DNA from: Polaromonas sp. | GTDB taxonomy: Bacteria > Pseudomonadota > Gammaproteobacteria > Burkholderiales > Burkholderiaceae_C | DNA: 64,000 bases | Assembly (NCBI GenBank): GCA_013298945.1 | Contig: JAAFJR010000008.1 | Span: 17,293-81,292 of the forward strand | Direction: 5' to 3' | In this document: piece after piece, positions 1 through 64,000 of the stretch | Position numbering within the stretch: position 1 is the first letter of the stretch | How the letters are laid out: the number at the start of each line of letters is the position of its first letter | The notes under the pieces: generated by a model | What the model was told of the DNA's origin: nothing | Database searches by the model: none | Seen by the model: the letters and a program-made list of their open reading frames with translations, nothing else | Made by a program: the position numbers and the translations under genes

Positions 1-1009
<1,009 letters not shown>

Positions 1010-1102
1010 GGTCTGAGTCACTGTTTTTAGTGTTGTTGGTTTTATTCTACGTTATTTATAATTATGAATTAAAAATATTGTTCTGAGCTTACAATTCACA
1101 AC

Positions 1103-1888
1103 ATGCCCGCCGTTATTCAACTTAAAACCCAATCCGAAGCTACTTTAGACGCAGAAGCGCCTAATATGCAAGCGCCTGCCCACACTTTATCGACCAAAGC
1201 ACTCTATATAGAAGTCGCCGAATTGCTGCGTCAGCGCATTTTTAAACGCACAGCGGGTGATTTGGAGCCAGGCAGCTGGATTGACGAACTCAAACTCGCC
1301 GAAGAATACGGCATCAGCCGCACCCCCCTGCGTGAAGCGCTCAAAGTGCTGGCAACCGAAGGCTTGGTCACCATGAAAGTGCGGCGTGGCGCGTACGTGA
1401 CCGAGGTGTCTGAGCAAGATTTGACCAACGTGTACCACCTCTTGAGCCTGCTAGAAAGCGATGCCGCTGGCGTGGTGGCCAGCACCGCGACCGATGCGCA
1501 AATCACCGAGCTGGGCAAACTGCACGAAGCGCTGGAAGCCGCTGTGCCTGAAACAGGCAAAACCAGTAAAAGCAAACAAGGAAGTTCGCAAGTAACTACA
1601 CAAGTAACTACACAAGCTATTGATCCAGAACGGTTTTTCTCCATCAACGAGCAATTTCACATGCGCCTTTTGGAGATTGCCAACAACCGCTGGCGCGACC
1701 AAATGGTGGCCGACTTGCGCAAAGTGATGAAGCTGAACCGACACAACTCCCTGCTCAAAACCGGCCGCATCGCCGAGTCCCTAGAAGAGCACCGCGCCAT
1801 TATGCAAGCCCTTTACGCCCGTGATGCTGCGGCGACGGTGGCGGCGATGAAGGCGCATTTTAAAAGTGGGTTGGAAGCGGCGGGATAA
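1103..1888 (+). CDS. GntR-family transcriptional regulator (FadR/FCD-type C-terminal domain)
   Basis: Winged-HTH segment LAEEYGISRTPLREALKVLATEGLVTMKVRRGAYV, followed by a helical C-terminal domain. Divergent from the mutase gene. Confidence 0.85.
   Translation: MPAVIQLKTQSEATLDAEAPNMQAPAHTLSTKALYIEVAELLRQRIFKRTAGDLEPGSWIDELKLAEEYGISRTPLREALKVLATEGLVTMKVRRGAYVTEVSEQDLTNVYHLLSLLESDAAGVVASTATDAQITELGKLHEALEAAVPETGKTSKSKQGSSQVTTQVTTQAIDPERFFSINEQFHMRLLEIANNRWRDQMVADLRKVMKLNRHNSLLKTGRIAESLEEHRAIMQALYARDAAATVAAMKAHFKSGLEAAG
1589..1612 (+). repeat. perfect 12-bp tandem duplication (caagtaactaca x2) inside the GntR gene
   Basis: Read directly from the sequence. Encodes QVTTQVTT in a low-complexity linker. 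Confidence 0.9.
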
Positions 1889-1952
1889 ATCACTTAATCT
1901 TCAGCTAGAATCTTTTTATTACAAATTGTGTAATGCTAATAAAGGTTTAAGA

Positions 1953-2648
1953 ATGAAGATATCGATGAGCAGATTGCTTAGCTTGGTTTTGCTTGCTAGC
2001 ACATTATTGGCGACTGGCTGCGCTACGCGTACCAAAATGGCTTTCGAAGATGAGTCTGAAAAGCTAACACCGACCAGTAACCCCGTTTTTTTAATGACTA
2101 CAACAGTAAAGAATACTTATAAAAATTACCAACCAAAGATCATCGTAGCTAACATTGAAAAACCAGGCGCTAAAGATGCTGATGGCAGATTAAATTTTCT
2201 GATTGATAATGCCGCCAAAATTGAGTCAGACAACGCGTCAACTGGCAATACTTATTTGCTTCGCTTTCAATTACCGCCAGGTGAATACAACCTTGTTGGT
2301 ATGTTGGGCTTTGCTACATCGTTCCCCATCCGTGGCACATTCGTAGTCCCTTTGCACTCCACAATTCAAGCAGGCTCAAGTGGTGTTTACTATTTAGGCC
2401 ACGCAGAAGCCGTAGTCCGCGAACGCGTTGGTAATGAGTTCAAAGCAGGTCCATCCATACCGCTTCTAGACCAAGCCATTTCAGGTGCTTCGGGTGGTAC
2501 CTTTGATGTAGCCTTCAGCGACCAATGGGATGCTTACGAAAAAACATTCCGTGCCAAATTTAAGGCGCTCGAAGGCGTTGAAGTCAAAAAAACAATTCTT
2601 CCTGCCTTTGATCGTGCAAAAGCACAGACATGGTGGGAGAAAAATTAA
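1953..2648 (+). CDS. hypothetical lipoprotein
   Basis: Internal ATG at 1953 gives MKISMSRLLSLVLLASTLLATGCATRT, a signal peptide plus LATGC lipobox. The upstream part of ORF 1866 overlaps the GntR stop. I recognised no family. Confidence 0.6.
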   Translation: MKISMSRLLSLVLLASTLLATGCATRTKMAFEDESEKLTPTSNPVFLMTTTVKNTYKNYQPKIIVANIEKPGAKDADGRLNFLIDNAAKIESDNASTGNTYLLRFQLPPGEYNLVGMLGFATSFPIRGTFVVPLHSTIQAGSSGVYYLGHAEAVVRERVGNEFKAGPSIPLLDQAISGASGGTFDVAFSDQWDAYEKTFRAKFKALEGVEVKKTILPAFDRAKAQTWWEKN

Positions 2649-2658
2649 TCAGAAAATT

Positions 2659-2706
2659 GCTATATTTTTAATAGCTGTTTAGGCAGCAAATACGCCGGCT
2701 ACAGCC
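2659..2706 (+). repeat. 48-bp dispersed repeat, copy A (intergenic)
   Basis: gctatatttttaatagctgtttaggcagcaaatacgccggctacagcc. Matches 10 other copies in the window. Carries the TAG variant. Confidence 0.9.
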
Positions 2707-2727
2707 AAAAAACACTTCTGTAGAAGG

Positions 2728-3645
2728 CTATTTTCCAGTTTTAGAACTGCTGGATACCAAAAACACCCCCGGCAGAATCAGCAAACCGCCTATCAGGTGA
2801 TGCCAGCCGGGGGCTTCGCCTAGAACTGCCCAAGTTAAAAAAGCTGCATAGAGTGGCCCCAGATACAAAGCGACAGCGGTTCGGCTTGCGCCTAATATTT
2901 TTTGCGCCCAGCCGTAAATCCAATACGCACCCAAACCCGGCACCAAACCAGCCAAGACAATAAGCCAAAGCGCTTCTACGCCCCAAACCGTCAGGTTCGG
3001 CTGAAACAGCTCCCACACTGAAAAGGGGAGCAAGCTGGCAACGCCACCTAGGCAAATTGCGGCTAAGCGCGCAGTGGCACTCAAAGGACTTGGCCATTTT
3101 TTTTGCAAAAGTGCATAGCCCGCCCACGATACGGTGGCGGCGACTATCCATAAATCACCCACCACAAATTGCACGTTTGAGAGTGCCGCCCACTGCCCTT
3201 TCACTACAACATGCACCACGCCCAGCAAAGCCAAGCAAACGCCTGCAATTTGACGTTTGTTGATGGTTTCTCCCAGCATCCAAACCGCACCTAAGCTAAT
3301 CAACACAGGGGATGCGGCGTAAATCAGCGCAATATTCATCGCCTGTGTGGAACGCGCACCTTGGTACACCCAAGCGCCGCACACCATCATGCCCAAAGCG
3401 CCCAAGATCACGTATTGCCACCACACTTTGGCAATACTGGCACGCTGCGCCCACAACTCAGTCCGTGCTAAAACCACCAATACCAAGGCGGCCAAACCCC
3501 AGCGCCCCAACGCCAGTAAATGCGGGCCAATCACGCCGGGCGCTTTGCGGGCGACGATGTAGTTCACCGACCACAGCGCAGGGACGATCCACAGCAAAAT
3601 CAGTGCTTGTCGGGTTTGTTGTGCTGAATTTAAAGCGTCATTCAT
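2728..3645 (-). CDS. EamA/DMT-family transporter
   Basis: About 10 predicted TM helices in a duplicated EamA-like architecture. Start overlaps the dusA stop (ATGAATGA). Confidence 0.8.
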   Translation of the reverse strand: MNDALNSAQQTRQALILLWIVPALWSVNYIVARKAPGVIGPHLLALGRWGLAALVLVVLARTELWAQRASIAKVWWQYVILGALGMMVCGAWVYQGARSTQAMNIALIYAASPVLISLGAVWMLGETINKRQIAGVCLALLGVVHVVVKGQWAALSNVQFVVGDLWIVAATVSWAGYALLQKKWPSPLSATARLAAICLGGVASLLPFSVWELFQPNLTVWGVEALWLIVLAGLVPGLGAYWIYGWAQKILGASRTAVALYLGPLYAAFLTWAVLGEAPGWHHLIGGLLILPGVFLVSSSSKTGK

Positions 3646-4639
3646 GGGCTAATCTCATCACTTCTGCGGGTGCATGGTCGCGCAGCTTGTGGTCACTCCA
3701 CACCTGCCGCCAGCGCCGCGAACCGGCCAAACCGTGGCGCAAACCCAGCATGTGTCGGGCAATGGCCATCCAGTTCGTGCCATGCACGGCTTGTTCGCGC
3801 TCCATATACGTCACCATTTGCGCTTCAATAGATTCGCGGCTGGACACGGATGGTGCAGCACCAAAAAACGCTTCATCCCACGAAGCCAGTAACCACGGAT
3901 TATGGTAAGCCTCGCGTCCCACCATCACTCCATCTAAGTCTGTTAATTGCTCTGCAATTTGCACATTCGTGGTAAAGCCACCGTTGATGGCGATGTTCAG
4001 ATGCGGAAAATCTGCTTTGAGCTGATGCACGATTTCATAGCGCAGCGGTGGAATATCTCGGTTTTCTTTGGGCGACAGGCCTTTTAGCCACGCATTGCGA
4101 GCATGGACGATGAAGGTTTGACAGCCCGCATCTGCCACTTTGCTCACAAAATCGCGCACAAAACCATAGCTTTCAGGTGTATCTTCGGTTTTGTTGATGC
4201 CGATGCGGTGTTTCACGGTGATGGGCATTTTGGCAGAATCATGTACCGCATCCAGCATGGCTTTGACGCAATCGGCCACCAAATCTGGCTCGGCCATCAA
4301 ACACGCCCCAAAAGCGCCCTTTTGCACCCGCTCCGACGGGCAGCCGCAGTTAATATTGACCTCGTCATAGCCCCACTCTTCCGCCACACGGGCGGCAATC
4401 GCCAACTTATCCGGCTCGCTACCACCCAGCTGCAAGGCGAGCGGATGCTCCTCGGTGTTGTAGCGCAAATGACGCGGCACATCGCCATGCACGACAGCAC
4501 CGGCGTTGATCATCTCGGTGTAAAGCAGTGTGTTTTTGGATAACAAGCGGTGGAAATACCGGCAATGGCGGTCTGTCCAATCCATCATGGGGGCTACCGA
4601 CAATTTTCGGTGAGTTGCAAAGCTATAAATGTCAGTCAT
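3638..4639 (-). CDS. dusA: tRNA-dihydrouridine(20/20a) synthase
   Basis: N-terminus LSVAPMMDWTDRHCRYFHRLLSKNTLLYTEMI and INCGCP motif typical of DusA. Confidence 0.9.
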   Translation of the reverse strand: MTDIYSFATHRKLSVAPMMDWTDRHCRYFHRLLSKNTLLYTEMINAGAVVHGDVPRHLRYNTEEHPLALQLGGSEPDKLAIAARVAEEWGYDEVNINCGCPSERVQKGAFGACLMAEPDLVADCVKAMLDAVHDSAKMPITVKHRIGINKTEDTPESYGFVRDFVSKVADAGCQTFIVHARNAWLKGLSPKENRDIPPLRYEIVHQLKADFPHLNIAINGGFTTNVQIAEQLTDLDGVMVGREAYHNPWLLASWDEAFFGAAPSVSSRESIEAQMVTYMEREQAVHGTNWMAIARHMLGLRHGLAGSRRWRQVWSDHKLRDHAPAEVMRLAHE

Positions 4640-5071
4640 TCCTATCGATTATAGAAAGTTTGCAAAATCTTCTGCTATGCATGCAGCAATGAAGTCAAAA
4701 TTAAGTGTCATTCAATGAAAAAACATAGTCCATTCATTTTTTTATTGTCCTAAATTGAATCTAAGTTAAGAATTAAGTATATTTTTGATACACCAGATAT
4801 AAAGCACATCCACTTGAGTTTTAGGGTAGCTGACAAATACCAACTATTCTTAAGCATGTTTTTTATCCGAAGAAATACGCCTAATAAAGTACACACGAAA
4901 ATTCCAGCCTCATCATCATCAAAATAAAATTTGATAAATAAACCTAAATAATCACGAATTTACTCAGAGAAAAGCAAAATTCTTAACAAGAATGCAGCAA
5001 ACTGCACCATAATTTAGAAGCTTTACTAAGTCAACCGAGTACGAATTTTTCAAAGCCTAAAGCAACGCAAA

Positions 5072-6115
5072 ATGCATTTAACAAAAATCTTACTGGTCGA
5101 TGATCAACCTATCAGTCTGCTTTATTTAAAACAAACACTAAGTCGATTATCTGACACCTATATAACTACATGTAGTGATGCAATAAAGGCTTTAGACCTT
5201 TGCAAACATGAACCATGGGATCTGATCGTTGCTGATTATCAAATGCCTGGAATGAATGGCCTAGAGTTCATACGACAATTTAGGCAACTGAACGAGGGCG
5301 AAGATACGCCCATTTTGATGGTAACGGCCTCCACCGATCCTAGTGTTAAGTATCAATTGCTTGACCTAGGCGTTGTCGATTTCTTGCAAAAACCAGTGGA
5401 TATTTCAGAATTAACTGCACGATCAAGAAATCTAATCTCTCTTCGTAAAGCCAGACTTATATTAAAAAACCATAACCAAGAACTTAAAAAAGGTGTGCAA
5501 GAAATGACCGTCGTACTCGCAGAGCGAGAACGAGAAAGTTTGTTGGTTTTGGCTCGTGCGGCTGAATCCCGTGATCCTCAAACGGGTTCTCATCTGACAC
5601 GCATGGCTTCATACTCAAAAATAATTGCTTTGGAACTTGGTCTTTCTGAAGATGAAGCCGAAGAAATATACTTGGCTGCGCCTATGCACGATGTAGGAAA
5701 GATAGGCATCCCGGATCGAATCTTGCTCAAGGAGGGAAAGTTAACACCAGAAGAGTGGCTTGAAATGAAACGCCACACTAAATACGGTCATGATATTTTG
5801 GGGAATTCATTAACACCCATCTTGCAGTTAGGTGGAGTGATTGCTTTAAATCATCATGAAGCTTGGGACGGGAGTGGTTATCCAGATGGAAAAAAAGGCG
5901 AGGAAATTCCATTGTGTGCAAGAATAGTTGCAGTAGCTGATGTATTTGATGCACTGACGTCAGTGCGACCTTATAAAAAAGCTTGGTCTCTAGAAGAAGC
6001 TTTGGATGAATTAAACAAATTATCAGATGTCCGACTTGACGCTAATTGTGTCAAAGCATTTATGAAGTCCATCGATTCCGTTAAAGAAATAATGCAAATT
6101 CATGCTGACGTATAA
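5072..6115 (+). CDS. response regulator with HD-GYP c-di-GMP phosphodiesterase domain (RpfG-type)
   Basis: REC domain (LLVDDQP...VADYQMPGMNG...LQKP) followed by HD (MHDVGKIGIPD) and HHEAWDGSGYP motifs. Confidence 0.85.
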   Translation: MHLTKILLVDDQPISLLYLKQTLSRLSDTYITTCSDAIKALDLCKHEPWDLIVADYQMPGMNGLEFIRQFRQLNEGEDTPILMVTASTDPSVKYQLLDLGVVDFLQKPVDISELTARSRNLISLRKARLILKNHNQELKKGVQEMTVVLAERERESLLVLARAAESRDPQTGSHLTRMASYSKIIALELGLSEDEAEEIYLAAPMHDVGKIGIPDRILLKEGKLTPEEWLEMKRHTKYGHDILGNSLTPILQLGGVIALNHHEAWDGSGYPDGKKGEEIPLCARIVAVADVFDALTSVRPYKKAWSLEEALDELNKLSDVRLDANCVKAFMKSIDSVKEIMQIHADV

Positions 6116-6965
6116 AAATATTCTTGAAAGTCTGGATGTAGGTATTGCGATTCTTCGTGATGGAAAATATCTTTCAAATTTAAACATTGCTTTTAAAGAA
6201 TTTTTATCAATAGAAGAAGATATAGAAGATATAGAGTCACTGCTATCGCGAATTGACTCTGACTCCAACTCTATCGCAAAGTTTAATATTTTTTTGAATT
6301 TTCCTGAGAATTTGCAATCATCTTTTATCTTGAATCTAAATTCAGGCATTGTCCTAGGGTGTAAATTAAAACGATTATTGGCAAATGAGGAAGAGACCAT
6401 CGATCTTCTGACAATTCAAGATTTAACCAGTCAAGAATTACGGATTAGGCAACTCACTATTGAATCGCAACAAGATGAGTTAACTGGTGTAGCGAATCGC
6501 CGAAAATTCGAGTACGAATTTTCAAAATTGTATGAGTTCTTACAGCGAACAAAAATAACTGGTGCTTTGTTGATATTAGATTTGGATAATTTCAAAACTA
6601 TAAACGATCGTTTTGGACATAGTACTGGTGATCGGATTCTTCAACAAGTTTGTTTGGCGCTATCTCCGGTAATAAGAAATTACGAGATGCTTGCTCGCGT
6701 TGGTGGAGATGAGTTTGCAATTTTGGTGTCCCATTCTGGCGAGCAGGCAATTTTACGTTTAACTAAAGAAGTCCCATTGGCATTAAAATCAATCAAAATA
6801 AATGCCAATGATGAAACAAGTACAACTGAAGTTTTGAAAGTATCGATAGGTGCTTGTACATTTCCGTTATCTGATTTATCCTATAAAGAGGTATATGAAA
6901 TAGCAGACAAAAATATGTATGAGTACAAAATGAGAGCAAAAAATCTAAAACAAGAAACTCAATAA
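6102..6965 (+). CDS. GGDEF-domain diguanylate cyclase with an unrecognised N-terminal domain
   Basis: DELTGVANRR...LDLDNFKTINDRFGHSTGD...RVGGDEFAILV. Overlaps the upstream HD-GYP gene by 14 nt. Confidence 0.85.
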   Translation: MLTYKNILESLDVGIAILRDGKYLSNLNIAFKEFLSIEEDIEDIESLLSRIDSDSNSIAKFNIFLNFPENLQSSFILNLNSGIVLGCKLKRLLANEEETIDLLTIQDLTSQELRIRQLTIESQQDELTGVANRRKFEYEFSKLYEFLQRTKITGALLILDLDNFKTINDRFGHSTGDRILQQVCLALSPVIRNYEMLARVGGDEFAILVSHSGEQAILRLTKEVPLALKSIKINANDETSTTEVLKVSIGACTFPLSDLSYKEVYEIADKNMYEYKMRAKNLKQETQ

Positions 6966-7060
6966 TTACTAGCAAATTTATATAACTATAATTATAAGGA
7001 AAATTTATTAAAAATATTGTTTTTGTAAATTTTAAGAATTGCCTGAATCAAATTTTTCCA

Positions 7061-7351
7061 TGGTTATAGTCGATGATATTTTTGATGATAAAAAACAACC
7101 TTTACTTGTCGATGACAATGCCGTTAACCGGCTTCTCGCAGTTTTGTTTTAATAGATAATGTGGATTAATGCGGATACAGCAAATGATGGTTTTGAGTCA
7201 TTCGAGCTTATTAAGGTAATTTTGTGATTGCCTTCTCTGCCAGTACTTTTGAATCTGATAAAAAATCACTAAAAAAGCTGGTGTGAATGCTTTTATATCA
7301 AAGCCGTTCAAATTTGATGATTTAAAGGAAAGTTTATCAATTCCGCGCTAA
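7061..7351 (+). pseudogene. decayed receiver (REC) domain remnant
   Basis: Three frames together read LLVDDNAVNRLLAVLF** / NADTANDGFESFELIK / VIAFSASTFESDKKSLKK / AGVNAFISKPFKFDDLKESL. These are receiver-domain landmarks interrupted by stops and frameshifts, and the phospho-acceptor segment is missing. Confidence 0.7.
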
Positions 7352-7381
7352 TTGTAAAAACACATAAAGTTGTCACAACTT

Positions 7382-8683
7382 TTATGCCTTGCTAGGATCC
7401 TCAAATTTTTCAAATTTATTTCCCGAAAGGCTTGCTGCAATATATCTGCATACAACACCCATTGCTAACGCCAGTACTGCGTGCTCTAAAATATTGCTTA
7501 CTCCACCATACCAATTGATGATTACTGCGAGCAAAAGCATGTCTTGCAGGTCCTCCCTTTTTGAGGTGCCTGAGAACTTGAGCAAGGTGGCAATCCCAAG
7601 AACAAATATAGGTATAGCGAACACACCAACTAGCACATAGGAATAGACAAATACGTTGTCACCTGCGTTAGCCATAGCTGGCTCAAAAATACTGACTGGA
7701 ACCCCTATACCACCTAAGCCACGACCTAGCAGGGGTAATCCATGTTCATGCGCTAATTGTAAAGCTCTTGGCCACATATCATTCATTCGGTCGATAAATG
7801 AACCATACAAAGGGTTATCAATATCTGTACGAGCCGCTTCTTGCCAGTCCATAGTCCAGCCCATCATTGGTGGTACAAATAGCCAAAAAATACCTATGAC
7901 GAAAGTAAATCTTAATAATTTAGAGTTGTCGCGAATGAGGGCCTCGCTTGCAATCACTGTCATCATCAGAGCCAATAGAATGCCTTTAGATGTAGATAGC
8001 GATACTGCAACAGTACAAAAAATCCACAACAAAAATCGATAAAACCCTTTTGGTATTCGCAAACTTAGTAGACCAGCAGCAACTACGATTTGCCCTGCTA
8101 CGTCAAATGATGACCTGGCTAAGCCAGAGAGTCGCTGACTTCCTCCGCTTGTCTCCCACTCCCTAGCACCTTCTAGCTCAACGCCACCAACTTGATAAGA
8201 CACGCCTACCCATGGATAGGGTATGAAGCTATGCATAATAACGCCGCCCACTGCGATAAAAAACATAGCATAAAGCACCAACATTCGGTTTGACGGCTTC
8301 ACCATAAATGCTGGCGCACAAGTCAATCCAAACATAAAAGGTGCAAGTACCCACAATCCAAACACGGGTTGAACGACACTATTTGTTGTGACAATGCCGA
8401 CCAATAAGGAGAGTAAAACTAATGCAATGAATAAAAAAACACCCGAAGTTAGTTTTTGATAATAAAGCTTGTAAAACAGTATCGAAAGTGTGCATCCCAC
8501 CATCAATAGATTTGGAACATATGTCAAAGGAGCGGCTCCAACGATATCTAGTATCCAACGAACCACACCGCCATTAAGTTGCATCACCAAGAAAATAATA
8601 AGTGCAGCTCGGCACATGAACTGCCATTTTTTGATAAAACCTGGATCCAAATCACTTAGAACCCATGCGTCTAGCGAATTCAT
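7382..8683 (-). CDS. polytopic membrane protein, O-antigen polymerase/ligase (Wzy-like) family
   Basis: At least 10 TM segments and a large periplasmic loop. Located between a GT4 gene and the c-di-GMP genes in the EPS cluster. Confidence 0.6.
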   Translation of the reverse strand: MNSLDAWVLSDLDPGFIKKWQFMCRAALIIFLVMQLNGGVVRWILDIVGAAPLTYVPNLLMVGCTLSILFYKLYYQKLTSGVFLFIALVLLSLLVGIVTTNSVVQPVFGLWVLAPFMFGLTCAPAFMVKPSNRMLVLYAMFFIAVGGVIMHSFIPYPWVGVSYQVGGVELEGAREWETSGGSQRLSGLARSSFDVAGQIVVAAGLLSLRIPKGFYRFLLWIFCTVAVSLSTSKGILLALMMTVIASEALIRDNSKLLRFTFVIGIFWLFVPPMMGWTMDWQEAARTDIDNPLYGSFIDRMNDMWPRALQLAHEHGLPLLGRGLGGIGVPVSIFEPAMANAGDNVFVYSYVLVGVFAIPIFVLGIATLLKFSGTSKREDLQDMLLLAVIINWYGGVSNILEHAVLALAMGVVCRYIAASLSGNKFEKFEDPSKA

Positions 8684-8695
8684 GTGTATGCTTTT

Positions 8696-9916
8696 TTAAT
8701 CCATCAACTCTTTGAAAAGAGCTTCAAAAAGATCACATTGAACTTGAGAGCTATAATTTTTTCTTAAAGTTAGTGCTTTTTTACCTTTAGAAATAACTTC
8801 ACTTGGATTTCTGATGCAATTGTTCATTAATTTAGCAAGCTCTTGAATATCTCCGGCAGGGAAAATCCAACCACTATTTCCGTGTTCAACTCTTTCCGGC
8901 AATGCACCTCGATTGGAAACGATAGCAGGACGCCCCAAACAACCCGCCTCCATGACAACATTGCAAAAAGTTTCATGGGCTCTCGATGGTGTAATTAAAA
9001 CATCAATATTTAAATAAAATTCAGCCGCATTGACAACACCTAAAAATTCAACTGCTTCAAGTGGAACTGTCGGATCTAACCAGCGATCGCGCAATTGTTT
9101 GCCATCTCCATAACCACCTAATTTAATTTTAAAATGCCCCGCAGGCAGTAAATTTATGGCGCTTAGTAATGTATCAACACCTTTACTTTCATCAAGTCTC
9201 CCCAAGAACCCAAAGACCATAGGACGATGAATATCAAATTCATTTGATAAATCGGGCCAATTCTCTGGTAATGCGTTTGCTATTACTCTTGTATTTGTAA
9301 CATCATTGAACCATCCGAACCTTCGATGTCTATCTAAAATAATTTGAGACGGGCCTACGACAACATCAGGTGATAGAGCTAAAAAATGCCTCGCCTTTGA
9401 GTAAACTGAACACTGTGTACAAACACTTTCACATACTTTTGCGCCTTTGGTCATCGCTGTAGATGGACATATCAAGGCATGGTCATGCGTCATATGCACA
9501 ATGTTTGCACCGACTCTCTTTGCTTCAGCCCAAATTGCAACTGAAAATCCTTGCAAAGTATGCGTCATCACAATATCGGGTTGTATTTTCTCAAATACAG
9601 TTCTAACACGCGATGCCATTCTCAAATTGTAAACATCCAATACGTGCCAGAGTGCTTTTTTAATTGATGAAGCTGGCACTGGATTTTTTTGACCATCAAG
9701 TCCGTATGGATCGTATATTTGTGACAACGGTATCTGCCAAACCCTCACGCCAGAATCTGATTGATAACTGCTTTCTTTACTGCCAATCGCGCCCAATGAG
9801 ACTATAGAAACCTCATGCCCGCGAAGCATCAAATTATTGGCAAGTATTCCCGCAGTCCTCTCAGCTCCGCCAATTGCGTCTTTCCCATAGACGCTCATTA
9901 CCATAGCGATTCTCAT
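8696..9916 (-). CDS. glycosyltransferase family 4
   Basis: N-terminus MRIAMVMSVYGKDAIGGAERTAGILANNL and a C-terminal GT1/GT4 motif region (ETFCNVVMEAGCLGRPAIVS). Confidence 0.8.
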   Translation of the reverse strand: MRIAMVMSVYGKDAIGGAERTAGILANNLMLRGHEVSIVSLGAIGSKESSYQSDSGVRVWQIPLSQIYDPYGLDGQKNPVPASSIKKALWHVLDVYNLRMASRVRTVFEKIQPDIVMTHTLQGFSVAIWAEAKRVGANIVHMTHDHALICPSTAMTKGAKVCESVCTQCSVYSKARHFLALSPDVVVGPSQIILDRHRRFGWFNDVTNTRVIANALPENWPDLSNEFDIHRPMVFGFLGRLDESKGVDTLLSAINLLPAGHFKIKLGGYGDGKQLRDRWLDPTVPLEAVEFLGVVNAAEFYLNIDVLITPSRAHETFCNVVMEAGCLGRPAIVSNRGALPERVEHGNSGWIFPAGDIQELAKLMNNCIRNPSEVISKGKKALTLRKNYSSQVQCDLFEALFKELMD

Positions 9917-11154
9917 CGGGTTCCTTTATTTATCAATACAATCGCAGCAATTGAAAGCAAAAGTTCAGAAATACACAAACCAATTGCAGTACCGAATGCG
10001 CCGTAGAAATATGCACCCACGCTCGAAAAAAAACAAACTAAAACTGCCTCAAACCATTGAAAACTGGCAATGATTTTAAGACTACCTGTAGCTGACCAAT
10101 AATATGTTACTGCAGCTTTACGTAATCCATATATAAATAGCCAAATTACTAAGGTTTTTAATATCAAAGATGCGGATAAAAATGAGTTTCCGTAAAGTAA
10201 ATACAATATCCAATCTGATAATATTGCTACTAAACCACACCCTATGAATAAAATACCACCCAAGATAGCCAGTGCACGTAAACGTAATTTATCAGCACGT
10301 GCTATATTTTTATTATTTTCTTTTGCGAGCCAACCCATGAATGATTGCTCCACAAAACTTAATACATGTGCAGCTGCACGTGTCAACCTATCAGCTGCAG
10401 TAAATAATCCCGTCTGAAAAGATCCTGACAAATATCCCAATGCCAAAACAGGAACAGAGACGCTTGCGCTTGAAAAAAAACCAGAAAATATATTATGTTT
10501 GACGTCTTTTAAATATTCTCGCCATGAAATCCAATTAATTCCCTGCATTTCTGGTTTAAAGCTTCGCCACCAGCTAGGCATCAATAACAAGCCAGCTATC
10601 AGAGTTCCGCTACATGATGCAACACAAGCAATTATTAGGTCATCAGTAGATTTAACAAATAGCCAAATTATTACTGCACTGATTAAACGTCCGCACATCA
10701 AAGCAACCCCCATGCTTAGGCCTTTTTGCCGAGCAACATACCACCACTGAGGAAAAATCAATGTTCCAAGTACTAATAAAAGTGACCAACCGACCAACAA
10801 GAAAGGTAAGTCTGGAACAAAATAGCCAACCAATAATACTATGAGTATTATTGGAAGACTACATATAAACCTAGCTATAAAATTGTCAATTAAAACTTGC
10901 TGAGACGTTAGAGGATCAACAGCAATCGATGCTCTTCTTTGAGATTCAGTATTAAAACCAGCATCAACAAATACCACTGCAAGAAATACAACTGCTTGTG
11001 CAAGCATTAACTGACCAAATAGGGTTACCCCCAAACTCCGAGCTAATATTGGCAAAGTCAGCAATGGGATTATCATCCCCAGGACTTGAAATATAACCAA
11101 CCAAAGGGTAGCTTTGGCTATATTGTTGCCAGTTGCATTTTTTTCACTCATCAA
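9913..11154 (-). CDS. wzx: oligosaccharide flippase (Wzx, MOP superfamily)
   Basis: About 12 TM helices with a polysaccharide-biosynthesis-protein-like N-terminus. Has a 4-nt overlap with the downstream GT gene. Confidence 0.7.
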   Translation of the reverse strand: MMSEKNATGNNIAKATLWLVIFQVLGMIIPLLTLPILARSLGVTLFGQLMLAQAVVFLAVVFVDAGFNTESQRRASIAVDPLTSQQVLIDNFIARFICSLPIILIVLLVGYFVPDLPFLLVGWSLLLVLGTLIFPQWWYVARQKGLSMGVALMCGRLISAVIIWLFVKSTDDLIIACVASCSGTLIAGLLLMPSWWRSFKPEMQGINWISWREYLKDVKHNIFSGFFSSASVSVPVLALGYLSGSFQTGLFTAADRLTRAAAHVLSFVEQSFMGWLAKENNKNIARADKLRLRALAILGGILFIGCGLVAILSDWILYLLYGNSFLSASLILKTLVIWLFIYGLRKAAVTYYWSATGSLKIIASFQWFEAVLVCFFSSVGAYFYGAFGTAIGLCISELLLSIAAIVLINKGTR

Positions 11155-11217
11155 AATAGAATATAGTTTATTTGTGAGATTAGCATGCTATTTTTACAAT
11201 TAATATAATTTAGGTTG

Positions 11218-12417
11218 TTATTTTATTCGCAAAAAAGCAATGAAAACTTTATGCCATCTATCTCTACGTTCGAAGTCAGTGAATAAAATATCCCAAGCGA
11301 GTGCAAAAATGATTGCAAGAAAGAAGCCAATCAAAGCTCCAATGATGGCATTTACAAAAACTCGAGGCCCAGATTTCTTGGTCGGTGCTACAGCGGCATC
11401 CAGTATTGAAATCACTGAAAAATCTCTAGATTCATCTATTCTTGAAAGCGCCCTTGCCTTCGTTAGCTGCTCTAAAACATTGTTATTTATTTCTTCCTCA
11501 CGCCGTAATGGTTCAACTTTTGCACGCAATTCAGCATACGACTGAAATGGTACAAAAATTTCATCATTAACCTTGTTTAAAGTGTCTGAAATATCTGTAG
11601 TATTCCGCCTCGAACGCGTACCTGCTATTGAAGCAAGCTGTGACTTTAATGCAGCCAATTCGGTTTGCATTCTTACCACTTCTGGATGGTTGTTAGTGGC
11701 AACGACAGCCATTTTTTGAAGCTCAACTTGCCGAGTTGCAATCATGCCACGTAACTCTACGACCACAGCAGAAGAGGCTTCTTCTTGTCCTTTAAGTCGA
11801 GTTAGACCAGTTAAACGCTCCATCTCAAGTAGTGCCTTACTTGAGTTATCTAGCTTTTTTCGTGCTTCTATAATTAAGCCATCATAGAACTCTAGACGTC
11901 GCTCAGATTCTGCTCTCGCAAGTTTTCTGGCAATTGTATACATGGCATTAATCATTCCGTTTGCAATATCTGCAGCGGAATCTCCCTTTTTGTCTGTGTA
12001 GGCTAGTGTGATAATGCCATCACGCCCTACTTCAACTTTAGTTCTTTTCCCGACTAAAACTCGCAGATCATCGATGTCATCTACTCCATAATGCTTACTT
12101 AAATTAAATTGTTTAATCACATCATCTTGAACGGAACGACTAAAAAATAAACTAGCATATAAATCTGACGGATTCTTGAGGGTTAATGCAGATGCACCAA
12201 GAACAGCTGTTCCACCTATTTGATTCAACAAAGAAGATGCTGTGGCCGTATTAGTCTGGGGGGGTAGCATACGAGCATAAGCTGTAAAAACAGGCAATGA
12301 TAGATAGGAATTAACTCCAACAGCTGCTCCGACAATAAGAGGCAGCAATATTAATAACCATCTATATTTAGACAGCCGAAGCATCAACCCAGAAACACCT
12401 ACATTTGGTACGCTCAT
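11218..12417 (-). CDS. polysaccharide chain-length determinant (Wzz/GumC-type PCP) without a kinase domain
   Basis: TM helix, then a long coiled-coil periplasmic region, then a C-terminal TM helix. I prefer the start MSVPNVG at 12417 because it forms an ATGA overlap with the upstream stop. Confidence 0.7.
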   Translation of the reverse strand: MSVPNVGVSGLMLRLSKYRWLLILLPLIVGAAVGVNSYLSLPVFTAYARMLPPQTNTATASSLLNQIGGTAVLGASALTLKNPSDLYASLFFSRSVQDDVIKQFNLSKHYGVDDIDDLRVLVGKRTKVEVGRDGIITLAYTDKKGDSAADIANGMINAMYTIARKLARAESERRLEFYDGLIIEARKKLDNSSKALLEMERLTGLTRLKGQEEASSAVVVELRGMIATRQVELQKMAVVATNNHPEVVRMQTELAALKSQLASIAGTRSRRNTTDISDTLNKVNDEIFVPFQSYAELRAKVEPLRREEEINNNVLEQLTKARALSRIDESRDFSVISILDAAVAPTKKSGPRVFVNAIIGALIGFFLAIIFALAWDILFTDFERRDRWHKVFIAFLRIK

Positions 12418-14792
12418 AAGCTTGATCGCAGTATCTTTATTGCCGCGCCGCCTAAACCCAATTGATAAAAAATCTGACTCCAATCACGGAAAATTCTTGT
12501 CCAGCTTGTAGACTGTACATCTTCGGGCACAACAATGGTATCCCCAGGATTAATTTCAAGTGATCCACCACTCATCCAGCCACCTTGTTGCCGTACCGTT
12601 CCGTCTGCACGATAAACTACTAACCCTGAGCGATCTGCGTGTTGTCGCAATCCACCTGAATTATCAATATAATTTTGACTTGTCCAAGCTGAATTCCAAA
12701 GAAGACTACCCTGCCTGAATACTGAACCTACTACAGTTACAGTTGCTGGCTTTGTGGGGATAAAAATAGAATCAAGATCTTCTAGCGCTACTGAAGGTAT
12801 ATCCTTATACTGCGCTGTTGAACCTAACAAATTCAAAGGTATTCTGCCTTCAGGTTGAATATTTCTCAACCTGCCTATCAATGACTTAATCGATTCAATC
12901 TCACCAGTACTAACGACACCCTCTTCTTGCGTAGTTGCAGTTCTTGACCGGCTAGCTAGATATCGAAAATAATCCTGCTCTATACGATCGGTAATGTCCT
13001 TAAGTCGCAAGGCTTCATCTTTTTTTGCACTTTCTCTGCTAAAGATGGTACCGAACATATAAGCTTGATTTGTAATCCCACCTGCTCGAAGAATTACTTG
13101 ACTCAAAGTTTCACCTTGCCCTACAGAATAAATTCCTGGTGCTTTTACCTCACCCTCAACTTTGACTAGTTTTAATTTTTTTTCTTGTGGTTGTTTAAAA
13201 TCACTTTTTGAAAATATAACAATTGTGTCACCAGATATCAGCGTTAAGTCATTTTCCAAATCTTTTGCAAGAGCTTTTGCCAAATTAAAAGGGATGACAC
13301 TAGTTGATAATGAAACAGAATCAATTCTTTCAACGGCCGCATAATCCCACTCCATATCTGGAAAGTCTCTACGGAAATCTGTATCTCTTGAAAGCTCAGT
13401 TAAACTCATAAGATTCGAGCGTCCATTTTGCTGCATCCATGCGGCGGGCCGTATCAATCCATCTTTTGGACTCAAGACATCTGATATACGTAAACCTGAA
13501 GTCCAGGGTTGTCGTAGCGGCTGAGCAACATTTCCTCTAACCGTTATAAATTGCTCAAAACGGGGGGAAGGCGGCAATATCATAAGGATATCACCATCTT
13601 GTAATGTTTTGTCTGCCCCCAGTTGTCCTAAATTAATATTTTCTATCTGACGGCCGCCATCCTTAAGTCGCTCTAAGCGAACATTTGGTTTTTGTTGAGA
13701 TAAGCTCAATCCACCGGCAAATCCAATCACTTCGGATATTAGTGTTTTATCGCCTAAATGATAAATAGCTGGGCGCTTAACAGCTCCACCAATAGCTACG
13801 AAACCTTTAGCCGCAGGAATAAAAATAACATCACCTGGCAATAGCTGTGGGTCGCTCGTTTTATCACCCTCAATAATCAATTTATAAGCGTCTACAACTG
13901 CCACAATCTTACCCCCACGTCGCAACTCAATTTTTCTAAAATCGCCAGTAGGTAATGGACCTCCAGATGCTAATAATCCATGGAGTGCTGTTGCAGTAGA
14001 CTCGGTTGTATGAATACCTGGTTTTTTTGCAAATCCTGCAACATAAAACTGAATTTGCCTTAATGCGCCCAAAGTCACTGTCAATTCAAAATTTTTATAT
14101 TGCTTAGAAATTTGAGTATTAATCAGTGACTTAAGATCTGAAATTTTCTGACCAGCCACCATAATTTGGCCTATTTTTGGTAAGAATATTAAACCAGAAC
14201 GATCAACTTGTCCTTGAAAATCAATATCAATCTGCCCCCAAGCACGAATTAAAAGTTCATCACCAGGACCAACACGATAATCTGCAGGTATGGTCAAAGG
14301 ATCTAAAGCTGACTGCAATGATCTACCATCAAAAAGTTCAGCTCCAAAAATAGGCAACATAGAACCGAATGAACTCTGTACTAGATCGGGAAAATCATAT
14401 GGAAATTTCAATGCTGGTTGCATTGAGTTTACAACTGGAGCATCAGCTGCAGCAGTCCCACCATTGGTACCACCAACAAAATTAGTAGTTTTATTCTCTA
14501 CTTTTGTCTCAAGAGATGTAGACAACTGAAGCTGCATTGGACCCTGCTTGGTAGCAGGCCTATCTTTCAAGTCATATCCTACTCCGGACCCTGCTGGTTT
14601 TGAAAAAATGCGCGACGGCGAAAAAATTCTATTGTCTTTGGTTAAATCACCTGGTAATGGAGCCTGCAAAAGTTGCGATGCACTGCTTGTAGAGGGTTGA
14701 CTAGTATCGTTTTGTGCGATAACAAAACTTGAATAAAATACAAAAAAAACTAATGATATAGTTTGCAAAAATATTTTAAAAAAGCTTTTCAT
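12414..14792 (-). CDS. large outer-membrane polysaccharide export protein (Wza/KpsD-like with several SLBB-type modules)
   Basis: Signal peptide MKSFFKIFLQTISLVFFVFYSSFVIAQ. Poly_export-like YRVGPGDELLIRAWGQ, then repeated ...GDV/GDI...P motifs typical of SLBB domains. Confidence 0.75.
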   Translation of the reverse strand: MKSFFKIFLQTISLVFFVFYSSFVIAQNDTSQPSTSSASQLLQAPLPGDLTKDNRIFSPSRIFSKPAGSGVGYDLKDRPATKQGPMQLQLSTSLETKVENKTTNFVGGTNGGTAAADAPVVNSMQPALKFPYDFPDLVQSSFGSMLPIFGAELFDGRSLQSALDPLTIPADYRVGPGDELLIRAWGQIDIDFQGQVDRSGLIFLPKIGQIMVAGQKISDLKSLINTQISKQYKNFELTVTLGALRQIQFYVAGFAKKPGIHTTESTATALHGLLASGGPLPTGDFRKIELRRGGKIVAVVDAYKLIIEGDKTSDPQLLPGDVIFIPAAKGFVAIGGAVKRPAIYHLGDKTLISEVIGFAGGLSLSQQKPNVRLERLKDGGRQIENINLGQLGADKTLQDGDILMILPPSPRFEQFITVRGNVAQPLRQPWTSGLRISDVLSPKDGLIRPAAWMQQNGRSNLMSLTELSRDTDFRRDFPDMEWDYAAVERIDSVSLSTSVIPFNLAKALAKDLENDLTLISGDTIVIFSKSDFKQPQEKKLKLVKVEGEVKAPGIYSVGQGETLSQVILRAGGITNQAYMFGTIFSRESAKKDEALRLKDITDRIEQDYFRYLASRSRTATTQEEGVVSTGEIESIKSLIGRLRNIQPEGRIPLNLLGSTAQYKDIPSVALEDLDSIFIPTKPATVTVVGSVFRQGSLLWNSAWTSQNYIDNSGGLRQHADRSGLVVYRADGTVRQQGGWMSGGSLEINPGDTIVVPEDVQSTSWTRIFRDWSQIFYQLGLGGAAIKILRSSL

Positions 14793-14841
14793 GAATATAG
14801 CTTTTAACATATTAATTTTAAAGACTTTAATCATAATTTGT

Positions 14842-16251
14842 TTAATAAGCATTTTTACCAGTAATGACTAATTTAATTGTGCGCAATATGACATATATAT
14901 CTAGCATTGGCGTCCAATTTCTCAAATACTCTAAATCGTACTCCACTCGTTTCTCCATCTTATCAATGGTATCAGTTTCACCTCGAAACCCATGTATTTG
15001 AGCCCATCCAGTTAAACCCGGTTTAACTTTATGACGAAGCATATAGCCCTTAACAAGTCCTCTATATTGTCTGTTGTGTCCTGCAGCGTGTGGCCTGGGG
15101 CCCACGATGCTCATATCGCCCTTAAAAATATTTATCAATTGCGGTAATTCATCGATGGACGTTCGACGAATGAAAGCACCCACCTTTGTTACTCGCATGT
15201 CATTTTGAGTTGTTTGCACTACAGTTTCTCCATCACTTGAAGCATTGCTGGTTGCTTGCGTCATCGATCTGAATTTATAAATTTGAAAAGGTTGTGCGCC
15301 ATTACCCCATCTATTTTGCATAAAAAATACTGGACCTTTTGAATCAATTTTTATCCAAATTGCCACCAATATTAACAATGGCAAAAGCACTATTAAACCA
15401 ATAGAAGAACCTAAAATATCAAAAATACGTTTAATGACAGAATCAAACCCTTTGCCGGGTGAGTCAATAATCGTAAATACCGACATACTGCCAATGGGAG
15501 TCATAGCCTCCCTAATTGGGCGAAACAATAAAAAATCATGTAAGTAATGCACTGAACAAGTACTGTCTAGCAACTGCTCCAACACAAAACCGAATCTATA
15601 GCTTGCTTCAGTAGGTAAAGAAACTAATACATGGTCTACATTTTGATTCGTAATATAGTCTGCAATTGCATCTATGCGACATAGGATTTTAAAAGGAGTG
15701 TATTCGGGAATCCTATCATCTGTTCGATCTTCGAAAAAACCAAGAAAATCAACTGCTAAAAACCTTTGAGTTGAAAGGCTTTGAGCGAAAGCTACACTAG
15801 AACTGGTAACTGCAGCAATAGCGAGATTGATTGGCTTTCTTTTGAATATTTTCAATACTGAAATTTCAATAAAAATAATAGTTAATATTGAACTAAAAAT
15901 CCATAAAAATGAAGAAAAATAAATACACTGCTTCCATTTTTCACTCCAAGATCCATCAATTGCAAAAACAATATTTGCTAATAAATATATCAACAAAGAT
16001 TTACTAAGTAAATCACTAAAAACCGCAAATCGAAAACTTTTTATCTTAGTTAGCTTGTGAATATCGAAACGAACCCAAACCATCGACAGCGCTAAAACAA
16101 TTAATAATGGCCAAAGACCTTTGTCACTGCCATCAAACCAGCCATAAAACCATGCTAAACAAATAGAACAAAACGCAGGCACGACTAACTGGATAACGTA
16201 CCTAAAAGGATTACGTATCGCTAAAAAATCTGAACCAGAACCATATTGCAC
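14842..16251 (-). CDS. undecaprenyl-phosphate hexose-1-phosphate transferase (WbaP/WcaJ-type initiating enzyme)
   Basis: C-terminal bacterial sugar transferase domain: [20 protein letters not shown]...YKFRSM...[21 protein letters not shown]. Confidence 0.85.
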
Positions 16252-16399
16252 TTGATAGTCTCCAGAAAATTGACCATTCTTTGGTGTTTTTAATTAAAAA
16301 AAGCTGCCTTGACCTTGCAATCAAGTCTAACTCTTATATAGTAAAGCAATTCTAAGCAGTGTATTTCTTTTTTTCAAAAAAATCTTCAAAGCTCTAAAC

Positions 16400-17500
16400 A
16401 TGAATTCGAAAACGATTTGGGTAAATGGCCGATATCTATCACGGAAAATAACAGGCGTTGAACGGGTTGCTGGCGAAATCTTAGCGAGTCTAGCGCAACA
16501 CTATCTTGACAGACAAGGTCGCTACCAAGGGAAAAGTACTGCGCTTCAATTCAAACTTGCTGTTGAAAGCGACTCTACTTTTTCTATCCCTTCTTATGCT
16601 GAAGGTTGGGAGGTCAAACGAATTGGAAATAGAAAAGGCCACGCCTGGGAACAATTGGATTTAGCCAGTTTACCTTCGAAAGATTGGGTACTAAGCTTGT
16701 GCAATACGGGGCCAATACTGAGAGGGAATCACGTCATTTTCTTTCATGATGCTCAGGTGTATGCGATTCCGCAAAATTTTGACTGGAAATTTAGATGGTG
16801 GTACAAAGCCTTACTCAATTTTTCTGGAAGAAGAAGTAAAGCGATTCTTACAAATTCAGAATTTTCGAAATCTGAACTATCAAAATTCACTAGGATTGCA
16901 AACGAAAAATTTGAGACCATCCTTCTTGGTTGCGATCACATGCTCAGAATTACTCCAGAAATCCCACGAGAACTTTTGACTAAACTTGCCGGGAAGCCAT
17001 ATGTTTTAGCAGTTTCTAGTGCAAGCCCTAATAAAAATTTTTCAAGTGTTTTAAAGGCTCTTGAACACTTAGGATCTGATGCCCCACATTGTGTAATCGT
17101 TGGACAACAGTATTCAAAAGTATTCAAAAATTCGAAATTAAATAGTGATCGCGTAATTGAAATGGGATACGTTAGCGATGAAACACTTGCTGGACTCTAT
17201 GCAAATGCAATGTGTCTTGTGTACCCTTCTTTTTATGAGGGTTTTGGACTACCCCCATTGGAAGCAATGCTACTTGGTTGCCCAGTAATAGCCAGCAATT
17301 GCTCCTCATTACCTGAAGTTTGCGGCACTGCTGCTATATACTGCGATCCTAACGACCCTACTACTATTGCAAATTCAATTTTATATTTAACTCAAAATCC
17401 AGAAAAAGTAAGTACGATGCGAATAACAAGTAAAGTTCATGCTGAAAATTTTACCTGGCGAAAGAGTGCAACACATTTGCTTGAAGTTTTAGAAAAATAA
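16400..17500 (+). CDS. glycosyltransferase family 4
   Basis: YPSFYEGFGLPPLEAMLLGCPVIASN motif. Confidence 0.8.
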   Translation: MNSKTIWVNGRYLSRKITGVERVAGEILASLAQHYLDRQGRYQGKSTALQFKLAVESDSTFSIPSYAEGWEVKRIGNRKGHAWEQLDLASLPSKDWVLSLCNTGPILRGNHVIFFHDAQVYAIPQNFDWKFRWWYKALLNFSGRRSKAILTNSEFSKSELSKFTRIANEKFETILLGCDHMLRITPEIPRELLTKLAGKPYVLAVSSASPNKNFSSVLKALEHLGSDAPHCVIVGQQYSKVFKNSKLNSDRVIEMGYVSDETLAGLYANAMCLVYPSFYEGFGLPPLEAMLLGCPVIASNCSSLPEVCGTAAIYCDPNDPTTIANSILYLTQNPEKVSTMRITSKVHAENFTWRKSATHLLEVLEK

Positions 17501-17578
17501 GGAAGTATCCATTATTCAAATAGTAACCAATTTAATAGATTAGTAATTTTTTACACAAAACATTGCAGGAGCTAGCAA

Positions 17579-18706
17579 ATGAAAGTAGCAGTTGTTCATG
17601 ATTGGTTAGTTATTTACGGAGGTGCAGAGCGCGTGCTCGAACACATTTTGGATATGTATCCTCAAGCAGATGTGTTTTCACTTATCGATTTTGTTCCGGA
17701 GAATCAACGTCATTTTTTACGTGGAAAAAAACCAATAACAAGCTTTCTACAAAACCTACCTGGTGCGAAGAAACACTATCGAAAATTTTTACCCTTCATG
17801 CCATTTGCAATCGAGCAATTTGATTTGTCTCACTATGATTTGGTTATCTCAAGTACATATTGTGTAGCAAAAGGCGTATTAACTGGCCCAAATCAAGTGC
17901 ATGTTTCTTATTGTCACTCACCAATGAGGTACGCTTGGGATCATTATCACGAATATTTACGTGAAATGAATTTGGAAAAAGGAATAAAAAGTTGGTTTGC
18001 ACGGTGGCAGTTGCATAAGATTAGAACTTGGGATGTTCGCTCAAACAACAGCGTTGATCATTTTGTATCAAATTCAAAATTTGTCTCTCGGCGCATTTCG
18101 AAATACTATGGACGAGAAAGTGTGATTGTAAATCCGCCTGTTGACACCTCTATTTTTAAGCTTCAAAATGAAAAAGAAGACTACTATGTCACTGCAGGAA
18201 GATTTGTTCCTTTTAAACGACTAGACATAGTTGCCGAAGCTTTTAAAAGCATGCCCAACAAAAAACTATTTATTCTCGGGGATGGACCTGAATTGGAAAA
18301 AATAAAAAGCAAAGCTGGACCAAATACAGTATTCCCTGGCTTCTTACCAGCTTCTGAAGTAAATAGGTATTTATCAAAAGCAAAAGCTTTTATATTTCCC
18401 TCTGAAGAGGATTTTGGGATCGTTCCCGTTGAAGCGCAGGCATGTGGTACGCCTGTGATTGCATTTGGCAAAGGAGGAGCTTTAGAGACCGTTATGCCTA
18501 TTGGTGTTCCCGGTATGGCACCAACAGGAATGTTCTTTCAAGAGCAAACTGCGGCATCAATCGTTCAAGCAGTGAAAGATTTTGAAGCTAATGCTTCGAT
18601 GTTTATTCCTAGCGACATACATAACCATGCACAAGCTTTTGCAATACCTAAATTTAAAGAAAAATTTCAAATTGAAATTGATAATACACTACTTAAATTT
18701 CAGTAA
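17579..18706 (+). CDS. glycosyltransferase family 4
   Basis: MKVAVVHDWLVIYGGAERVLEHI N-terminus and EEDFGIVPVEAQACGTPVIAF motif. Confidence 0.8.
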   Translation: MKVAVVHDWLVIYGGAERVLEHILDMYPQADVFSLIDFVPENQRHFLRGKKPITSFLQNLPGAKKHYRKFLPFMPFAIEQFDLSHYDLVISSTYCVAKGVLTGPNQVHVSYCHSPMRYAWDHYHEYLREMNLEKGIKSWFARWQLHKIRTWDVRSNNSVDHFVSNSKFVSRRISKYYGRESVIVNPPVDTSIFKLQNEKEDYYVTAGRFVPFKRLDIVAEAFKSMPNKKLFILGDGPELEKIKSKAGPNTVFPGFLPASEVNRYLSKAKAFIFPSEEDFGIVPVEAQACGTPVIAFGKGGALETVMPIGVPGMAPTGMFFQEQTAASIVQAVKDFEANASMFIPSDIHNHAQAFAIPKFKEKFQIEIDNTLLKFQ

Positions 18707-18776
18707 ATATTTTCCATTTTTAATATTACTTTTTAAAAAATTATTCATTTAACATATTTTTATCATAAATACTATT

Positions 18777-19721
18777 ATGGCACTTTCAGATTTCACCAAT
18801 AATGTCAAACCCAACATTGCTAGAGCACCAGTTACTAAAGCTGTATTTCCTGTAGCTGGCTTGGGTACCCGTTTTTTACCAGCAACCAAAGCTCAACCAA
18901 AAGAAATGCTGCCTGTTGTTGATAAACCTTTAATTCAATATGCTATTGAAGAAGCTTATTCCGCTGGTATCCGGCACATGATTTTCGTTACGGGACGAAA
19001 TAAGAGATCAATCGAAGATCATTTTGATACAGCATATGAACTTGAAGCTGAATTGGAAACAAATAACAAACTTGCCCTTTTAAGGCTGGTACAAGACATT
19101 AAACCCGATGATATGGATTGCTCATATGTGCGTCAACCTAGATCTCTAGGATTAGGCCATGCAGTTTTATGTGCTGAGCGTATGGTAGGCAACGAACCTT
19201 TTGCGGTTTTGCTTGCAGACGATTTGATGATCAACAAACCCTCAGCAGACCAAGTTGGGGGGACTCAACTATCTGTTTTGGCTCAAATGGTAAAGCTATA
19301 CGAGCACTTGGGGACTTCCATCTTAGCCGTACAGGAAGTACCTATGGAAATGGTTAGCCGCTACGGTATTGTTGCGGGGGAGGTTGCCGAGGACAGGTTA
19401 AGCAGAGTTAATAAAATTATTGAGAAACCTAAACCTGAAAATGCACCCTCTAATTTAGCTGTTGCAGGTCGCTACATATTAACCCCTGAAATATTCAATC
19501 AAATCAGGCGGCAAACGACAGGCGTACAAGGCGAGATTCAACTTACAGATGGCATAGCGAATTTACTAAAAACACAACATGTACACGCTTACCAATACTA
19601 TGGCAAAAGATATGATTGCGGCAGCAAAGAAGGCTTCTTGGAAGCAACAGTAGAGCTTGCACTACAACATCCCGAAGTTGGAGCAACTTTCCGGAAATTT
19701 TTACAAGATATGAAGTTTTAG
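18777..19721 (+). CDS. galU: UTP--glucose-1-phosphate uridylyltransferase
   Basis: [40 protein letters not shown] signature. Confidence 0.9.
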
Positions 19722-19753
19722 GCTGTTAAATTGAATGTGGGTTTATATAGCTG

Positions 19754-20107
19754 CTAGTTTTGCTTTATTACCCACTGTTTTAAATCCGCGATGAAACCTT
19801 GGACATGAACGCTTAGTTCTTCCATTGTCTTTTTAAGCACGAGCTCATTGTCAACAACTCGCAATAAGGCATCCGCTTTTTGCATAATTTCTTCAGTTTT
19901 ATTATCTGAAAAAATCGGAATTGTTCCTTTCATGCCGTGCAAAATATTGGCTGCTTGCGCGTATTGATTTGTATTTAAATAATTTTCAAATTCTAACCAA
20001 TCGTTCTCAATAGATGAATCTAGCATAGTTAACATCTCGTGCACGAGCTCTTTGTCACCCACCCTTTCGATAGCGTCTTCTATACATAGGTATTTACTAT
20101 TTGCCAT
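19754..20107 (-). CDS. stand-alone Hpt (histidine phosphotransfer) domain protein
   Basis: Four-helix-bundle sized (117 aa) with a HGMKGT phospho-histidine motif. Confidence 0.7.
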   Translation of the reverse strand: MANSKYLCIEDAIERVGDKELVHEMLTMLDSSIENDWLEFENYLNTNQYAQAANILHGMKGTIPIFSDNKTEEIMQKADALLRVVDNELVLKKTMEELSVHVQGFIADLKQWVIKQN

Positions 20108-20229
20108 TTCGATTGTATTGGGTTTTATTGGGTTGTTTTGGTTTGGGTTATGCTTGGTTTATTTTATTGCAGTTCAAGATTTAAATAATTGCTTAGATGT
20201 TCAATCTATAATAATTTTTTAACTTCTAA

Positions 20230-20964
20230 TCATCTAAGCTGTACTGAACCATTAACCGTGACAGAGACCGTACTTTTCCCTGCTTCAACAGGCACTGAAA
20301 CGTCTGAAGTCGCCATTTTCATTGATACTTCTGCCATCCGCGGCCGGGGCATATAAGCTTGGTCACCAGCACTAACCGTTACTTCGCGTACAGTATAGCT
20401 ACCAAGACCAAAGCTTTTCGCGATATCGGCAGCTTTGGCGCGGAAGCGATCAATGGCCGTATGCTGTGCCTCGGTTTCCACTTTGGCACGCTGCTCGCGG
20501 CTGAGGCTGAACGCGACATTGGCAATCGTTAGGGTCTGAATTTTGCCGGCTGCAGCGCTGATTTTGGCGAAATCGCGCCCCTCTAACACCAGCTCTGTCG
20601 TGCCCTGCCAGCCGTTGATTTTGCCGTCTTTGCCGTAGCGCGGGTAAAGGCTGAAGTTGCCTGTGCGTACATCGAGTTGACCTGAAGCCGCCGTCTTTTT
20701 AGCCTCTATTAACGCGGCATCCAAAGCAGTTTTAAGCTGTGTTTGTACGAGGTTGGCATCAGCCGCTTCACGTGTGGTGCTCATGTTGATGGTCAAAATA
20801 TCTTGCTGCACCTCTACAGCGGCATTGGCGCTGAGTTGAACGATATTTTGCGGCTCTTGATAGCGTTGAGCATCTTGATTTATCTGAGCAAATAAGGCTG
20901 TATTCGGCGTAATTATTGCCTGAATAGCTATAATTTTAATAGCAAATAAAAAATGTTCGTTCAT
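20230..20964 (-). CDS. SIMPL/DUF541-family periplasmic protein
   Basis: LSANAAVEVQQDILTINMSTTREAADANLVQTQLKTALDAAL and C-terminal VSVTVNGSVQL, typical of DUF541. Confidence 0.75.
   Translation of the reverse strand: MNEHFLFAIKIIAIQAIITPNTALFAQINQDAQRYQEPQNIVQLSANAAVEVQQDILTINMSTTREAADANLVQTQLKTALDAALIEAKKTAASGQLDVRTGNFSLYPRYGKDGKINGWQGTTELVLEGRDFAKISAAAGKIQTLTIANVAFSLSREQRAKVETEAQHTAIDRFRAKAADIAKSFGLGSYTVREVTVSAGDQAYMPRPRMAEVSMKMATSDVSVPVEAGKSTVSVTVNGSVQLR
20896..20943 (-). repeat. 48-bp dispersed repeat, copy B (in frame in the SIMPL gene N-terminus)
   Basis: ggctgtattcggcgtaattattgcctgaatagctataattttaatagc. Encodes AIKIIAIQAIITPNTA. CAG variant. Confidence 0.9.
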
Positions 20965-21036
20965 GTTTTTTTACGTTTGGGAGGACTGCTTTTACGCAAT
21001 TTTAAATTGCGGTAAATTGCGTTTAGTTGAATGCGA

Positions 21037-21435
21037 TTACTTTTGACGCAATTGTCTGCGCAGCTCTATCAATTCCTCTTTGGTGAGGTACTTTTCGTTA
21101 ACTTTAGCTGTTGCTGTTTCTACAGGTGCTAAATTTGGTCTGCGTTGATTTTGGTCGTTTGCAAGTGCAGCTTTGGTAGTCGAAGCTGCATTTGCAGTAT
21201 TTGCAGTATTTGCAGTATTTGCAGTATTTGCAGTATTTTTGGCCTGAGCTTGTGCTTGGGCTAATTCAATGCGCTCAGTATTTCGCGCATGAAAATCCAC
21301 CACTTTAGCGGCAATCCATTCTGGGTAAAGCCAATATGGCACCTCCACGCCGGCGCGGCTGGGCAGTGGCAAGCATGCTGCCAAACATAAGCCAAGCTGA
21401 ATGCCAAATTGACGGTGAGTGCTATGAATTTTCAT
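21037..21435 (-). CDS. hypothetical secreted protein with an NTA tandem repeat
   Basis: Start MKIHSTHRQFGIQLGLCLAACLPLPSRAG looks like a signal peptide. I recognised no family. Confidence 0.5.
   Translation of the reverse strand: MKIHSTHRQFGIQLGLCLAACLPLPSRAGVEVPYWLYPEWIAAKVVDFHARNTERIELAQAQAQAKNTANTANTANTANTANAASTTKAALANDQNQRRPNLAPVETATAKVNEKYLTKEELIELRRQLRQK
21191..21235. repeat. 9-bp tandem repeat x5 (tttgcagta)
   Basis: Five perfect head-to-tail units read directly from the sequence. In frame, encoding (NTA)5. Confidence 0.95.
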
Positions 21436-21642
21436 AAAATTGATAACGTCAACTGTAATGGATTGGTGCACCAAACATCAGCGTGTGGCAAAAAAACTAT
21501 ATGCACGATTTCGCAAGAGTTGTAAGAATTTGTCAAACTAAGCCCTTAAAGACTTGAAGCTTTGGATTTAGGCTGCAAAATACGAATTTGTAAATGTAAC
21601 AGCGTTTTTTAATTTTCAAGCAACATATATGTCAGGCGCACT

Positions 21643-22389
21643 ATGAACCAAACAACCACCCAAACCACTCGCATCTTGGTCGTTGACGACGACACGCGTA
21701 TCCGTGATTTATTGCGCCGCTACTTGACGCAAGAAGGTTTCGACGTGATTTTGGCGGAAGACGGCAAGGCCATGGACAGGTTTATGCAGCGCGATGCCAT
21801 TGACCTGATCGTGCTCGACTTGATGATGCCCGGAGAAGACGGTCTGTCGATTTGCCGCCGTTTGCGCTCCGCGAACAACCGCATCCCTATCATCATGTTG
21901 ACAGCCAAGAGTGAAGATGTGGACCGCATTGTGGGCTTAGAAGTGGGCGCTGATGATTACTTGAGTAAGCCTTTCAACCCACGCGAGCTGTTGGCTCGTA
22001 TCCACGCCGTGCTGCGCCGCCGCCCTGCGACCGAAGCGCCAGGCGCACCGTCAAACGACGACACGCCGGTGCGTTTTGGCGACTACTTGTTTGATATGGC
22101 AGCCCGTAGTTTGACTAAAAATGGTGAAGATTTGCCACTCACCACCGGTGAATTTGCGATGCTGAAAACACTGGTTCGCCATCCACGCATTCCTATGTCG
22201 CGCGACAAACTGGCACAACTGGCGCGTGGACGCGAGTTCGAAGCTTTTGATCGTAGCTTGGATGTTCAAATCTCTCGTCTGCGCAAACTCATTGAAATTG
22301 ACCCGGCTAAGCCGCGCCACATTCAAACCGTCTGGGGTGTAGGCTACGTGTTTGTGCCCGATACTGAGCAATCAACTTCAGCTCACTAA
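21643..22389 (+). CDS. ompR: OmpR-family response regulator
   Basis: REC domain plus winged-helix Trans_reg_C domain (IQTVWGVGYVFVPD). Followed by an EnvZ-like kinase. Confidence 0.85.
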   Translation: MNQTTTQTTRILVVDDDTRIRDLLRRYLTQEGFDVILAEDGKAMDRFMQRDAIDLIVLDLMMPGEDGLSICRRLRSANNRIPIIMLTAKSEDVDRIVGLEVGADDYLSKPFNPRELLARIHAVLRRRPATEAPGAPSNDDTPVRFGDYLFDMAARSLTKNGEDLPLTTGEFAMLKTLVRHPRIPMSRDKLAQLARGREFEAFDRSLDVQISRLRKLIEIDPAKPRHIQTVWGVGYVFVPDTEQSTSAH

Positions 22390-22436
22390 ATCAACTTCAA
22401 AGCGCCGCAAAACGCACCCCAGCTGTGTCACGGATT

Positions 22437-22470
22437 GGCTTAAACTTAGGTCAGTACCTAAGTTTAAGCC
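22437..22470 (+). promoter_or_regulatory. perfect 14-bp stem / 6-nt loop hairpin abutting the envZ start codon
   Basis: ggcttaaacttagg tcagta cctaagtttaagcc, immediately followed by ATG at 22471. Confidence 0.6.
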
Positions 22471-24021
22471 ATGAAATTACGCCACCTCCTCCAAATTAGC
22501 CTGTTCTGGCGCACGTTTGTGCTGCTGGTGCTGCTGATTTTGGCATCTTCACTGGTTTGGTACATCAGCTTCAAGGCGCTGGAATATGAGTCACGCGCGC
22601 AACTAGCCGCTCGTCAAATCAGTTCAGCGGTCAATTTAACGCGTAGTTCCTTGGTGCATGCTGATGCCATTTACCGAACGGCGCTGATCAAAAACATCTC
22701 TGACCAAGAGGGCTTGTACATTCGACCTCGCGAGCCTGAGGACAAAATATCCACGTATGCTGTCGACAGCTATCGGCAGCTTTTAGAGCTAGAACTGAGA
22801 AAGCGTTTGGGTGCTGACACCATTGTGTCGGACCGCGTCAACGGCGTCCCTGGTTTGTGGATCAGCTTTGCAATTCAGGGCGATCCGTATTGGCTGCAAA
22901 CTGACATGGTGCGTATTGAGCCTGTCAATAGCGAGGCTTGGCTGTATTGGGTTGCTTTGGCGATTGGCATGTCACTGCTGGGCTCGCTGGTGATTGGCGG
23001 TTTGCTGAATCGACCACTTAAGCATTTATCACTCGCCACCAATCACGTACGTTTAGGCAACTTTGAGCGTGTCAAACTGAACGAGAACGTATTCACCACC
23101 GAAATCCATCAAGTTAACCGCGGCTTCAACAAAATGACGGCGCAATTGTCTAAAGTTGAGAGTGACCGAATTGTCATGCTAGCAGGTATATCGCACGACT
23201 TACGCACACCGTTGGCGAGATTGCGCTTAGAAACTGAGCTGAGTGTTGCCGACAGCGATGCCCGCCATGAAATGAGCCAAGATATTGAGCAAATCAATGC
23301 CATATTAGGTAAGTTTTTAGACTATGCGCGACCGCATGAGTCGAAGCTGCAAGCCGTTAATTTGATTAATGTGGTTTCTGCGGCGGCGAATTCCGTGAAT
23401 ATCACTGCCAAAGACGCGCAAGACATTGTTGTTTCGTACCGCATTGCCCCAGATTTGCAAGTGATGGCGGACGCTGTAGAGTTACAGCGCGTGCTCACCA
23501 ATTTGCTAGAGAACGCTCGTCGCTACGGCAAATCAACCATTTACCCTGCGCACATGCTAGAAACCAAGCATTTACCTCAGACATTACCTGTGCCGCAAAA
23601 CGCTGCGTATGCAGAGCACGACGAAGCTTGGTCACCCACGCGCCTGTTTGAAGAACCAGTTGAGATTGCCAAAGTGGATATCGATGCCAGCATTCAAGGC
23701 GACAGAGTACTTCTGACAGTGCGTGACCACGGTGCAGGCGTGTCGCCGGACGTGCTGAACCAGTTGAACGTGCCGTTCTTCAGAGCCAACGAAGCCCGCA
23801 GCAATGTGACCGGAACGGGTTTGGGTTTAGCGATTGTCGAAAAAGCCGTGCAAGGTATGCAGGGTAAACTCAGCCTGAGCAACTGGGGTACACCGCATTT
23901 TCTTGCAAGCAACGACCCAGCCGTGCCAAACAAACGCACCGCCGACCAAGATGGCGGTTTCATGGCAGAAATCAGCTTGATGCGTCCCGCCTACAAATTA
24001 GCAGCGCAAAAAGAAGTTTGA
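22471..24021 (+). CDS. envZ: EnvZ-like sensor histidine kinase
   Basis: Two TM helices, HAMP domain, H-box GISHDLRTPLARLRL, and N/G boxes (LLENARRYG, GTGLGLAIV). Confidence 0.8.
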   Translation: MKLRHLLQISLFWRTFVLLVLLILASSLVWYISFKALEYESRAQLAARQISSAVNLTRSSLVHADAIYRTALIKNISDQEGLYIRPREPEDKISTYAVDSYRQLLELELRKRLGADTIVSDRVNGVPGLWISFAIQGDPYWLQTDMVRIEPVNSEAWLYWVALAIGMSLLGSLVIGGLLNRPLKHLSLATNHVRLGNFERVKLNENVFTTEIHQVNRGFNKMTAQLSKVESDRIVMLAGISHDLRTPLARLRLETELSVADSDARHEMSQDIEQINAILGKFLDYARPHESKLQAVNLINVVSAAANSVNITAKDAQDIVVSYRIAPDLQVMADAVELQRVLTNLLENARRYGKSTIYPAHMLETKHLPQTLPVPQNAAYAEHDEAWSPTRLFEEPVEIAKVDIDASIQGDRVLLTVRDHGAGVSPDVLNQLNVPFFRANEARSNVTGTGLGLAIVEKAVQGMQGKLSLSNWGTPHFLASNDPAVPNKRTADQDGGFMAEISLMRPAYKLAAQKEV

Positions 24022-24037
24022 TTCGGCTGTCAAAAGT

Positions 24038-24520
24038 TTAGCTGTCCACATTCAACAGCACCACAGCTCGGGCTTCCATACTTTTCAGCTCGCCCACGGG
24101 GCCCAAATTCTCAGCCGTTTTGGCTTTGACATTGACTTGCGACACGGTGATGCCCAATGCCGCAGCAATCCGCTCACGCATCTCGTTGATATACGGCGCA
24201 AGCTTGGGTGCTTGGGCAATCACTGTGCTGTCGATGTTGATGATGCTGTAGCCCTTGGCTTCAATCTGCTGCCCCGTGAGTTTCAACAGCACCCAAGAAT
24301 CCGCATCTTTGAAGTCGGCACTCGTATCAGGAAAATGCCTGCCAATATCGCCCAAACTTGCCGCGCCCAACAGCGCATCCGTTATCGCATGTAGTAGCAC
24401 ATCAGCATCCGAATGCCCCAGCAAACCCGTCGAATGCGGAATTTCCACCCCGCCAATGATGAGCTTGCGCCCAGCCACCAGCGCATGCACGTCCCAGCCC
24501 TCACCAATACGAATATTCAT
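24038..24520 (-). CDS. ispF: 2-C-methyl-D-erythritol 2,4-cyclodiphosphate synthase
   Basis: [51 protein letters not shown]. The start could alternatively be at 24535. Confidence 0.9.
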
Positions 24521-24567
24521 AGCAAAATCCGTCATTCCCGCGAAGGCAGGAATCCACAGCCTTAAGT

Positions 24568-25935
24568 TTAACCCTGACCATGCCCCTTGGCTGCCAAAGC
24601 ACGCAACTTGTCCTTTTTACTCGGGCGCTTGCCCTTGATGCCACCATTTTTCGGATGATTCGGCGATTTCAGGCTTTCTTCTGTGCTTGCGTCTTGATTG
24701 ACAACAGCCGGTTTCAACGGCGGTAGCACAATTTCAGGCTCAAAGCCTTCCATCTGCTCACGAATCAAATTCAGCCCTTGGCGTTTTTCAATCAACCTGA
24801 AATGCGCTTCCGTCTCCGCACTCACAAAGCTGATCGCCACCCCGCTCTCACCCGCGCGACCGGTGCGGCCAATGCGGTGGATGTAGTCCACGCTGGAACG
24901 TGGCAGGTCGTAGTTCACCACGGCAGCCAAGTTGGCGATGTCGATGCCACGCGCGGCGACGTCTGTCGCCACCACCACCTGCCACTTCTTCGCCTTAAAG
25001 TCCGCCAGCGTCTGCGTACGATTTCCTTGGCTCAACTCACCGTGAAAAGGAACTGCATTCATCCCTGCGTTGTATAGCTTGGTTGCTACTAATTCTGCAG
25101 CGTACTTGGTCGCCACGAAAACCAGCACTTGGTCCCAATCGCTGGTTTCCACCAATTTTTTCAACAACATGGTGCGGCGTTTTGGGTCAACCTGAATCGC
25201 ACGTTGCAAAATAATGGGGTCGTTAGCTGCGGTTGATTCAACTTCAATCCGCACTGGGTCACGCAACAGCGTGTCCGCCAAGGCCTGCACGTCTTTAGGA
25301 AACGTCGCTGAAAAGAACAAGCTTTGGCGTTTTTCAGGTAACAAAGCCAAAATTGCAGCCAGCTCCTCGGCAAATCCACCGGTACGAATCGCGCCACCCG
25401 CCGAAGGATTGCCACCCATGTCGAGCAGCCTATCCGCTTCGTCAAGCACCAGCATCTGCACCGAGCCCAGTTTAAGTGCGTTGTGCGCCACCAAATCCAG
25501 CAAACGCCCTGGCGTGGCGACCACAATGTCCGCCCCGCCGCGCAAATTCATCATCTGCGGGTTGATGGAGACACCGCCAAACAGCACGGCAACTTTGAGT
25601 TGCATGGGCAAATGCTGCGCCAAACTGCGAATCGCCTCACCGGTTTGCGCCGCAAGCTCACGCGTTGGTACCAAAATCAAGGCTGATGTGTACCTCCCAG
25701 CATGGCGCACGCTGCGGGCCTTGCCTTCTTGCTGTGCCAACAGCTGCTGCAACAGCGGCAAACAAAACGCCGCCGTTTTACCAGAGCCCGTTTGCGCTGA
25801 GCCTAAAACGTCTTTACCCGCCAAAACCGCAGGAATCGCTTCGGTTTGAATGGCAGTGGGCACTTCGTAGCCTTGCAGCTTGACGGCGTTGAGGATGGCG
25901 GGCGACAAGCCCAGAGTGTCAAATGTAGATATCAT
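24568..25935 (-). CDS. rhlE: DEAD-box ATP-dependent RNA helicase (RhlE-like)
   Basis: Q-motif, [15 protein letters not shown] and [10 protein letters not shown] motifs, with a basic C-terminal tail. The start could alternatively be at 25956. Confidence 0.85.
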
Positions 25936-25990
25936 TCGCCCATTGTAACCGCTCAAATACGTAAAAACCCGTATTTAGACCCTAAAATAT

Positions 25991-26038
25991 GACTCTAGCC
26001 AGCGTATTTGCTGCCTGAACAGCTATTATATTTATAGC
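25991..26038 (-). repeat. 48-bp dispersed repeat, copy C (intergenic)
   Basis: gactctagccagcgtatttgctgcctgaacagctattatatttatagc. The only intergenic copy with CAG. Confidence 0.9.
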
Positions 26039-26054
26039 AAATTCAACGCCGCAT

Positions 26055-26816
26055 TTACGTCTTATAGCTCTCGTCCATCCGATCCAATTTGCGCAGCAAG
26101 GCAGGCCAAGCCAGTGCTGCGCCCTGCCCAGCAGTGGCTACTTTCATGATGCCCAAGTTCGCGTCGCACACCGCTTGCGGAATCAAATTCAAGGGTCCAC
26201 CCGCAGCTTGGGCGTCGATTTGGATGCGGCAGCTGTTCTCGAACGTGTACATATGCAAAAACGCGTCTTGAATCGTCTTGCCCACGGTCAAGAGGCCGTG
26301 GTTACGCAAAATCAGGTAATTGGCTTTGCCCAGATTGGCTTGCAGGCGCGGTTTTTCAGCGGCGTTCAGCGCCACGCCTTCGTAATCGTGGTAGGCCAAA
26401 GAAGCTAAAACAAAAGTCGATTGCTGGCTGAGCGGCAGCAAACCGCCCTTTTGCGCACTCACTGCAATGCCCGCCCGCGTGTGTGTGTGCAGCACGCAGC
26501 CAGCGTCTTCTCGCACTTCGTGCACACAGCTGTGAATCGTGAAACCTGCAGGATTCACGGGGTACGCAGATTCGCTCAATTTGTTGCAATTCAGGTCGAT
26601 TTTCACCAAACTGGACGCGGTGATTTCGTCAAACATCAGCCCATACGGGTTGATCAAAAAGTGATGCTCAGGTCCTGGAATGCGCGCACTCACATGCGTG
26701 AACACCAAATCGCTCCAGCCATAAGCGGCTATCAACCGGTAGCAAGCCGCCAAATCAACGCGCAATTGCCATTCTTCGGCGCTAACTTTGTCTTTGAGAG
26801 AGGGAATGTTCAACAT
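26055..26816 (-). CDS. class II aldolase/adducin-family protein
   Basis: GFTIHSCVHEVREDAGCVLHTHTRAGIAVS and LILRNHGLLTVG motifs. Confidence 0.8.
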   Translation of the reverse strand: MLNIPSLKDKVSAEEWQLRVDLAACYRLIAAYGWSDLVFTHVSARIPGPEHHFLINPYGLMFDEITASSLVKIDLNCNKLSESAYPVNPAGFTIHSCVHEVREDAGCVLHTHTRAGIAVSAQKGGLLPLSQQSTFVLASLAYHDYEGVALNAAEKPRLQANLGKANYLILRNHGLLTVGKTIQDAFLHMYTFENSCRIQIDAQAAGGPLNLIPQAVCDANLGIMKVATAGQGAALAWPALLRKLDRMDESYKT

Positions 26817-26846
26817 AGATTTTCCTTAATTCTTTTATCTTTACGC

Positions 26847-27458
26847 TTAGGCTTTATCAATAGCCGCTTTGTACACCGAATTCTTGGGCGACGCCATCAG
26901 CCGGCGCAGCATAGGCTCAAAGGTGCTGATGGGGTAAATCTCGCCTTGGGGGTCAAACGCGGGGTTGTCAAACAGTTCGACAAACTCAGCTGCACGGTCG
27001 TAATACGGGTTGCTTGTGAACATGTCGCGCATATCGCGGTTCAGGCCGATGTAGTGAAAGAAGTTGTAGCCCTGAAAAATCCCGTGGTTTTGCACCATCC
27101 ACAAGTTTGCCTCAGAGACAAAGGGCTTCAAAATGGCCGCTGCAATGTCTGGGTGGTTGAACGACCCCAGCGTGTCGCCAATGTCGTGCAGCAGCGCACA
27201 GCACACATATTCCTCATCCCGCCCCGCCTTCAGCGCCAAGGTCGCAGTTTGCAGGCAATGGCTGTAGCGGTCTATCGGGAAGCCGCCAAAGTCGCCATCC
27301 AGCAGCTTCAGGTGCTCTAAAACGCGATCCGGCAATGATTTCGCCATCTTCATCGCCTCAGGCACTATCAAACCCATCCAATCGGCTTGGGTACTGTCTT
27401 GCATGCGGGTGAAGGTGGCGCGGGCGCTTGATGTGTCGGACATGGCTTGTTTCTTCAA
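26847..27458 (-). CDS. HD-domain protein (PhnZ/MIOX-like subgroup is possible)
   Basis: HCLQTATLA...ALLHDIGD HD-type metal ligands. The subgroup assignment is by resemblance only. Confidence 0.6.
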   Translation of the reverse strand: MKKQAMSDTSSARATFTRMQDSTQADWMGLIVPEAMKMAKSLPDRVLEHLKLLDGDFGGFPIDRYSHCLQTATLALKAGRDEEYVCCALLHDIGDTLGSFNHPDIAAAILKPFVSEANLWMVQNHGIFQGYNFFHYIGLNRDMRDMFTSNPYYDRAAEFVELFDNPAFDPQGEIYPISTFEPMLRRLMASPKNSVYKAAIDKA

Positions 27459-27602
27459 TAAAATTTAAATGATGCCACCAGTGTCGCCTAAGCACAAACT
27501 TGGCGCTGTCACATTGGGCGCATGTTTAGGGCTTAGGCTATAGTGAACGTAGGAAACTTTTCCTTGCTTTTTAGTTTAAGTTTTAGCATTGGTACTTTTG
27601 AA

Positions 27603-28691
27603 ATGATCCGTAAATTCTTATTTGGTGCACCTTTATGGAGTTTTGCCGTCCCTATTACCGCTTGCTTGGTGCTAGGCGCGGTTTGGGGTCGCCCGCTGGA
27701 CTGGATGCTACTTCTGTTAGTTGCAACTGCCTTGATAGCAGCCGTTCTCGTGGCCGTACACCATGCCGAAGTCATCGCTCTGCGCGTAGGTGAACCTTTT
27801 GGCACGTTGGTTTTGGCACTAGCTATCACGATCATTGAGGTATCGCTGATCATCTCGCTGATGCTATCAGGCGGCTCGTCAACCCATGCCTTGGCCCGCG
27901 ATACCGTCTACGCCACGGTGATGATCGTTTGCAACGGCACGATTGGGCTGTGCCTGCTGATGGGTGCGCTACGGCACCGCGTGCTCACCTTTCGGGTCGA
28001 AGGCACCACGCCCGCCCTGTCCGTGTTGGCCACCCTCACCGTGTTGACGCTGGTATTGCCTTCGTTCACCTCCACCACATCGGGCCCTACCTTGTCGCCC
28101 GTGCAGCTCGGTTTTGTAGGCTTGGTTTCTCTTACGCTATATGGCGTCTTCGTTTTTGTGCAGACTGTTCGCCACCGCAGCTACTTTCTGCCTACTGACG
28201 TCGCGTCCGACGAGCAGGACGTCGCCCCGCCCTCTGCAGCTGAGGCGTGGATGAGTTTTGCCCTGCTGTTTCTCTGCTTAGTCGCCGTGGTCGGTCTGGC
28301 AAAGGCGCTGGCTCCAAACATCGAAGCTGTGGTCAAGGCCACATCGACACCCAAAGCCGTCATCGGTATCGCCATCGCGCTCATGGTCTTGCTGCCTGAA
28401 ACCTGGGCCGCTGTGCGATCCGCACGGCGCAACCGCATGCAGACCAGTTTCAATTTGGCACTGGGTTCAGCGCTCGCAACCATCGGCTTGACCATCCCAG
28501 CTGTGGCGGCTACATCACTCATTTTGGGGCTGCAACTAGACCTAGGCTTGCCTCCCAAGGAGATGGTGTTACTCATGCTGACGCTTGTAATTTCAGCCAT
28601 GACCCTAGCCGGTGGGCGCTCAACAGTGCTGCAAGGCGCGGTTCATCTAGTTTTGTTCGCAGTCTATATTTTTCTGGCCATAGTTCCCTAA
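27603..28691 (+). CDS. chaA: Ca2+/H+ antiporter (CaCA family, ChaA-like)
   Basis: Two alpha-repeat regions (GEPFGTLVLALAITIIEVSL; LPETWAAVRSA) and about 11 TM helices. Start chosen at MIRKFLFG. Confidence 0.75.
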   Translation: MIRKFLFGAPLWSFAVPITACLVLGAVWGRPLDWMLLLLVATALIAAVLVAVHHAEVIALRVGEPFGTLVLALAITIIEVSLIISLMLSGGSSTHALARDTVYATVMIVCNGTIGLCLLMGALRHRVLTFRVEGTTPALSVLATLTVLTLVLPSFTSTTSGPTLSPVQLGFVGLVSLTLYGVFVFVQTVRHRSYFLPTDVASDEQDVAPPSAAEAWMSFALLFLCLVAVVGLAKALAPNIEAVVKATSTPKAVIGIAIALMVLLPETWAAVRSARRNRMQTSFNLALGSALATIGLTIPAVAATSLILGLQLDLGLPPKEMVLLMLTLVISAMTLAGGRSTVLQGAVHLVLFAVYIFLAIVP

Positions 28692-28697
28692 GGCAAC

Positions 28698-29234
28698 ATG
28701 TACACAACCATTCTCGACTTCTGGTTTAAAGAAATCTCCCCCGCCCAGTGGTGGAAGGTAGACCCCGCGTTCGACGCCCTTATCACCAGCCGGTTTGACG
28801 ATATCCACACCCAAGCCACGCAATCCGAGCTGTTTGCTTGGCGTAGCACGCCGCATGGACGCTTGGCTGAAGTTATCGTGCTCGACCAGTTCTCCCGAAA
28901 CATCCATCGTGGTACTCGCCGCGCTTTTGAGGCCGACCCTTTAGCGTTGGCACTGGCGCAAGAAGCCCTTGTAGCGCAAGCTGTTGAAGCACTGACGCAA
29001 GCGGAAGCAACGTTTTTGCTCATGCCCTATATGCACAGCGAATCTAAGCAGATACACGCCGTAGCTGAACCTTTGTTCAAAGCCAACACCGCAGAGGGCA
29101 ACTACAACTTCGAGCTACGCCACAAAGCCATCATCGACCGCTTTGGCCGCTACCCGCACCGCAACGCGATATTGGGGCGAGAATCTACGCCAGAAGAGCT
29201 GGCATTCTTGACTGAACCAGGTTCTAGCTTTTAA
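28698..29234 (+). CDS. DUF924-family protein
   Basis: ILDFWF...WW...D..I..RF....GRLAEVIVLDQFSRNI pattern. Confidence 0.75.
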   Translation: MYTTILDFWFKEISPAQWWKVDPAFDALITSRFDDIHTQATQSELFAWRSTPHGRLAEVIVLDQFSRNIHRGTRRAFEADPLALALAQEALVAQAVEALTQAEATFLLMPYMHSESKQIHAVAEPLFKANTAEGNYNFELRHKAIIDRFGRYPHRNAILGRESTPEELAFLTEPGSSF

Positions 29235-29250
29235 TTTTTAGCATGAAATT

Positions 29251-29298
29251 GACTATAGCCGCTGTATTTATTGCCTAAGCAGCTATGAAATTAATAGC
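29251..29298 (-). repeat. 48-bp dispersed repeat, copy D (intergenic)
   Basis: gactatagccgctgtatttattgcctaagcagctatgaaattaatagc. TAG variant (TAA on this strand). Confidence 0.9.
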
Positions 29299-29325
29299 TA
29301 TTTAAATGACAAATTTAGACTAAAT

Positions 29326-29553
29326 TCAAGGCGAACGATGCAGCCTAGGCGCTGACAGCAGCTGCAAATTCTCATTCACCGCTGCTTCCACGTTTTTGTG
29401 TTTCGCCATCAAGCCACCCACAATCATGGCGGCTTTGAGTTGGTTCAGGTCTTTCACGGTGGGTGCGACTTTGATTTGCGCTATCGCCGCGTCTGTGTTG
29501 CCACTTTTGATGACTGCGAGTACTTTGGTGGCCCATTCGCCGGTTTTTGCCAT
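29326..29553 (-). CDS. small hypothetical protein (75 aa)
   Basis: AAGGA Shine-Dalgarno about 8 nt upstream of the ATG. Lies 12 nt downstream of the tex stop. I recognised no family. Confidence 0.4.
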   Translation of the reverse strand: MAKTGEWATKVLAVIKSGNTDAAIAQIKVAPTVKDLNQLKAAMIVGGLMAKHKNVEAAVNENLQLLSAPRLHRSP

Positions 29554-29564
29554 GGTTTCGTTCC

Positions 29565-32030
29565 TTATTTCCGAAGGGCTTGCAGTTTTGAGAAGGCGGA
29601 GGCCATAGCTGATGGCGCTGCGGCGGATTGATTTCCCTGATTTCCATTTCCGCGTTTCTGCTGTCCCCTGCCCGCTCCTTCAAAGCGATTCTGCCCACCA
29701 TTGTGACGTTGTTCGCCTCGTTGCGCCGGTTTTTCACCCAGTTTCATGGTCAAACCAATGCGTTTACGCTCAACATCTACCTCGACGACTTGTACTTTAA
29801 CGATATCACCGGTTTTGACGACTTCTCTGGCGTCGGTGGTGAATTTGTGGCTCAGTTGGCTGACGTGGACCAAGCCGTCCTGGTGCACACCCAGGTCGAT
29901 AAACGCGCCAAAAGCTGCGACGTTGCTGACAGTGCCCTCCAAAATCATGCCTTCACGCAGGTCTTTGATGTCTTCCACACCGTCGTTGAAGCGCGCTACT
30001 TTGAAGTCTGGGCGCGGGTCGCGACCCGGTTTTTCTAGCTCACCCAGAATGTCTTTGACGGTGATGACGCCAAACTTGTCATTGGCAAACAACTCGGGAC
30101 GCAGGGTTTTTAGCATGTCTGCCCTGCCCATCAACTCGGCAACGGGTTTTCCGGTTGTGGTGATGATTTGCTCTACCACGGGATAGGTTTCAGGGTGAAC
30201 GCCGGTCATGTCCAGCGGGTTGTCGCCGCCGCGAATGCGCAAAAAGCCGGCACATTGCTCAAAGGCTTTGGGCCCCAGGCCGGTCACTTCACTGAGTTGA
30301 CGGCGGTTTTTGAACGCGCCATTCGCCTCGCGCCAGCGCACAACCGACTTGGCGACGCTGGCAGACAGGCCGGAGACGCGACTGAGTAAGGGGACGCTGG
30401 CGGTGTTCAAGTCGACACCGACCGAGTTGACGCAGTCTTCTACCACCGAGCCCAGGCTACGTGCCAGTTCGGACTGGTTCAAGTCATGCTGGTACTGCCC
30501 CACGCCAATGGCTTTGGGGTCGATTTTGACCAACTCGGCCAACGGGTCTTGCAAGCGCCGCGCAATGCTGGCCGCACCGCGCAGGCTGACGTCCACATCG
30601 GGCATTTCCAGGCTAGCAAACTCGCTGGCGCTGTAGACGGAAGCGCCAGCCTCTGAGACCACTACTTTTTCTATAGCTATTGAGGCAACGGATACGACGG
30701 CTACAGCCGTTTTTACACTATTTTCTCGGTTTTTAGCCATCAACTTTATCAAATCACCCGCCAGTTTGTCGGTTTCGCGGCTGGCTGTGCCGTTGCCGAT
30801 GGCGATGAGATTGACACCGTGTTTCTCGCACATTTTGCTCAAAATATGCAGCGAGCCGTCCCAGTCTTTGCGCGGCTCGTGCGGGTAGATGGTGGCGGTT
30901 TCGACCAGTTTGCCAGTCGCATCGACCACGGCCACTTTCACACCGGTGCGGATGCCAGGGTCTAAGCCCATCACCACACGTGGGCCGGCGGGTGCGGCCA
31001 GCAGCAAGTCGCGCAAGTTATCAGCAAACACCTTGATGGCGACTTTTTCAGCCTCTTCCCTGAGCTTAGCGAACAAATCGCGCTCGGTAGACAGGCTGAG
31101 CTTGACGCGCCAAGTCCAGGCAACGCATTTGCGGATCAAGTCGTCAGAGGCTCTGCCGAGATGACTCCAGCCTAAATGTAGGGCAATGCGTGCTTCGGCG
31201 AGTGAGACTGGAGCAACTTTTGTAGCAATGGCTGGCTCTGGAGGCGCGGGAAGAACCAACTTAGCATCCAAAATTTCCAACCCCCGCCCACGGAACACTG
31301 CCAAAGCGCGGTGCGACGGCACGCGGCCTATCGGTTCGTCGTAGTCAAAGTAGTCGCGAAACTTGGCGACATCGGCGTTGTTTGGGTCTTTGCCGTCCAT
31401 CAGCTTGCTTTGCAGCAAGCCTGTGTCCCACAGCCAAACGCGCAAACTTTGCACCAAGGCGGCGTCTTCGGCCCAGCGCTCTGAGAGCAAGTCGCGCACG
31501 CCGTCTAAAACGGCCGCTACGGTGGAGAAATCGGGCTGTTTGTCTTCGCCATCCACTTGAGGCTTGAGCGGAATCACAAAGGCTTCGGCCTCAAGTGCTG
31601 GTGCGAGTGTCGGGTCGGCGAAAAGCTTGTCTGCCAGCGGCTCTAGCCCCGCTTCCCGTGCCATTTGACCCTTGGTGCGGCGTTTGAGTTTGAACGGAAG
31701 ATACAGGTCTTCCAGCTCTTGCTTGGTGGCGCAGTCGGCAATTGAAAGGCACAGCGCATCAGTTAACTTGCCTTGCTCATCAATAGCTTTGAGGACAACT
31801 TCGCGCCTGTCGGCAAGTTCGCGCAGGTACGAGAGGCGAAATTCTAATTCTCGTAGCTGAATATCGTCTAGCCCGCCCGTGGCTTCCTTGCGATATCGGG
31901 CGATGAAGGGGACGGTTGCGCCGCCGTCGAGTAGTTCGACGGCAGATTTGACTTGCTCGGGTTTGACTTTGATTTCTAGAGAGATCTGCGTGATTATTTG
32001 GTGGATGATATGGGAGTTGATTTGATGCAT
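29565..32030 (-). CDS. tex: transcription accessory protein Tex (YqgF/HhH/S1 domains)
   Basis: ARYRKEATGGLDD, AIGNGTASRETD and SEAGASVYSAS motifs, a C-terminal S1 domain (GTVSNVAAFGAFIDLGVHQDGLVHVSQL) and a basic tail. Confidence 0.9.
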   Translation of the reverse strand: MHQINSHIIHQIITQISLEIKVKPEQVKSAVELLDGGATVPFIARYRKEATGGLDDIQLRELEFRLSYLRELADRREVVLKAIDEQGKLTDALCLSIADCATKQELEDLYLPFKLKRRTKGQMAREAGLEPLADKLFADPTLAPALEAEAFVIPLKPQVDGEDKQPDFSTVAAVLDGVRDLLSERWAEDAALVQSLRVWLWDTGLLQSKLMDGKDPNNADVAKFRDYFDYDEPIGRVPSHRALAVFRGRGLEILDAKLVLPAPPEPAIATKVAPVSLAEARIALHLGWSHLGRASDDLIRKCVAWTWRVKLSLSTERDLFAKLREEAEKVAIKVFADNLRDLLLAAPAGPRVVMGLDPGIRTGVKVAVVDATGKLVETATIYPHEPRKDWDGSLHILSKMCEKHGVNLIAIGNGTASRETDKLAGDLIKLMAKNRENSVKTAVAVVSVASIAIEKVVVSEAGASVYSASEFASLEMPDVDVSLRGAASIARRLQDPLAELVKIDPKAIGVGQYQHDLNQSELARSLGSVVEDCVNSVGVDLNTASVPLLSRVSGLSASVAKSVVRWREANGAFKNRRQLSEVTGLGPKAFEQCAGFLRIRGGDNPLDMTGVHPETYPVVEQIITTTGKPVAELMGRADMLKTLRPELFANDKFGVITVKDILGELEKPGRDPRPDFKVARFNDGVEDIKDLREGMILEGTVSNVAAFGAFIDLGVHQDGLVHVSQLSHKFTTDAREVVKTGDIVKVQVVEVDVERKRIGLTMKLGEKPAQRGEQRHNGGQNRFEGAGRGQQKRGNGNQGNQSAAAPSAMASAFSKLQALRK
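30661..30708 (+). repeat. 48-bp dispersed repeat, copy E (in frame in tex)
   Basis: actactttttctatagctattgaggcaacggatacgacggctacagcc. On the coding strand it encodes AVAVVSVASIAIEKVV. GAG variant. Confidence 0.85.
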
Positions 32031-32072
32031 GAAACTTGAAAACTAACGAGTTGGGAGTGAAATTTTAGGCAT

Positions 32073-32102
32073 AAAAAAAGAGCTTTCCAATCTGAAAAGC
32101 TC
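32073..32102 (-). terminator. rho-independent terminator downstream of the LuxR-type regulator gene
   Basis: The minus strand reads GAGCTTT-tcagattgg-AAAGCTC followed by T7. Confidence 0.6.
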
Positions 32103-32160
32103 ATCCTGCCTAGTTTCGATTTAGCCCTATTTTACGAGGGTCTTGCCTCGAAAACCTAGT

Positions 32161-32973
32161 CTAACTGAGCAAGCCTTGGTTCTTTGCACTGCTAACTGCT
32201 TGAGCACGTGTGTGCACTTGCAATTTTCGGTAAATGTTCTTGATATGCGTGGTCACGGTTTGCGTGCTGATATTGATTCTCATGGCGATAGCACTGCTGG
32301 TGCAACCATCTGCCACCAACTCTAAAATTTCACGTTCTCTGTATGACAAAACACCATTACCAAGCATTGGAATGACTTGGTTGCGCGTGCTTTGGAAGTC
32401 AATGTGCGAGCCGTGGGTTAATTTTTTAACGAGCCGCCGCGCCAGGCTGGGCGATATAAAAGCGCCACCATTGGCAACTTGCAGTACAGCTTGCGCATAG
32501 TTGCCAAACCAAGAGTTTTTGACAATATAGCCATTTGCGCCCAAATCAAAAGCGGTGATCGCCTTTTCTTCATCATCCATCATTGACACTACAAGTGCCT
32601 CAGCAGCGGGTCGGTGCATGCGCATGTATTTCAACAGCTCAAAGCTCATGCCATCGCGCAGGTTCAAGTCTAAAAGCATTACATCGAAAGCATAGTTTGC
32701 TATCAAATTTCTACCTTCACGCATGTTACTTGCTGTCGCCACTAGCGTGGTGCGTGGGTCAGAACCCAACTCTTGACCAACGACTGTGCGCATGTGCGCA
32801 TCCTCTTCAATCAAGATCACGCGCAATGGCTGGTTAGCTTGACCCAACAAAAAGTCGGGCCACAAATTTGCAGGATTCGCAAAATATGCAAATTGACCTT
32901 GCGATGCTAGCTTGGATGCATTCGCTTCGTTTGCAGTATTTGTATTGCTAAATGTGGTTACTTGTTGATTCAT
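32161..32973 (-). CDS. NarL/FixJ-type response regulator (REC + LuxR HTH) with a ~50-aa N-terminal extension, in a CsgD-like position
   Basis: REC landmarks ILIEED, VMLLDLNLRDG and GANGYIVK. C-terminal LSYREREILELVADGCTSSAIAMRINISTQTVTTHIKNIYRKL. Divergent from the repeat-protein operon. Confidence 0.8.
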   Translation of the reverse strand: MNQQVTTFSNTNTANEANASKLASQGQFAYFANPANLWPDFLLGQANQPLRVILIEEDAHMRTVVGQELGSDPRTTLVATASNMREGRNLIANYAFDVMLLDLNLRDGMSFELLKYMRMHRPAAEALVVSMMDDEEKAITAFDLGANGYIVKNSWFGNYAQAVLQVANGGAFISPSLARRLVKKLTHGSHIDFQSTRNQVIPMLGNGVLSYREREILELVADGCTSSAIAMRINISTQTVTTHIKNIYRKLQVHTRAQAVSSAKNQGLLS

Positions 32974-33585
32974 GTCACACCCCTTTGTATACGTATCAAT
33001 TGGTTAACTTTTCACAGTTGACATGTATGAACATTAACCACTCTTGGTGACAAATGCTATGTAAATAATGCCCAAAAATAGAACCTTTTAACTTACAAAA
33101 CTATGCGTTTTAGTTAAAAACGGTACAGTAATATATTGACTAAGCAGTAAAGAGCGCTTTTTCCCAATGAAAACGCGCCAATCGAAGCGCCACCAAAAAA
33201 CACGAACAACTTCAAAAAATACAACTGGAATATCTCACCAAATAGTTAAATGTTTCATAAATTTACAAATGATTCACTACGAAACTACCTTTTTTTTAAG
33301 CTTATACCCAGCTAATACGCAAACTTTTCACAGCAATTCTCATTAAGTGCGTCAAAAAGTACACATATTTTGGGTAATAAAACACGGTATTTTTGGTAGA
33401 CGCAACGCGGTATTGAAACACCCCCCTGCAAAACGGAAACTAGCTCCAGATGAAAACAGAAGCGATGCGACAAATAAATTTTGAAAGCATTGCATCTGAT
33501 TTCATCAAAGCTTCCGAGCACCGTTGAGCCACAAGATGTTCGGGAATTTTTAAATTCATTTAAACGTTTCTTTAGGGGATTTATC

Positions 33586-34071
33586 ATGAAAAAACTTTCC
33601 GTATTAGCCTTGGCATTGTTCGCAGCATCAGCATTTGCAACAAGTGGTGGTGGTAGTGGTGGCGGCAGTGGGGGTCCTTCTGCTTCGACTGATGTTGTCA
33701 TCAGCGGTACATCAACTCAAAGCGCCACTCTCAACAGTGTGAATGTGTCTAACCGCGTTTCAGGCAACGACAACGTTGGTCAGCAAAACTTGGCATCAAA
33801 CGCTGGCGATATCGATATTCGTGGTCGTTCAACTCAAACTGTATCAGCACGTGGCGGCTCTATCACCAACACGGTGACAGGCACTGACAACGTCGCAAGC
33901 CAAAACTTGTCGTCAAACATTGGCCAAGTTTCTATCAGCGGAACGTCCACACAGACAACATCGACAACTTACGCTAACGTGAGCAACAACGTTAGCGGAC
34001 GTGACAACTCTGGCACTCAAAACATTGCATCTAACAACTCTTGCACAACTTGCGTTGGCGGACATCGTTAA
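33586..34071 (+). CDS. secreted repeat protein 1: candidate fibre/amyloid-like major subunit (3 x 39-aa Q/N/S/T repeats, Gly/Ser-rich N-terminus, CxxC tail)
   Basis: AGGGGA Shine-Dalgarno. Signal peptide MKKLSVLALALFAASAFA, then TSGGGSGGGSGGPS. Three 39-aa repeats I[SR]GxSTQ...N.V[ST]GxDN...QN[LI][AS]SNxG. Ends in SCTTCVGGHR. Confidence 0.75.
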   Translation: MKKLSVLALALFAASAFATSGGGSGGGSGGPSASTDVVISGTSTQSATLNSVNVSNRVSGNDNVGQQNLASNAGDIDIRGRSTQTVSARGGSITNTVTGTDNVASQNLSSNIGQVSISGTSTQTTSTTYANVSNNVSGRDNSGTQNIASNNSCTTCVGGHR

Positions 34072-34089
34072 TTTGAGTTATCAGAAAAA

Positions 34090-34140
34090 CTTTCAAGAAC
34101 ATGTTGCGACGTTAGAAATAGCTAGCCATGTTTTTGAAAG
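34090..34140 (+). promoter_or_regulatory. intercistronic hairpin between the two repeat-protein genes
   Basis: ctttcaagaacatg (23 nt loop) catgtttttgaaag. A 14-bp stem with one G-U pair; a T-rich tract lies farther downstream. Confidence 0.4.
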
Positions 34141-34186
34141 TTACTGAAAGTTTGAATCATTCGTTTTTTGTGTTGGGAGAACTGTT

Positions 34187-34657
34187 GTGAAAACTACTTT
34201 GTCGCTTTGTCTGTCATTGGTATTGAGTATGGTTACGTCAAACTCGGGCGCCACAGGTTATGACCCAGTTTTAATTTCTGGCTCTTCCACACAAATTGCC
34301 TCCATCAACAATTCAACTATCAGCAATACCGTATTCGGCAACGACAGTACAGCGCAACAAAACTTAGCCAGTAATGCGGGGGGCGTTGTGATTACTGGAA
34401 ATTCACTCCAAATGGTTGCAGCGTATGGTAGCTTCGCTCGAAACGAGGTTATTGGCAGCGAAAGCATGGCCAGTCAGAATTTTTCATCCAATATGGGTGA
34501 TACACAAATCAGTGGCAGATCGATGCAAATCACATCTATGCAAGGGACTTACGCCTACAACAGTGCACAAGGTCATAGCACCTATGCCATACAAAATGTC
34601 GCATCTAACAATGCTTGTTTTAGTTGCCCATCGGGAAACTGCAACTTTAGACGTTGA
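34187..34657 (+). CDS. secreted repeat protein 2: paralogue of protein 1 (candidate minor/nucleator subunit)
   Basis: GTG start 7 nt after GGGAGA. Signal peptide, then the same 3 x 39-aa repeat register (ISGSSTQ...QNLASNAGGVV / ITGNSLQ...QNFSSNMGDTQ / ISGRSMQ...QNVASNNA). Tail is CFSCPSGNC. Confidence 0.7.
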   Translation: MKTTLSLCLSLVLSMVTSNSGATGYDPVLISGSSTQIASINNSTISNTVFGNDSTAQQNLASNAGGVVITGNSLQMVAAYGSFARNEVIGSESMASQNFSSNMGDTQISGRSMQITSMQGTYAYNSAQGHSTYAIQNVASNNACFSCPSGNCNFRR

Positions 34658-34711
34658 TTGTTTTTGCTTTTTTTACAAACTCTACACATGTGTTTTTTAG
34701 AGGTGAATATC

Positions 34712-35137
34712 ATGAAAAACCATTCCAAAATCTCAGCTCTTTGCATCGCAATTTATTTGATCGCTTCTGCACCAGCTTTAGCGCAATTTGCCCCAGGCGA
34801 AGACCCCATCAATTTGACCAAAGTATCCAAAACTGAGCTGCGTCCTACTGCACCACAGCAAGTTTCTGGAAATCTTGACCCGCTTTTTGGTATGCAGGGT
34901 TGGCTGCGTGCTCGCGTAACTCGCTATGAAGCGCGGGCCTATTCTGACAATACGTCCGACAACCTTTTGACAGATAACGACGCCGTTACCACCGCTAGCG
35001 CCCAAGGCTTAAATAAAGTCTGTGTGCAAGAGGTTGGTAGCTCAACGACAAGCTCCACCGGCTTTGGAAAATACGGTCCAAAAGGCGGTGCACAAATCGT
35101 GGTTTTAAAAGGCGATTTGGTCAACATCTGCAAATAA
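34712..35137 (+). CDS. small secreted protein of unknown function (141 aa, two Cys)
   Basis: Signal peptide MKNHSKISALCIAIYLIASAPALA|Q. Shine-Dalgarno agaggtga. Positioned between the repeat proteins and the CsgG-like gene. Confidence 0.6.
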   Translation: MKNHSKISALCIAIYLIASAPALAQFAPGEDPINLTKVSKTELRPTAPQQVSGNLDPLFGMQGWLRARVTRYEARAYSDNTSDNLLTDNDAVTTASAQGLNKVCVQEVGSSTTSSTGFGKYGPKGGAQIVVLKGDLVNICK

Positions 35138-35176
35138 ATAAATTCTTATTCAAAAGTCAAACAAACAAGGCTAGCC

Positions 35177-36820
35177 ATGAATACCAACATAACAACAAAA
35201 GCACCATCGGCGACTCATGAACGTCTGCATCTACCGGTTCTACTTGCTGTGCTGACATCGTTGGTCATCACAGGCTGCGCAGCTCCCATGGATGCTCGCA
35301 AAGATACCAAGTACCAATCGATGGCCTCAGTTGCAGACAGGCCTACATCGCGTCCAACACGATCGCTCTCTAGCATGTCTGCCTCGCTCATGTGTATGGA
35401 TCATATGTTTAGACAAGCTGATTTGCCTACAACGCTCATCACTTCTAAACAAATCCCTGACGTGACGGGCAAGATTGCTGTAGCGACTAAAGACATGATC
35501 GTTACATCACTCTCGCAAATGTCGCGCTTGTCAAATGCATTTCGATACATTGATTATGAAGTCGATATTTCACGTCAAGATACGGTCCAAAACATGACCG
35601 CTATCATGTTGAACAACAACCAAATGCAGCTACAAAAACCGGCACTGTATGTATCGGGTGCAGTTTCATTTGTGGATCAAAACATCATCAATAACCACTT
35701 TGATGCAGGCACATCTGCAACGCGCTTAGAGACTGGTTATAGCAACAACCGCAACGCCACGCTGATTGGGCTTGATCTACATATGGGCGATTTCAAGACG
35801 CGCACCATTATTCCTGGCCTAGATTCAGCTAACGAAGTTGTGATTGGCAATGCCAGCCAAGGCTTAGATTTGGCAGGAAAAATTGGCAGTTATGGCGTTC
35901 AATTCAATGTGGGGCGCGATTACACACAAGGTCCTGGCGCGGCGATTCGTACCTTGGTTGACTTAGCGATGATTGAGCTGATTGGAAAATGGTCACGCCT
36001 ACCCTATTGGCGTTGTTTGACTCTGGACCAAGCGCATCCTGAGCTGCAACGTCAGCTGCGTGACTGGTATGACGCTGGTAGCCCTGCCGCACACTCAAAA
36101 CTGGTGAAAACAGCACTTTCAGGCTTAGGCTATATGAAGATGTCGCAAATTTCTGAACCAGACAACACAGCAGCTTTCAAAACCATTTTGGGCAAATACC
36201 AAGCTGATTCGGGCATGGTGGTTACAGGTGTCATAGATTTTCCGACTTATGAGCGTGTGATGCGTAATTACTCAAAGCTTGATACAGACGGCAAGCTGGT
36301 ACCCGTGGATTGGACACCAAGTGGCGAATTGAAACTTGCTGACGTGCCACGCAGCATGGATTTGCAAATCAAAAACGTCCAACTTGACAAGACTACTTTT
36401 GAAGTAGGCGACCAAATCTTCTTATCGACCAGCGTATCGCGCGCTTCTCATGTGTATTGTTATTTGCAAGAAGCTACAGGCAATATGCTGCGTTTACTGC
36501 CGAATGCAACTAACACAGAGTCCTTGATGACGGCTGATGTATCGGTGCGGATTCCTGATTGGATCAACCCAAAACCAGGCTTCATTTTGGATGCTGCTGC
36601 GCCAGGCAACGAATATGTATTCTGTATTGCTACTGACGATGATGTTCTGCCAAAGTTGCCAGAAGCGATGCAGATAGCAGCATTCAAACCGATAGCAGGT
36701 ATGTCAAACAAAGCAGATGTGGTGAATGCGTTTACACAAGTAGCGGGCGAAGGTGGCTTGAGCCAAGCGACTGTGACTTGGAAAGTCACGCCCAAGACTG
36801 TCAAGCCAGCACAAAAATAA
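35177..36820 (+). CDS. lipoprotein with CsgG-like N-terminal domain + peptidoglycan-binding-like module + DUF4384-like C-terminal domain
   Basis: Lipobox LVITGC. Segments align by eye to E. coli CsgG as I recall it (QIPDVTGKIAVATKDMIVTSLSQ...; LYVSGAVSFVDQN...LIGLDLHM...; IRTLVDLAMIELIGKW). LSGLGYM...YQADSGMVVTGVIDFPTYERV resembles PG_binding_1. FEVGDQIFLSTSVSRASHVYCYLQEATGNMLRLLPN resembles DUF4384. Confidence 0.6.
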   Translation: MNTNITTKAPSATHERLHLPVLLAVLTSLVITGCAAPMDARKDTKYQSMASVADRPTSRPTRSLSSMSASLMCMDHMFRQADLPTTLITSKQIPDVTGKIAVATKDMIVTSLSQMSRLSNAFRYIDYEVDISRQDTVQNMTAIMLNNNQMQLQKPALYVSGAVSFVDQNIINNHFDAGTSATRLETGYSNNRNATLIGLDLHMGDFKTRTIIPGLDSANEVVIGNASQGLDLAGKIGSYGVQFNVGRDYTQGPGAAIRTLVDLAMIELIGKWSRLPYWRCLTLDQAHPELQRQLRDWYDAGSPAAHSKLVKTALSGLGYMKMSQISEPDNTAAFKTILGKYQADSGMVVTGVIDFPTYERVMRNYSKLDTDGKLVPVDWTPSGELKLADVPRSMDLQIKNVQLDKTTFEVGDQIFLSTSVSRASHVYCYLQEATGNMLRLLPNATNTESLMTADVSVRIPDWINPKPGFILDAAAPGNEYVFCIATDDDVLPKLPEAMQIAAFKPIAGMSNKADVVNAFTQVAGEGGLSQATVTWKVTPKTVKPAQK

Positions 36821-36842
36821 CGACATCAGTCAATGTGCCAGT

Positions 36843-38027
36843 ATGAAACGCGATCTCTTGATTTTCGTTACAAATACGGTGTTAGCTTGTGCTGCGGCCA
36901 TGGCTTTGCTAACACCCAAATTTGCCTACAGCGTTCAAATTGACCCTTCGCCGAACGCTGTTAACGGTAATTTGAATGACAACCCGATTGAAGATCGCAT
37001 CACCCTTCCCCAAGTACCACAACAAAAACGAAGTTCTGTTCAACCTATCAAAAATCAAACGGCGCTGCAATCCGATATTGAAAATCTGAAAGCAACAGTA
37101 AATAAAGTCAACGGCGCTACATCTGCACGCCCCAATTCAGCCGCGCAGCTGCAACGACGACAAGCAGCTAATGCCGCTTGGGTTTTGGGTTTGCTATATG
37201 CAAATGGTGTTGGGGTTGATGTTGATTACAGCGAAGCACATTTACGATTTAAACAAGCACATCAACTTGGCGAACCCTTATCGACTGCTGGCTTAGCTTG
37301 GTGTGAGATTCAGGGTTGTGAGACTTGGCCATCTGCACATGCAGCCAGAATTTGGATTGCGCAACTTCGGTCCCCCAAACCTGCGCGAGCCATGTATTTG
37401 GATTGGTTGGTAGAGCAAACGTTTTCGCCACTGCAAGCAAACTCTGAAAAAAGTGCTGCGATTAACGACAAGCTAGCGCAGCAACGTCGACAACTTTTGT
37501 TAAATGCAGCCAAAATGCAGGATGTTCAAGCGTTGATAGAGCTTGGTTTTGATGCCGTAGCCAATGAGCGCTTGAAAGAGGCCTATAACTATTTTGCAAA
37601 TGCAGCACCCAATTCTGCTGTAGCAGCTCAAAACGCCAGTTTGATACAAACACGCCAAAACGAGCAACCCGTCAAATGCAATATTTCAGGTGGTGCCGAT
37701 TTGCAAGATACCGTGCTGCTGAGTTCTGCCCAAGCGTTGCACAGAGGCATCGGTTGCCCTGTGAACTATGCCGAAGCGATTCGACTGTATAACTTAGCTG
37801 CTAACAAAGGCAATATGTCTGCCAAGCGGATGTTGTCACTTATTTATTCAAAGCCAGATGCGAGCGGCAACCTCAACATTGCGTGGATGCAACAATTGGC
37901 AAATTTGAATACGGCCAATTTATCGCTCAGTATCGATGGCGCTAGTCTTGCGCCTATGCTGAAGCGAGAACCAACACCCTTGTTTGACCTGATACCGCAG
38001 AATTTGCGCATTTGGCATGGTCGTTAA
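36843..38027 (+). CDS. secreted Sel1/TPR-like repeat protein
   Basis: Signal peptide. Sel1-type units (AAWVLGLLYANGVGVDVDYSEAHLRFKQA; AQALHRGIGCPVNYAEAIRLYNLAANKGNMSAKRML). Confidence 0.7.
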   Translation: MKRDLLIFVTNTVLACAAAMALLTPKFAYSVQIDPSPNAVNGNLNDNPIEDRITLPQVPQQKRSSVQPIKNQTALQSDIENLKATVNKVNGATSARPNSAAQLQRRQAANAAWVLGLLYANGVGVDVDYSEAHLRFKQAHQLGEPLSTAGLAWCEIQGCETWPSAHAARIWIAQLRSPKPARAMYLDWLVEQTFSPLQANSEKSAAINDKLAQQRRQLLLNAAKMQDVQALIELGFDAVANERLKEAYNYFANAAPNSAVAAQNASLIQTRQNEQPVKCNISGGADLQDTVLLSSAQALHRGIGCPVNYAEAIRLYNLAANKGNMSAKRMLSLIYSKPDASGNLNIAWMQQLANLNTANLSLSIDGASLAPMLKREPTPLFDLIPQNLRIWHGR

Positions 38028-38039
38028 TGAAGGAAACGT

Positions 38040-38120
38040 GGGTGCAAGTTCGGGCCTCAAAATCTTGAAAGTAGCGCTGTACCCCTTGCCTGGGTAAATA
38101 GGCAGATCCACGCCGTAACT
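38040..38120 (-). pseudogene. internal fragment of a second, diverged D-amino-acid dehydrogenase gene
   Basis: Encodes GVDLPIYPGKGYSATFKILRPELAP, compared with GVDVPIYPGKGYSATFKILKPELAP in dadA (41132..41209). Hand alignment gives about 59/75 nt identical, with 14 of 16 mismatches in one codon phase. Confidence 0.75.
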
Positions 38121-38209
38121 ATGACTGTCATATTTCAATGACTTTCATACTTTTTATTCCCAGTCATTTTTACTCATGAAAATATCCATTAAGATTTAGA
38201 AAAAATAAT

Positions 38210-39598
38210 TCAACATTCAACGATATTGACAGCCAAACCACCGCGTGAAGTTTCTTTGTATTTGACTTTCATGTCAGCACCTGTTTCTCGCATGGTTTTG
38301 ATGACTTTGTCTAAACTCACATAATGAGAGCCGTCTCCATGCAAGGCTATTCGCGCAGCATTTATCGCTTTGACAGATGCAACAGCGTTACGTTCAATAC
38401 ACGGAATTTGTACCAAACCACCCACGGGGTCGCAGGTCAGACCTAGGTGATGCTCCATGCCAATCTCTGCCGCATTTTCTACTTGCTCGTGTGTGCCACC
38501 CATGACAGCACAGAGTGCGGCAGCCGCCATCGAGCAAGCCACGCCCACCTCCCCCTGACACCCAACCTCAGCGCCCGATATGGAAGCATTTTCTTTGTAC
38601 AAGATGCCGATAGCGGCGGCTGTGAGTAAAAAGTCCACCACCCCTTCGTCCGTTGCACCCGAAACAAAACGCTTGTAGTAATGTAGTACAGCAGGAATAA
38701 TGCCAGCAGCACCATTAGTGGGGGCAGTGACGACTCGACCTCCCGCAGCATTTTCTTCGTTCACAGCTAAAGCGTAAAGATTTACCCAGTCGAGCACTTG
38801 TAGTGGATCTGTTAGCAAAGCATCATTATTTTGGCTCAAAGCTTGAAACAGCGGTGCAGCTCGGCGCTTTACTCTGAAACCACCAGGCAGTACCCCTTCC
38901 GCCGTGCAACCTCTTAATACGCATTCTTGCATGACTTGCCAGATACGCAGAAGCCCAGCATCAATCTCAGAATCAGTACGCCAGAGCCGCTCATTACACC
39001 GCATGACCTGCGCAATGCTCATTCCTTCGCGTCGGCATACTTGCATGAGCTCATCAGCGCTGGCAAAGCGGTGCGGCAGCACGGTAGCATCGGGAGCAAT
39101 GGTTTTGTGTCGACTGCCGTTGGCGGTCAGTTCGTCAGAGACAACGAAACCGCCACCTACCGAATAAAACACCCTGTTAGATAACTCACGGCCTGCCGCG
39201 TCCATTGCTAAAAAGCGCATGCCGTTGGCATGAAACGGCAACGACGCGCGCATGAATAGCAGGTCTTCCTTTTCATTGAACGCCACGGTGTGCTTTCCCA
39301 TAAGCGTTATGCAGCAATGGCTGCGAATATCTGCCAATTGGCTTGCAATAGCATCTACCTCCACCTTGTCTGGCTCGTGGCCGCACCACCCTAACATCAC
39401 AGCCATATCACTGGCGTGACCCTTGCCAGTTGCACCTAAAGAACCATGCAGCCAGCAACGAACAGTAGCGGTGTTTTGTAATTGCCCGACTTGCTGCAAA
39501 TCCGACACGAACTGGCGGGCGGCTAGCATGGGCCCCACGGTATGGGAACTGCTAGGTCCGATGCCGATTTTGAACAGATCAAAAACTGAAATAGCCAT
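38210..39598 (-). CDS. sdaA: L-serine ammonia-lyase (Fe-S type)
   Basis: [25 protein letters not shown]-terminus and the C-terminal alpha-domain. Confidence 0.9.
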
Positions 39599-39601
39599 AG
39601 T

Positions 39602-40663
39602 TCAACGCGCCAGTTCGGTGTGCATATCAGCGAGAAAAGCATCGACAGAGGCTTCAGTTGTATCCCAGGCGCACATAAAACGACAACCACCGCCGGCAAT
39701 GAACTGGTAAAACTTCCAGCCACGCGCTTGCATGGCATCAACTGTTTTTGCAGGTAGTTGCGCAAAAACACCGTTGGCTTCGGGCGTATGGATACACATC
39801 ACACCAGGCAGCTGACACAAGCCTTGGTGAAGACGCTGTGCCATCGCATTGGCGTGGCGAGCATTGTGCAGCCACACATCGTTTTCCAGCAACCCAACCC
39901 AAGGTGCAGAAATAAAACGCATCTTGGATGCCAGCTGGCCAGCTTGCTTCACGCGCCACGCAAAGTCTTCTGAAAGTTGACGGTCAAAAAACACAACAGC
40001 TTCGCCAATGGGGAGACCATTCTTTGTGCCACCAAAACACAAGACATCTACGCCTGCACGCCAAGTGACATCAGCCGGACTGCAACCCAAGTGTGCAACT
40101 GCGTTGGCAAAACGAGCACCATCCATATGTACTTTAAGTTGGTGTTTTCTAGCCATCTGAGAAATGGCACTGACCTCATCTACACTGTAGACAGTCCCCA
40201 TTTCAGTGGCCTGTGTGATTGAAACCACCTTGGGGCGTGGATAGTGGATATCCGTACGCTTGGTAACCAGGGTGTGCACCGCATCTGGCGTGAGCTTGCC
40301 CAAGCGTGCGGCATCAGATGTGTTTTCAGCAACCAGCAGTTTTGAGCCATTCGAGAAAAATTCCGGTCCACCGCATTCGTCCGTTTCGATATGTGCCACC
40401 GGTGTGCAGATCACCGAGTGATAACTTTGGCACAATGAAGCGAGTGCAAGTGAATTAGCAGCTGTTCCGTTGAACACAAAATAGACATCGCACTCGATAT
40501 CGAACAGCTTACGCAACATGTCTGTGGAGCGCTGCGTCCAGCGATCATCACCGTAAGCGGGTTCATGGCCGCTGGCATTGGCTTCCAAAAACCAGTGCAA
40601 AGCCTCGGGGCAAGTGCCAGCATAGTTGTCGCTGGCGAATTCTTGGCGGTTAAATGTGTTCAT
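39602..40663 (-). CDS. ltaE: low-specificity threonine aldolase / beta-eliminating lyase family (PLP-dependent)
   Basis: FASDNYAG...GDD...FNGTAANSLAL...GGTKNG pattern. Confidence 0.75.
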   Translation of the reverse strand: MNTFNRQEFASDNYAGTCPEALHWFLEANASGHEPAYGDDRWTQRSTDMLRKLFDIECDVYFVFNGTAANSLALASLCQSYHSVICTPVAHIETDECGGPEFFSNGSKLLVAENTSDAARLGKLTPDAVHTLVTKRTDIHYPRPKVVSITQATEMGTVYSVDEVSAISQMARKHQLKVHMDGARFANAVAHLGCSPADVTWRAGVDVLCFGGTKNGLPIGEAVVFFDRQLSEDFAWRVKQAGQLASKMRFISAPWVGLLENDVWLHNARHANAMAQRLHQGLCQLPGVMCIHTPEANGVFAQLPAKTVDAMQARGWKFYQFIAGGGCRFMCAWDTTEASVDAFLADMHTELAR

Positions 40664-40696
40664 AGGTAGGATGATGTTAGCAATGAGGTGTTCAAA

Positions 40697-42097
40697 TTAA
40701 AAACCATAAAATTTAAATTCTGTGCCTGAATTCATGGCTTTGCCCTGCGCAATCTCGGGTACTTTGCCATCTATCAGCTCCGCTAGCGCCTTGCCCGACC
40801 CTGCACCGTGTGTCCAGCCTAGCGTGCCGTGGCCTGCGTTGACCCACAGCTTCCCAACTTTGGTCTTACCGATGACGGGAATGTTGGTCGGCGTGGCTGG
40901 GCGCAGGCCTGCCCAGTAGTTAGGCGATCCGCCCTCTTCTAAGCTACGTGTATCGCACACGCCAGGCAGCACGGTTTCTACCCGTTTGGCCAGCATGCGG
41001 CAGCGTATTTGCGACAATTCAGAATCAATCGAGTTGTCATAAGCGCTAATTTCAATGGTTCCTGCCACGCGCAGCTGGTCGCCCAAACGCGTCATCGCAC
41101 ACTTGGCTTGGTCGTCAATGACTGAGACGTTGGGCGCTAGCTCAGGTTTCAAGATTTTGAAGGTGGCGCTATAGCCTTTGCCTGGGTAAATCGGCACATC
41201 GACGCCAACGGTGCGTAAAAGTGGTGCGGTGTAAGAGCCGCAAGCGACGACAAAAGCGTCTGCTATCAGGGTTTTTACCTCAAATTCGTCATTTTTATGT
41301 CCATTTATATCCTTATTTTTACCTCTAGCCAGCGTATTCACTGCCTGAATAGCTATAGATTTAATAGTATTTTTTGACATATTCAATGCCAATACATCAT
41401 GCCCGTACAGAATCTCAGCACCTCTAGCTGCACAAACTTGCGCTAGTTTTTGCGTGAATACGCGGGCGTCGCCGCTCTCGTCGCTATCCGTATAAGTGCC
41501 ACCTACGATGTGGGAAGCAAAGGATTTCAATGCGGGCTCGATTTTTAAAATAGCATCCCGCCCAAGCACTTGCCGATTCACGCCATATTTTTGCATCAAC
41601 AAAGCAGCTTCACCAGCTGCATCGAATGCGTGTTGGTCTGTGAAATAGTGAGCGATGCCGCGTTCAAGGCGGTTGTAATCAATACCAGTCGCATCGACAA
41701 TGTCTTTCAAAGCCAGATGGCTGTATGCGCCAAGCGCGACGATTTGCTGCACATTGCACTCAAACGCGGCGTCGTTACACTGCCCCAAAAACTGCATGCC
41801 CCAACGCCATTGCTGCCAACCACCACCGAATTTGGCAGTGGGGCCAAATGTGGGCCATTGTGGGCGAAACAGCAAAGGTGCTTCTTTGCTGAACATCCAT
41901 TTCAGGGCTTTAAGCGGCGCGTCTTTGTTGGCCCATGGCTCGCAGTAGCTCACCGATATTTGCCCTGCATTGGCAAAGCTGGTTTCCAGCGCAGCGTTTG
42001 GCTGGCGGTCAATCACAATCACTTCATGACCCAATTCCAACAAATGCCACGCAGTGCTGATGCCTATGATACCTGCGCCTAAAACAATGATTTTCAT
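40697..42097 (-). CDS. dadA: D-amino-acid dehydrogenase small subunit
   Basis: MKIIVLGAGIIGISTAWHLLELGHEVIVIDR FAD fold and a DadA-like C-terminus. Start chosen at MKII rather than the 22-codon-longer ORF. Confidence 0.85.
   Translation of the reverse strand: MKIIVLGAGIIGISTAWHLLELGHEVIVIDRQPNAALETSFANAGQISVSYCEPWANKDAPLKALKWMFSKEAPLLFRPQWPTFGPTAKFGGGWQQWRWGMQFLGQCNDAAFECNVQQIVALGAYSHLALKDIVDATGIDYNRLERGIAHYFTDQHAFDAAGEAALLMQKYGVNRQVLGRDAILKIEPALKSFASHIVGGTYTDSDESGDARVFTQKLAQVCAARGAEILYGHDVLALNMSKNTIKSIAIQAVNTLARGKNKDINGHKNDEFEVKTLIADAFVVACGSYTAPLLRTVGVDVPIYPGKGYSATFKILKPELAPNVSVIDDQAKCAMTRLGDQLRVAGTIEISAYDNSIDSELSQIRCRMLAKRVETVLPGVCDTRSLEEGGSPNYWAGLRPATPTNIPVIGKTKVGKLWVNAGHGTLGWTHGAGSGKALAELIDGKVPEIAQGKAMNSGTEFKFYGF
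41321..41368 (-). repeat. 48-bp dispersed repeat, copy F (in frame in dadA)
   Basis: acctctagccagcgtattcactgcctgaatagctatagatttaatagt. Encodes TIKSIAIQAVNTLARG. CAG variant. Confidence 0.9.
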
Positions 42098-42239
42098 GCT
42101 ACAACTTTCATACTTACTTATGCCTTGCCATTTCAACTGATACAAGTGTCTGCGAAGTTGCAAAGAAATAAAAGCGACATTAAACTAACAGCAAAAATAT
42201 CAAGAACGCTAATACAAGCACTAAAAAAACAGACCCAAG

Positions 42240-43154
42240 ATGAACACATTTGACCCCGACGCCCTGGAATGCCTAGCCGCTATTGTGGAAGAAGGCGGCT
42301 TTGAACGAGCGGCGCAGCGATTGTCAATCACCCAATCAGCTGTGTCGCAGCGCCTGCGTGGGCTGGAGGCGCAAGTCGGCACGGTTTTGATCGTTCGTAG
42401 CCGCCCGCTGAAAGCTACGCAGGCTGGGCAATTGCTGCTGAAACACACAAAAATGATTCGACTATTGCGGGCGGATTTGGAGCGTGATATGAAAGAGCTC
42501 GCGCCCAGCTCGCTCGGTGGCTCGCGTGAGGAGGAGCGAATATCGATTGCCATCAACGCCGACAGCATCGCCACTTGGGCACTGGGTGCTTTAAGCAAGC
42601 TGACGACAGAGGGCCTGCCACTAGAAATCATCACCGACGACCAAGATTTCACCCAAGAATGGTTGCGTACCGGCCAAGTGTTGGGCTGCGTCACCACATT
42701 AAAACTAGCCTTGCGCGGCTGCAAGGTTGTACCACTGGGCGCGATGAACTACATCGCCGTGGCCGAGCCAGCCTACGCTACCAAGCATTACCCCGACGGC
42801 ATGACCGCCTACAACTTTCGCAGCACACCGTTCGTCGCCTTCAACCGCAAAGATGACATGCAGGGCGAATTCGTCAACCATGCGTTTGGCCTCAAACGCG
42901 TGGTGCTGAACCAGCTGTTTGTGCCAAGCTGTGAAGGCCAAGTGCGCGCGGCGTTGGCAGGCTGGGGGGCCATCGTCATGCCCGAGTTGATGGTACGGGA
43001 ACACATTGCTGCGGGTAGACTGGTCAATATCGCTCCCAGCAAGGTGTTGCCGATACAGTTGTACTGGCATTGTTGGAATTTGGAGTCTGATGTTTTAGAC
43101 GCTTTGACATGCGCATTGTTGGACGCTGCAAATGTGTCGCTTCTAAAAGCATAG
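42240..43154 (+). CDS. LysR-family regulator, ArgP/IciA-like
   Basis: The N-terminal HTH GGFERAAQRLSITQSAVSQRLRGLE closely resembles ArgP. Divergent from dadA. Confidence 0.75.
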   Translation: MNTFDPDALECLAAIVEEGGFERAAQRLSITQSAVSQRLRGLEAQVGTVLIVRSRPLKATQAGQLLLKHTKMIRLLRADLERDMKELAPSSLGGSREEERISIAINADSIATWALGALSKLTTEGLPLEIITDDQDFTQEWLRTGQVLGCVTTLKLALRGCKVVPLGAMNYIAVAEPAYATKHYPDGMTAYNFRSTPFVAFNRKDDMQGEFVNHAFGLKRVVLNQLFVPSCEGQVRAALAGWGAIVMPELMVREHIAAGRLVNIAPSKVLPIQLYWHCWNLESDVLDALTCALLDAANVSLLKA

Positions 43155-43350
43155 CTAAAACTGTATACAAAATAACTAATTCAAGAGTCATTCACAAAGC
43201 TATGCATATTATTCATTTGAATATGTCATAAAAGCTTTGAATACTAGGGTTTGCACCAAAGAGCTAGTTGTAACGAACTGCTTACAGTTCAGCAGCAACT
43301 TAAAAGACACATTTTTGTCGATGCTCTCGCACACTCTTGGAGAAATTTTT

Positions 43351-44511
43351 ATGGCTCTCGAACGCTTAAAACACCTACTCAGCTGGACATTCATCGCTTT
43401 CGCACTTGCAAATGGCTTGTCGGGCTGTAGCAGCAACAGCATTCCTGATGTGATCAAAATTGGGGCCGCGCAGCCTTTGACGGGCAACAAATCGGGTCAG
43501 GGTCAAGACTTGCTCAATGGTGTCAAACTGGCTGTTGATGAGATCAACAAAGCGGGCTTCAAGGTCAAAGGCAAATCCGTAAGCTTGGAGTTGGTAGCCG
43601 TTGATGACCGCGCAGACCCAAAAACAGGCGTAGAAGTTGCCAAGCAATTGGTTGAAGCCGGTGTGGTTGCGGTTGTGGGACACCTAAACTCTGGCGTCAG
43701 CATTCCAGCCGCGCCTATTTATGCTGAAAAGGGTATTGCTCAGCTGGCTATATCCACCAACCCAAAATTTACAGCTTTGGGGCTGCCGACCACGCTCAGA
43801 CTTGTTGGAAATGACATTTTGCAAGCCAAAGCCATTGGCAGTTATGCAGTCAACCAACTCAATGCAAGCAAATATGCTGTGGCTGATGATGGCACGACGT
43901 ACAGCAAAGGTTTGGCTGACGGTGCGTTGGCACAGCTAAAATTGGCAAAAAAAGAAGTCGTTTTTAGCGAGTCTTTTGACAAAGATACGATTGCTCTTGA
44001 TGGTTTAGCGCAAAAACTAAAAGATGGCAAAGTTGAAGTTTTCATCACGACACAAAGTGATTTTCAGGTTATTGCCTTGATTGGTGCTTTGAAAAAAATC
44101 AGTTACACCAACATCAAAATCCTAGGTGGTGATACGCTAAAGACGACGCTGATGTTTAAATCTGCTGGTGAAGTAGCAGGCATCTATGCAAGTTCGCCCA
44201 TCCTAGAAGCAGAAGAATTTGCGGCAGGAAAAGAATTTTTAGCCAAATACCGCGCAGCCTACAAAAAAGAGCCTGAGTATGCTGGTCATTACACCTACGA
44301 TGCGACTTATGCTATCGCAGCTGCCATCAAACGCGCTGAATCTGTCAAACCGGCAGACATCACGGCTGCGCTTCGCAAAATGGATCTTTATGCACCTGTC
44401 ACTGGCTCTTACAAGTTTGACGAAACGGGCGAGCAACGCTACGGTGCGATTGCCATCTACAGCTTAGGCGCTGGGAAATGGGAGTCGCTGATTCGCTCTG
44501 ATGTTTGGTGA
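43351..44511 (+). CDS. branched-chain amino-acid ABC transporter substrate-binding lipoprotein (LivK-like, orphan)
   Basis: GGAGA Shine-Dalgarno. MALERLKHLLSWTFIAFALANGLSGCSS lipobox. Peripla_BP_6-like (IKIGAAQPLTG...VVGHLNSGVSIPA). Confidence 0.8.
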   Translation: MALERLKHLLSWTFIAFALANGLSGCSSNSIPDVIKIGAAQPLTGNKSGQGQDLLNGVKLAVDEINKAGFKVKGKSVSLELVAVDDRADPKTGVEVAKQLVEAGVVAVVGHLNSGVSIPAAPIYAEKGIAQLAISTNPKFTALGLPTTLRLVGNDILQAKAIGSYAVNQLNASKYAVADDGTTYSKGLADGALAQLKLAKKEVVFSESFDKDTIALDGLAQKLKDGKVEVFITTQSDFQVIALIGALKKISYTNIKILGGDTLKTTLMFKSAGEVAGIYASSPILEAEEFAAGKEFLAKYRAAYKKEPEYAGHYTYDATYAIAAAIKRAESVKPADITAALRKMDLYAPVTGSYKFDETGEQRYGAIAIYSLGAGKWESLIRSDVW

Positions 44512-44597
44512 AAATCAAACACCCTCTTTGCTCACCGCTGTAAGAATTTGCAGCGGTACGACGACCAAAGGCAATATCCATCCCCAAGGAGTTTGCC

Positions 44598-45413
44598 ATG
44601 CAGCTTAAATTTGAGTTTAAATTTAAATCAATATTTGCTATTATTTTTATAGCTATTGAGGCAATAATTACGTCGGCTATAGCCCAATTTAACCCTCAAA
44701 ATGCTTGTAAAGCAGCATCTGGCGTTAATATCACACCTGTCGTAGAACTTTACACCTCAGAAGGCTGCAGCTCGTGCCCACCTGCTGAAAAATGGCTCAA
44801 CACTTTGAAGGGTAAAACCCCATCAAATTCAAACGCGAACCCTGCGGTGATTCAAGCTTTCCACGTCAATTATTGGGACTATATCGGCTGGCCTGACCGC
44901 TTTGCGACAGCTGCACACACAAATCGACAGCGGCAGATCTCTGCTTGGAACAAGCAAAACGGCATTTACACCCCGCAAATGGTGCTCAACGGTGGCGATT
45001 GGCGCGGCTGGGGCAGCGTTGGGCCGTTCAATGCAGCTGTGCCGTCTGCTAAAACAACCTCTACAAGCTCAATTATCCTAACTCAGACGGGCGCAGACCA
45101 GTTTGAAGCTGTGGTTAGTCCAGTTTCAGTCACAAACTCAGCTTCAGGCACGTGGTCAGCTTATTGGACTATCACTGAGCACGGCCATGTTACCAAGGTT
45201 AAAGCCGGTGAAAACAGTGGGGAGACGCTGCTGCACGATTTCGTTGTGCGCCAATACACGCCCGTAGGCGACTATAGTGCGACGACACCCCAAAAGCTGA
45301 GCTTACGCGGCGTCGCAGCCACCCCAGGGCACGAGCGACAGGTCAATTTAGTGGTTTTTGACCCCAAAACTGGCAAAACCATACAAGCCGTGTCTGCCAA
45401 CTGCTCGTCTTAA
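44598..45413 (+). CDS. DUF1223-family (thioredoxin-like) secreted protein
   Basis: AAGGAG Shine-Dalgarno 5 nt upstream. VELYTSEGCSSCPPAEKWL motif. Confidence 0.75.
   Translation: MQLKFEFKFKSIFAIIFIAIEAIITSAIAQFNPQNACKAASGVNITPVVELYTSEGCSSCPPAEKWLNTLKGKTPSNSNANPAVIQAFHVNYWDYIGWPDRFATAAHTNRQRQISAWNKQNGIYTPQMVLNGGDWRGWGSVGPFNAAVPSAKTTSTSSIILTQTGADQFEAVVSPVSVTNSASGTWSAYWTITEHGHVTKVKAGENSGETLLHDFVVRQYTPVGDYSATTPQKLSLRGVAATPGHERQVNLVVFDPKTGKTIQAVSANCSS
44637..44684 (+). repeat. 48-bp dispersed repeat, copy G (in frame in the DUF1223 gene N-terminus)
   Basis: gctattatttttatagctattgaggcaataattacgtcggctatagcc. Encodes AIIFIAIEAIITSAIA. GAG variant. Confidence 0.9.
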
Positions 45414-45458
45414 GCCGTTGATAGCGCATCACACGCTAATTTCGTATACGATGCAGTT

Positions 45459-46007
45459 ATGAAAAAACTACTTCGTACAAATTACAAAAAAACTGCCGTT
45501 GCCATCTTAGTTGGTCTTGCCGCCCTGGTAGCAGCTTGCAGCACCTCTAATGAAGCAAACTTAGCGCCCATGCCCGTCGTCGCAAATGTCGATGTTGCTA
45601 AGTATTTAGGCACTTGGCACCAAGTCGCTTGGATTCCCAATAGTTTTCAGGGCGATTGTGTATCTGACACCAAAGCCACATACACCCTTGACGGCAAAGA
45701 CCTGCGGGTGCAAAACCAGTGCAAAGATGCTGCGGGCAAAACGACCGAAGCCATTGGCATCGCCAAAATTGTTGAAGGCAGCAACAACGCCAAACTGCGT
45801 GTAAGCTTCTTCCGCCCTTTTTACGGCAACTATTGGGTGCTGGCACTGGACCCGGATTACAAATGGGTGTTAGTTGGTGAGCCCAAACGCACGTTTGGCT
45901 GGGTGCTGGCACGTGACGCTAAGTTAGACACAGCAACTGTGAGCCAAATCTTAGACCGTGCTGTAGCCTTGGGATATGACCGTTCTGCTTTTAAGATGAG
46001 TCCTTGA
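45459..46007 (+). CDS. blc: outer-membrane lipocalin
   Basis: Lipobox LVAACS and YLGTWHQVAWIPNSFQ lipocalin motif. Confidence 0.85.
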   Translation: MKKLLRTNYKKTAVAILVGLAALVAACSTSNEANLAPMPVVANVDVAKYLGTWHQVAWIPNSFQGDCVSDTKATYTLDGKDLRVQNQCKDAAGKTTEAIGIAKIVEGSNNAKLRVSFFRPFYGNYWVLALDPDYKWVLVGEPKRTFGWVLARDAKLDTATVSQILDRAVALGYDRSAFKMSP

Positions 46008-46086
46008 GTTAAGCATTTTTATCTTTTATATCTTTATAGAAGAGAATTAAAAAATAAGAGAAAAATAAGAGGGATAACATGAAAAA

Positions 46087-46125
46087 AGCCTTGTAACCGA
46101 TTGAGTTACAGGGCTTTTAATTTTT
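46087..46125 (+). terminator. rho-independent terminator after blc
   Basis: agccttgtaac-cgattga-gttacagggct followed by a T-rich run. Confidence 0.6.
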
Positions 46126-46150
46126 AGCCAAATTTTAGAGGTTCTAAAAT

Positions 46151-46240
46151 TGGCGGAGAAGGCGGGATTCGAACCCGCGGAAAGTTTTACCCTTCGCACG
46201 CTTTCCAGGCGTGTGACTTAAACCGCTCATCCACCTCTCC
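46151..46240 (-). tRNA. tRNA-Ser (anticodon GGA)
   Basis: The reverse complement GGAGAGGTGGATGAGCGGTTTAAGTCACACGCCTGGAAAGCGTGCGAAGGGTAAAACTTTCCGCGGGTTCGAATCCCGCCTTCTCCGCCA folds with a 7-bp acceptor stem, the anticodon loop CTGGAAA, a long variable arm, GGTTCGAATCC and an encoded CCA. Confidence 0.9.
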
Positions 46241-46261
46241 GTTATATTGATTTTACCCCAT

Positions 46262-46297
46262 AAAAAAGCCACCCCAGCCTAAGCAGGGGTGGCTTTT
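46262..46297 (-). terminator. rho-independent terminator downstream of the LivK-like gene
   Basis: The minus strand reads AAAAGCCACCCC-tgcttaggc-TGGGGTGGCTTTTTTA. Confidence 0.7.
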
Positions 46298-46327
46298 AAT
46301 TTAGTGCTGTCGTTAAATTAAGTTAAA

Positions 46328-47470
46328 TTAACGGATCACAGCCAAATCAACAGGCTTGCCGCCTTTGTAAGTCTTCAATGTCAAAGCGCCGTTCTTGATG
46401 TCGCCTTTTGCATCAAATGTGATCGGGCCAGTCACGCCAGCAAAGTTGGTTGTTTTAGCCAAAACCGGGAGGTACTTCGCTGGCTCAGCAGAACCTGCTT
46501 TTTCCATCGCAGCAACCATCACGTTCACAGAGTCATACACGTATGGTGCGTAGATTTGCACGTCAGCGTTGAACTTAGCTTTGAACTTTGCCTTGAATGC
46601 GTCCATGCCAGCTTTTTGCTTGCCTTCAACACCACCAGCTTCAGCGCAATAGACTTGGTCATCCGCCATTGCGTCACCAGCCAATTTAGCCAACTCAGCT
46701 GAACAGATGCCGTCGCCGCCCATGAACTTGGCGTTGATGCCGAGTGATTTCATTTGGCGCAACATAGGGCCTGCAACAGCGTCCATGCCGCCGAAGAACA
46801 CAACGTCTGGCTTCTTAGCTTTGAGGTTAGTCAAAATTGCCATGAAGTCAGTTGCTTTGTCTGTGGTGTACTCGTGGCCAACCACTTTACCTTTAGCGCC
46901 AACAACAGCTTTCTTGAACTCGTCTGCCACACCTTGGCCATAAGCTGTACGGTCGTCGATCACAGCAATTGACTTGCCTTTGAGGGTTGACACTGCGTAA
47001 CGGCCCAATGTACCGCCCAAATGCACGTCATCAGCCACAACGCGGAAGGTTGTTTTGAAGCCTTGGCGAGTGTATTTTGGGTTAGTTGCAGATGGAGAAA
47101 TTTGTGGAATGCCAGCATCGCTGTAGATTTTTGAAGCTGGGATAGAAGTACCAGAATTCAAATGACCAACCACGCCCATGACTTTAGAGTCAACCAATTT
47201 TTGAGCAACAGCAGTGCCTTGTTTTGGATCGCCAGCGTCATCTTCAGTCAACAATTCAAACTTGACAACTTTACCGCCGATTTTCACGCCTTTGGCGTTC
47301 AACTCTTCGATGGCCAACTTAGCGCCGTTTTCGTTGTCTTTACCCAAGTGAGCGATGCCACCTGATGTTGGACCAACGTGGCCAAGTTTTACTACCATGT
47401 CTTGAGCTGATACAACGCCAGCAGCCATTGCCAAAGCCGCAACAGCGACTAGTTTCATCTTCATTTGCAT
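46328..47470 (-). CDS. branched-chain amino-acid ABC transporter substrate-binding protein (LivK/LivJ-like, orphan)
   Basis: Signal peptide, then VKLGHVGPTSGGIAHLGKDNENGAKLAIEELN...VVGHLNSGTSIPAS. Confidence 0.85.
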   Translation of the reverse strand: MQMKMKLVAVAALAMAAGVVSAQDMVVKLGHVGPTSGGIAHLGKDNENGAKLAIEELNAKGVKIGGKVVKFELLTEDDAGDPKQGTAVAQKLVDSKVMGVVGHLNSGTSIPASKIYSDAGIPQISPSATNPKYTRQGFKTTFRVVADDVHLGGTLGRYAVSTLKGKSIAVIDDRTAYGQGVADEFKKAVVGAKGKVVGHEYTTDKATDFMAILTNLKAKKPDVVFFGGMDAVAGPMLRQMKSLGINAKFMGGDGICSAELAKLAGDAMADDQVYCAEAGGVEGKQKAGMDAFKAKFKAKFNADVQIYAPYVYDSVNVMVAAMEKAGSAEPAKYLPVLAKTTNFAGVTGPITFDAKGDIKNGALTLKTYKGGKPVDLAVIR

Positions 47471-47671
47471 AAATTACTCCAAGTTAAAAAATCATACCTA
47501 ATAGTTGAGAAGCCTATTCAGCCACAACGGAGCGTACGATACATCAAATTTGACCAGTTACCACTAGGGAACACACTTAGATAAAAAAATCTATGAGATT
47601 ATTTATCATTTCTGTTTGGTATATAAGTCGAATTAATGCCATATCAGTTTTTCCGTTACTTAAAAACAAGC

Positions 47672-50536
47672 TTAACTACTTTCCACTGACAACAACTTAA
47701 CGCTAGTTGTACTCTTTGCGATGCTAGGGTTATCCCTAATCAAACGTTTTAATTCAGGCACGCATGAGCCGCAATTGGTGCCACACTTCAGGCTGGCTTG
47801 CAGTTCAGTCAGTCGCCTCTCGTCTGAGCCAAAACTTTTTGCGAGTTGTTCAGTAATCGCCTTATCCGTCACGTTGAAGCAAGTACACACCGCTTTTCCG
47901 CGCGACTGCACCGCGATGGGTGCTTTGCTACCCGGAACCAACAACATGCGGCCATAGCTTTGCGCCGGCAAGCTGTCTTGCAACAGCGTCTTGACCCAAG
48001 CTTCTGAGCGCGTATCACCTGCTAGCAAAAAGGCTTCTAATTCTGCGTATTCGCGGTTGCCTGTTAATTTGATGGTGCGGTGCTGACCTTTTTTCCTATC
48101 AGCATAGCGCATCACTTGAGTGCTACCTGCAGAAACACTCAATCCAAGGACACCTTCAATCTGCTTCAAAACGTCTTCCGTGGGTGCTTCATGCCCAGCA
48201 GCTCTGAACAGCAAACCGGTTCTCGCAACGCCTTTAAAGGCTTCACCATCACCAAAAGGCACACAGCTGGCAAACGGGAACAAGCGCATCAACGCCTTCA
48301 AAGCCTCCCGAGCTGCCAATGCTTGATCGCTAGGCAGCCAAGCCACCCCCAGCAAGGTCCAAGGCAACTCAGCTTTGAGAATTTTGACGGCGGCGTGCTT
48401 TAGCTCGGGCTGCTTGGATGTGGGGCAGAACGCTGAAGTTGTGATCGTATTGACACCCGCCAGCCTTTCCCCATTGCTTCCTAGTCCACTTAAAAACTCC
48501 TCCCCCCAGTGCATGGCGATAAAGGCTTGACTCATGCCCACTTCTTTGGAGGCCTGCACAGGCAACAATATCGAGCCGCGCTTGCTGGTCACATGCACCA
48601 AATCACCTTCGCTGATCAAGCGTCGGGTCATGTCTTGAATGTTCATCTGCACCGTTGGCTCGGCCACGTGGCCAAACAACTTGCCCAAGGTGCCGGTGCG
48701 GCTCATGCCATGCCACTGGTCGCGCAGGCGGCCGGTGGTCAATGAAAACGGAAAACGCGACTCGCGCGGTTCTGCCACCGGTTTGTAGACCGTGTTGACG
48801 AATTTCGCTTTGCAATCAGCGGTAGGAAACACATTGTTTTCGTACAAGCGCTCTTTACCTACAGATTCACCTTCCCGCATCGGCCACTGCAAAGGCGTCG
48901 CCTCTAAGAGCGCATAGCTCATGCCTGTGATGTCCAAGTCGCGTCCACGGGTAGACTCGCGGTGCTCCAGCCAGACAGACTCCGGTGTCGGGTAGTCAAA
49001 CAAAGTTTGTGGTGATTTTGAAGGCAGTAACTTTTCCAAGCGGCGTGAAAACTCAGCAGCTATCGACCAATCATGCTGAGTTTCACCCGGTGCGACCACG
49101 GCGGCGCGAACGCGGGAAATACGGCGCTCTGTATTCGTCACCGTGCCCTCTTTTTCGCCCCAAGTCGTTGCAGGCAACAAAATATCGGCATAAGCGCATG
49201 TCGAGGTCGTCGAAAACGCCTCTTGCACGATCACCAACTCTGCGCGCTCCAAAGCTTTACGCACGACCGCTTGGTCTGGCATGCTTTGCGCGGGGTTGGT
49301 ACAGACAATCCACAACACTTTGATTTGCCCATCCGCAGCAGCTTGAAACATTTCAACAGCAGTTTTACCCGTAGCGGACGGCACAGAAGGCACGTTCCAC
49401 AGCTTTTGAATCTCCTCGCGATGCTGCGGATTTGCCAAATCGCGGTGCCCGCTCATCAAATTGGCCATGCCGCCGACTTCGCGCCCGCCCATGGCATTTG
49501 GTTGACCGGTGAGTGACAAGGGACCAGCGCCCGGTTTGCCGATTTGCCTGCATGCCAAATGCATGTTGATCAACGCGGCGTTTTTGGCCGTACCGCTGCT
49601 GGATTGGTTCAGACCTTGACAATACAAGCTGAGCGTCGCTTTCTGAAGCAGCGGGTCGCTTGATGCTCCTGTCGCAAACATTTGTGCTGCTTTGTACAAA
49701 TCTTCTTTTTTAATGCCACAAATGTCAGCGGTCAGCTCCGGCGTGCAGTCGCGCACCGTCGCTTTGAGTGCATCAAAACCATCGGTGTGGGCGTTGATGA
49801 AGTCGTGGTTGATCCAGCCTTCCCACAGCATGATGTGCAGCATGCCGTTGAACAGCATCACATCGGTGCCGGGTTGGATGGGTAGAAACAAATCGGCCAG
49901 CTCGACTGTGTCTGTTCGGCGTGGGTCGGCCACGATGATTTTCATCGCTGGGTTGGCTTTCTTGGCGTCTTCAATGCGCCGAAACAAAATCGGGTGCGCA
50001 AACGCTGTGTTGCTGCCGACTATGAAGATGCAGCCTGCGTGGTTCACATCGTCATAGCAGGCAGGTGGCGCATCAGCACCCAATGTTTGCTTGTAGCCCG
50101 CCACCGCGCTGCTCATGCACAGGCGGGAATTGCTGTCGATATTGTTGGTGCCTATTAAACCTTTGGCGAGCTTGTTAAAGACGTAGTAGTCCTCAGTCAG
50201 CAGCTGCCCAGAGATGTAAAACCCAACTGCATCAGGGCCGTGGTCAGCAATCACTTGGGCAAACTTCTTCACGGTGCTGTCCAAAGCCGCATCCCAAGAG
50301 ATGCGTTGAGGAGCGGCTCCCCTACTTTCGCGTTGCATAGGATGCAACAAACGGGTTTGCTGCGTCACAGCAGCGGTGGCCGTCAAATGCAGGTTTGAGC
50401 CTTTGGAGCACAAACGCCCGAAATTAGCGGGGTGCAGCGGGTCTCCCCGCACACCAGTAATCTGATCACCACTTGATTCAATAATGACGCCGCAGCCTAC
50501 GCCGCAATAAGGGCACGTTGATTTGGTTTCTGTCAT
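47672..50536 (-). CDS. nasA: assimilatory nitrate reductase catalytic subunit with a C-terminal BFD-like [2Fe-2S] extension
   Basis: N-terminal CPYCGVGCG 4Fe-4S motif, molybdopterin oxidoreductase body, and C-terminal VCTCFNVT...CGTNCGSC. Confidence 0.9.
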   Translation of the reverse strand: MTETKSTCPYCGVGCGVIIESSGDQITGVRGDPLHPANFGRLCSKGSNLHLTATAAVTQQTRLLHPMQRESRGAAPQRISWDAALDSTVKKFAQVIADHGPDAVGFYISGQLLTEDYYVFNKLAKGLIGTNNIDSNSRLCMSSAVAGYKQTLGADAPPACYDDVNHAGCIFIVGSNTAFAHPILFRRIEDAKKANPAMKIIVADPRRTDTVELADLFLPIQPGTDVMLFNGMLHIMLWEGWINHDFINAHTDGFDALKATVRDCTPELTADICGIKKEDLYKAAQMFATGASSDPLLQKATLSLYCQGLNQSSSGTAKNAALINMHLACRQIGKPGAGPLSLTGQPNAMGGREVGGMANLMSGHRDLANPQHREEIQKLWNVPSVPSATGKTAVEMFQAAADGQIKVLWIVCTNPAQSMPDQAVVRKALERAELVIVQEAFSTTSTCAYADILLPATTWGEKEGTVTNTERRISRVRAAVVAPGETQHDWSIAAEFSRRLEKLLPSKSPQTLFDYPTPESVWLEHRESTRGRDLDITGMSYALLEATPLQWPMREGESVGKERLYENNVFPTADCKAKFVNTVYKPVAEPRESRFPFSLTTGRLRDQWHGMSRTGTLGKLFGHVAEPTVQMNIQDMTRRLISEGDLVHVTSKRGSILLPVQASKEVGMSQAFIAMHWGEEFLSGLGSNGERLAGVNTITTSAFCPTSKQPELKHAAVKILKAELPWTLLGVAWLPSDQALAAREALKALMRLFPFASCVPFGDGEAFKGVARTGLLFRAAGHEAPTEDVLKQIEGVLGLSVSAGSTQVMRYADRKKGQHRTIKLTGNREYAELEAFLLAGDTRSEAWVKTLLQDSLPAQSYGRMLLVPGSKAPIAVQSRGKAVCTCFNVTDKAITEQLAKSFGSDERRLTELQASLKCGTNCGSCVPELKRLIRDNPSIAKSTTSVKLLSVESS

Positions 50537-50919
50537 GCAGCTGCGGTTGCTTTTCTTGCTGGGCCCGCCACAGGCGCGGTTAGGTCTAATGCCAAAGTGT
50601 CCAGCTCAGGTTGGTTCAAATACACCACACCGTCAGTCACCTGTACGTGGAAAGCCTGCGTACAACCTTCATCCGGCTCTTTGGCGCAGCCTGTCGCCAA
50701 ACCAATTGTCCAGTTGTGCAACGGGCAGGCAACGCTGGTGCCAAAGACGATGCCTTGGCTCAAAGGCCCGCCTTTGTGTGGGCAACGGTCTAGCAAGGCA
50801 AACACCTGGTCTTGGTCGTTGCGAAACACTGCCACATCCATTCCCTTAGCGCGCTGAACGCGGCGTGAACCCAAAACTGGGATGTCCTGCACCAGGCAGA
50901 TTTTTTTCCATTCGTTCAT
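50533..50919 (-). CDS. nirD: nitrite reductase [NAD(P)H] small subunit (Rieske-like)
   Basis: CPHKGGPLSQGIV...VACPLHNW. Has an ATGA overlap with nasA. Confidence 0.9.
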   Translation of the reverse strand: MNEWKKICLVQDIPVLGSRRVQRAKGMDVAVFRNDQDQVFALLDRCPHKGGPLSQGIVFGTSVACPLHNWTIGLATGCAKEPDEGCTQAFHVQVTDGVVYLNQPELDTLALDLTAPVAGPARKATAAA

Positions 50920-50936
50920 GATGATCTTCTTTTTTT

Positions 50937-50984
50937 ACTATAGTTTTAATAGCTACTTAGGCAATAAATACGCCGGCTACAGCC
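50937..50984 (+). repeat. 48-bp dispersed repeat, copy H (intergenic, nirB-nirD spacer)
   Basis: actatagttttaatagctacttaggcaataaatacgccggctacagcc. TAG variant. Followed by an AT-rich extension with ttgcttatattt x2. Confidence 0.9.
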
Positions 50985-51038
50985 ATATTTACACCTATTT
51001 TTGCTTATATTTGCTTATATTTACCTATATTGATCGAT

Positions 51039-53486
51039 TTATGCCGCTGTGAGCTTAGCAAACTGGCGGGTATCAACTTCGGCTTCTTTGAAGTCAAACC
51101 AAGGATCAGGCTCGCCGTCTAAGGCAAATTGCAACCGCTCCCACAGGGCTTTGCGGCCTTCGTGGTCGTCCAAGATTTTTTTCTTCACATAGTCCAAGCC
51201 CACGCGGTTGACGTAATGAACGGTGCGCTCCAAATACCAGCCTTCTTGGCGGTACAGTTCGCAGAAAGCACCGGTGTATTCCAACACTTCAGCTGCGGTT
51301 TTGACCTTCACGAAAAAGTGCGCCACCTCGGTTTTGATACCGCCGTTACCGGCAATGTACATCTCCCAACCGCTGTCCACCCCAATCACACCCACATCTT
51401 TGATGCCCGCTTCAGCGCAGTTGCGTGGGCAGCCTGACACCGCAAACTTGACCTTGTGCGGTGCGTACATGCGCCACATCGCGCGCTCTAGGTCTTTACC
51501 CATTTGGGTGGAATCTTGCGTGCCCATACGGCACCATTCAGAACCGACGCAAGTTTTGACGGTACGCAAGGCTTTGGCGTAGGCATGGCCTGAAGGCATG
51601 CCGATGTCTTTCCAGACATTGACTAAGTCTTCTTTTTTCACGCCTAGCAAGTCGATACGCTGGCCGCCAGTGACTTTGACGGTTGGAATCTTGTACTTGT
51701 CCACCGCGTCCGCAATACGGCGCAGCTCGGACGACGTTGTCTCGCCACCCCACATGCGCGGAATGACCGAGTAGGTACCATCTTTTTGAATGTTGGCATG
51801 GCTACGCTCGTTGATGAAACGGCTTTGTGGATCATCCTTCGCTTCTTTCGGCCATGAGCTGGTGACGTAGTAGTTCACTGCTGGGCGGCAGGACGAACAA
51901 CCGTTAGGCGTTTTCCAATCCATGAACTTGTACACGCCATCAATCGTCAAAATCTTGTTTTTGACAATCGCTTCCCGCACCGCTTGGTGGCCGTGATCGG
52001 TACACGCACACATGGCTTTAAGCTTAGGTGTCGCGGAATAATCACCACCTGCGGTGAACATCAAAATCTGCTCAACCAAACCGGTGCAAGAGCCGCAAGA
52101 CGCGCTAGCTTTGGTGTGCTTTTTCACCTCATCCAGCGTGAACAAACCTTTTTCTTTGATGGCTTTGCAAATCGTGCCTTTGGTCACACCATTGCAGCCA
52201 CAGACTTCGGCTTCATCGGGCATGGTTGCCGCTTTGCTGTGGCCTTCGTGACCCACGTCGCCGATATTGGATTCGCCAAACATCAGTTTGTCGCGAATGT
52301 CTGCAATGCTTCGACCATCACGCAGGAGTTTGAAGTAGTAACTGCCGTCCACGGTGTCGCCATACAGGCAAGCGCCAATCAGTTTGTCGTCTTTGATCAC
52401 CAGTTTTTTGTAAACGCCACCAAACGGGTCGCTCATAATGAGTTCTTCAGTGCCCTCGCCACCCTGGAATTCACCCGCGCTGAACAAGTCGATGCCCGTG
52501 ACTTTGAGCTTGGTTGAAGTGAGTGAACCGGTGTATCGGCCAATGCCGTGCTCGGCCAAATGATTGGCCGCAACTTTGGCTTGCTCAAAAAGAGGAGCAA
52601 CCAAGCCATAAGCAATGCCTCGATGGGCTGCGCATTCACCCACGGAGTAAATACGCGCATCGGTCACGGTTTGCAGCGTATCGGTCACGACAATGCCACG
52701 GTTGCAATGCAATCCAATCTTCTCGGCCAATTCCGTATTTGGGCGAATACCCACAGCCATCACCACCAAATCGGTAGGAATCTCGGTGCCGTCTTTGAAC
52801 TGCAATGCCATGACTCGTCCCGCTTTGCCACCATCTTTGTCTCCAATCAAAGCTTGCGTCTGGCCGCCCATGACAAACTTCAAACCACGCTCTTCCAACG
52901 ATTTTTGCAGCAAACCACCGGCGACAGAATCCAACTGACGCTCCATCAAGGTAGGCATCACGTGGATAACCGTCACTTGCATGCCGCGCAGCATCAAGCC
53001 GTTCGCGGCCTCCAAGCCCAATAAACCGCCACCGACGACGACAGCTTTTTTATACTTGGTCGACGCCTCAATCATGAGATTGGTGTCCGCAATATCGCGG
53101 TAGGCAATCACGCCTTCTAAATCTTTACCCGGAATCGGCAGCATGAAGGCGTTGGAGCCGGTGCACATCAGCAAACGGTCGTATTCAACTTCCAAGCCAT
53201 CATCCGCCGTCACGATACGGCGGGCGCGGTCAATGTTGACGACTTTTTTACCCGCGTGCAAAGTGATGTTGTTTTCGGTGTACCACTCCCAGCTGTTCAA
53301 AACGATTTCGTCCAACGTTTGCTCACCGGCCAACACAGGGCTAAGCAAAATGCGGTTGTAATTAGGTTGTGGTTCAGCACCAAAAATGGTGATGTCATAC
53401 AAATCTGGTGCAATTTTCAGAAGCTCTTCGACGGTGCGAACCCCCGCCATACCATTGCCAACCATCACTAATTTCAATTTTTTCAT
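51039..53486 (-). CDS. nirB: nitrite reductase [NAD(P)H] large subunit
   Basis: MKKLKLVMVGNGMAG FAD fold, BFD-like and sirohaem/4Fe-4S domains. The longer ORF start at 53528 lies inside the sigma-54 promoter. Confidence 0.9.
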   Translation of the reverse strand: MKKLKLVMVGNGMAGVRTVEELLKIAPDLYDITIFGAEPQPNYNRILLSPVLAGEQTLDEIVLNSWEWYTENNITLHAGKKVVNIDRARRIVTADDGLEVEYDRLLMCTGSNAFMLPIPGKDLEGVIAYRDIADTNLMIEASTKYKKAVVVGGGLLGLEAANGLMLRGMQVTVIHVMPTLMERQLDSVAGGLLQKSLEERGLKFVMGGQTQALIGDKDGGKAGRVMALQFKDGTEIPTDLVVMAVGIRPNTELAEKIGLHCNRGIVVTDTLQTVTDARIYSVGECAAHRGIAYGLVAPLFEQAKVAANHLAEHGIGRYTGSLTSTKLKVTGIDLFSAGEFQGGEGTEELIMSDPFGGVYKKLVIKDDKLIGACLYGDTVDGSYYFKLLRDGRSIADIRDKLMFGESNIGDVGHEGHSKAATMPDEAEVCGCNGVTKGTICKAIKEKGLFTLDEVKKHTKASASCGSCTGLVEQILMFTAGGDYSATPKLKAMCACTDHGHQAVREAIVKNKILTIDGVYKFMDWKTPNGCSSCRPAVNYYVTSSWPKEAKDDPQSRFINERSHANIQKDGTYSVIPRMWGGETTSSELRRIADAVDKYKIPTVKVTGGQRIDLLGVKKEDLVNVWKDIGMPSGHAYAKALRTVKTCVGSEWCRMGTQDSTQMGKDLERAMWRMYAPHKVKFAVSGCPRNCAEAGIKDVGVIGVDSGWEMYIAGNGGIKTEVAHFFVKVKTAAEVLEYTGAFCELYRQEGWYLERTVHYVNRVGLDYVKKKILDDHEGRKALWERLQFALDGEPDPWFDFKEAEVDTRQFAKLTAA

Positions 53487-53527
53487 CGTTTTCCTATGTC
53501 CATAATTGCTGCGTTGCACCATAAACA

Positions 53528-53543
53528 TGCAAACCTCGTGCCA
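53528..53543 (-). promoter_or_regulatory. sigma-54 (-24/-12) promoter for nirB-nirD-nasA
   Basis: The minus strand reads TGGCACGAGGTTTGCA, matching TGGCACG-N4-TTGCW exactly, about 40 nt upstream of the nirB ATG. Confidence 0.75.
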
Positions 53544-53618
53544 ACTTATCTATTAATTGGCTTAAAGTGGCCTTTGTATTGACATATTCTTTGGCGTACT
53601 TCTTGCTGTAACTGAAAC

Positions 53619-55376
53619 ATGAACGATATTGACATTGGCTACACCTCGCTAGCAGGCACCAAACCCATCAACGAAGACTTCGCCGGTGCGATGTTGCCCG
53701 CCAAAGACGACAAAGACATGGGTGTCATCATGGCGCTGGCTGATGGCGTGAGCATGGGTGGCATGGGCAAAGAGGCCGCGCAGACCACAGTCACCAGTTT
53801 GGTGCGTGATTACTTTTGCACACCCCCGACGTGGGATACCAGCGTCGCGCTAGACCGCATCATCGCCGCGCAAAACGCATGGCTGGTCGCTCTGAACAAG
53901 CGTCGCCCCGAACTCGGCTTCACCACCTTGACCGCTTTGGTGCTGCGCGGCCAAACCTATACCCTTGCCCACGTGGGCGACACCCGCTGCTACCTGCTGC
54001 GGGACGGGCAACTCACCCAGCTGACGCACGACCACATCGTCAACCACACCGACTTCAAACACCAACTGCTGCGCAGCGTTGGCTCGGAAGACCGCTTGGC
54101 GGTGGACTACTCGCAAGGCGAGGTGATGCTGGGCGACTGCTTCATTTTGCTGTCCGACGGGGTCTATGGCTTCCTGTCAGATGCCCGAATCAAGGCGATT
54201 TTTAAGGATATAGCCCAGCAAACCGGCACGTCTTGGCAGAGTTTGAGCGAGACTTTGGCTGAAAATTTGGTCGATGCAGCGCTCAAATCTGGCAGCAACG
54301 ACAACGCCAGTGCGCTGGTTGCCCATGTCAAAGGCTTGTCCGAAGCCACGCTAGAAGATGCCACGCTCGCCGCCTTGAACTTACCTATCCCGCCGTTGCT
54401 GAAGCCTGGTGAAAAAATCGATGGTTTTGAGGTACTGGCAAACGTAGCAGACAGCGGCATCAACGTCATTTACCAAGTCAAAGAATCTGCCACTGGCAAG
54501 CTCTACGCTCTCAAAACCCTGCACCCCAGTCGTGCCAAAGACAAAGAAGAACGCACCATGTTGGTGCATGAAGCTTGGCTAACCCAACAATTGCAAGCAA
54601 CGCGCGCTGCCGATTCTTTGGTGCATTTGAAAGCAGATCTGAGTGCTCCTTCCTCTTACTACATCGTTTACGAGTGGCATGAAGGCGAAACGTTGCAGCA
54701 GCAATTAGTCAGAGGCGCTCCCTTCGACATAACCCACGCCATCAACGCTGCCTCCCAAATCACCAAAGCGCTCAGCCACTTGCACCGCCAGCACGTGATT
54801 CACCGCGACATCAAGCCCGCCAATCTGCACCAAGGCGCTGACGGCGTGCTGCGTTTGCTGGATTTGGGTGTGGCGCTCAGCGGCAAAGAACCGAAGGCAA
54901 TGCGCGACCTGCACGCCGGAACGCCCAGCTACATCAACCCCGAACAATGGGGTGTGCATTTTAAGAATGCGAGTGACGACAGCAAAGAACTGCCCGACGC
55001 GCAAAGCGACCTCTTCGCCCTAGGCGTCACCCTGTACCAACTCTTAACCGGCAAACTCCCCTACGGCGAAGTTCTCCCCGGCCAGTCCGGCCGCTACTAC
55101 CGTGACCCCCTAGCCCCCAGCCGACACCGCCCTGAAATCCCGAAATGGCTGGACAACATCGTTCAGAAAGCCATCGCCAGAGACAAAAACCAGCGCTTTG
55201 AAACCGCAGAAGAACTCCTCCTAGCCCTAGACCGAGGCGCCTCCCGCCCCCTAAACGCCCCGTTAGCCACCCCGCTGATTCAGCGCGACCCGACGGCGGT
55301 TTGGAAGATAGGGCTGGGTATTTCAGTGCTTTTTAACCTGCTTTTGGTCTATTGGCTGCTTTTTTTGCCGAAATAG
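53619..55376 (+). CDS. bifunctional PP2C-type phosphatase / Ser-Thr protein kinase with a C-terminal TM anchor
   Basis: PP2C motifs (ALADGVSMGG, VGDTRCYLL, LLSDGVYG, GSNDNASALV). Kinase motifs (YALKTL, HRDIKPANL, DLG, GTPSYINPE). Terminal hydrophobic helix. Confidence 0.85.
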   Translation: MNDIDIGYTSLAGTKPINEDFAGAMLPAKDDKDMGVIMALADGVSMGGMGKEAAQTTVTSLVRDYFCTPPTWDTSVALDRIIAAQNAWLVALNKRRPELGFTTLTALVLRGQTYTLAHVGDTRCYLLRDGQLTQLTHDHIVNHTDFKHQLLRSVGSEDRLAVDYSQGEVMLGDCFILLSDGVYGFLSDARIKAIFKDIAQQTGTSWQSLSETLAENLVDAALKSGSNDNASALVAHVKGLSEATLEDATLAALNLPIPPLLKPGEKIDGFEVLANVADSGINVIYQVKESATGKLYALKTLHPSRAKDKEERTMLVHEAWLTQQLQATRAADSLVHLKADLSAPSSYYIVYEWHEGETLQQQLVRGAPFDITHAINAASQITKALSHLHRQHVIHRDIKPANLHQGADGVLRLLDLGVALSGKEPKAMRDLHAGTPSYINPEQWGVHFKNASDDSKELPDAQSDLFALGVTLYQLLTGKLPYGEVLPGQSGRYYRDPLAPSRHRPEIPKWLDNIVQKAIARDKNQRFETAEELLLALDRGASRPLNAPLATPLIQRDPTAVWKIGLGISVLFNLLLVYWLLFLPK

Positions 55377-55386
55377 AGGAGAATTC

Positions 55387-55434
55387 GGTTGTAGCCGGCG
55401 TATTTATTGCCTAAGAAGCTATTAAATACATAGC
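55387..55434 (-). repeat. 48-bp dispersed repeat, copy I (intergenic)
   Basis: ggttgtagccggcgtatttattgcctaagaagctattaaatacatagc. TAG variant. Confidence 0.9.
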
Positions 55435-55457
55435 ATTCCTTACCGCCACTTATGCTA

Positions 55458-55859
55458 CTACCTATTCACCATATGATCCGCCAAACCCGCAAAAGTGACT
55501 ATCAGGTGGTCGCGGAAGGCTATGTCTTCGACTTGCTCGGTCAGTGCTTGGCTCATGCACAGCATCCACTCGTTTTTGGCGCTGGTCGTCACTGCATAAG
55601 GGGCGTGGCGCATGCGCATGCGGGGGTGGCCTTTTTTGTCGGTGTACATCGTCGGGCCGCCAAACCAGCCGCTGAGGTATTCAAACAAGTTTTGCGCGCT
55701 GTTGCTCAGGCTTTCAGGATGCAGGCGGCGTACCTCATAGGCTTCGGGCAGCTCGTCCATCAGCTCGTAAAAGCGGTTAACCAAGCGTCGCACGCCGGCT
55801 TCGCCGCCTAGAAGTTCGTAGGGAATTGCTTTCGTAACTGTTGGAATCTGGTTTGTCAT
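55458..55859 (-). CDS. glbO: group II truncated haemoglobin (trHbO)
   Basis: YELLGGEAGVRRLVNRFYELMD...RRLHP...FEYLSGWFGGP...RMRH pattern. Confidence 0.8.
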   Translation of the reverse strand: MTNQIPTVTKAIPYELLGGEAGVRRLVNRFYELMDELPEAYEVRRLHPESLSNSAQNLFEYLSGWFGGPTMYTDKKGHPRMRMRHAPYAVTTSAKNEWMLCMSQALTEQVEDIAFRDHLIVTFAGLADHMVNR

Positions 55860-55882
55860 GCTGCTATTTTAAGCAGTCAAAT

Positions 55883-57103
55883 TTAACCCCGTGCCCGTCC
55901 ACCCTTCTCAGCCCATGTCCGCGTCCAGCGCAGCTGCATCACGCGCAACATGCCTAGCATGGCGATGGCGAGTACGGCGAAGAGGACAAACCCCCATAAA
56001 TACGTACCGGCATACTGCTTGGACAAACCCATGGCGTTAGGGACAATCGCGCCACCTAGAGCCCCAATTTCACCAATCATGGAGCCCGCGACCGCTGTGG
56101 TTAACGGCCAGCGCAGAGGTACGAGTTGAAACAATGCACCATTGCCCGCGCCCAATGCGGCAAAGCACAACATAAACAACAAGGTAGTGAGCGCGAGCGA
56201 TGTTCCTGCTAAACCGCAAAGCACTAAAGTGATGGAAACCATGATCAAGACGCCACTCAGGGTGGTGATACCGCCTACGCGGTCAGAAATGTAACCGCCC
56301 ACGACGCGGATAGCAGAGCCCATCAAGGCGGCAAGCATGGTGAGCTGGCCAGCTTCGATTTTTGTAACTTTGAACTGATCATAAAAATACGTAGGCAAGA
56401 AGCTGGCTAAGCCAATAAAGCCACCAAAAGTAATGACATAAATCAAGCTAAATGCCCAGCCGTCTTTTTCAAACAAGCAAGCGACATGCTGGCGCAGGCT
56501 TTGGTGCTCAACATCAGGTGGTTCTTTAGCAGCAAACCACATCACCGCCATTGGCAAGGTCATGCACAAAGCGGCTAAGCCGTACACCGTTTGCCAGCCA
56601 TAAGCCGTAGCTAACGGCGGTGCAAACAACACGGCAAGCACAGTTCCAGAATTGCCCGCACCAGCAATACCCATCGCCAAGCCTTTGTATTTAGGCGGAA
56701 ACCAGCCAGAACCCAAGCTCAGAGCAACGCCAAAACTTGCACCAGCAATGCCTAAAAGCACGCCCATAGCCAGCACATGGTTGTAACTGTTGATAAAGAA
56801 ATAACCGCCAGCTAATGCAAGCACGATCAAGCCCATCTCCACCATCGCGGCATTTTTACGGCCGATGTATTGCGCCAAAACGCCCAGCGGAAAACGCATC
56901 AAAGCGCCAGCCAAAATAGGCACAGAGACCATAAAGCCTTTTTGAGCAGCTGATAAATTAAATGCCTCAGAAATAAAGGGCGCCATCGCACCATTGAGCA
57001 CCCAGACGGCAAAGCAAAAATCAAAATATAAAAATGACGCAAACAAAGTAGGCGCGTGGCCACTTTTTAGGAATGTTCGAAAACCTGATGAATTACCCGA
57101 CAT
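55883..57103 (-). CDS. narK: MFS nitrate/nitrite transporter (NarK/NasA-type)
   Basis: 12 TM helices with an NNP-family glycine-rich motif region. Start chosen at MSGNSSGF because the longer ORF start falls inside the putative promoter. Confidence 0.8.
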   Translation of the reverse strand: MSGNSSGFRTFLKSGHAPTLFASFLYFDFCFAVWVLNGAMAPFISEAFNLSAAQKGFMVSVPILAGALMRFPLGVLAQYIGRKNAAMVEMGLIVLALAGGYFFINSYNHVLAMGVLLGIAGASFGVALSLGSGWFPPKYKGLAMGIAGAGNSGTVLAVLFAPPLATAYGWQTVYGLAALCMTLPMAVMWFAAKEPPDVEHQSLRQHVACLFEKDGWAFSLIYVITFGGFIGLASFLPTYFYDQFKVTKIEAGQLTMLAALMGSAIRVVGGYISDRVGGITTLSGVLIMVSITLVLCGLAGTSLALTTLLFMLCFAALGAGNGALFQLVPLRWPLTTAVAGSMIGEIGALGGAIVPNAMGLSKQYAGTYLWGFVLFAVLAIAMLGMLRVMQLRWTRTWAEKGGRARG

Positions 57104-57142
57104 GGTGCAAAGCCCTCTAAAAATTAACACATATCCCGACAA

Positions 57143-57158
57143 AGCGAGATTCATGCCA
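57143..57158 (-). promoter_or_regulatory. candidate sigma-54 promoter for narK-glbO
   Basis: The minus strand reads TGGCATGAATCTCGCT. GG and GC have correct spacing, but the -12 element is TCGC rather than TTGC. Confidence 0.45.
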
Positions 57159-57211
57159 ATTTTTGGTGCAGTGCACCAATTGAATCGTTTTAGCGATTGA
57201 ATTGCCCTGCT

Positions 57212-58060
57212 TTAAGCGGCTTGCTTCTCCACATGCCCTTGGCGGGTGTACAAAAAGTCAATCACCGCTTGGCGGTAGCCCGCATATTGTGGGTTTTTTG
57301 CCAAAGCGACGCGGTCGCGTGGGCGTGACAGTTCAACGGTTAGCACCTCGCCAATCGTCGCTGCGGGGCCATTGGTGAGCATCACGATTTTGTCGCTCAA
57401 CAGCACAGCTTCGTCCACATCATGCGTCACCATCACCACCGTGCTTTGGGTCTGGGCAACGATGGCCAGCAGCTCGTCCTGCAATTTGGCGCGGGTTAAG
57501 GCGTCCAATGCTCCAAAAGGTTCGTCCATCAATAGCACTTTGGGCTCCATCGCCAAGGCACGGGCGATGCCAACGCGCTGCTTCATGCCGCCTGAGATTT
57601 CACCAGGGCGCTTTTGGGCTGCGGCTGTCAGACCAACCAATTCCAAGGCTGCATCTGTGCGCGCTTTGAGTTGTACTTTGTTTTCAGACGGCGCGCCGGC
57701 ATTTTTATCGCCTGCACCAAAAACGCGCTCAACACCTAAATAGACGTTTTCAAAACATGTCAGCCATGGCAGTAAAGAGTGGTTTTGAAACACCACTGCC
57801 CGCTCAGGGCCAGGGCCTTTGATCTCGCGGTTGCCCAATAACAGTGCACCTTTGGTGGGCGTGGTCAAACCAGCAATCAGGTTCAACAGCGTTGATTTTC
57901 CGCAGCCAGAGTGTCCAATCAGCGTCACAAATTCGCCTTTGGCCACAGTCAGATTTACGTTTTGCAGCGCGCAAAAATTTCCTTTTTTGGTTTTGAAGGT
58001 TTGCTCAACGCCAGCAATGTCTATGTATTTTTTGTTCAAGTCATCAATAGTGGTACTCAT
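57212..58060 (-). CDS. nasD: nitrate/sulfonate-type ABC transporter ATP-binding protein
   Basis: Walker A GHSGCGKST, signature ISGGMKQRV, Walker B LLMDEPF. Located in the nasFED-like operon. Confidence 0.85.
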   Translation of the reverse strand: MSTTIDDLNKKYIDIAGVEQTFKTKKGNFCALQNVNLTVAKGEFVTLIGHSGCGKSTLLNLIAGLTTPTKGALLLGNREIKGPGPERAVVFQNHSLLPWLTCFENVYLGVERVFGAGDKNAGAPSENKVQLKARTDAALELVGLTAAAQKRPGEISGGMKQRVGIARALAMEPKVLLMDEPFGALDALTRAKLQDELLAIVAQTQSTVVMVTHDVDEAVLLSDKIVMLTNGPAATIGEVLTVELSRPRDRVALAKNPQYAGYRQAVIDFLYTRQGHVEKQAA

Positions 58061-58090
58061 GGTGATCTCCTTGTTTAACTGTTAAGCGGT

Positions 58091-59017
58091 TTAGTTTTTA
58101 ACTTCTTCGAATGTGAATGCGGTGGCGAGTTTGATGAGTGCATATTCCAGAATCAAACCCACAATGCCGATGACGAAAATCGCGATGATGATGTTTTTCA
58201 CATTCAGGTTGTTCCACTCGTCCCACACCCAAAAGCCGATGCCTACGCCGCCAGTCAACATCTCCGCTGCCACAATCACCAGCCAGGCCGTGCCAACGGC
58301 CAGACGCACGCCAGTCAACATATAAGGCAGGACGGACGGGAAGAGGATTTTCGTCACAATCTTCCACTCCGACAGGTTCAGCACCTTGGCCACATTCATG
58401 TAGTCTTGCGGCACGCGCTGAACGCCTACGGCAGTGTTGATGATCATGGGCCAGATGGAACAGATAAAAATCGTCCAAATCGCTGCTGGATTCGCACCTT
58501 TGAAGACCAACAAGCCAATGGGCAACCAAGCCAATGGTGACACGGGGCGCAGCAGGCTGATGAGCGGATTGAACATGCGGCTCAAAAACTCGAAACGACC
58601 AATGGCAAATCCTGCCGGAATGCCTACCGCCGCAGCCAAGCCAAAACCCAAAGCCACACGCTCTAGCGACATCAAAATATTCCAGCCCACGCCTTGGTCG
58701 TTCGGGCCTTTGCGGTAGAACGGGTCAGCGAAGATAACGACCGCTTGCTTGAAAGTGTCTATAGGTGTTGGAATACTGCCCGCAGTTAACGCAGACACCA
58801 GTGCCCACAAACCAATCAGCAAACCCAAGCCAAACAGAGGTGGCAAGACTGCCAGCCACATGGCACGCCAGTCAAATGGTGTGCGTGGCGCCTTTGGAGC
58901 ATCAGGTTTTGGCTCTGCCCGTGTTGCAGATACGGCTTTGACAACTACAGATTCAGGCCGAACAGCAACCGATTCGGAATGAGCCGCAAAGGGCGAATGA
59001 AAAACAGCGCTAACCAT
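58091..59017 (-). CDS. nasE: nitrate ABC transporter permease
   Basis: BPD_transp_1-type permease with an EAA-like loop. AAAGGAGAA Shine-Dalgarno. Confidence 0.85.
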   Translation of the reverse strand: MVSAVFHSPFAAHSESVAVRPESVVVKAVSATRAEPKPDAPKAPRTPFDWRAMWLAVLPPLFGLGLLIGLWALVSALTAGSIPTPIDTFKQAVVIFADPFYRKGPNDQGVGWNILMSLERVALGFGLAAAVGIPAGFAIGRFEFLSRMFNPLISLLRPVSPLAWLPIGLLVFKGANPAAIWTIFICSIWPMIINTAVGVQRVPQDYMNVAKVLNLSEWKIVTKILFPSVLPYMLTGVRLAVGTAWLVIVAAEMLTGGVGIGFWVWDEWNNLNVKNIIIAIFVIGIVGLILEYALIKLATAFTFEEVKN

Positions 59018-59044
59018 GGTGGTTCTCCTTTAAAACTGAACGAA

Positions 59045-60304
59045 TTACGCTTTAACTTTGAACGAATCCGCGTACTTTTTCGGGTCTTTGCCGTCCCACA
59101 CCACGCCGTCCATCAGCTTGCTGGTACGCATCATGTCTTTTGGCACCGGCGTTTTGCTGGCTGAGGCGGCGTCTTTGTACAAATCGATCTGGTTGATTTG
59201 CTTGGCCACAGTCAAATAGTCGGGATGGTCTTTGAGCAAGCCCCAGCGCTTTTGCTGCGTCAAGAACCACATGCCATCTGACAAATACGGGAAGTTGACC
59301 GCACCATCGCTGAAGAATTTCATGTGATTGGTATCGTCCCAAGTCTTACCCATGCCGTTTTGGTAGCGGCCCAAGATGCGTTGGTTGATGGCATCCACAC
59401 TGGTGTTGACGTAGCTCTTGTCAGCAATCGTCTCAGCCATCTTCAGCTTATTTTGCAAACCTGCATCAATCCATTTACTGGCTTCCAAAATTGCAGCGGT
59501 CACGGCGCGGGCGGTGTTTGGGTATTTTTTGACGAATTCGCCTGTTGTGCCCAACACTTTTTCGGGGTGATCCTTCCAGACATCTTGCGAAGTTGTGGCG
59601 GTGACGCCAATGCCGTCGATGATGGCGCGGTGGTTCCACGGCTCACCCACGCTGAAACCATCCATATTGCCGACGCGCATATTGGCCACCATTTGCGGCG
59701 GCGGTACGGTAATGACTTTGGCATCCGTCATCGGATTGATGCCATTGGCCGCCATCCAGTAATACAGCCACATGGCGTGCGTGCCAGTGGGGAAGGTTTG
59801 CGCAAAGGTGTATTCGCGCTTTTCGGTTTTCATTAACTTAGCGAGACTTGCGCCGTCAACAGCGCCTTTGTCGGCCAATTTTTTGCTCAACGTGATGGCT
59901 TGCCCATTGTTGTTCAAAGTCATCAAGACCGCCATGTCCTTTTTCGGTCCGCTCACACCGAGGTGAACACCATAGACCAAGCCATACAAGACGTGGGCAA
60001 AGTCCAACTCACCAGTTACCAGCTTGTCACGCACACCGGCCCAGCTGGCTTCTTTAGTCGGGATGATTTTGACGCCGTACTTTTTGTCTATACCTAATAC
60101 AGAGGCCATCACGACGCTGGCGCAATCTGTGAGCGGGATGAAACCGATTTTGACCTCGGTTTTCTCAGGCGCATCAGACCCAGCAGCATAAGCCACAGCG
60201 CGTAAGGCTGGGCTGACCACCAAAGCACTGGCGACAGCGGACTGCAAAACAGTGCGACGACTCAATGCCGATGCGGCTGGTGGGGTTGAAATCAAGTTAG
60301 TCAT
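59045..60304 (-). CDS. nasF: nitrate ABC transporter periplasmic binding protein (NrtA/NasF-like) with a Tat-type signal
   Basis: The N-terminal SRRTVLQSAVASALV is twin-arginine-like. NMT1/NrtA-like body. Confidence 0.85.
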   Translation of the reverse strand: MTNLISTPPAASALSRRTVLQSAVASALVVSPALRAVAYAAGSDAPEKTEVKIGFIPLTDCASVVMASVLGIDKKYGVKIIPTKEASWAGVRDKLVTGELDFAHVLYGLVYGVHLGVSGPKKDMAVLMTLNNNGQAITLSKKLADKGAVDGASLAKLMKTEKREYTFAQTFPTGTHAMWLYYWMAANGINPMTDAKVITVPPPQMVANMRVGNMDGFSVGEPWNHRAIIDGIGVTATTSQDVWKDHPEKVLGTTGEFVKKYPNTARAVTAAILEASKWIDAGLQNKLKMAETIADKSYVNTSVDAINQRILGRYQNGMGKTWDDTNHMKFFSDGAVNFPYLSDGMWFLTQQKRWGLLKDHPDYLTVAKQINQIDLYKDAASASKTPVPKDMMRTSKLMDGVVWDGKDPKKYADSFKVKA

Positions 60305-60348
60305 TTGGGTTAACTCCTTAGGTTTATAAAAAATGCAAAATTCAAACT

Positions 60349-60487
60349 CAAAACGAAAAAAGGCGTCCTCACGAAGCAGCTAGCGAATGAATCGCTAACC
60401 AGCTTGTGGGGACGCCTTTGTCCGAAAATCCTGTGCAACTTCCAACTTTGGAAACCGCTATTCAAAAAAACCGCCATTGGTTTTTTT
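60349..60487 (-). promoter_or_regulatory. nasF leader: two tandem hexaloop hairpins (ANTAR-type target) followed by an intrinsic terminator
   Basis: The RNA reads AAAAAAACC-AAUGGC-GGUUUUUUU, a 6-nt linker, then CGGUUUCC-AAAGUU-GGAAGUUG. Both loops have A1 and G4. Then GGCGUCCCCAC...GUGAGGACGCC followed by U6. Confidence 0.7.
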
Positions 60488-60504
60488 GATATTAATAACT
60501 ACGA

Positions 60505-60520
60505 AGCAATCTGCGTGCCA
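60505..60520 (-). promoter_or_regulatory. sigma-54 (-24/-12) promoter for nasFED
   Basis: The minus strand reads TGGCACGCAGATTGCT, an exact match to TGGCACG-N4-TTGCW. Confidence 0.75.
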
Positions 60521-60593
60521 ATTTTATAAAAATAAAAATCTTTCACTTGCCGAACAACACAAAACCCGTTCATCCTGAGCTTGTCGAAGGGTT

Positions 60594-61259
60594 CTAAACC
60601 AACAAATCAGCCACATCCAACATCCGCTGCGCCACCTCAACCACTTTCAAACTCTTGTCCATCGCAGTTTTGCGCAGTTTGTCGTAAGCAGCTTGCTCGT
60701 TCAAGCCTTGGCGCTGCATCAGCATGCCTTTGGCACGGTCAATCACTTTGCGGTCTTGCAACTCTACTTTGGTCTCTGCCAGCTCTTGGCGCAGAGCCTG
60801 CTCATGCTGAAAACGCGCCATCGCCACGTCTAAAATCGGGCGAATCCGCTCGCTGGACAGCCCCGCCACAATGTAAGCCGATACGCCAGCAGCTACCGCG
60901 TCTTTGACGTGGGAAGTGTCATTGTCATTGGTGAACATCACAATCGGGCGGCGTGCATCTCGGGTCGCCACCACCACATGCTCCAGCGCATCACGCGCTT
61001 GGCTTTCCGCATCCACAATGATCATGTCGGGCTGAAGCTGCGTCAAACGCTCGTTCAAAAACGTGTCTGCAGGCAGCACAGCGACCAAATTGAAGCCATT
61101 CTCAAGCAAACCAATGCGCAAACTGCGTGAGCGCTCCGCTTGGTTGATGGTATAGGCATCTGCGGGGTCAGCAATAGCTAACTCAGGGGCAATCACCACA
61201 ATGCGCAGCGCTTGCAAAGGCAGATTTGCTGGTTTAGCGAGAGATTTGCCTGTATTCAT
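60594..61259 (-). CDS. nasT: ANTAR-domain antiterminator response regulator (NasT/AmiR family)
   Basis: REC-like N-terminus and C-terminal ANTAR (LQDRKVIDRAKGMLMQRQGLNEQAAYDKLRKTAMDKSLKVVEVAQ). Confidence 0.85.
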   Translation of the reverse strand: MNTGKSLAKPANLPLQALRIVVIAPELAIADPADAYTINQAERSRSLRIGLLENGFNLVAVLPADTFLNERLTQLQPDMIIVDAESQARDALEHVVVATRDARRPIVMFTNDNDTSHVKDAVAAGVSAYIVAGLSSERIRPILDVAMARFQHEQALRQELAETKVELQDRKVIDRAKGMLMQRQGLNEQAAYDKLRKTAMDKSLKVVEVAQRMLDVADLLV

Positions 61260-61307
61260 ACTCAGAAAAATGCAACCATCGTGCCAATATGCTGCAGCGC
61301 AGCAAGT

Positions 61308-61751
61308 TTAATGCGCCGTCTGCGCCTTGCTCACCACGTCATACCTGCTTAGAGCATAGCCTCGGTCCTTGTAATGCTTCCAGCGGGTGCGAGCGGCTTG
61401 CAGGTCGGCTTCGTTTTGGCCGACGATTTCTAGCAAACGCTCAAATCGCTCAAAACCGGCGGGTAAAGCTGCACCAAGATTGAGCAAAACCTGCGATTCT
61501 GCGGCTGAATTGGGCAGATCCAAGCTCAAAACGATAGGCGAATGGGCGATGACCTCGGCTGCTGCATCTACCAAGCAATGCGGCAAAAACTCGGTTGGCG
61601 ACATTGCCCACAGTTTGGCGCTGAGCAATTTCAGTGCATCAATCTGCCCAAGAACAAGCACTTGGGCAGATTTTTTTTGTGTCGCACGCAAAAGGCGGCA
61701 GGCATAGTCCAGCTTGTCTGGCGCGTTGACGTGGAAGGCGATTTCGGTCAT
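61308..61751 (-). CDS. holC: DNA polymerase III chi subunit
   Basis: MTEIAFHVNAPDKLDYACRLL N-terminus, size, and the conserved pepA-holC neighbourhood. Confidence 0.8.
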   Translation of the reverse strand: MTEIAFHVNAPDKLDYACRLLRATQKKSAQVLVLGQIDALKLLSAKLWAMSPTEFLPHCLVDAAAEVIAHSPIVLSLDLPNSAAESQVLLNLGAALPAGFERFERLLEIVGQNEADLQAARTRWKHYKDRGYALSRYDVVSKAQTAH

Positions 61752-61757
61752 GCAAGG

Positions 61758-63320
61758 TTATGCTTTGACTGTGGTTTTTGCATTTTTAGCAGGTTTTTTT
61801 ACTATTTTTTTAATAGCTGTTGAGGCAGGTAATACGCTGGCTACAGCATTATTTGACTCTAAATCAAGCAAATAATTCAACAACAAAAGCACAGGACGAC
61901 CGGTGGAGCCTTTAACCGCCCCACTCTTCCATGCTGTGCCCGCAATATCCAAGTGCGCCCAAGGGTAGCTGGCGGTAAATTTTTGCAAAAACTTGGCAGC
62001 GGTGACTGAGCCTGCGGCACGACCTGCCACATTGGCCATGTCGGCAAAGTTGGACTTCAAGCCTTCGCCGTATTCGTCGTCCAAAGGCATGCGCCAGCAA
62101 GGGTCGCCGCTGGATTCGCCGGCTTTGAGCAAGGCATTAGCCAAATCATCGTTGGCGCTGAACAAACCGCTGCGCACCGCGCCTAGGGCAATGACGCAAG
62201 CGCCGGTCAAGGTGGCGATGTCGATGACGGCTGAAGGTTTGAAGCGTTCAGCGTAGGTCAGCGCGTCGCACAGCACCAAGCGGCCTTCGGCGTCGGTGTT
62301 GAGGTTTTCAATGGTTTGGCCGCTCATGCTGGTCACCACGTCGCCCGGTTTCACGGCTTTGCCGCTGGGCATGTTTTCGCAGGCGGGAATCAAGCCAACC
62401 ACGTTGATTTTGGGCTGAATCCCCGCCAAAGCGCGGAACGTGCCCAACACGCTAGCTGCGCCACACATGTCAAACTTCATTTCGTCCATCTCCGGCGCGG
62501 GTTTCAGCGAGATGCCACCTGTGTCAAAAGTGATGCCTTTGCCCACCAATACCGTGGGTGCAACGGCTTTAGCTGCGCCGTTGTACTTCAAAACAATAAA
62601 TCGCAGCGGCTGGTCTGAGCCCTGCGCGACGGACATGAACGAACCCATACCCAACTTGGCCACTTCCTTCAAGCCGAGTACATCAACGCTGATGTTTTTG
62701 TATTTTGACAAGCTCTTGGCCGCTTTACCCAGCAAGTCTGGCGTGGCGTGGTTGGCGGGGCGATTTCCCCACTCTTTTGCGAACTCAATACCACTCATAG
62801 CCGGCGTAATATATGCCTGAGCAGCTATTAAATCAGTAGCACTTAAAGCATCTTTATCAACCACTACGGTGATGTGCGTGAGCTTGCGCGGCTCGACTTT
62901 GGTTTTGGTGCTGGTGTAAACGTAACTGGCATCAGCTGCGCAGAGTACGGCGGCTTTAACAGCTTCTGAAGTGATTTTGTTAACTTCGCTCAAGCAAATG
63001 ACGAGTTTTTTAGCTGACGTAGACTTGATACTTGAAACTGCTGCTGTAACGGCGGTTTTGATGTTTTTGACCGAACCGTCACCAGCACCGACCAACACGG
63101 TTCGCGTAGCGGCTGCATGGCTGGAGCGGTAGACTTGCAGCAATTTACCAGTTTTAGCTTCAAAATCGCCCTCTTTCATAGCCTGGGAAATCAAATCCGT
63201 TAAATTAGCTGTGGTTTTAGACTTGGTTTGAGAAAACGACTCAGGAACAAGCACAATCAAGGCGTCGCAGGTGGTTTTGCTGGTTTGCGTTATATCTTGG
63301 GCAATGAGTTTCAGTTCCAT
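61758..63320 (-). CDS. pepA: leucyl aminopeptidase (M17)
   Basis: VGKGITFDTGGISLKP and NTDAEGRLVLCDAL motifs. Divergent from lptF, as in many proteobacteria. Confidence 0.9.
   Translation of the reverse strand: MELKLIAQDITQTSKTTCDALIVLVPESFSQTKSKTTANLTDLISQAMKEGDFEAKTGKLLQVYRSSHAAATRTVLVGAGDGSVKNIKTAVTAAVSSIKSTSAKKLVICLSEVNKITSEAVKAAVLCAADASYVYTSTKTKVEPRKLTHITVVVDKDALSATDLIAAQAYITPAMSGIEFAKEWGNRPANHATPDLLGKAAKSLSKYKNISVDVLGLKEVAKLGMGSFMSVAQGSDQPLRFIVLKYNGAAKAVAPTVLVGKGITFDTGGISLKPAPEMDEMKFDMCGAASVLGTFRALAGIQPKINVVGLIPACENMPSGKAVKPGDVVTSMSGQTIENLNTDAEGRLVLCDALTYAERFKPSAVIDIATLTGACVIALGAVRSGLFSANDDLANALLKAGESSGDPCWRMPLDDEYGEGLKSNFADMANVAGRAAGSVTAAKFLQKFTASYPWAHLDIAGTAWKSGAVKGSTGRPVLLLLNYLLDLESNNAVASVLPASTAIKKIVKKPAKNAKTTVKA
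61801..61849 (+). repeat. dispersed repeat, copy J (49 bp; forms part of the pepA 3' end)
   Basis: actattttttttaatagctgttgaggcaggtaatacgctggctacagca. On the coding strand it encodes AVASVLPASTAIKKIV. GAG variant. Confidence 0.85.
62793..62840 (-). repeat. 48-bp dispersed repeat, copy K (in frame inside pepA)
   Basis: actcatagccggcgtaatatatgcctgagcagctattaaatcagtagc. Encodes ATDLIAAQAYITPAMS. CAG variant. Confidence 0.85.
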
Positions 63321-63368
63321 CTTGGTCTTTCCCTTTTGTTTCCGTTTTAGTTTCGTAAAATAACCCTA

Positions 63369-64000
63369 ATGTTATTCCATTCTTCAGTTCGCAAAGAATT
63401 AAGCCGCACATTTGGCGCATCGTTGGTGGTGTTAATCACCGTGGTGATGACCATGATGCTGATTCGCGTGCTGTTTTTAGCCAACAAAGGCCGCGTCAAC
63501 CCCACGGATGTGCTGCTTATCATGGGCTATTTCGTCTTGGGGCATTTGCCGACGATTTTGACGCTTTGCCTGTTTATCGCCATCGTCGTCGCACTGTCGC
63601 GCATGCACAGCGACAGCGAAATGGTGATTTGGAATGCCAGCGGACGGGGTTTGACAGGTTTTATTAGCCCTTTGGTGGGTTTTGCGTGGCCAATTTGTGT
63701 GGCGATTGCCGTTTTGGCACTTGTCGTTTGGCCGTGGTCCAACGAGCAAGCGCAAAACATGCGCACCAGATTTGAGCAGCGTAGCGACTTAGACCGCATA
63801 ACGCCGGGCACGTTTCAAGAATCAGCCAACGGTAGCCGTGTGTTTTTTATTGACAAACAAGACGACAAACCTGCAAATACCAAAGGTGTGAATGACGCTA
63901 AGGGCTCCAAAGCTAAAAAGCAAAGCGTAGCGTCGTTAAAAGTTGATGGCGATGACAAGTTATCGGCAGAAGTGGAGCAATTCGCCAACAGCCGCAGCAA
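63369..64000 (+). CDS. lptF: LPS export ABC permease LptF, N-terminal ~210 codons (runs off the right edge)
   Basis: Not in the ORF track because it has no in-window stop. ATG at 63369 gives MLFHSSVRKELSRTFGASLVVLITVVMTMMLIRVL..., a YjgP/LptF-type N-terminus. Divergent from pepA. Confidence 0.8.
   Translation, partial: MLFHSSVRKELSRTFGASLVVLITVVMTMMLIRVLFLANKGRVNPTDVLLIMGYFVLGHLPTILTLCLFIAIVVALSRMHSDSEMVIWNASGRGLTGFISPLVGFAWPICVAIAVLALVVWPWSNEQAQNMRTRFEQRSDLDRITPGTFQESANGSRVFFIDKQDDKPANTKGVNDAKGSKAKKQSVASLKVDGDDKLSAEVEQFANSRS

Follow-up and report, generated by a model that had tools for sequence, protein, structure and literature searches.

A stretch of 64,000 nucleotides from a Polaromonas sp. 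contig (JAAFJR010000008.1, positions 17,293 to 81,292), called here the window, contains two adjacent genes, P1 and P2, whose products are probably secreted and assembled outside the cell into a curli-like (amyloid-type) fibre of beta-solenoid subunits. The fibre would be made by a dedicated and undescribed operon of the Comamonadaceae. This reading is preferred because of the repeats and conserved residues of the two proteins, their AlphaFold2 (AF2) fold and composition, the predicted CsgG fold of the neighboring lipoprotein P4, the conservation of the gene cassette, the variation in repeat number, a hairpin between the two genes and a parallel with FapC. To our knowledge, the genetics of functional amyloids is understood for only a few bacterial systems (curli, Fap, TasA and chaplins), and for many environmental bacteria we know of no genes assigned to their amyloid fibres. 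The cassette, whose parts are all without functional annotation in the searched databases, is a testable candidate for the matrix fibres of freshwater, glacier and plant-root Comamonadaceae. It also offers a natural comparison for repeat length and Gln/Asn ladders as determinants of amyloid folds, its conserved terminal CxxC makes a case for studying the role of this motif in amyloid assembly, and the divergent, predicted CsgG-like pore P4 is relevant to secretion biology and nanopore engineering.

Repeats and predicted fold of the subunits

P1, the a-type and putative major subunit, occupies positions 33586..34071 of the window on the forward strand (ATG at 33586, stop codon at 34069-34071). 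Its 161 aa comprise a signal peptide (residues 1-18), a Gly/Ser tract and three 39-aa repeats encoded at nt 33700-33816, 33817-33933 and 33934-34050, with the motif CTTC at nt 34042-34053. P2, the b-type and putative minor subunit, is located on the same strand at 34187..34657 (GTG at 34187 with GGGAG 7 nt upstream, stop codon at 34655-34657). This protein of 156 aa has a signal peptide, a mature N-terminus that would be TGYDPVL, three repeats (nt 34274-34390, 34391-34507 and 34508-34624), the motif CFSC at nt 34616-34627 and a third Cys at nt 34640-34642. The open reading frames and repeat strings of the original prediction, which was made from the nucleotides without database searches, are correctly positioned and identical to the translation.

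The same prediction described two paralogues that share a register of 3 x 39 aa and a terminal CxxC, and this description is borne out. Indeed, P1 and P2 are 48% identical over 133 residues (E 5e-33) in a single register, and an ungapped self-comparison with BLOSUM62 peaks at offset 39 (sums of 168 for P1 and 125 for P2), offset 78 coming second. Over 2000 shuffles, the mean of the highest score at any offset was 24.7 for P1 and 5.9 for P2, with maxima of 70 and 39; together with the P1-P2 alignment, this test rules out chance or low complexity as the source of the repeats. Since Tandem Repeats Finder does not see any repeat in the DNA of either gene, the repetition must be old and reside at the protein level. 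Each 39-mer had been further divided into two half-turns of about 19-20 aa, a division that the analysis does not support. Offsets 19 and 20 score negative in the self-comparison, which leaves no half-repeat periodicity, and the phase of the conservation shifts three times within each repeat, which points to layers of 39 residues with three or four strands each.

P1 and P2 belong to a small family of about 180 cluster representatives among 1.84 billion, all without annotation. Neither protein had a Pfam, NCBIfam or PDB sequence match in single-sequence and profile searches, and Pfam run on all 53 family relatives (E up to 10) returned nothing meaningful among the matches listed. Positions Q7, N18, Q29, N30, S33 and N34 are nearly invariant in every repeat, and the residues that are invariant or nearly so include Q45/Q84/Q123, N68/N107/N146, S71/S110/S149 and N72/N111/N150; the fixed spacing originally claimed for the conserved positions is recovered, with Gln, Asn and Ser invariant and 39 residues apart. 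The CxxC motif is present in 52 of the 53 aligned members, its first Cys falling at position 37 of the third repeat, and some homologues carry a second CxxC just ahead of repeat 1. The number of repeats ranges from 2 to at least 12 across homologues. P2 had been singled out as the more hydrophobic and aromatic protein, devoid of the Gly/Ser N-terminal tract, and its composition agrees: FWY residues represent 7.5% of P2 versus 0.7% of P1, Met 3.7% versus 0%, GRAVY is -0.26 versus -0.51, and the Gly/Ser tract of P1 is missing. The sum N+Q+S+T+G+A reaches 72% in P1 and 63% in P2, the values for CsgA and FapC being 66% and 65%.

An AlphaFold monomer prediction, one of the checks originally proposed, gave an all-beta model that is confident across the repeats (pLDDT 86-93), with a strand pattern that recurs from one repeat to the next. 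Both ends of the model, the N-terminal tract and the C-terminal tail, are disordered and no capping element is predicted, so that both edges of the solenoid would be open. Judging only by the DSSP string and by the phase of the conservation, one repeat would form one layer. The Foldseek matches of the subunit model are all weak and non-significant; the best is the CsgA fibril 8enq (E 0.044, TM about 0.1) and the others are mostly beta-solenoid proteins, including many ice-binding beta-helices (E 0.5-2, TM about 0.1). Taken as predictions, the all-beta model, the 39-spaced Gln, Asn and Ser residues and the CsgG-fold lipoprotein encoded nearby support the original view of P1 and P2 as beta-solenoid subunits of a fibre.

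The cassette and its distribution

The subunit genes (one or two) are part of a conserved cassette that also encodes P3, the P4 lipoprotein, the Sel1 protein P5 and, divergently, a response regulator of the LuxR type. The arrangement subunit-P3-P4-P5 with the divergent regulator is kept in 28 reference-genome loci and in further metagenome loci, and distant versions of it also exist. The host genera are Polaromonas, Hydrogenophaga, Acidovorax, Limnohabitans, Simplicispira, Giesbergeria and Rhodoferax, and the cassette is common to many freshwater and soil Comamonadaceae; culturable carriers include Hydrogenophaga taeniospiralis, Simplicispira psychrophila and Acidovorax radicis. Literature searches on DUF4384, on CsgG-like systems in Betaproteobacteria and on amyloid in Comamonadaceae gave no description of it, nor any experimental report on such a fibre.

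P4 (35177..36820, forward strand) is a 547-aa lipoprotein with the lipobox ITGC and a putative outer-membrane secretion channel. It consists of a predicted N-terminal CsgG-fold domain (approximately residues 60-275), a helical region and a DUF4384 domain (residues 407-487, Pfam 2.4e-13); the helical region matches PG_binding_1 in 15 of 16 homologues. The AF2 model is of moderate confidence (mean pLDDT 72.8, pTM 0.46) and its best 25 Foldseek matches in the PDB are all CsgG, with E values from 6e-13 to 1e-6 and a TM (target) of 0.40-0.72; the match at E 6e-13 has a probability of 1.0 and about 250 aligned columns. This likeness is revealed by structure comparison only: the search of the P4 sequence profile against the PDB was empty, Pfam CsgG did not match any of the 16 homologues, and hhalign of P4 against E. 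coli CsgG gave an E value of 0.0018 with a probability of 15%. The HfaB model of NCBIfam aligned with P4 over positions 3-258 of 264 (1.2e-6, 27.9 bits for a cutoff of 300). By sequence, P4 remains below every curated CsgG or HfaB threshold.

The two other products of the cassette are putative accessory proteins. P3 (34712..35137, forward strand), a 141-aa signal-peptide protein expected in the periplasm, is encoded in every related locus, and none of its 947 clusters is named. The alignment of its homologues reveals an invariant PGED at the predicted mature N-terminus (APGEDP in most members), two invariant Cys and the C-terminal sequence VVL[KR]GDLVNIC[KR]. No PDB profile, Pfam or NCBIfam match was found for P3 (NCBIfam E up to 1). 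Its profile aligned with CsgE, CsgF and CsgC at a probability below 1%, and this absence of similarity rules it out as any of these three proteins. P5 (36843..38027, forward strand) is a 394-aa signal-peptide protein with Sel1 repeats (Pfam Sel1 3.5e-6; Sel1-repeat proteins of the PDB 4e-9), possibly a periplasmic scaffold or chaperone, and constitutes the final cassette gene in the related loci that reach that far.

The response regulator (32161..32973, reverse strand) is transcribed divergently and combines a receiver domain with a LuxR/GerE HTH (Pfam Response_reg 1.1e-14 and GerE 2.7e-19; NCBIfam NarL 2e-31); the CsgD model of NCBIfam matches it at 8e-13 only, below the model cutoff. It is found at the same position in the related loci whose upstream flank is present. 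Many related loci also encode a partner histidine kinase, which the locus of the window lacks. The regulatory intergenic region of 612 bp (32974..33585) contains a leader (about 33370-33590) with a mean column identity of 81% with loci L037 and L038, the subunit proteins of which share only 59-66% identity; matches to this leader were detected by nhmmer only within the clade of the window. An imperfect inverted repeat at about 33450-33510 is predicted to form a hairpin.

Another stem-loop, followed by a U-rich run, is found between P1 and P2 (34071..34174, forward strand) and could act as a partial terminator or as an mRNA stabiliser. The structure at 34071-34157 has a folding energy of -32.1 kcal/mol (z -2.96 versus shuffles); a simple terminator scan did not flag it, though folding shows it, and Rfam at gathering thresholds recognized no known RNA family in this spacer or in the leader. 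Comparable hairpins are located 3' of the a-type gene (L036, L038) and of the single subunit gene (L028, L001, L016), and folding of the loci compared gave no such hairpin between the b-type gene and P3.

These observations bear on the original suggestion that P2 is a nucleator or minor subunit, which is partly supported. In its favor, P1-type and P2-type proteins form distinct lines of orthologues, both retained in three or more related lineages, the P2 orthologues of L036 and L038 being 64-70% identical to P2 versus 38-47% to the a-type, and a hairpin follows the P1-type gene only, as fits a pair of major and minor subunits. However, one subunit gene only is present in all 28 reference-genome loci and in two further loci, so that a second subunit is no requirement of the system. 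All the related loci examined outside the clade of the window contain a single subunit gene, which weakens the nucleator reading.

Proposed assembly and alternative readings

In the proposed mechanism, the subunits, both of which carry a signal peptide, would cross the inner membrane through Sec and then pass the outer membrane via P4, whose predicted CsgG fold suggests an oligomeric transport channel. P3 and P5 may assist, as their strict co-occurrence suggests. Outside the cell, each subunit would fold into three stacked 39-residue layers, according to the AF2 model and the conservation, and Q7, N18, Q29, N30, S33 and N34 would form Gln, Asn and Ser ladders that hold these layers together, while the uncapped edges could permit the head-to-tail addition of subunits. 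The CxxC, which appears to replace the G-[D/E]-hydrophobic junction leading into a would-be fourth repeat, probably forms a disulfide bond, which would either close the last layer or connect subunits. P1, upstream of the strong hairpin, is probably the abundant subunit; P2 seems to share a transcript with the export genes and would probably be the minor subunit, possibly nucleating or anchoring. By analogy with CsgD in curli, the divergent LuxR-type response regulator probably controls expression.

Several observations are unfavorable to a fibre. Neither sequence nor profile comparisons relate the subunits to curlin, CsgB or FapC, their Foldseek matches are non-significant, P4 falls below the CsgG and HfaB sequence thresholds with a model of moderate confidence, and P3 is unlike CsgE, CsgF and CsgC. 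One different reading is a holdfast-like anchor, in which short SDS-resistant surface oligomers tether exopolysaccharide, as HfaA/HfaD do with HfaB in Caulobacter, and no long matrix fibres are formed. In that organism, the CsgG-like HfaB is required to place the amyloid-like (curlin-like) HfaA at the surface (PMC6707917). HfaB is the only curated sequence model touched by P4, together with 10 of its 16 homologues, but the score remains below the 300-bit cutoff, and no NCBIfam match (E up to 1) points to HfaA or HfaD for P1, P2, P3 or P5, the weak matches of P2 and P5 being at chance level and unrelated to Hfa proteins. The peptidoglycan-binding domain of the P4 homologues would suit an anchoring complex. 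A Wzx/Wzy-type polysaccharide cluster is located 13-28 kb upstream of the cassette in the window; in the other loci examined, however, it is not adjacent to the cassette, and the at least 12 repeats of some homologues fit a polymer better than an anchor. Such an anchor is considered improbable.

The predicted fold itself could also be that of a monomeric, non-polymerising beta-helix, secreted or exposed at the surface, of the ice-binding, antifreeze or adhesin type of cold freshwater bacteria. The hosts include psychrophiles (Polaromonas, Simplicispira psychrophila), P1 and P2 are rich in Thr, Ser and Asn, and ice-binding beta-helices are numerous among the weak Foldseek matches. This proposal is nevertheless very unlikely: these matches are non-significant, the three-layer solenoid is open at both edges with no predicted cap, its invariant residues form a Gln/Asn/Ser ladder and no flat TxT-type face, and a CsgG-fold channel with a variable repeat number is typical of fibre systems. 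Finally, the repeats could be a mere scaffold for a metal or redox site formed by the terminal CxxC and His/Gly-rich tails of periplasmic or surface proteins. The near universality of the CxxC and the GGHGGGHGGH-like tails of many Polaromonas-type members would agree with such a site, to which hardly any credence is given here: distant relatives encoded in the same cassette (L035, P0225-type) have no Cys at all, the His-rich tail is missing from P1, P2 and the Limnohabitans-type members, and the CxxC of FapC is likewise located outside the amyloid core.

Comparison with curli, Fap and the holdfast anchor

The curlin repeat spans 19-23 aa and forms two strands with the pattern S-x5-Q-x4-N-x5-Q, whereas the repeat of P1 and P2 spans 39 aa with three or four predicted strands. 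Curlin_rpt did not match P1 or P2 (E up to 1), nor is it one of the 25 families listed when the 53 members were searched (E up to 10), and hhalign of the family alignment against CsgA and CsgB aligned the signal peptide only. With no repeat match, a period of 39 and no sub-period of 19 or 20, P1 and P2 do not classify as curlins by sequence. The likeness to curli, a type VIII secretion system, is found at the level of the system: small Sec-dependent subunits with imperfect repeats, conserved Ser, Gln and Asn positions and a similar composition, two subunit paralogues in the clade of the window, an outer-membrane lipoprotein with a predicted CsgG fold in the same locus, and a LuxR-type regulator that is transcribed divergently across a long intergenic region and occupies the place of CsgD. 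The number of repeats varies between homologues, as reported for homologues of CsgA (PMC3521004). Apart from the repeat length, the differences are the terminal CxxC, the peptidoglycan-binding and DUF4384 domains added to a P4 without Pfam CsgG match, the presence of P3 and a Sel1 protein in place of CsgE, CsgF and CsgC, of which there are no homologues, and a regulator with a complete receiver domain, usually accompanied by a partner kinase in related loci.

The Fap system of Pseudomonas (major subunit FapC, minor subunit FapB) resembles the cassette in other respects, with three imperfect repeats per subunit and a pair of major and minor paralogues. In FapC, each repeat constitutes one cross-beta layer with Asn/Gln networks (PMC12392863), and the short motif NqQN-hydrophobic-(a/s) has the flavour of A-x-Q-N-[LI]-[AS]-S-N in the P1/P2 family. 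The original remark that curlins have no such CxxC is correct, but it missed FapC, where a C-terminal CxxC comes right after the third repeat, outside the amyloid core (bioRxiv 10.64898/2026.04.28.719052); the C-terminal end of FapC from UK4 is GSGCTVCAAGTGSKLAF. This architecture of three repeats followed by a C-terminal CxxC was found in P1, P2 and 52 of the 53 relatives. It is an architectural resemblance and no evidence of homology: the family profile had no match among the PDB sequences, FapC 9u4u and 9nqd included (E up to 10), and hhalign and HMMER found nothing similar to FapC (UK4) beyond the signal peptide. Moreover, the repeats of P1 and P2 are contiguous whereas those of FapC are separated by long linkers, export would use a CsgG-fold lipoprotein, and FapA, FapD (C39 protease), FapE and FapF (beta-barrel) are absent beside the cassette in the window and in related loci.

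The Caulobacter holdfast anchor shares with the cassette a small secreted-protein gene immediately before the channel gene, and P4 weakly matches the HfaB model along its full length. The hosts are however Comamonadaceae and not Caulobacterales, and no holdfast synthesis genes are linked to the cassette in the related loci. A bolder proposal, possible but doubtful, is that of a third independent Gram-negative functional amyloid machinery, in which FapC-like three-layer subunits would be exported by a CsgG-fold channel with peptidoglycan-binding and DUF4384 domains, assisted by a P3 and a Sel1 protein unrelated to Csg or Fap components, and joined by inter-subunit CxxC disulfides into a covalently stitched amyloid. 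Such a class could underlie, at the genetic level, the amyloid adhesins of Betaproteobacteria from fresh water and activated sludge. With respect to the known systems, the cassette would pair the export fold of curli with the subunit layout of FapC and new accessory proteins.

Repeat architecture of the subunit family

The cassette headed by the paralogous repeat proteins P1 and P2 rather likely encodes a secreted fibre system of curli-like type, one whose subunit family and accessory proteins would both be new; every function given here is predicted. No description of it was found in the literature searched (DUF4384, CsgG-like systems in Betaproteobacteria, Comamonadaceae amyloid). Both genes lie side by side on the forward strand, as originally predicted: the 161-aa ORF of P1 runs from an ATG at 33586 to a stop ending at 34071, and the 156-aa ORF of P2 from a GTG at 34187, with GGGAG 7 nt upstream, to a stop ending at 34657. 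Their repeats are real. The strings quoted in the original prediction are identical to the translation, the two proteins share one register (48% identity, E 5e-33), and when each is compared with itself without gaps, the best score falls at offset 39 (168 for P1, 125 for P2, against maxima over all offsets of 70 and 39 in 2000 shuffles), with offset 78 ranking second. The supposed subdivision into two half-turns of about 19-20 aa is not supported: offsets 19 and 20 score negative, and the phase of conservation is at odds with a pair of similar halves. The repeat is not detectable in the DNA sequence and is therefore old. P1 starts with a classical signal peptide, with a predicted cleavage site ...SAFA|TS, followed by a Gly/Ser tract; judging from its orthologues, mature P2 probably begins with TGYDPVL.

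P1 and P2 have no meaningful Pfam or NCBIfam match and no PDB sequence match. Searching 5.8 billion proteins by word index returned 107 relatives, all "hypothetical" and none with a Pfam domain, and a HMMER profile run exhaustively against 1.84 billion cluster representatives matched only 180 of them at E <= 0.001. The named source organisms are Comamonadaceae (Polaromonas, Simplicispira, Giesbergeria, Hydrogenophaga, Limnohabitans, Rhodoferax, Pulveribacter). In an alignment of 53 three-repeat members, Q45, N68, S71, N72, Q84, S110, N111, Q123, Q145 and N150 are invariant, and C153 and C156 nearly so. Pooling the three repeats gives the consensus ..g.s.Q......s.v.N.a.g....A.QNlaSN.g..., with 97-100% conservation at repeat positions Q7, N18, Q29, N30, S33 and N34. 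Conserved positions are odd within 1-11, even within 14-22, odd within 27-33, then 34, 36 and 38, a phase pattern that implies three or four short strands in each unit of 39 residues; alignment gaps cluster at positions 21-23. The AlphaFold2 subunit model, built with the 53-sequence alignment as input, is all-beta (pLDDT 86-93 over the repeats) with the same strand pattern in each repeat, the N-terminal tract and C-terminal tail being disordered. Foldseek of this model against the PDB gave no significant match; the top non-significant one was the CsgA fibril 8enq (E 0.044), and the next were mostly beta-solenoid proteins. Judging from the DSSP string and from ladders spaced 39 residues apart, each repeat may form one layer.

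The terminal CxxC is present in 52 of the 53 members. Its first Cys occupies position 37 of the third repeat; at this position the first two repeats carry an Asp/Glu that leads into the next repeat. A few homologues (P0033, P0042, P0043, P0049) carry a second CxxC directly before repeat 1 (for example GNTCTECPEIVIDG), so that both stacking edges would bear a Cys pair. In Polaromonas-type members the CxxC is followed by His/Gly-rich tails such as GGHGGGHGGH, seen among P0016, P0031 and P0035. The shortest relatives have 2 repeats (about 100 aa), the longest 12 or more (509 aa). Those that have between 6 and 12 or more (P0030 of loci L040/L041, P0019, P0022, P0108-P0114) show a pair of Cys in the middle (for example GSQGCNGNDCRD) and a C-terminus rich in Pro with several Cys; P0030 (262 aa) occupies the same operon slot as three-repeat genes. 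These long versions suggest an origin by fusion or expansion of three-repeat units.

One subunit gene or two

Two subunit genes are found in the window and in two related lineages (L036/L037, L038/L039), and a single one in 28 of 28 reference-genome loci as well as in L004 and L040/L041. Orthologues share 59-66% (a-type, as P1) or 64-70% (b-type, as P2) identity, compared with 38-47% between types, and the types form separate clades; the duplication is therefore older than these lineages, and both copies were kept. In the P1-P2 spacer, nt 34071-34157 fold into a long hairpin (-32.1 kcal/mol, z -2.96), and a U-run comes after it. Comparable hairpins lie 3' of the a-type gene in L038 and L036 (z -4.85 in the latter); in L001, L016 and L028, which have one subunit gene, they lie 3' of that gene, and the one in L028 has the shape of a classical terminator; folding of the b-type-to-P3 spacers revealed no structure. 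Such a layout is what one would expect if the major subunit is made in abundance and read-through then reaches the minor-subunit and assembly genes.

P2 had been likened to a nucleator or minor subunit. Its composition is indeed richer in aromatic and hydrophobic residues than that of P1, and the b-type has a third Cys (CxxCxxxC). The minor role itself is favored indirectly by the hairpin that follows the a-type but not the b-type gene; the many single-subunit loci weaken the nucleator reading. The roles of the two proteins, major for P1 and minor for P2, are putative.

Accessory genes, regulator and genomic setting

Downstream lie P3 (34712-35137; 141 aa, with a signal peptide and two invariant Cys), the 547-aa DUF4384 lipoprotein P4 (35177-36820) and the 394-aa Sel1-repeat protein P5 (36843-38027). 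According to tblastn on 33 fetched loci, the order subunit, P3, P4, P5 is constant wherever the contig reaches that far. At its predicted mature N-terminus P3 displays an invariant PGED, extended to APGEDP in most members, and it has a C-terminal VVL[KR]GDLVNIC[KR]; it has 947 cluster relatives, Acidovorax among them and none named, and no similarity to CsgE, CsgF or CsgC. A G-x-D-P-V-x-L-like motif is common to the mature N-termini of P2 (TGYDPVLI, inferred, 34253-34276) and P3 (consensus APGEDPVxL, APGEDPINL in the window, predicted, 34790-34816), and may serve as a shared signal by which the channel or a chaperone recognises both proteins.

Of all the components P4 is conserved best, with 53-60% identity in complete loci. 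Its sequence has no Pfam CsgG match and a marginal match to the HfaB model (27.9 bits), seen in 10 of 16 homologues; hhalign against E. coli CsgG gave E 0.0018 over 21 residues. The best 25 PDB matches of its AF2 model (mean pLDDT 72.8) are all CsgG (E 6e-13 to 1e-6, probability 1.0), with about 200-260 aligned columns and TM (target) of 0.40-0.72. Two close P4 homologues filed under the eukaryotic source eukprot (P0256, P0331; 69-77% identity) are most likely bacterial contamination of eukaryotic datasets.

The distant cassettes L035 and L043/L044 encode two different repeat proteins, X-type without and Y-type with the QN-x-ASN motif, neither with Cys, then P3-like and P4-like proteins; a Sel1 protein follows in L035, and the short L043/L044 contigs end inside the P4-like gene. 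In L035 (cassette 1155-5449) the Sel1 gene precedes a pentapeptide-repeat gene, with a Tn7-like transposition module slightly further downstream. A very distant P3-like/P4-like pair (L034, 134-6585; 26% identity to P4) adjoins an OmpA-domain protein, a second DUF4384 protein and a 1025-aa protein with a Tubulin_2 domain, on a contig lacking the upstream end where a subunit gene would be sought.

A response regulator with a LuxR/GerE HTH (32161-32973, reverse strand) lies upstream of the subunit genes and is divergent from them, as in most of the 33 loci; where the upstream flank is long enough, a histidine kinase is often present, then Tex. This kinase gene lies between regulator and Tex in many related loci (compared: L001, L004, L040). 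At 32031-32160 of the window, and in L038, Tex directly follows the regulator, so no partner kinase is adjacent in the window. By eye, the receiver of the window regulator appears to keep its acidic residues, including the likely phospho-acceptor Asp. The regulator-P1 intergenic region (32974-33590, especially 33370-33590) is 81% identical to L037 and L038, compared with only 59-66% for the subunit proteins; the leader within it is detectable in the window's clade only. At about 33450-33510 the region contains an inverted repeat, long but imperfect (GATGAAAACAGAAGCGATGC...GCATTGCATCTGATTTCATC), which could act as a palindromic operator or form a hairpin in the 5'-UTR.

The fibre locus has a GC of 0.43-0.47, likewise lower than the backbone. 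A low-GC island at 4000-21000 (ORFs 5072-19721; 0.36-0.43 versus 0.50-0.57 for most of the remaining window) is a Wzx/Wzy-type exopolysaccharide cluster comprising a priming sugar transferase, GT4 glycosyltransferases, a flippase, a Wzz/GNVR protein, a Poly_export/SLBB exporter and a nucleotidyl transferase. An HD-GYP-type response regulator is located at 5072-6115.

Comparison with known systems

HfaB of the holdfast anchor is CsgG-like and exports the amyloid-like HfaA (PMC6707917); the match of P4 to HfaB is far under threshold. Curli resemble the cassette in export fold, regulator layout, subunit composition and a repeat logic of the same kind, whereas the P1/P2 family are not curlins, the accessory proteins differ and the channel has extra domains. 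Fap differs in that the P1/P2 family has no detectable FapC homology and no fap-type neighbour gene. Yet the PDB sequence of FapC UK4 has three repeats and a C-terminal ...GSGCTVCAAGTGSKLAF. In the cryo-EM structure of FapC each repeat is one cross-beta layer with Asn/Gln networks (PMC12392863), and its Cys-containing tail is placed outside the core and suggested to influence fibrillation (preprint, bioRxiv 10.64898/2026.04.28.719052). Given the three repeats, the C-terminal CxxC and the layer-per-repeat organization of FapC, the architecture of P1/P2 is therefore closest to FapC.

Follow-up and report, generated by a model that had tools for sequence, protein, structure and literature searches.

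Genes at the locus

The window, that is, the whole 64,000-nucleotide stretch of the Polaromonas contig that was analysed, contains five + strand genes separated by intergenic gaps of 115, 54, 39 and 22 nt. The fourth gene (35177..36820, + strand, ATG start) encodes a lipoprotein of 547 aa plus the stop codon. Its translation holds all the peptide strings quoted in the original prediction, including the lipobox L-V-I-T-G-C at the end of the signal peptide (35177..35278, + strand; LVITG-C34 with Ala at position +2, as read from the translation). Residues G33 and C34 are invariant in 27 close homologues, and Cys34 is kept in at least 90% of the sequences of a 90-sequence family alignment.

The first two genes encode secreted repeat proteins. 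Repeat protein 1 (161 aa, 33586..34071, + strand), described from its ORF, its translation and an alignment of 45 repeat-protein sequences, contains a signal peptide, a Gly/Ser linker, three 39-residue repeats rich in Q, N and S, and a C-terminal CxxC. The repeat consensus is S.Q-x10-N-x3-G-x4-A.QN..SN.G. In the 45-sequence alignment the invariant Q/N/S/G positions recur at a spacing of 39, and the sub-alignments of the repeats match one another (hhalign 98-99%, E<=1e-14). The protein has no Pfam or NCBIfam family, its homologues are all named 'hypothetical', and it is a candidate for the substrate or for a fibre subunit. Repeat protein 2 (156 aa, GTG start, 34187..34657, + strand), recognized from its ORF and the repeat-protein alignment, is a paralogue with 44% identity to repeat protein 1 and ends with C..C..C.

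The comparison of the repeat family with E. coli CsgA by hhalign aligned the signal peptide alone. The repeat-protein profile met only noise in the PDB, with no solved chain at E<=0.1 in the copy used, which may not contain FapC. These two comparisons do not support a kinship of the repeat proteins with curlin or Fap. A curlin-like substructure of half-repeats (about 19-20 aa) was ruled out, since the repeat halves have no mutual similarity. By analogy only, the repeat proteins may be amyloid.

The third gene (34712..35137, + strand), conserved just upstream of the lipoprotein gene, encodes a small secreted protein of 141 aa; it has two conserved cysteines, and its C-terminal motif reads (I/V)VVL(K/R)GDLVN(I/V)C(K/R/N). 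The protein belongs to no known family in Pfam or NCBIfam, a homology search returned hypothetical proteins only, and it is a candidate accessory or nucleator component. The last gene of the operon (36843..38027, + strand) encodes a Sel1-repeat protein of 394 aa that has a signal-like segment at its N-terminus and whose Pfam Sel1 match (3.5e-6, 27.8 bits) lies under the cut-off of 30.7. A NarL/LuxR-type response regulator of 270 aa (32161..32973, - strand; Pfam GerE 2.7e-19, Response_reg 1.1e-14) is divergently transcribed. Promoter and terminator scans returned no more sites than in shuffled sequence. The curli families CsgE, CsgF and curlin were not found among the neighbours at E<=1 in Pfam or NCBIfam.

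The gene neighbourhood is tightly conserved. One or two repeat proteins followed by the small two-cysteine protein precede the lipoprotein gene in 75 of 80 species-level loci, and in the remaining five the contigs end upstream of the lipoprotein gene. The repeat protein is single in 68/80 loci, and only 7/80 have a second paralogue. A Sel1 homologue was found in 74/80 loci and, wherever the gene order was read, follows the lipoprotein gene; a LuxR-type regulator was found in 67/80, usually divergent and upstream on the opposite strand. The operon is absent from the PLSDB plasmids.

The triad of repeat protein, small cysteine protein and CsgG-like lipoprotein recurs beside relatives of only 28-38% identity on contigs of 36-66% GC. 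The small two-cysteine gene also lies upstream of the distant relatives L083, L084, L085, L087 and L092 (27-38% identity), and the Sel1 gene is absent beside distant relatives. One distant member shares its operon with genes for a DUF3131 protein and a cellulose-synthase-like glycosyltransferase of family GT2, and others adjoin OmpA-domain and stand-alone DUF4384 proteins. These contexts differ, and the cargo may therefore differ across the family.

The CsgG/HfaB-type domain

The original prediction compared the N-terminal half of the lipoprotein with E. coli CsgG, the outer-membrane channel of curli or type VIII secretion (PDB 4uv3, 4q79, 6l7a). The E. coli strings that it quoted are correct against the CsgG sequence, for which a reference of 277 aa, identical to PDB 3x2r over residues 1-277, was used. 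All five motif pairs fall into the same columns when the family profile is aligned with CsgG by hhalign: IPDVTGK / IQDETGQ, MIVTSLSQ / MLVTALKDS, FRYIDYE / FIPLER, LYVSGAVSFVDQN / IMVEGSIIGYESN and IRTLVDLAMIELIGKW / VMLCLMSAIETGVIFLI. The alignment (probability 94.3%, E=1e-7, 242 columns) spans the lipobox Cys to helix alpha-C, and Cys34 pairs with the lipobox Cys of CsgG.

The CsgG/HfaB-superfamily domain covers aa 35-300 (35279..36076, + strand), as delimited by NCBIfam HfaB, hhalign, the AF2 model and Foldseek. The Pfam CsgG model (PF03783) has no match at E<=1 in the lipoprotein or in the 27 close homologues, and the relation is therefore remote, though real. A failure of HMM searches to detect a CsgG-family domain had been named beforehand as a sign against it, and with this miss one arm of that test came close to such an outcome. 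On the other hand, the NCBIfam model HfaB (NF037935) matches aa 29-270 over model positions 3-258 of 264 (E=1.2e-6; the 27.9 bits do not reach the equivalog cut-off of 300 bits) and is matched by 66 of 90 relatives (best E=1.3e-10). PF03783 itself matches 13 of 90 diverse relatives at E<=0.01, the best at 5.9e-8. The link to CsgG rests on the HfaB model, these 13 relatives, hhalign and structure. In sequence, the HfaB branch is a closer relative of the domain than curli CsgG is.

The profile of the diverse family matches solved CsgG chains in the PDB at E=1.3e-3. In the hhalign and Foldseek comparisons, the N-terminal domain is only about 15-17% identical to CsgG. A phmmer search of the PDB with the lipoprotein gave no CsgG match. 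Neither did the profile of the 27 close homologues, which is too shallow because all of them share >57% identity.

The AF2 model of aa 34-300, built from an alignment of 128 diverse representatives, has a pLDDT of 88.6 and a pTM of 0.82, and its four long strands form two hairpins. The best 25 PDB matches of this model in Foldseek are all CsgG (best E=3.1e-13, TM up to 0.68). The model is nearer to the membrane-inserted CsgG conformations 6l7a and 4uv3 (TM 0.46-0.58) than to the pre-pore 4uv2 (TM 0.32-0.45). Its fold order, alpha1-beta1-alpha2-beta2, two extended beta-hairpins, alpha3 and alpha-C, is that of CsgG. The two long amphipathic hairpins have their tips at about aa 175-189 and 228-247 in the model, and the alternating hydrophobic/polar pattern of these tips, amphipathic as in CsgG, is kept family-wide in about 130 diverse sequences. 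The predicted structure thus has the CsgG fold with two extendable, putatively transmembrane beta-hairpins. The resemblance of the N-terminal half to CsgG is well beyond chance and, on profile-profile comparison and predicted fold, this half is a CsgG-superfamily domain.

The domain also departs from CsgG. The constriction loop (Y51, N55 and F56 of mature CsgG) is absent and the region is about 11-12 residues shorter. In the hhalign alignment a 12-column gap faces the loop, with FKPYPASNFSTA aligned with the gap, and the spacing between IPDVTGK and TKDM is four residues (IAVA) here against 15 in CsgG. The family has in addition an extra conserved N-terminal segment and the invariant pair Cys73/Cys280, two cysteines of the CsgG-like domain.

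The C-terminal modules and the family architecture

Relative to CsgG, the lipoprotein is longer by about 250 C-terminal residues, which contain two modules. The C-terminal modules were read from a full-length model built from a shallow alignment, which was used for this part only, the pLDDT of its N-terminal half being ~24.

The first module (aa 303-365; 36083..36271, + strand), placed by PF01471, the profile and the model, is a PG_binding_1-like bundle of three helices (aa 303-316, 332-345 and 355-363) that is degenerate in this clade, where the canonical DG.FG motif is lost and PDN..F stands in its place. PF01471 matches aa 309-359 over model positions 7-55 of 57 with 16.3 bits (E=0.011) and does not reach the cut-off of 23 bits; despite this score, it is the best Pfam match for the isolated segment. 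The predicted peptidoglycan-binding module is sub-threshold in the lipoprotein itself and significant in its relatives: 26 of the 27 close homologues match PF01471 in the aligned region (best 4.8e-8), as do 59 of 90 diverse relatives (best 2.1e-14). The family profile also matches the solved PG-binding domains 8da2, 4c2g and 4fet at E 3.8e-5 to 3.5e-4. On these sequence grounds, the segment is homologous to bona fide PG_binding_1 domains.

The second module is the DUF4384 beta-sandwich (aa 407-487; 36395..36637, + strand), predicted beforehand and clear in PF14326 (E=2.4e-13, 50.4 bits against a cut-off of 27, model positions 1-79 of 81; 53.2 bits with the isolated C-terminal part). The full-length model shows beta strands over this region with a pLDDT of 70-90 across most of it. 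Foldseek returned only generic Ig-like or carbohydrate-binding-module matches, at E of about 7e-4. A conserved alpha/beta extension follows DUF4384 to about aa 540.

As the original prediction held, canonical CsgG has no such extensions: its 277 aa contain neither PG_binding_1 nor DUF4384 modules. The three-module layout is present in 98 of 128 diverse representatives of the family and the PG-binding module in 124 of them; the layout is the standard for a large uncharacterised family and no one-off. A literature search on CsgG with such modules and on Comamonadaceae found no description of the CsgG-like/PG_binding_1/DUF4384 architecture. In the short family member L087, a DUF4384-like sequence runs on in another reading frame and the 307-aa form resembles a frameshift; at least this one is an artefact, and short forms were therefore not counted as evidence for a stand-alone ancestor.

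Proposed function and relation to known systems

As in the curli system, genes for secreted repeat proteins and for a regulator of the LuxR family, the latter divergent in most cases, accompany the lipoprotein gene; csgD and csgBA are the curli counterparts. It differs in that csgE and csgF are missing and the candidate substrates have no curlin repeats. The earlier reading as a variant of the curli secretion pore is largely supported, with one shift: because no curlin, CsgE or CsgF homologues are found, the lipoprotein is to be placed as a variant within the CsgG/HfaB channel family and outside the curli system in the strict sense.

Fap of Pseudomonas is another point of comparison. Fap exports through the FapF barrel, with no CsgG-type lipoprotein, and the locus contains no analogues of fapA, fapD, fapE or fapF. 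The likeness lies in the format of the candidate substrates, which are small and secreted, contain three imperfect repeats rich in Q and N and sometimes occur as two paralogues, as in FapB/FapC. Both CsgA and FapC have three imperfect repeats (PMC12459412), a format that the repeat proteins echo.

Overall, the best explanation, moderately favoured, is a self-anchored CsgG/HfaB-type channel that exports the repeat proteins of its operon. The lipoprotein would be exported by Sec and lipidated at Cys34, and aa 35-300 would then oligomerise, by analogy with CsgG into a nonamer. The two amphipathic beta-hairpins of each subunit would enter the outer membrane and form a secretion pore without the CsgG constriction loop. 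The PG_binding_1-type module follows helix alpha-C directly and would fasten the ring to the cell wall or set its position there. Beyond a variable linker, the DUF4384 beta-sandwich would hang below the pore, where, as part of the same polypeptide, it would dock substrates or act as a cap, in place of separate accessory proteins such as CsgE. The exported cargo would be the one or two Q/N-rich proteins of 3x39-residue repeats, probably as polymerising subunits of a fibre or matrix. The small two-cysteine protein may be exported through the channel too or be its partner, and the divergent LuxR-type response regulator would control the expression of the operon. Since the lipoprotein gene shares a conserved and so far unstudied operon with genes for secreted repeat proteins, it probably marks an undescribed curli-like surface-fibre system.

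A bolder version is tentative and somewhat unlikely in its entirety. It proposes a widespread type-VIII-like fibre system in which nine fused PG-binding modules fix the pore to the cell wall and a periplasmic cage of nine DUF4384 domains replaces CsgE/CsgF, with no constriction, and in which the 39-residue Q/N repeats form an amyloid nucleated or anchored by the two-cysteine protein.

A distinctly unlikely alternative is an HfaB-like adhesin anchor, modelled on HfaA and HfaD of the Caulobacter holdfast, in which the lipoprotein would export and organise the two-cysteine and repeat proteins, and these would tether an exopolysaccharide adhesin with no free-standing fibre. HfaB, the holdfast anchor lipoprotein of Caulobacter crescentus, and not curli CsgG, gives the best match among curated families, one that spans nearly the whole model. 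HfaB is needed for the surface localisation of HfaA and HfaD (PMC6707917) and serves the surface display of small multimer-forming proteins encoded beside it (PMC6707917; bioRxiv 10.1101/2022.07.20.500906). The order of small secreted protein and HfaB-like lipoprotein mirrors hfaA-hfaB (PMC6707917). Against this alternative, the lipoprotein reaches only 27.9 of the 300 bits of the equivalog cut-off, a ten-fold shortfall, and the neighbours have no NCBIfam match at all, so none to holdfast proteins; they are not recognisable there as HfaA or HfaD, for which this library may have no models. HfaB further differs from the lipoprotein in that its 264-position model has no PG-binding or DUF4384 part, and the hosts here are Comamonadaceae without a known holdfast.

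The same alternative draws on polysaccharide links. The distant operon with the GT2 glycosyltransferase and DUF3131 protein and the weak DUF4384 fold matches to carbohydrate-binding modules are consistent with it, as is a CsgG/HfaB-family gene of A. baumannii that is required for PNAG production (bioRxiv 10.1101/2021.05.19.444899). The three-gene cluster of A. baumannii, compared by description only, likewise has an uncharacterised CsgG-superfamily lipoprotein in a non-curli operon, matrix production and a wide distribution (bioRxiv 10.1101/2021.05.19.444899). It differs in comprising CsgG and two lipoproteins and in affecting PNAG and Cup pili; by the same description, it has no repeat-protein genes and no reported PG-binding or DUF4384 fusion. 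Against the alternative, there are no polysaccharide genes within or adjoining the conserved five-gene cluster. A Wzx/Wzy-type EPS cluster about 17 kb off (7.4-16.3 kb) would speak for it but is separated by unrelated, partly housekeeping genes, an arrangement seen in this window.

The absence of any channel is highly unlikely. The lipoprotein would then face the periplasm from the outer membrane as a scaffold of the CsgG pre-pore type, link this membrane to peptidoglycan or regulate wall enzymes, and the repeat proteins encoded next to it would take a different export route. The nearly universal PG-binding module and the OmpA-domain proteins that often adjoin distant members fit such a role; CsgG itself also exists as a soluble pre-pore (PDB 4uv2, one of the Foldseek matches), and the loss of the constriction loop could mean a loss of gated transport. 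Against it, the conserved alternating hydrophobic hairpin tips would be unexpected if packed on the core, and the AF2 model is nearer to the membrane-inserted conformations. The steady linkage to signal-peptide repeat proteins, otherwise without an obvious export route across the outer membrane, also argues for a channel.

A resemblance to CsgG by chance or convergence, with the N-terminal half an unrelated lipoprotein family, is hardly credible: the silence of Pfam CsgG, phmmer and the close-homologue hmmsearch against the PDB and the low identity are in its favour, but the HfaB HMM, the 13 PF03783 relatives, the PDB profile match and hhalign (94%) all cover the full domain length, and Foldseek (E=3e-13) offers no competing fold.

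The proposed self-anchored export channel bears on a well-known family. CsgG serves as the reference system for protein secretion through the outer membrane without an energy source, and commercial nanopore sequencing relies on it as the pore. A large branch of natural family members that lack the constriction loop and have putative periplasmic accessories fused in cis would test the need for the CsgE/CsgF cage-and-gate mechanism, would show how secretion pores are positioned relative to peptidoglycan and would offer new pore geometries for nanopore engineering. DUF4384 and two families of hypothetical secreted proteins would gain their first testable context. Biofilms of freshwater, glaciers and wastewater are rich in Comamonadaceae. 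The repeat proteins and the small secreted protein may form matrix fibres of these bacteria.

Fold of the N-terminal half

The lipoprotein gene (35177..36820, + strand) runs from an ATG to a stop over 547 codons, as originally predicted, and the peptide strings quoted in that prediction are all present in the translation. The protein begins with MNTNITTKAPSATHERLHLPVLLAVLTSLVITG-C34-AAP, which reads as a lipoprotein signal of the standard type whose +2 residue is Ala. Its N-terminal half had been likened to CsgG, the curli secretion pore of E. coli, on five motif pairs. Pfam does not support this for the window protein, where it finds DUF4384 as the sole domain, and neither phmmer of the lipoprotein against all PDB chains nor a profile from 27 close homologues searched against the PDB gave a match. 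The only curated match for this half is the NCBIfam model of HfaB (E=1.2e-6; aa 29-270, model positions 3-258 of 264), whose 27.9 bits fall far short of the equivalog cut-off of 300 bits. HfaB is a Caulobacter holdfast-anchor lipoprotein that has been likened to CsgG (PMC6707917).

Searched with aa 34-300, 1.84 billion cluster representatives yielded 653 clusters with E<=1e-3, of which 124 had E<=1e-30; lengths were mostly 500-570 aa, and 128 diverse representatives were aligned with the window fragment. The resulting profile matches the solved CsgG chains 3x2r/4q79 in the PDB (E=1.3e-3). Against the E. coli CsgG sequence, identical to PDB 3x2r, hhalign spans 242 columns between the lipobox cysteine and helix alpha-C at 94.3% probability (E=1e-7), with the five motif pairs in matching columns. 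Among 90 family members, Pfam CsgG is matched by 13 (best 5.9e-8) and HfaB by 66 (best 1.3e-10).

The AlphaFold2 model of aa 34-300 obtained from this alignment (mean pLDDT 88.6, pTM 0.82) has the order helix, strand, helix, strand, helix, four long strands (24, 22, 27 and 12 residues), long helix and terminal helix. The top 25 Foldseek matches in the PDB are CsgG throughout (best 6l7a_A, E=3.1e-13, probability 1.0), followed by gasdermin pores (E=5e-4 at best). The TM-scores are 0.46-0.68 with membrane-inserted CsgG versus 0.32-0.45 with the soluble pre-pore 4uv2. Taken with the HMM matches in the relatives and the hhalign alignment, the predicted fold makes it almost certain that the N-terminal half is a CsgG/HfaB-superfamily domain. 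By sequence it is closer to HfaB, and it is an orthologue of neither protein.

IQDETGQ and SATAM of CsgG are joined by the loop FKPYPASNFSTAVPQ, whose residues Y51, N55 and F56 reportedly make up the pore constriction. The window lipoprotein has just IAVA between IPDVTGK and TKDM, a 12-column gap in hhalign, and on this alignment the constriction loop is missing. The hairpin tips (aa about 175-189 and 228-247) retain, across 129 sequences, an alternation of hydrophobic with small or polar residues on either side of short polar turns. Such alternation is a requirement of barrel-forming hairpins, and the transmembrane hairpins thus look intact. The alignment also contains a family-specific conserved segment ahead of helix 1, RPxRxxSxFSxSLxCMD. 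The cysteines C73 and C280 are invariant, and we infer a periplasmic disulfide for them.

C-terminal modules and fused architecture

The predicted peptidoglycan-binding module holds for the relatives, but stays below threshold in the window protein, where PG_binding_1 is the top Pfam match of aa 309-359 (16.3 bits, E=0.011). The aligned segment is significant in 26/27 close homologues and 59/90 diverse relatives, a further 17/90 match PG_binding_2, and the family profile matches solved PG-binding domains at E 3.8e-5 to 3.5e-4. Three helices are modelled at this segment in the full-length protein. The Comamonadaceae clade of the window has PDN..F in place of the canonical DG.FG motif; with this replacement and the sub-threshold score, peptidoglycan binding by the window lipoprotein is plausible but unproven.

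The DUF4384 module is unambiguous (aa 407-487, 50.4 bits in Pfam), and homologues differ by about 40 residues in the length of the linker before it. The modelled structure of the module is a beta-sandwich, most of it at pLDDT 70-90, and has only generic fold neighbours (carbohydrate-binding modules, GbpA domains, macroglobulin and Ig domains; E about 7e-4). HxsA, the His-Xaa-Ser repeat protein modelled by NCBIfam TIGR03979, is matched by 53/90 relatives (best 6e-9), presumably by way of their DUF4384 or PG-binding segment, which hints at one module common to this family and the Hxs system.

Family-derived HMMs detect all three modules in 98 of the 128 representatives, the CsgG-like and PG-binding modules only in 26 and the CsgG-like domain alone in 2. 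The predicted fusion is thus the rule in the family, and not peculiar to the window genome. At least one 'short' member, of 307 aa on contig L087 (5001-6492), after which DUF4384-like ELSVSVSTSIDAWIYCFYQQADGQIMKIFPNRF runs on in another frame, is probably a frameshifted full-length gene, and short forms drawn from metagenomes call for caution.

Genes linked to the lipoprotein

Five + strand genes follow one another with gaps of 115, 54, 39 and 22 nt: repeat protein 1 (33586-34071), repeat protein 2 (34187-34657), a small protein (34712-35137), the lipoprotein and a Sel1-repeat protein (36843-38027). On one side of them, at 32161-32973 on the - strand, lies a divergent gene for a NarL/LuxR response regulator (GerE and Response_reg domains); on the other, after the Sel1-repeat gene, comes a convergent L-serine dehydratase gene. 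Elsewhere in the window are tRNA-Ser(GGA) (46151-46240) and, at 47672-53528 (- strand), an assimilatory nitrate reductase-like gene (molybdopterin oxidoreductase, BFD-like domain) with a NirB-type nitrite reductase-like gene.

The repeat proteins have a signal peptide, often a Gly-rich linker, three 39-residue repeats and a C-terminal CxxC. The aligned repeats keep invariant Q, N, S and G at fixed spacing (S.Q-x10-N-x3-G-x4-A.QN..SN.G) and match one another in hhalign at 98-99% probability (E<=1e-14). Neither Pfam nor NCBIfam has a family for them, no resemblance was detected to CsgA or any solved chain, and their database relatives are all 'hypothetical'; some of about 260 aa presumably carry more repeats. 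The small protein has two conserved cysteines, the C-terminal sequence VVL(K/R)GDLVN(I/V)C and likewise unnamed relatives.

Scanning one genome from each GTDB species gave 187 loci encoding relatives, the best 80 of which come from Polaromonas (up to 94% identity, which makes a Polaromonas the probable source of the window), Hydrogenophaga, Acidovorax, Simplicispira, Comamonas, Limnohabitans and other Comamonadaceae. Among these 80, the lipoprotein gene is strictly linked to repeat-protein genes: the triad of repeat protein, small Cys protein and lipoprotein is found in 75, the remaining five being contigs that end just upstream. A Sel1 homologue accompanies 74 and a regulator homologue 67. 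A single repeat-protein copy is present in 68, and two tandem paralogues in only seven, including the closest Polaromonas relatives of the window.

The triad recurs beside relatives of only 28-38% identity, on contigs of 36-66% GC. Contigs L083, L084, L085 and L087 each encode a different Q/N/G-rich repeat protein and a small protein with a C...GDV(I)..C ending; of the two, L092 encodes just the small protein. Upstream of the L085 triad, a signal-peptide protein (237-986) contains VLVKALKDAGQGRWFRV, resembling the CsgG alpha2-beta2 motif MLVTALKDSRWFIPLE, and may be a second, non-lipobox CsgG-like paralogue. At the position of the window's Sel1 gene, directly downstream of the CsgG-like gene, two unrelated contigs encode a small signal-peptide protein with the motif CWQxGxLxFEE...C (L083 7690-8007, L088 6779-7168). 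DUF4384, OmpA and CsgG-like genes are paired repeatedly: OmpA-domain and stand-alone DUF4384 proteins flank distant members (L088 2811-4794, L092 2006-6585, L087 6720-6986), accompanied by a 1025-aa Tubulin_2 protein in L092 and an ECF sigma factor in L088.

Candidate channel and rival roles

The lipoprotein combines a CsgG-type fold and conserved amphipathic hairpins with a PG-binding-type module and a beta-sandwich fused in cis, and it probably acts as a channel. It would oligomerise into a CsgG-like outer-membrane barrel, in which the PG-binding modules, just beneath helix alpha-C at the periplasmic rim, would fasten the ring to the wall. On their linker, the DUF4384 domains would be built-in docking or capping elements, replacing CsgE and CsgF. 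The repeat proteins are somewhat favoured as the cargo of this channel and would polymerise outside the cell; their being amyloid-like is a more doubtful proposition. The small Cys protein would serve as nucleator, anchor or plug, and the response regulator would have a CsgD-like role.

The main rival is an HfaB-type role, the anchoring of a polysaccharide adhesin, and HfaB is indeed the nearest family. On contig L090, an apparent operon with overlapping gene boundaries (981-5387) opens with a GT2 cellulose-synthase-like glycosyltransferase and a DUF3131 protein and has, as its third gene, a distant CsgG-like and PG-binding family member of 396 aa, which links part of the family to polysaccharide. 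The window itself has a Wzx/Wzy-type exopolysaccharide cluster (7382-16251, - strand) about 17 kb from the CsgG-like operon, with an initiating sugar transferase, Wza-like Poly_export+SLBB, a Wzz/GNVR chain-length protein, a Polysacc_synt flippase and a GT1/GT4 glycosyltransferase. A non-channel role as a wall tether is less likely, because the hairpin pattern is conserved.

As a channel, the lipoprotein is most like CsgG or HfaB in its working, but lacks several of their diagnostic marks: compared with curli CsgG it lies below the HMM threshold and lacks the constriction loop and the curli partner genes, and compared with HfaB it falls short of the equivalog score. JGI annotation calls one relative 'CsgG'. 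Full-text literature searches found no paper that joins CsgG to a DUF4384 or PG-binding fusion or that deals with CsgG in these Comamonadaceae genera. NanoporeDB reports thousands of CsgG-like proteins by structure mining and does not discuss the architecture with PG-binding and DUF4384 modules. The lipoprotein family is an uncharacterised and widespread branch of CsgG/HfaB channels that is set apart by its module fusion and has candidate substrates of its own.
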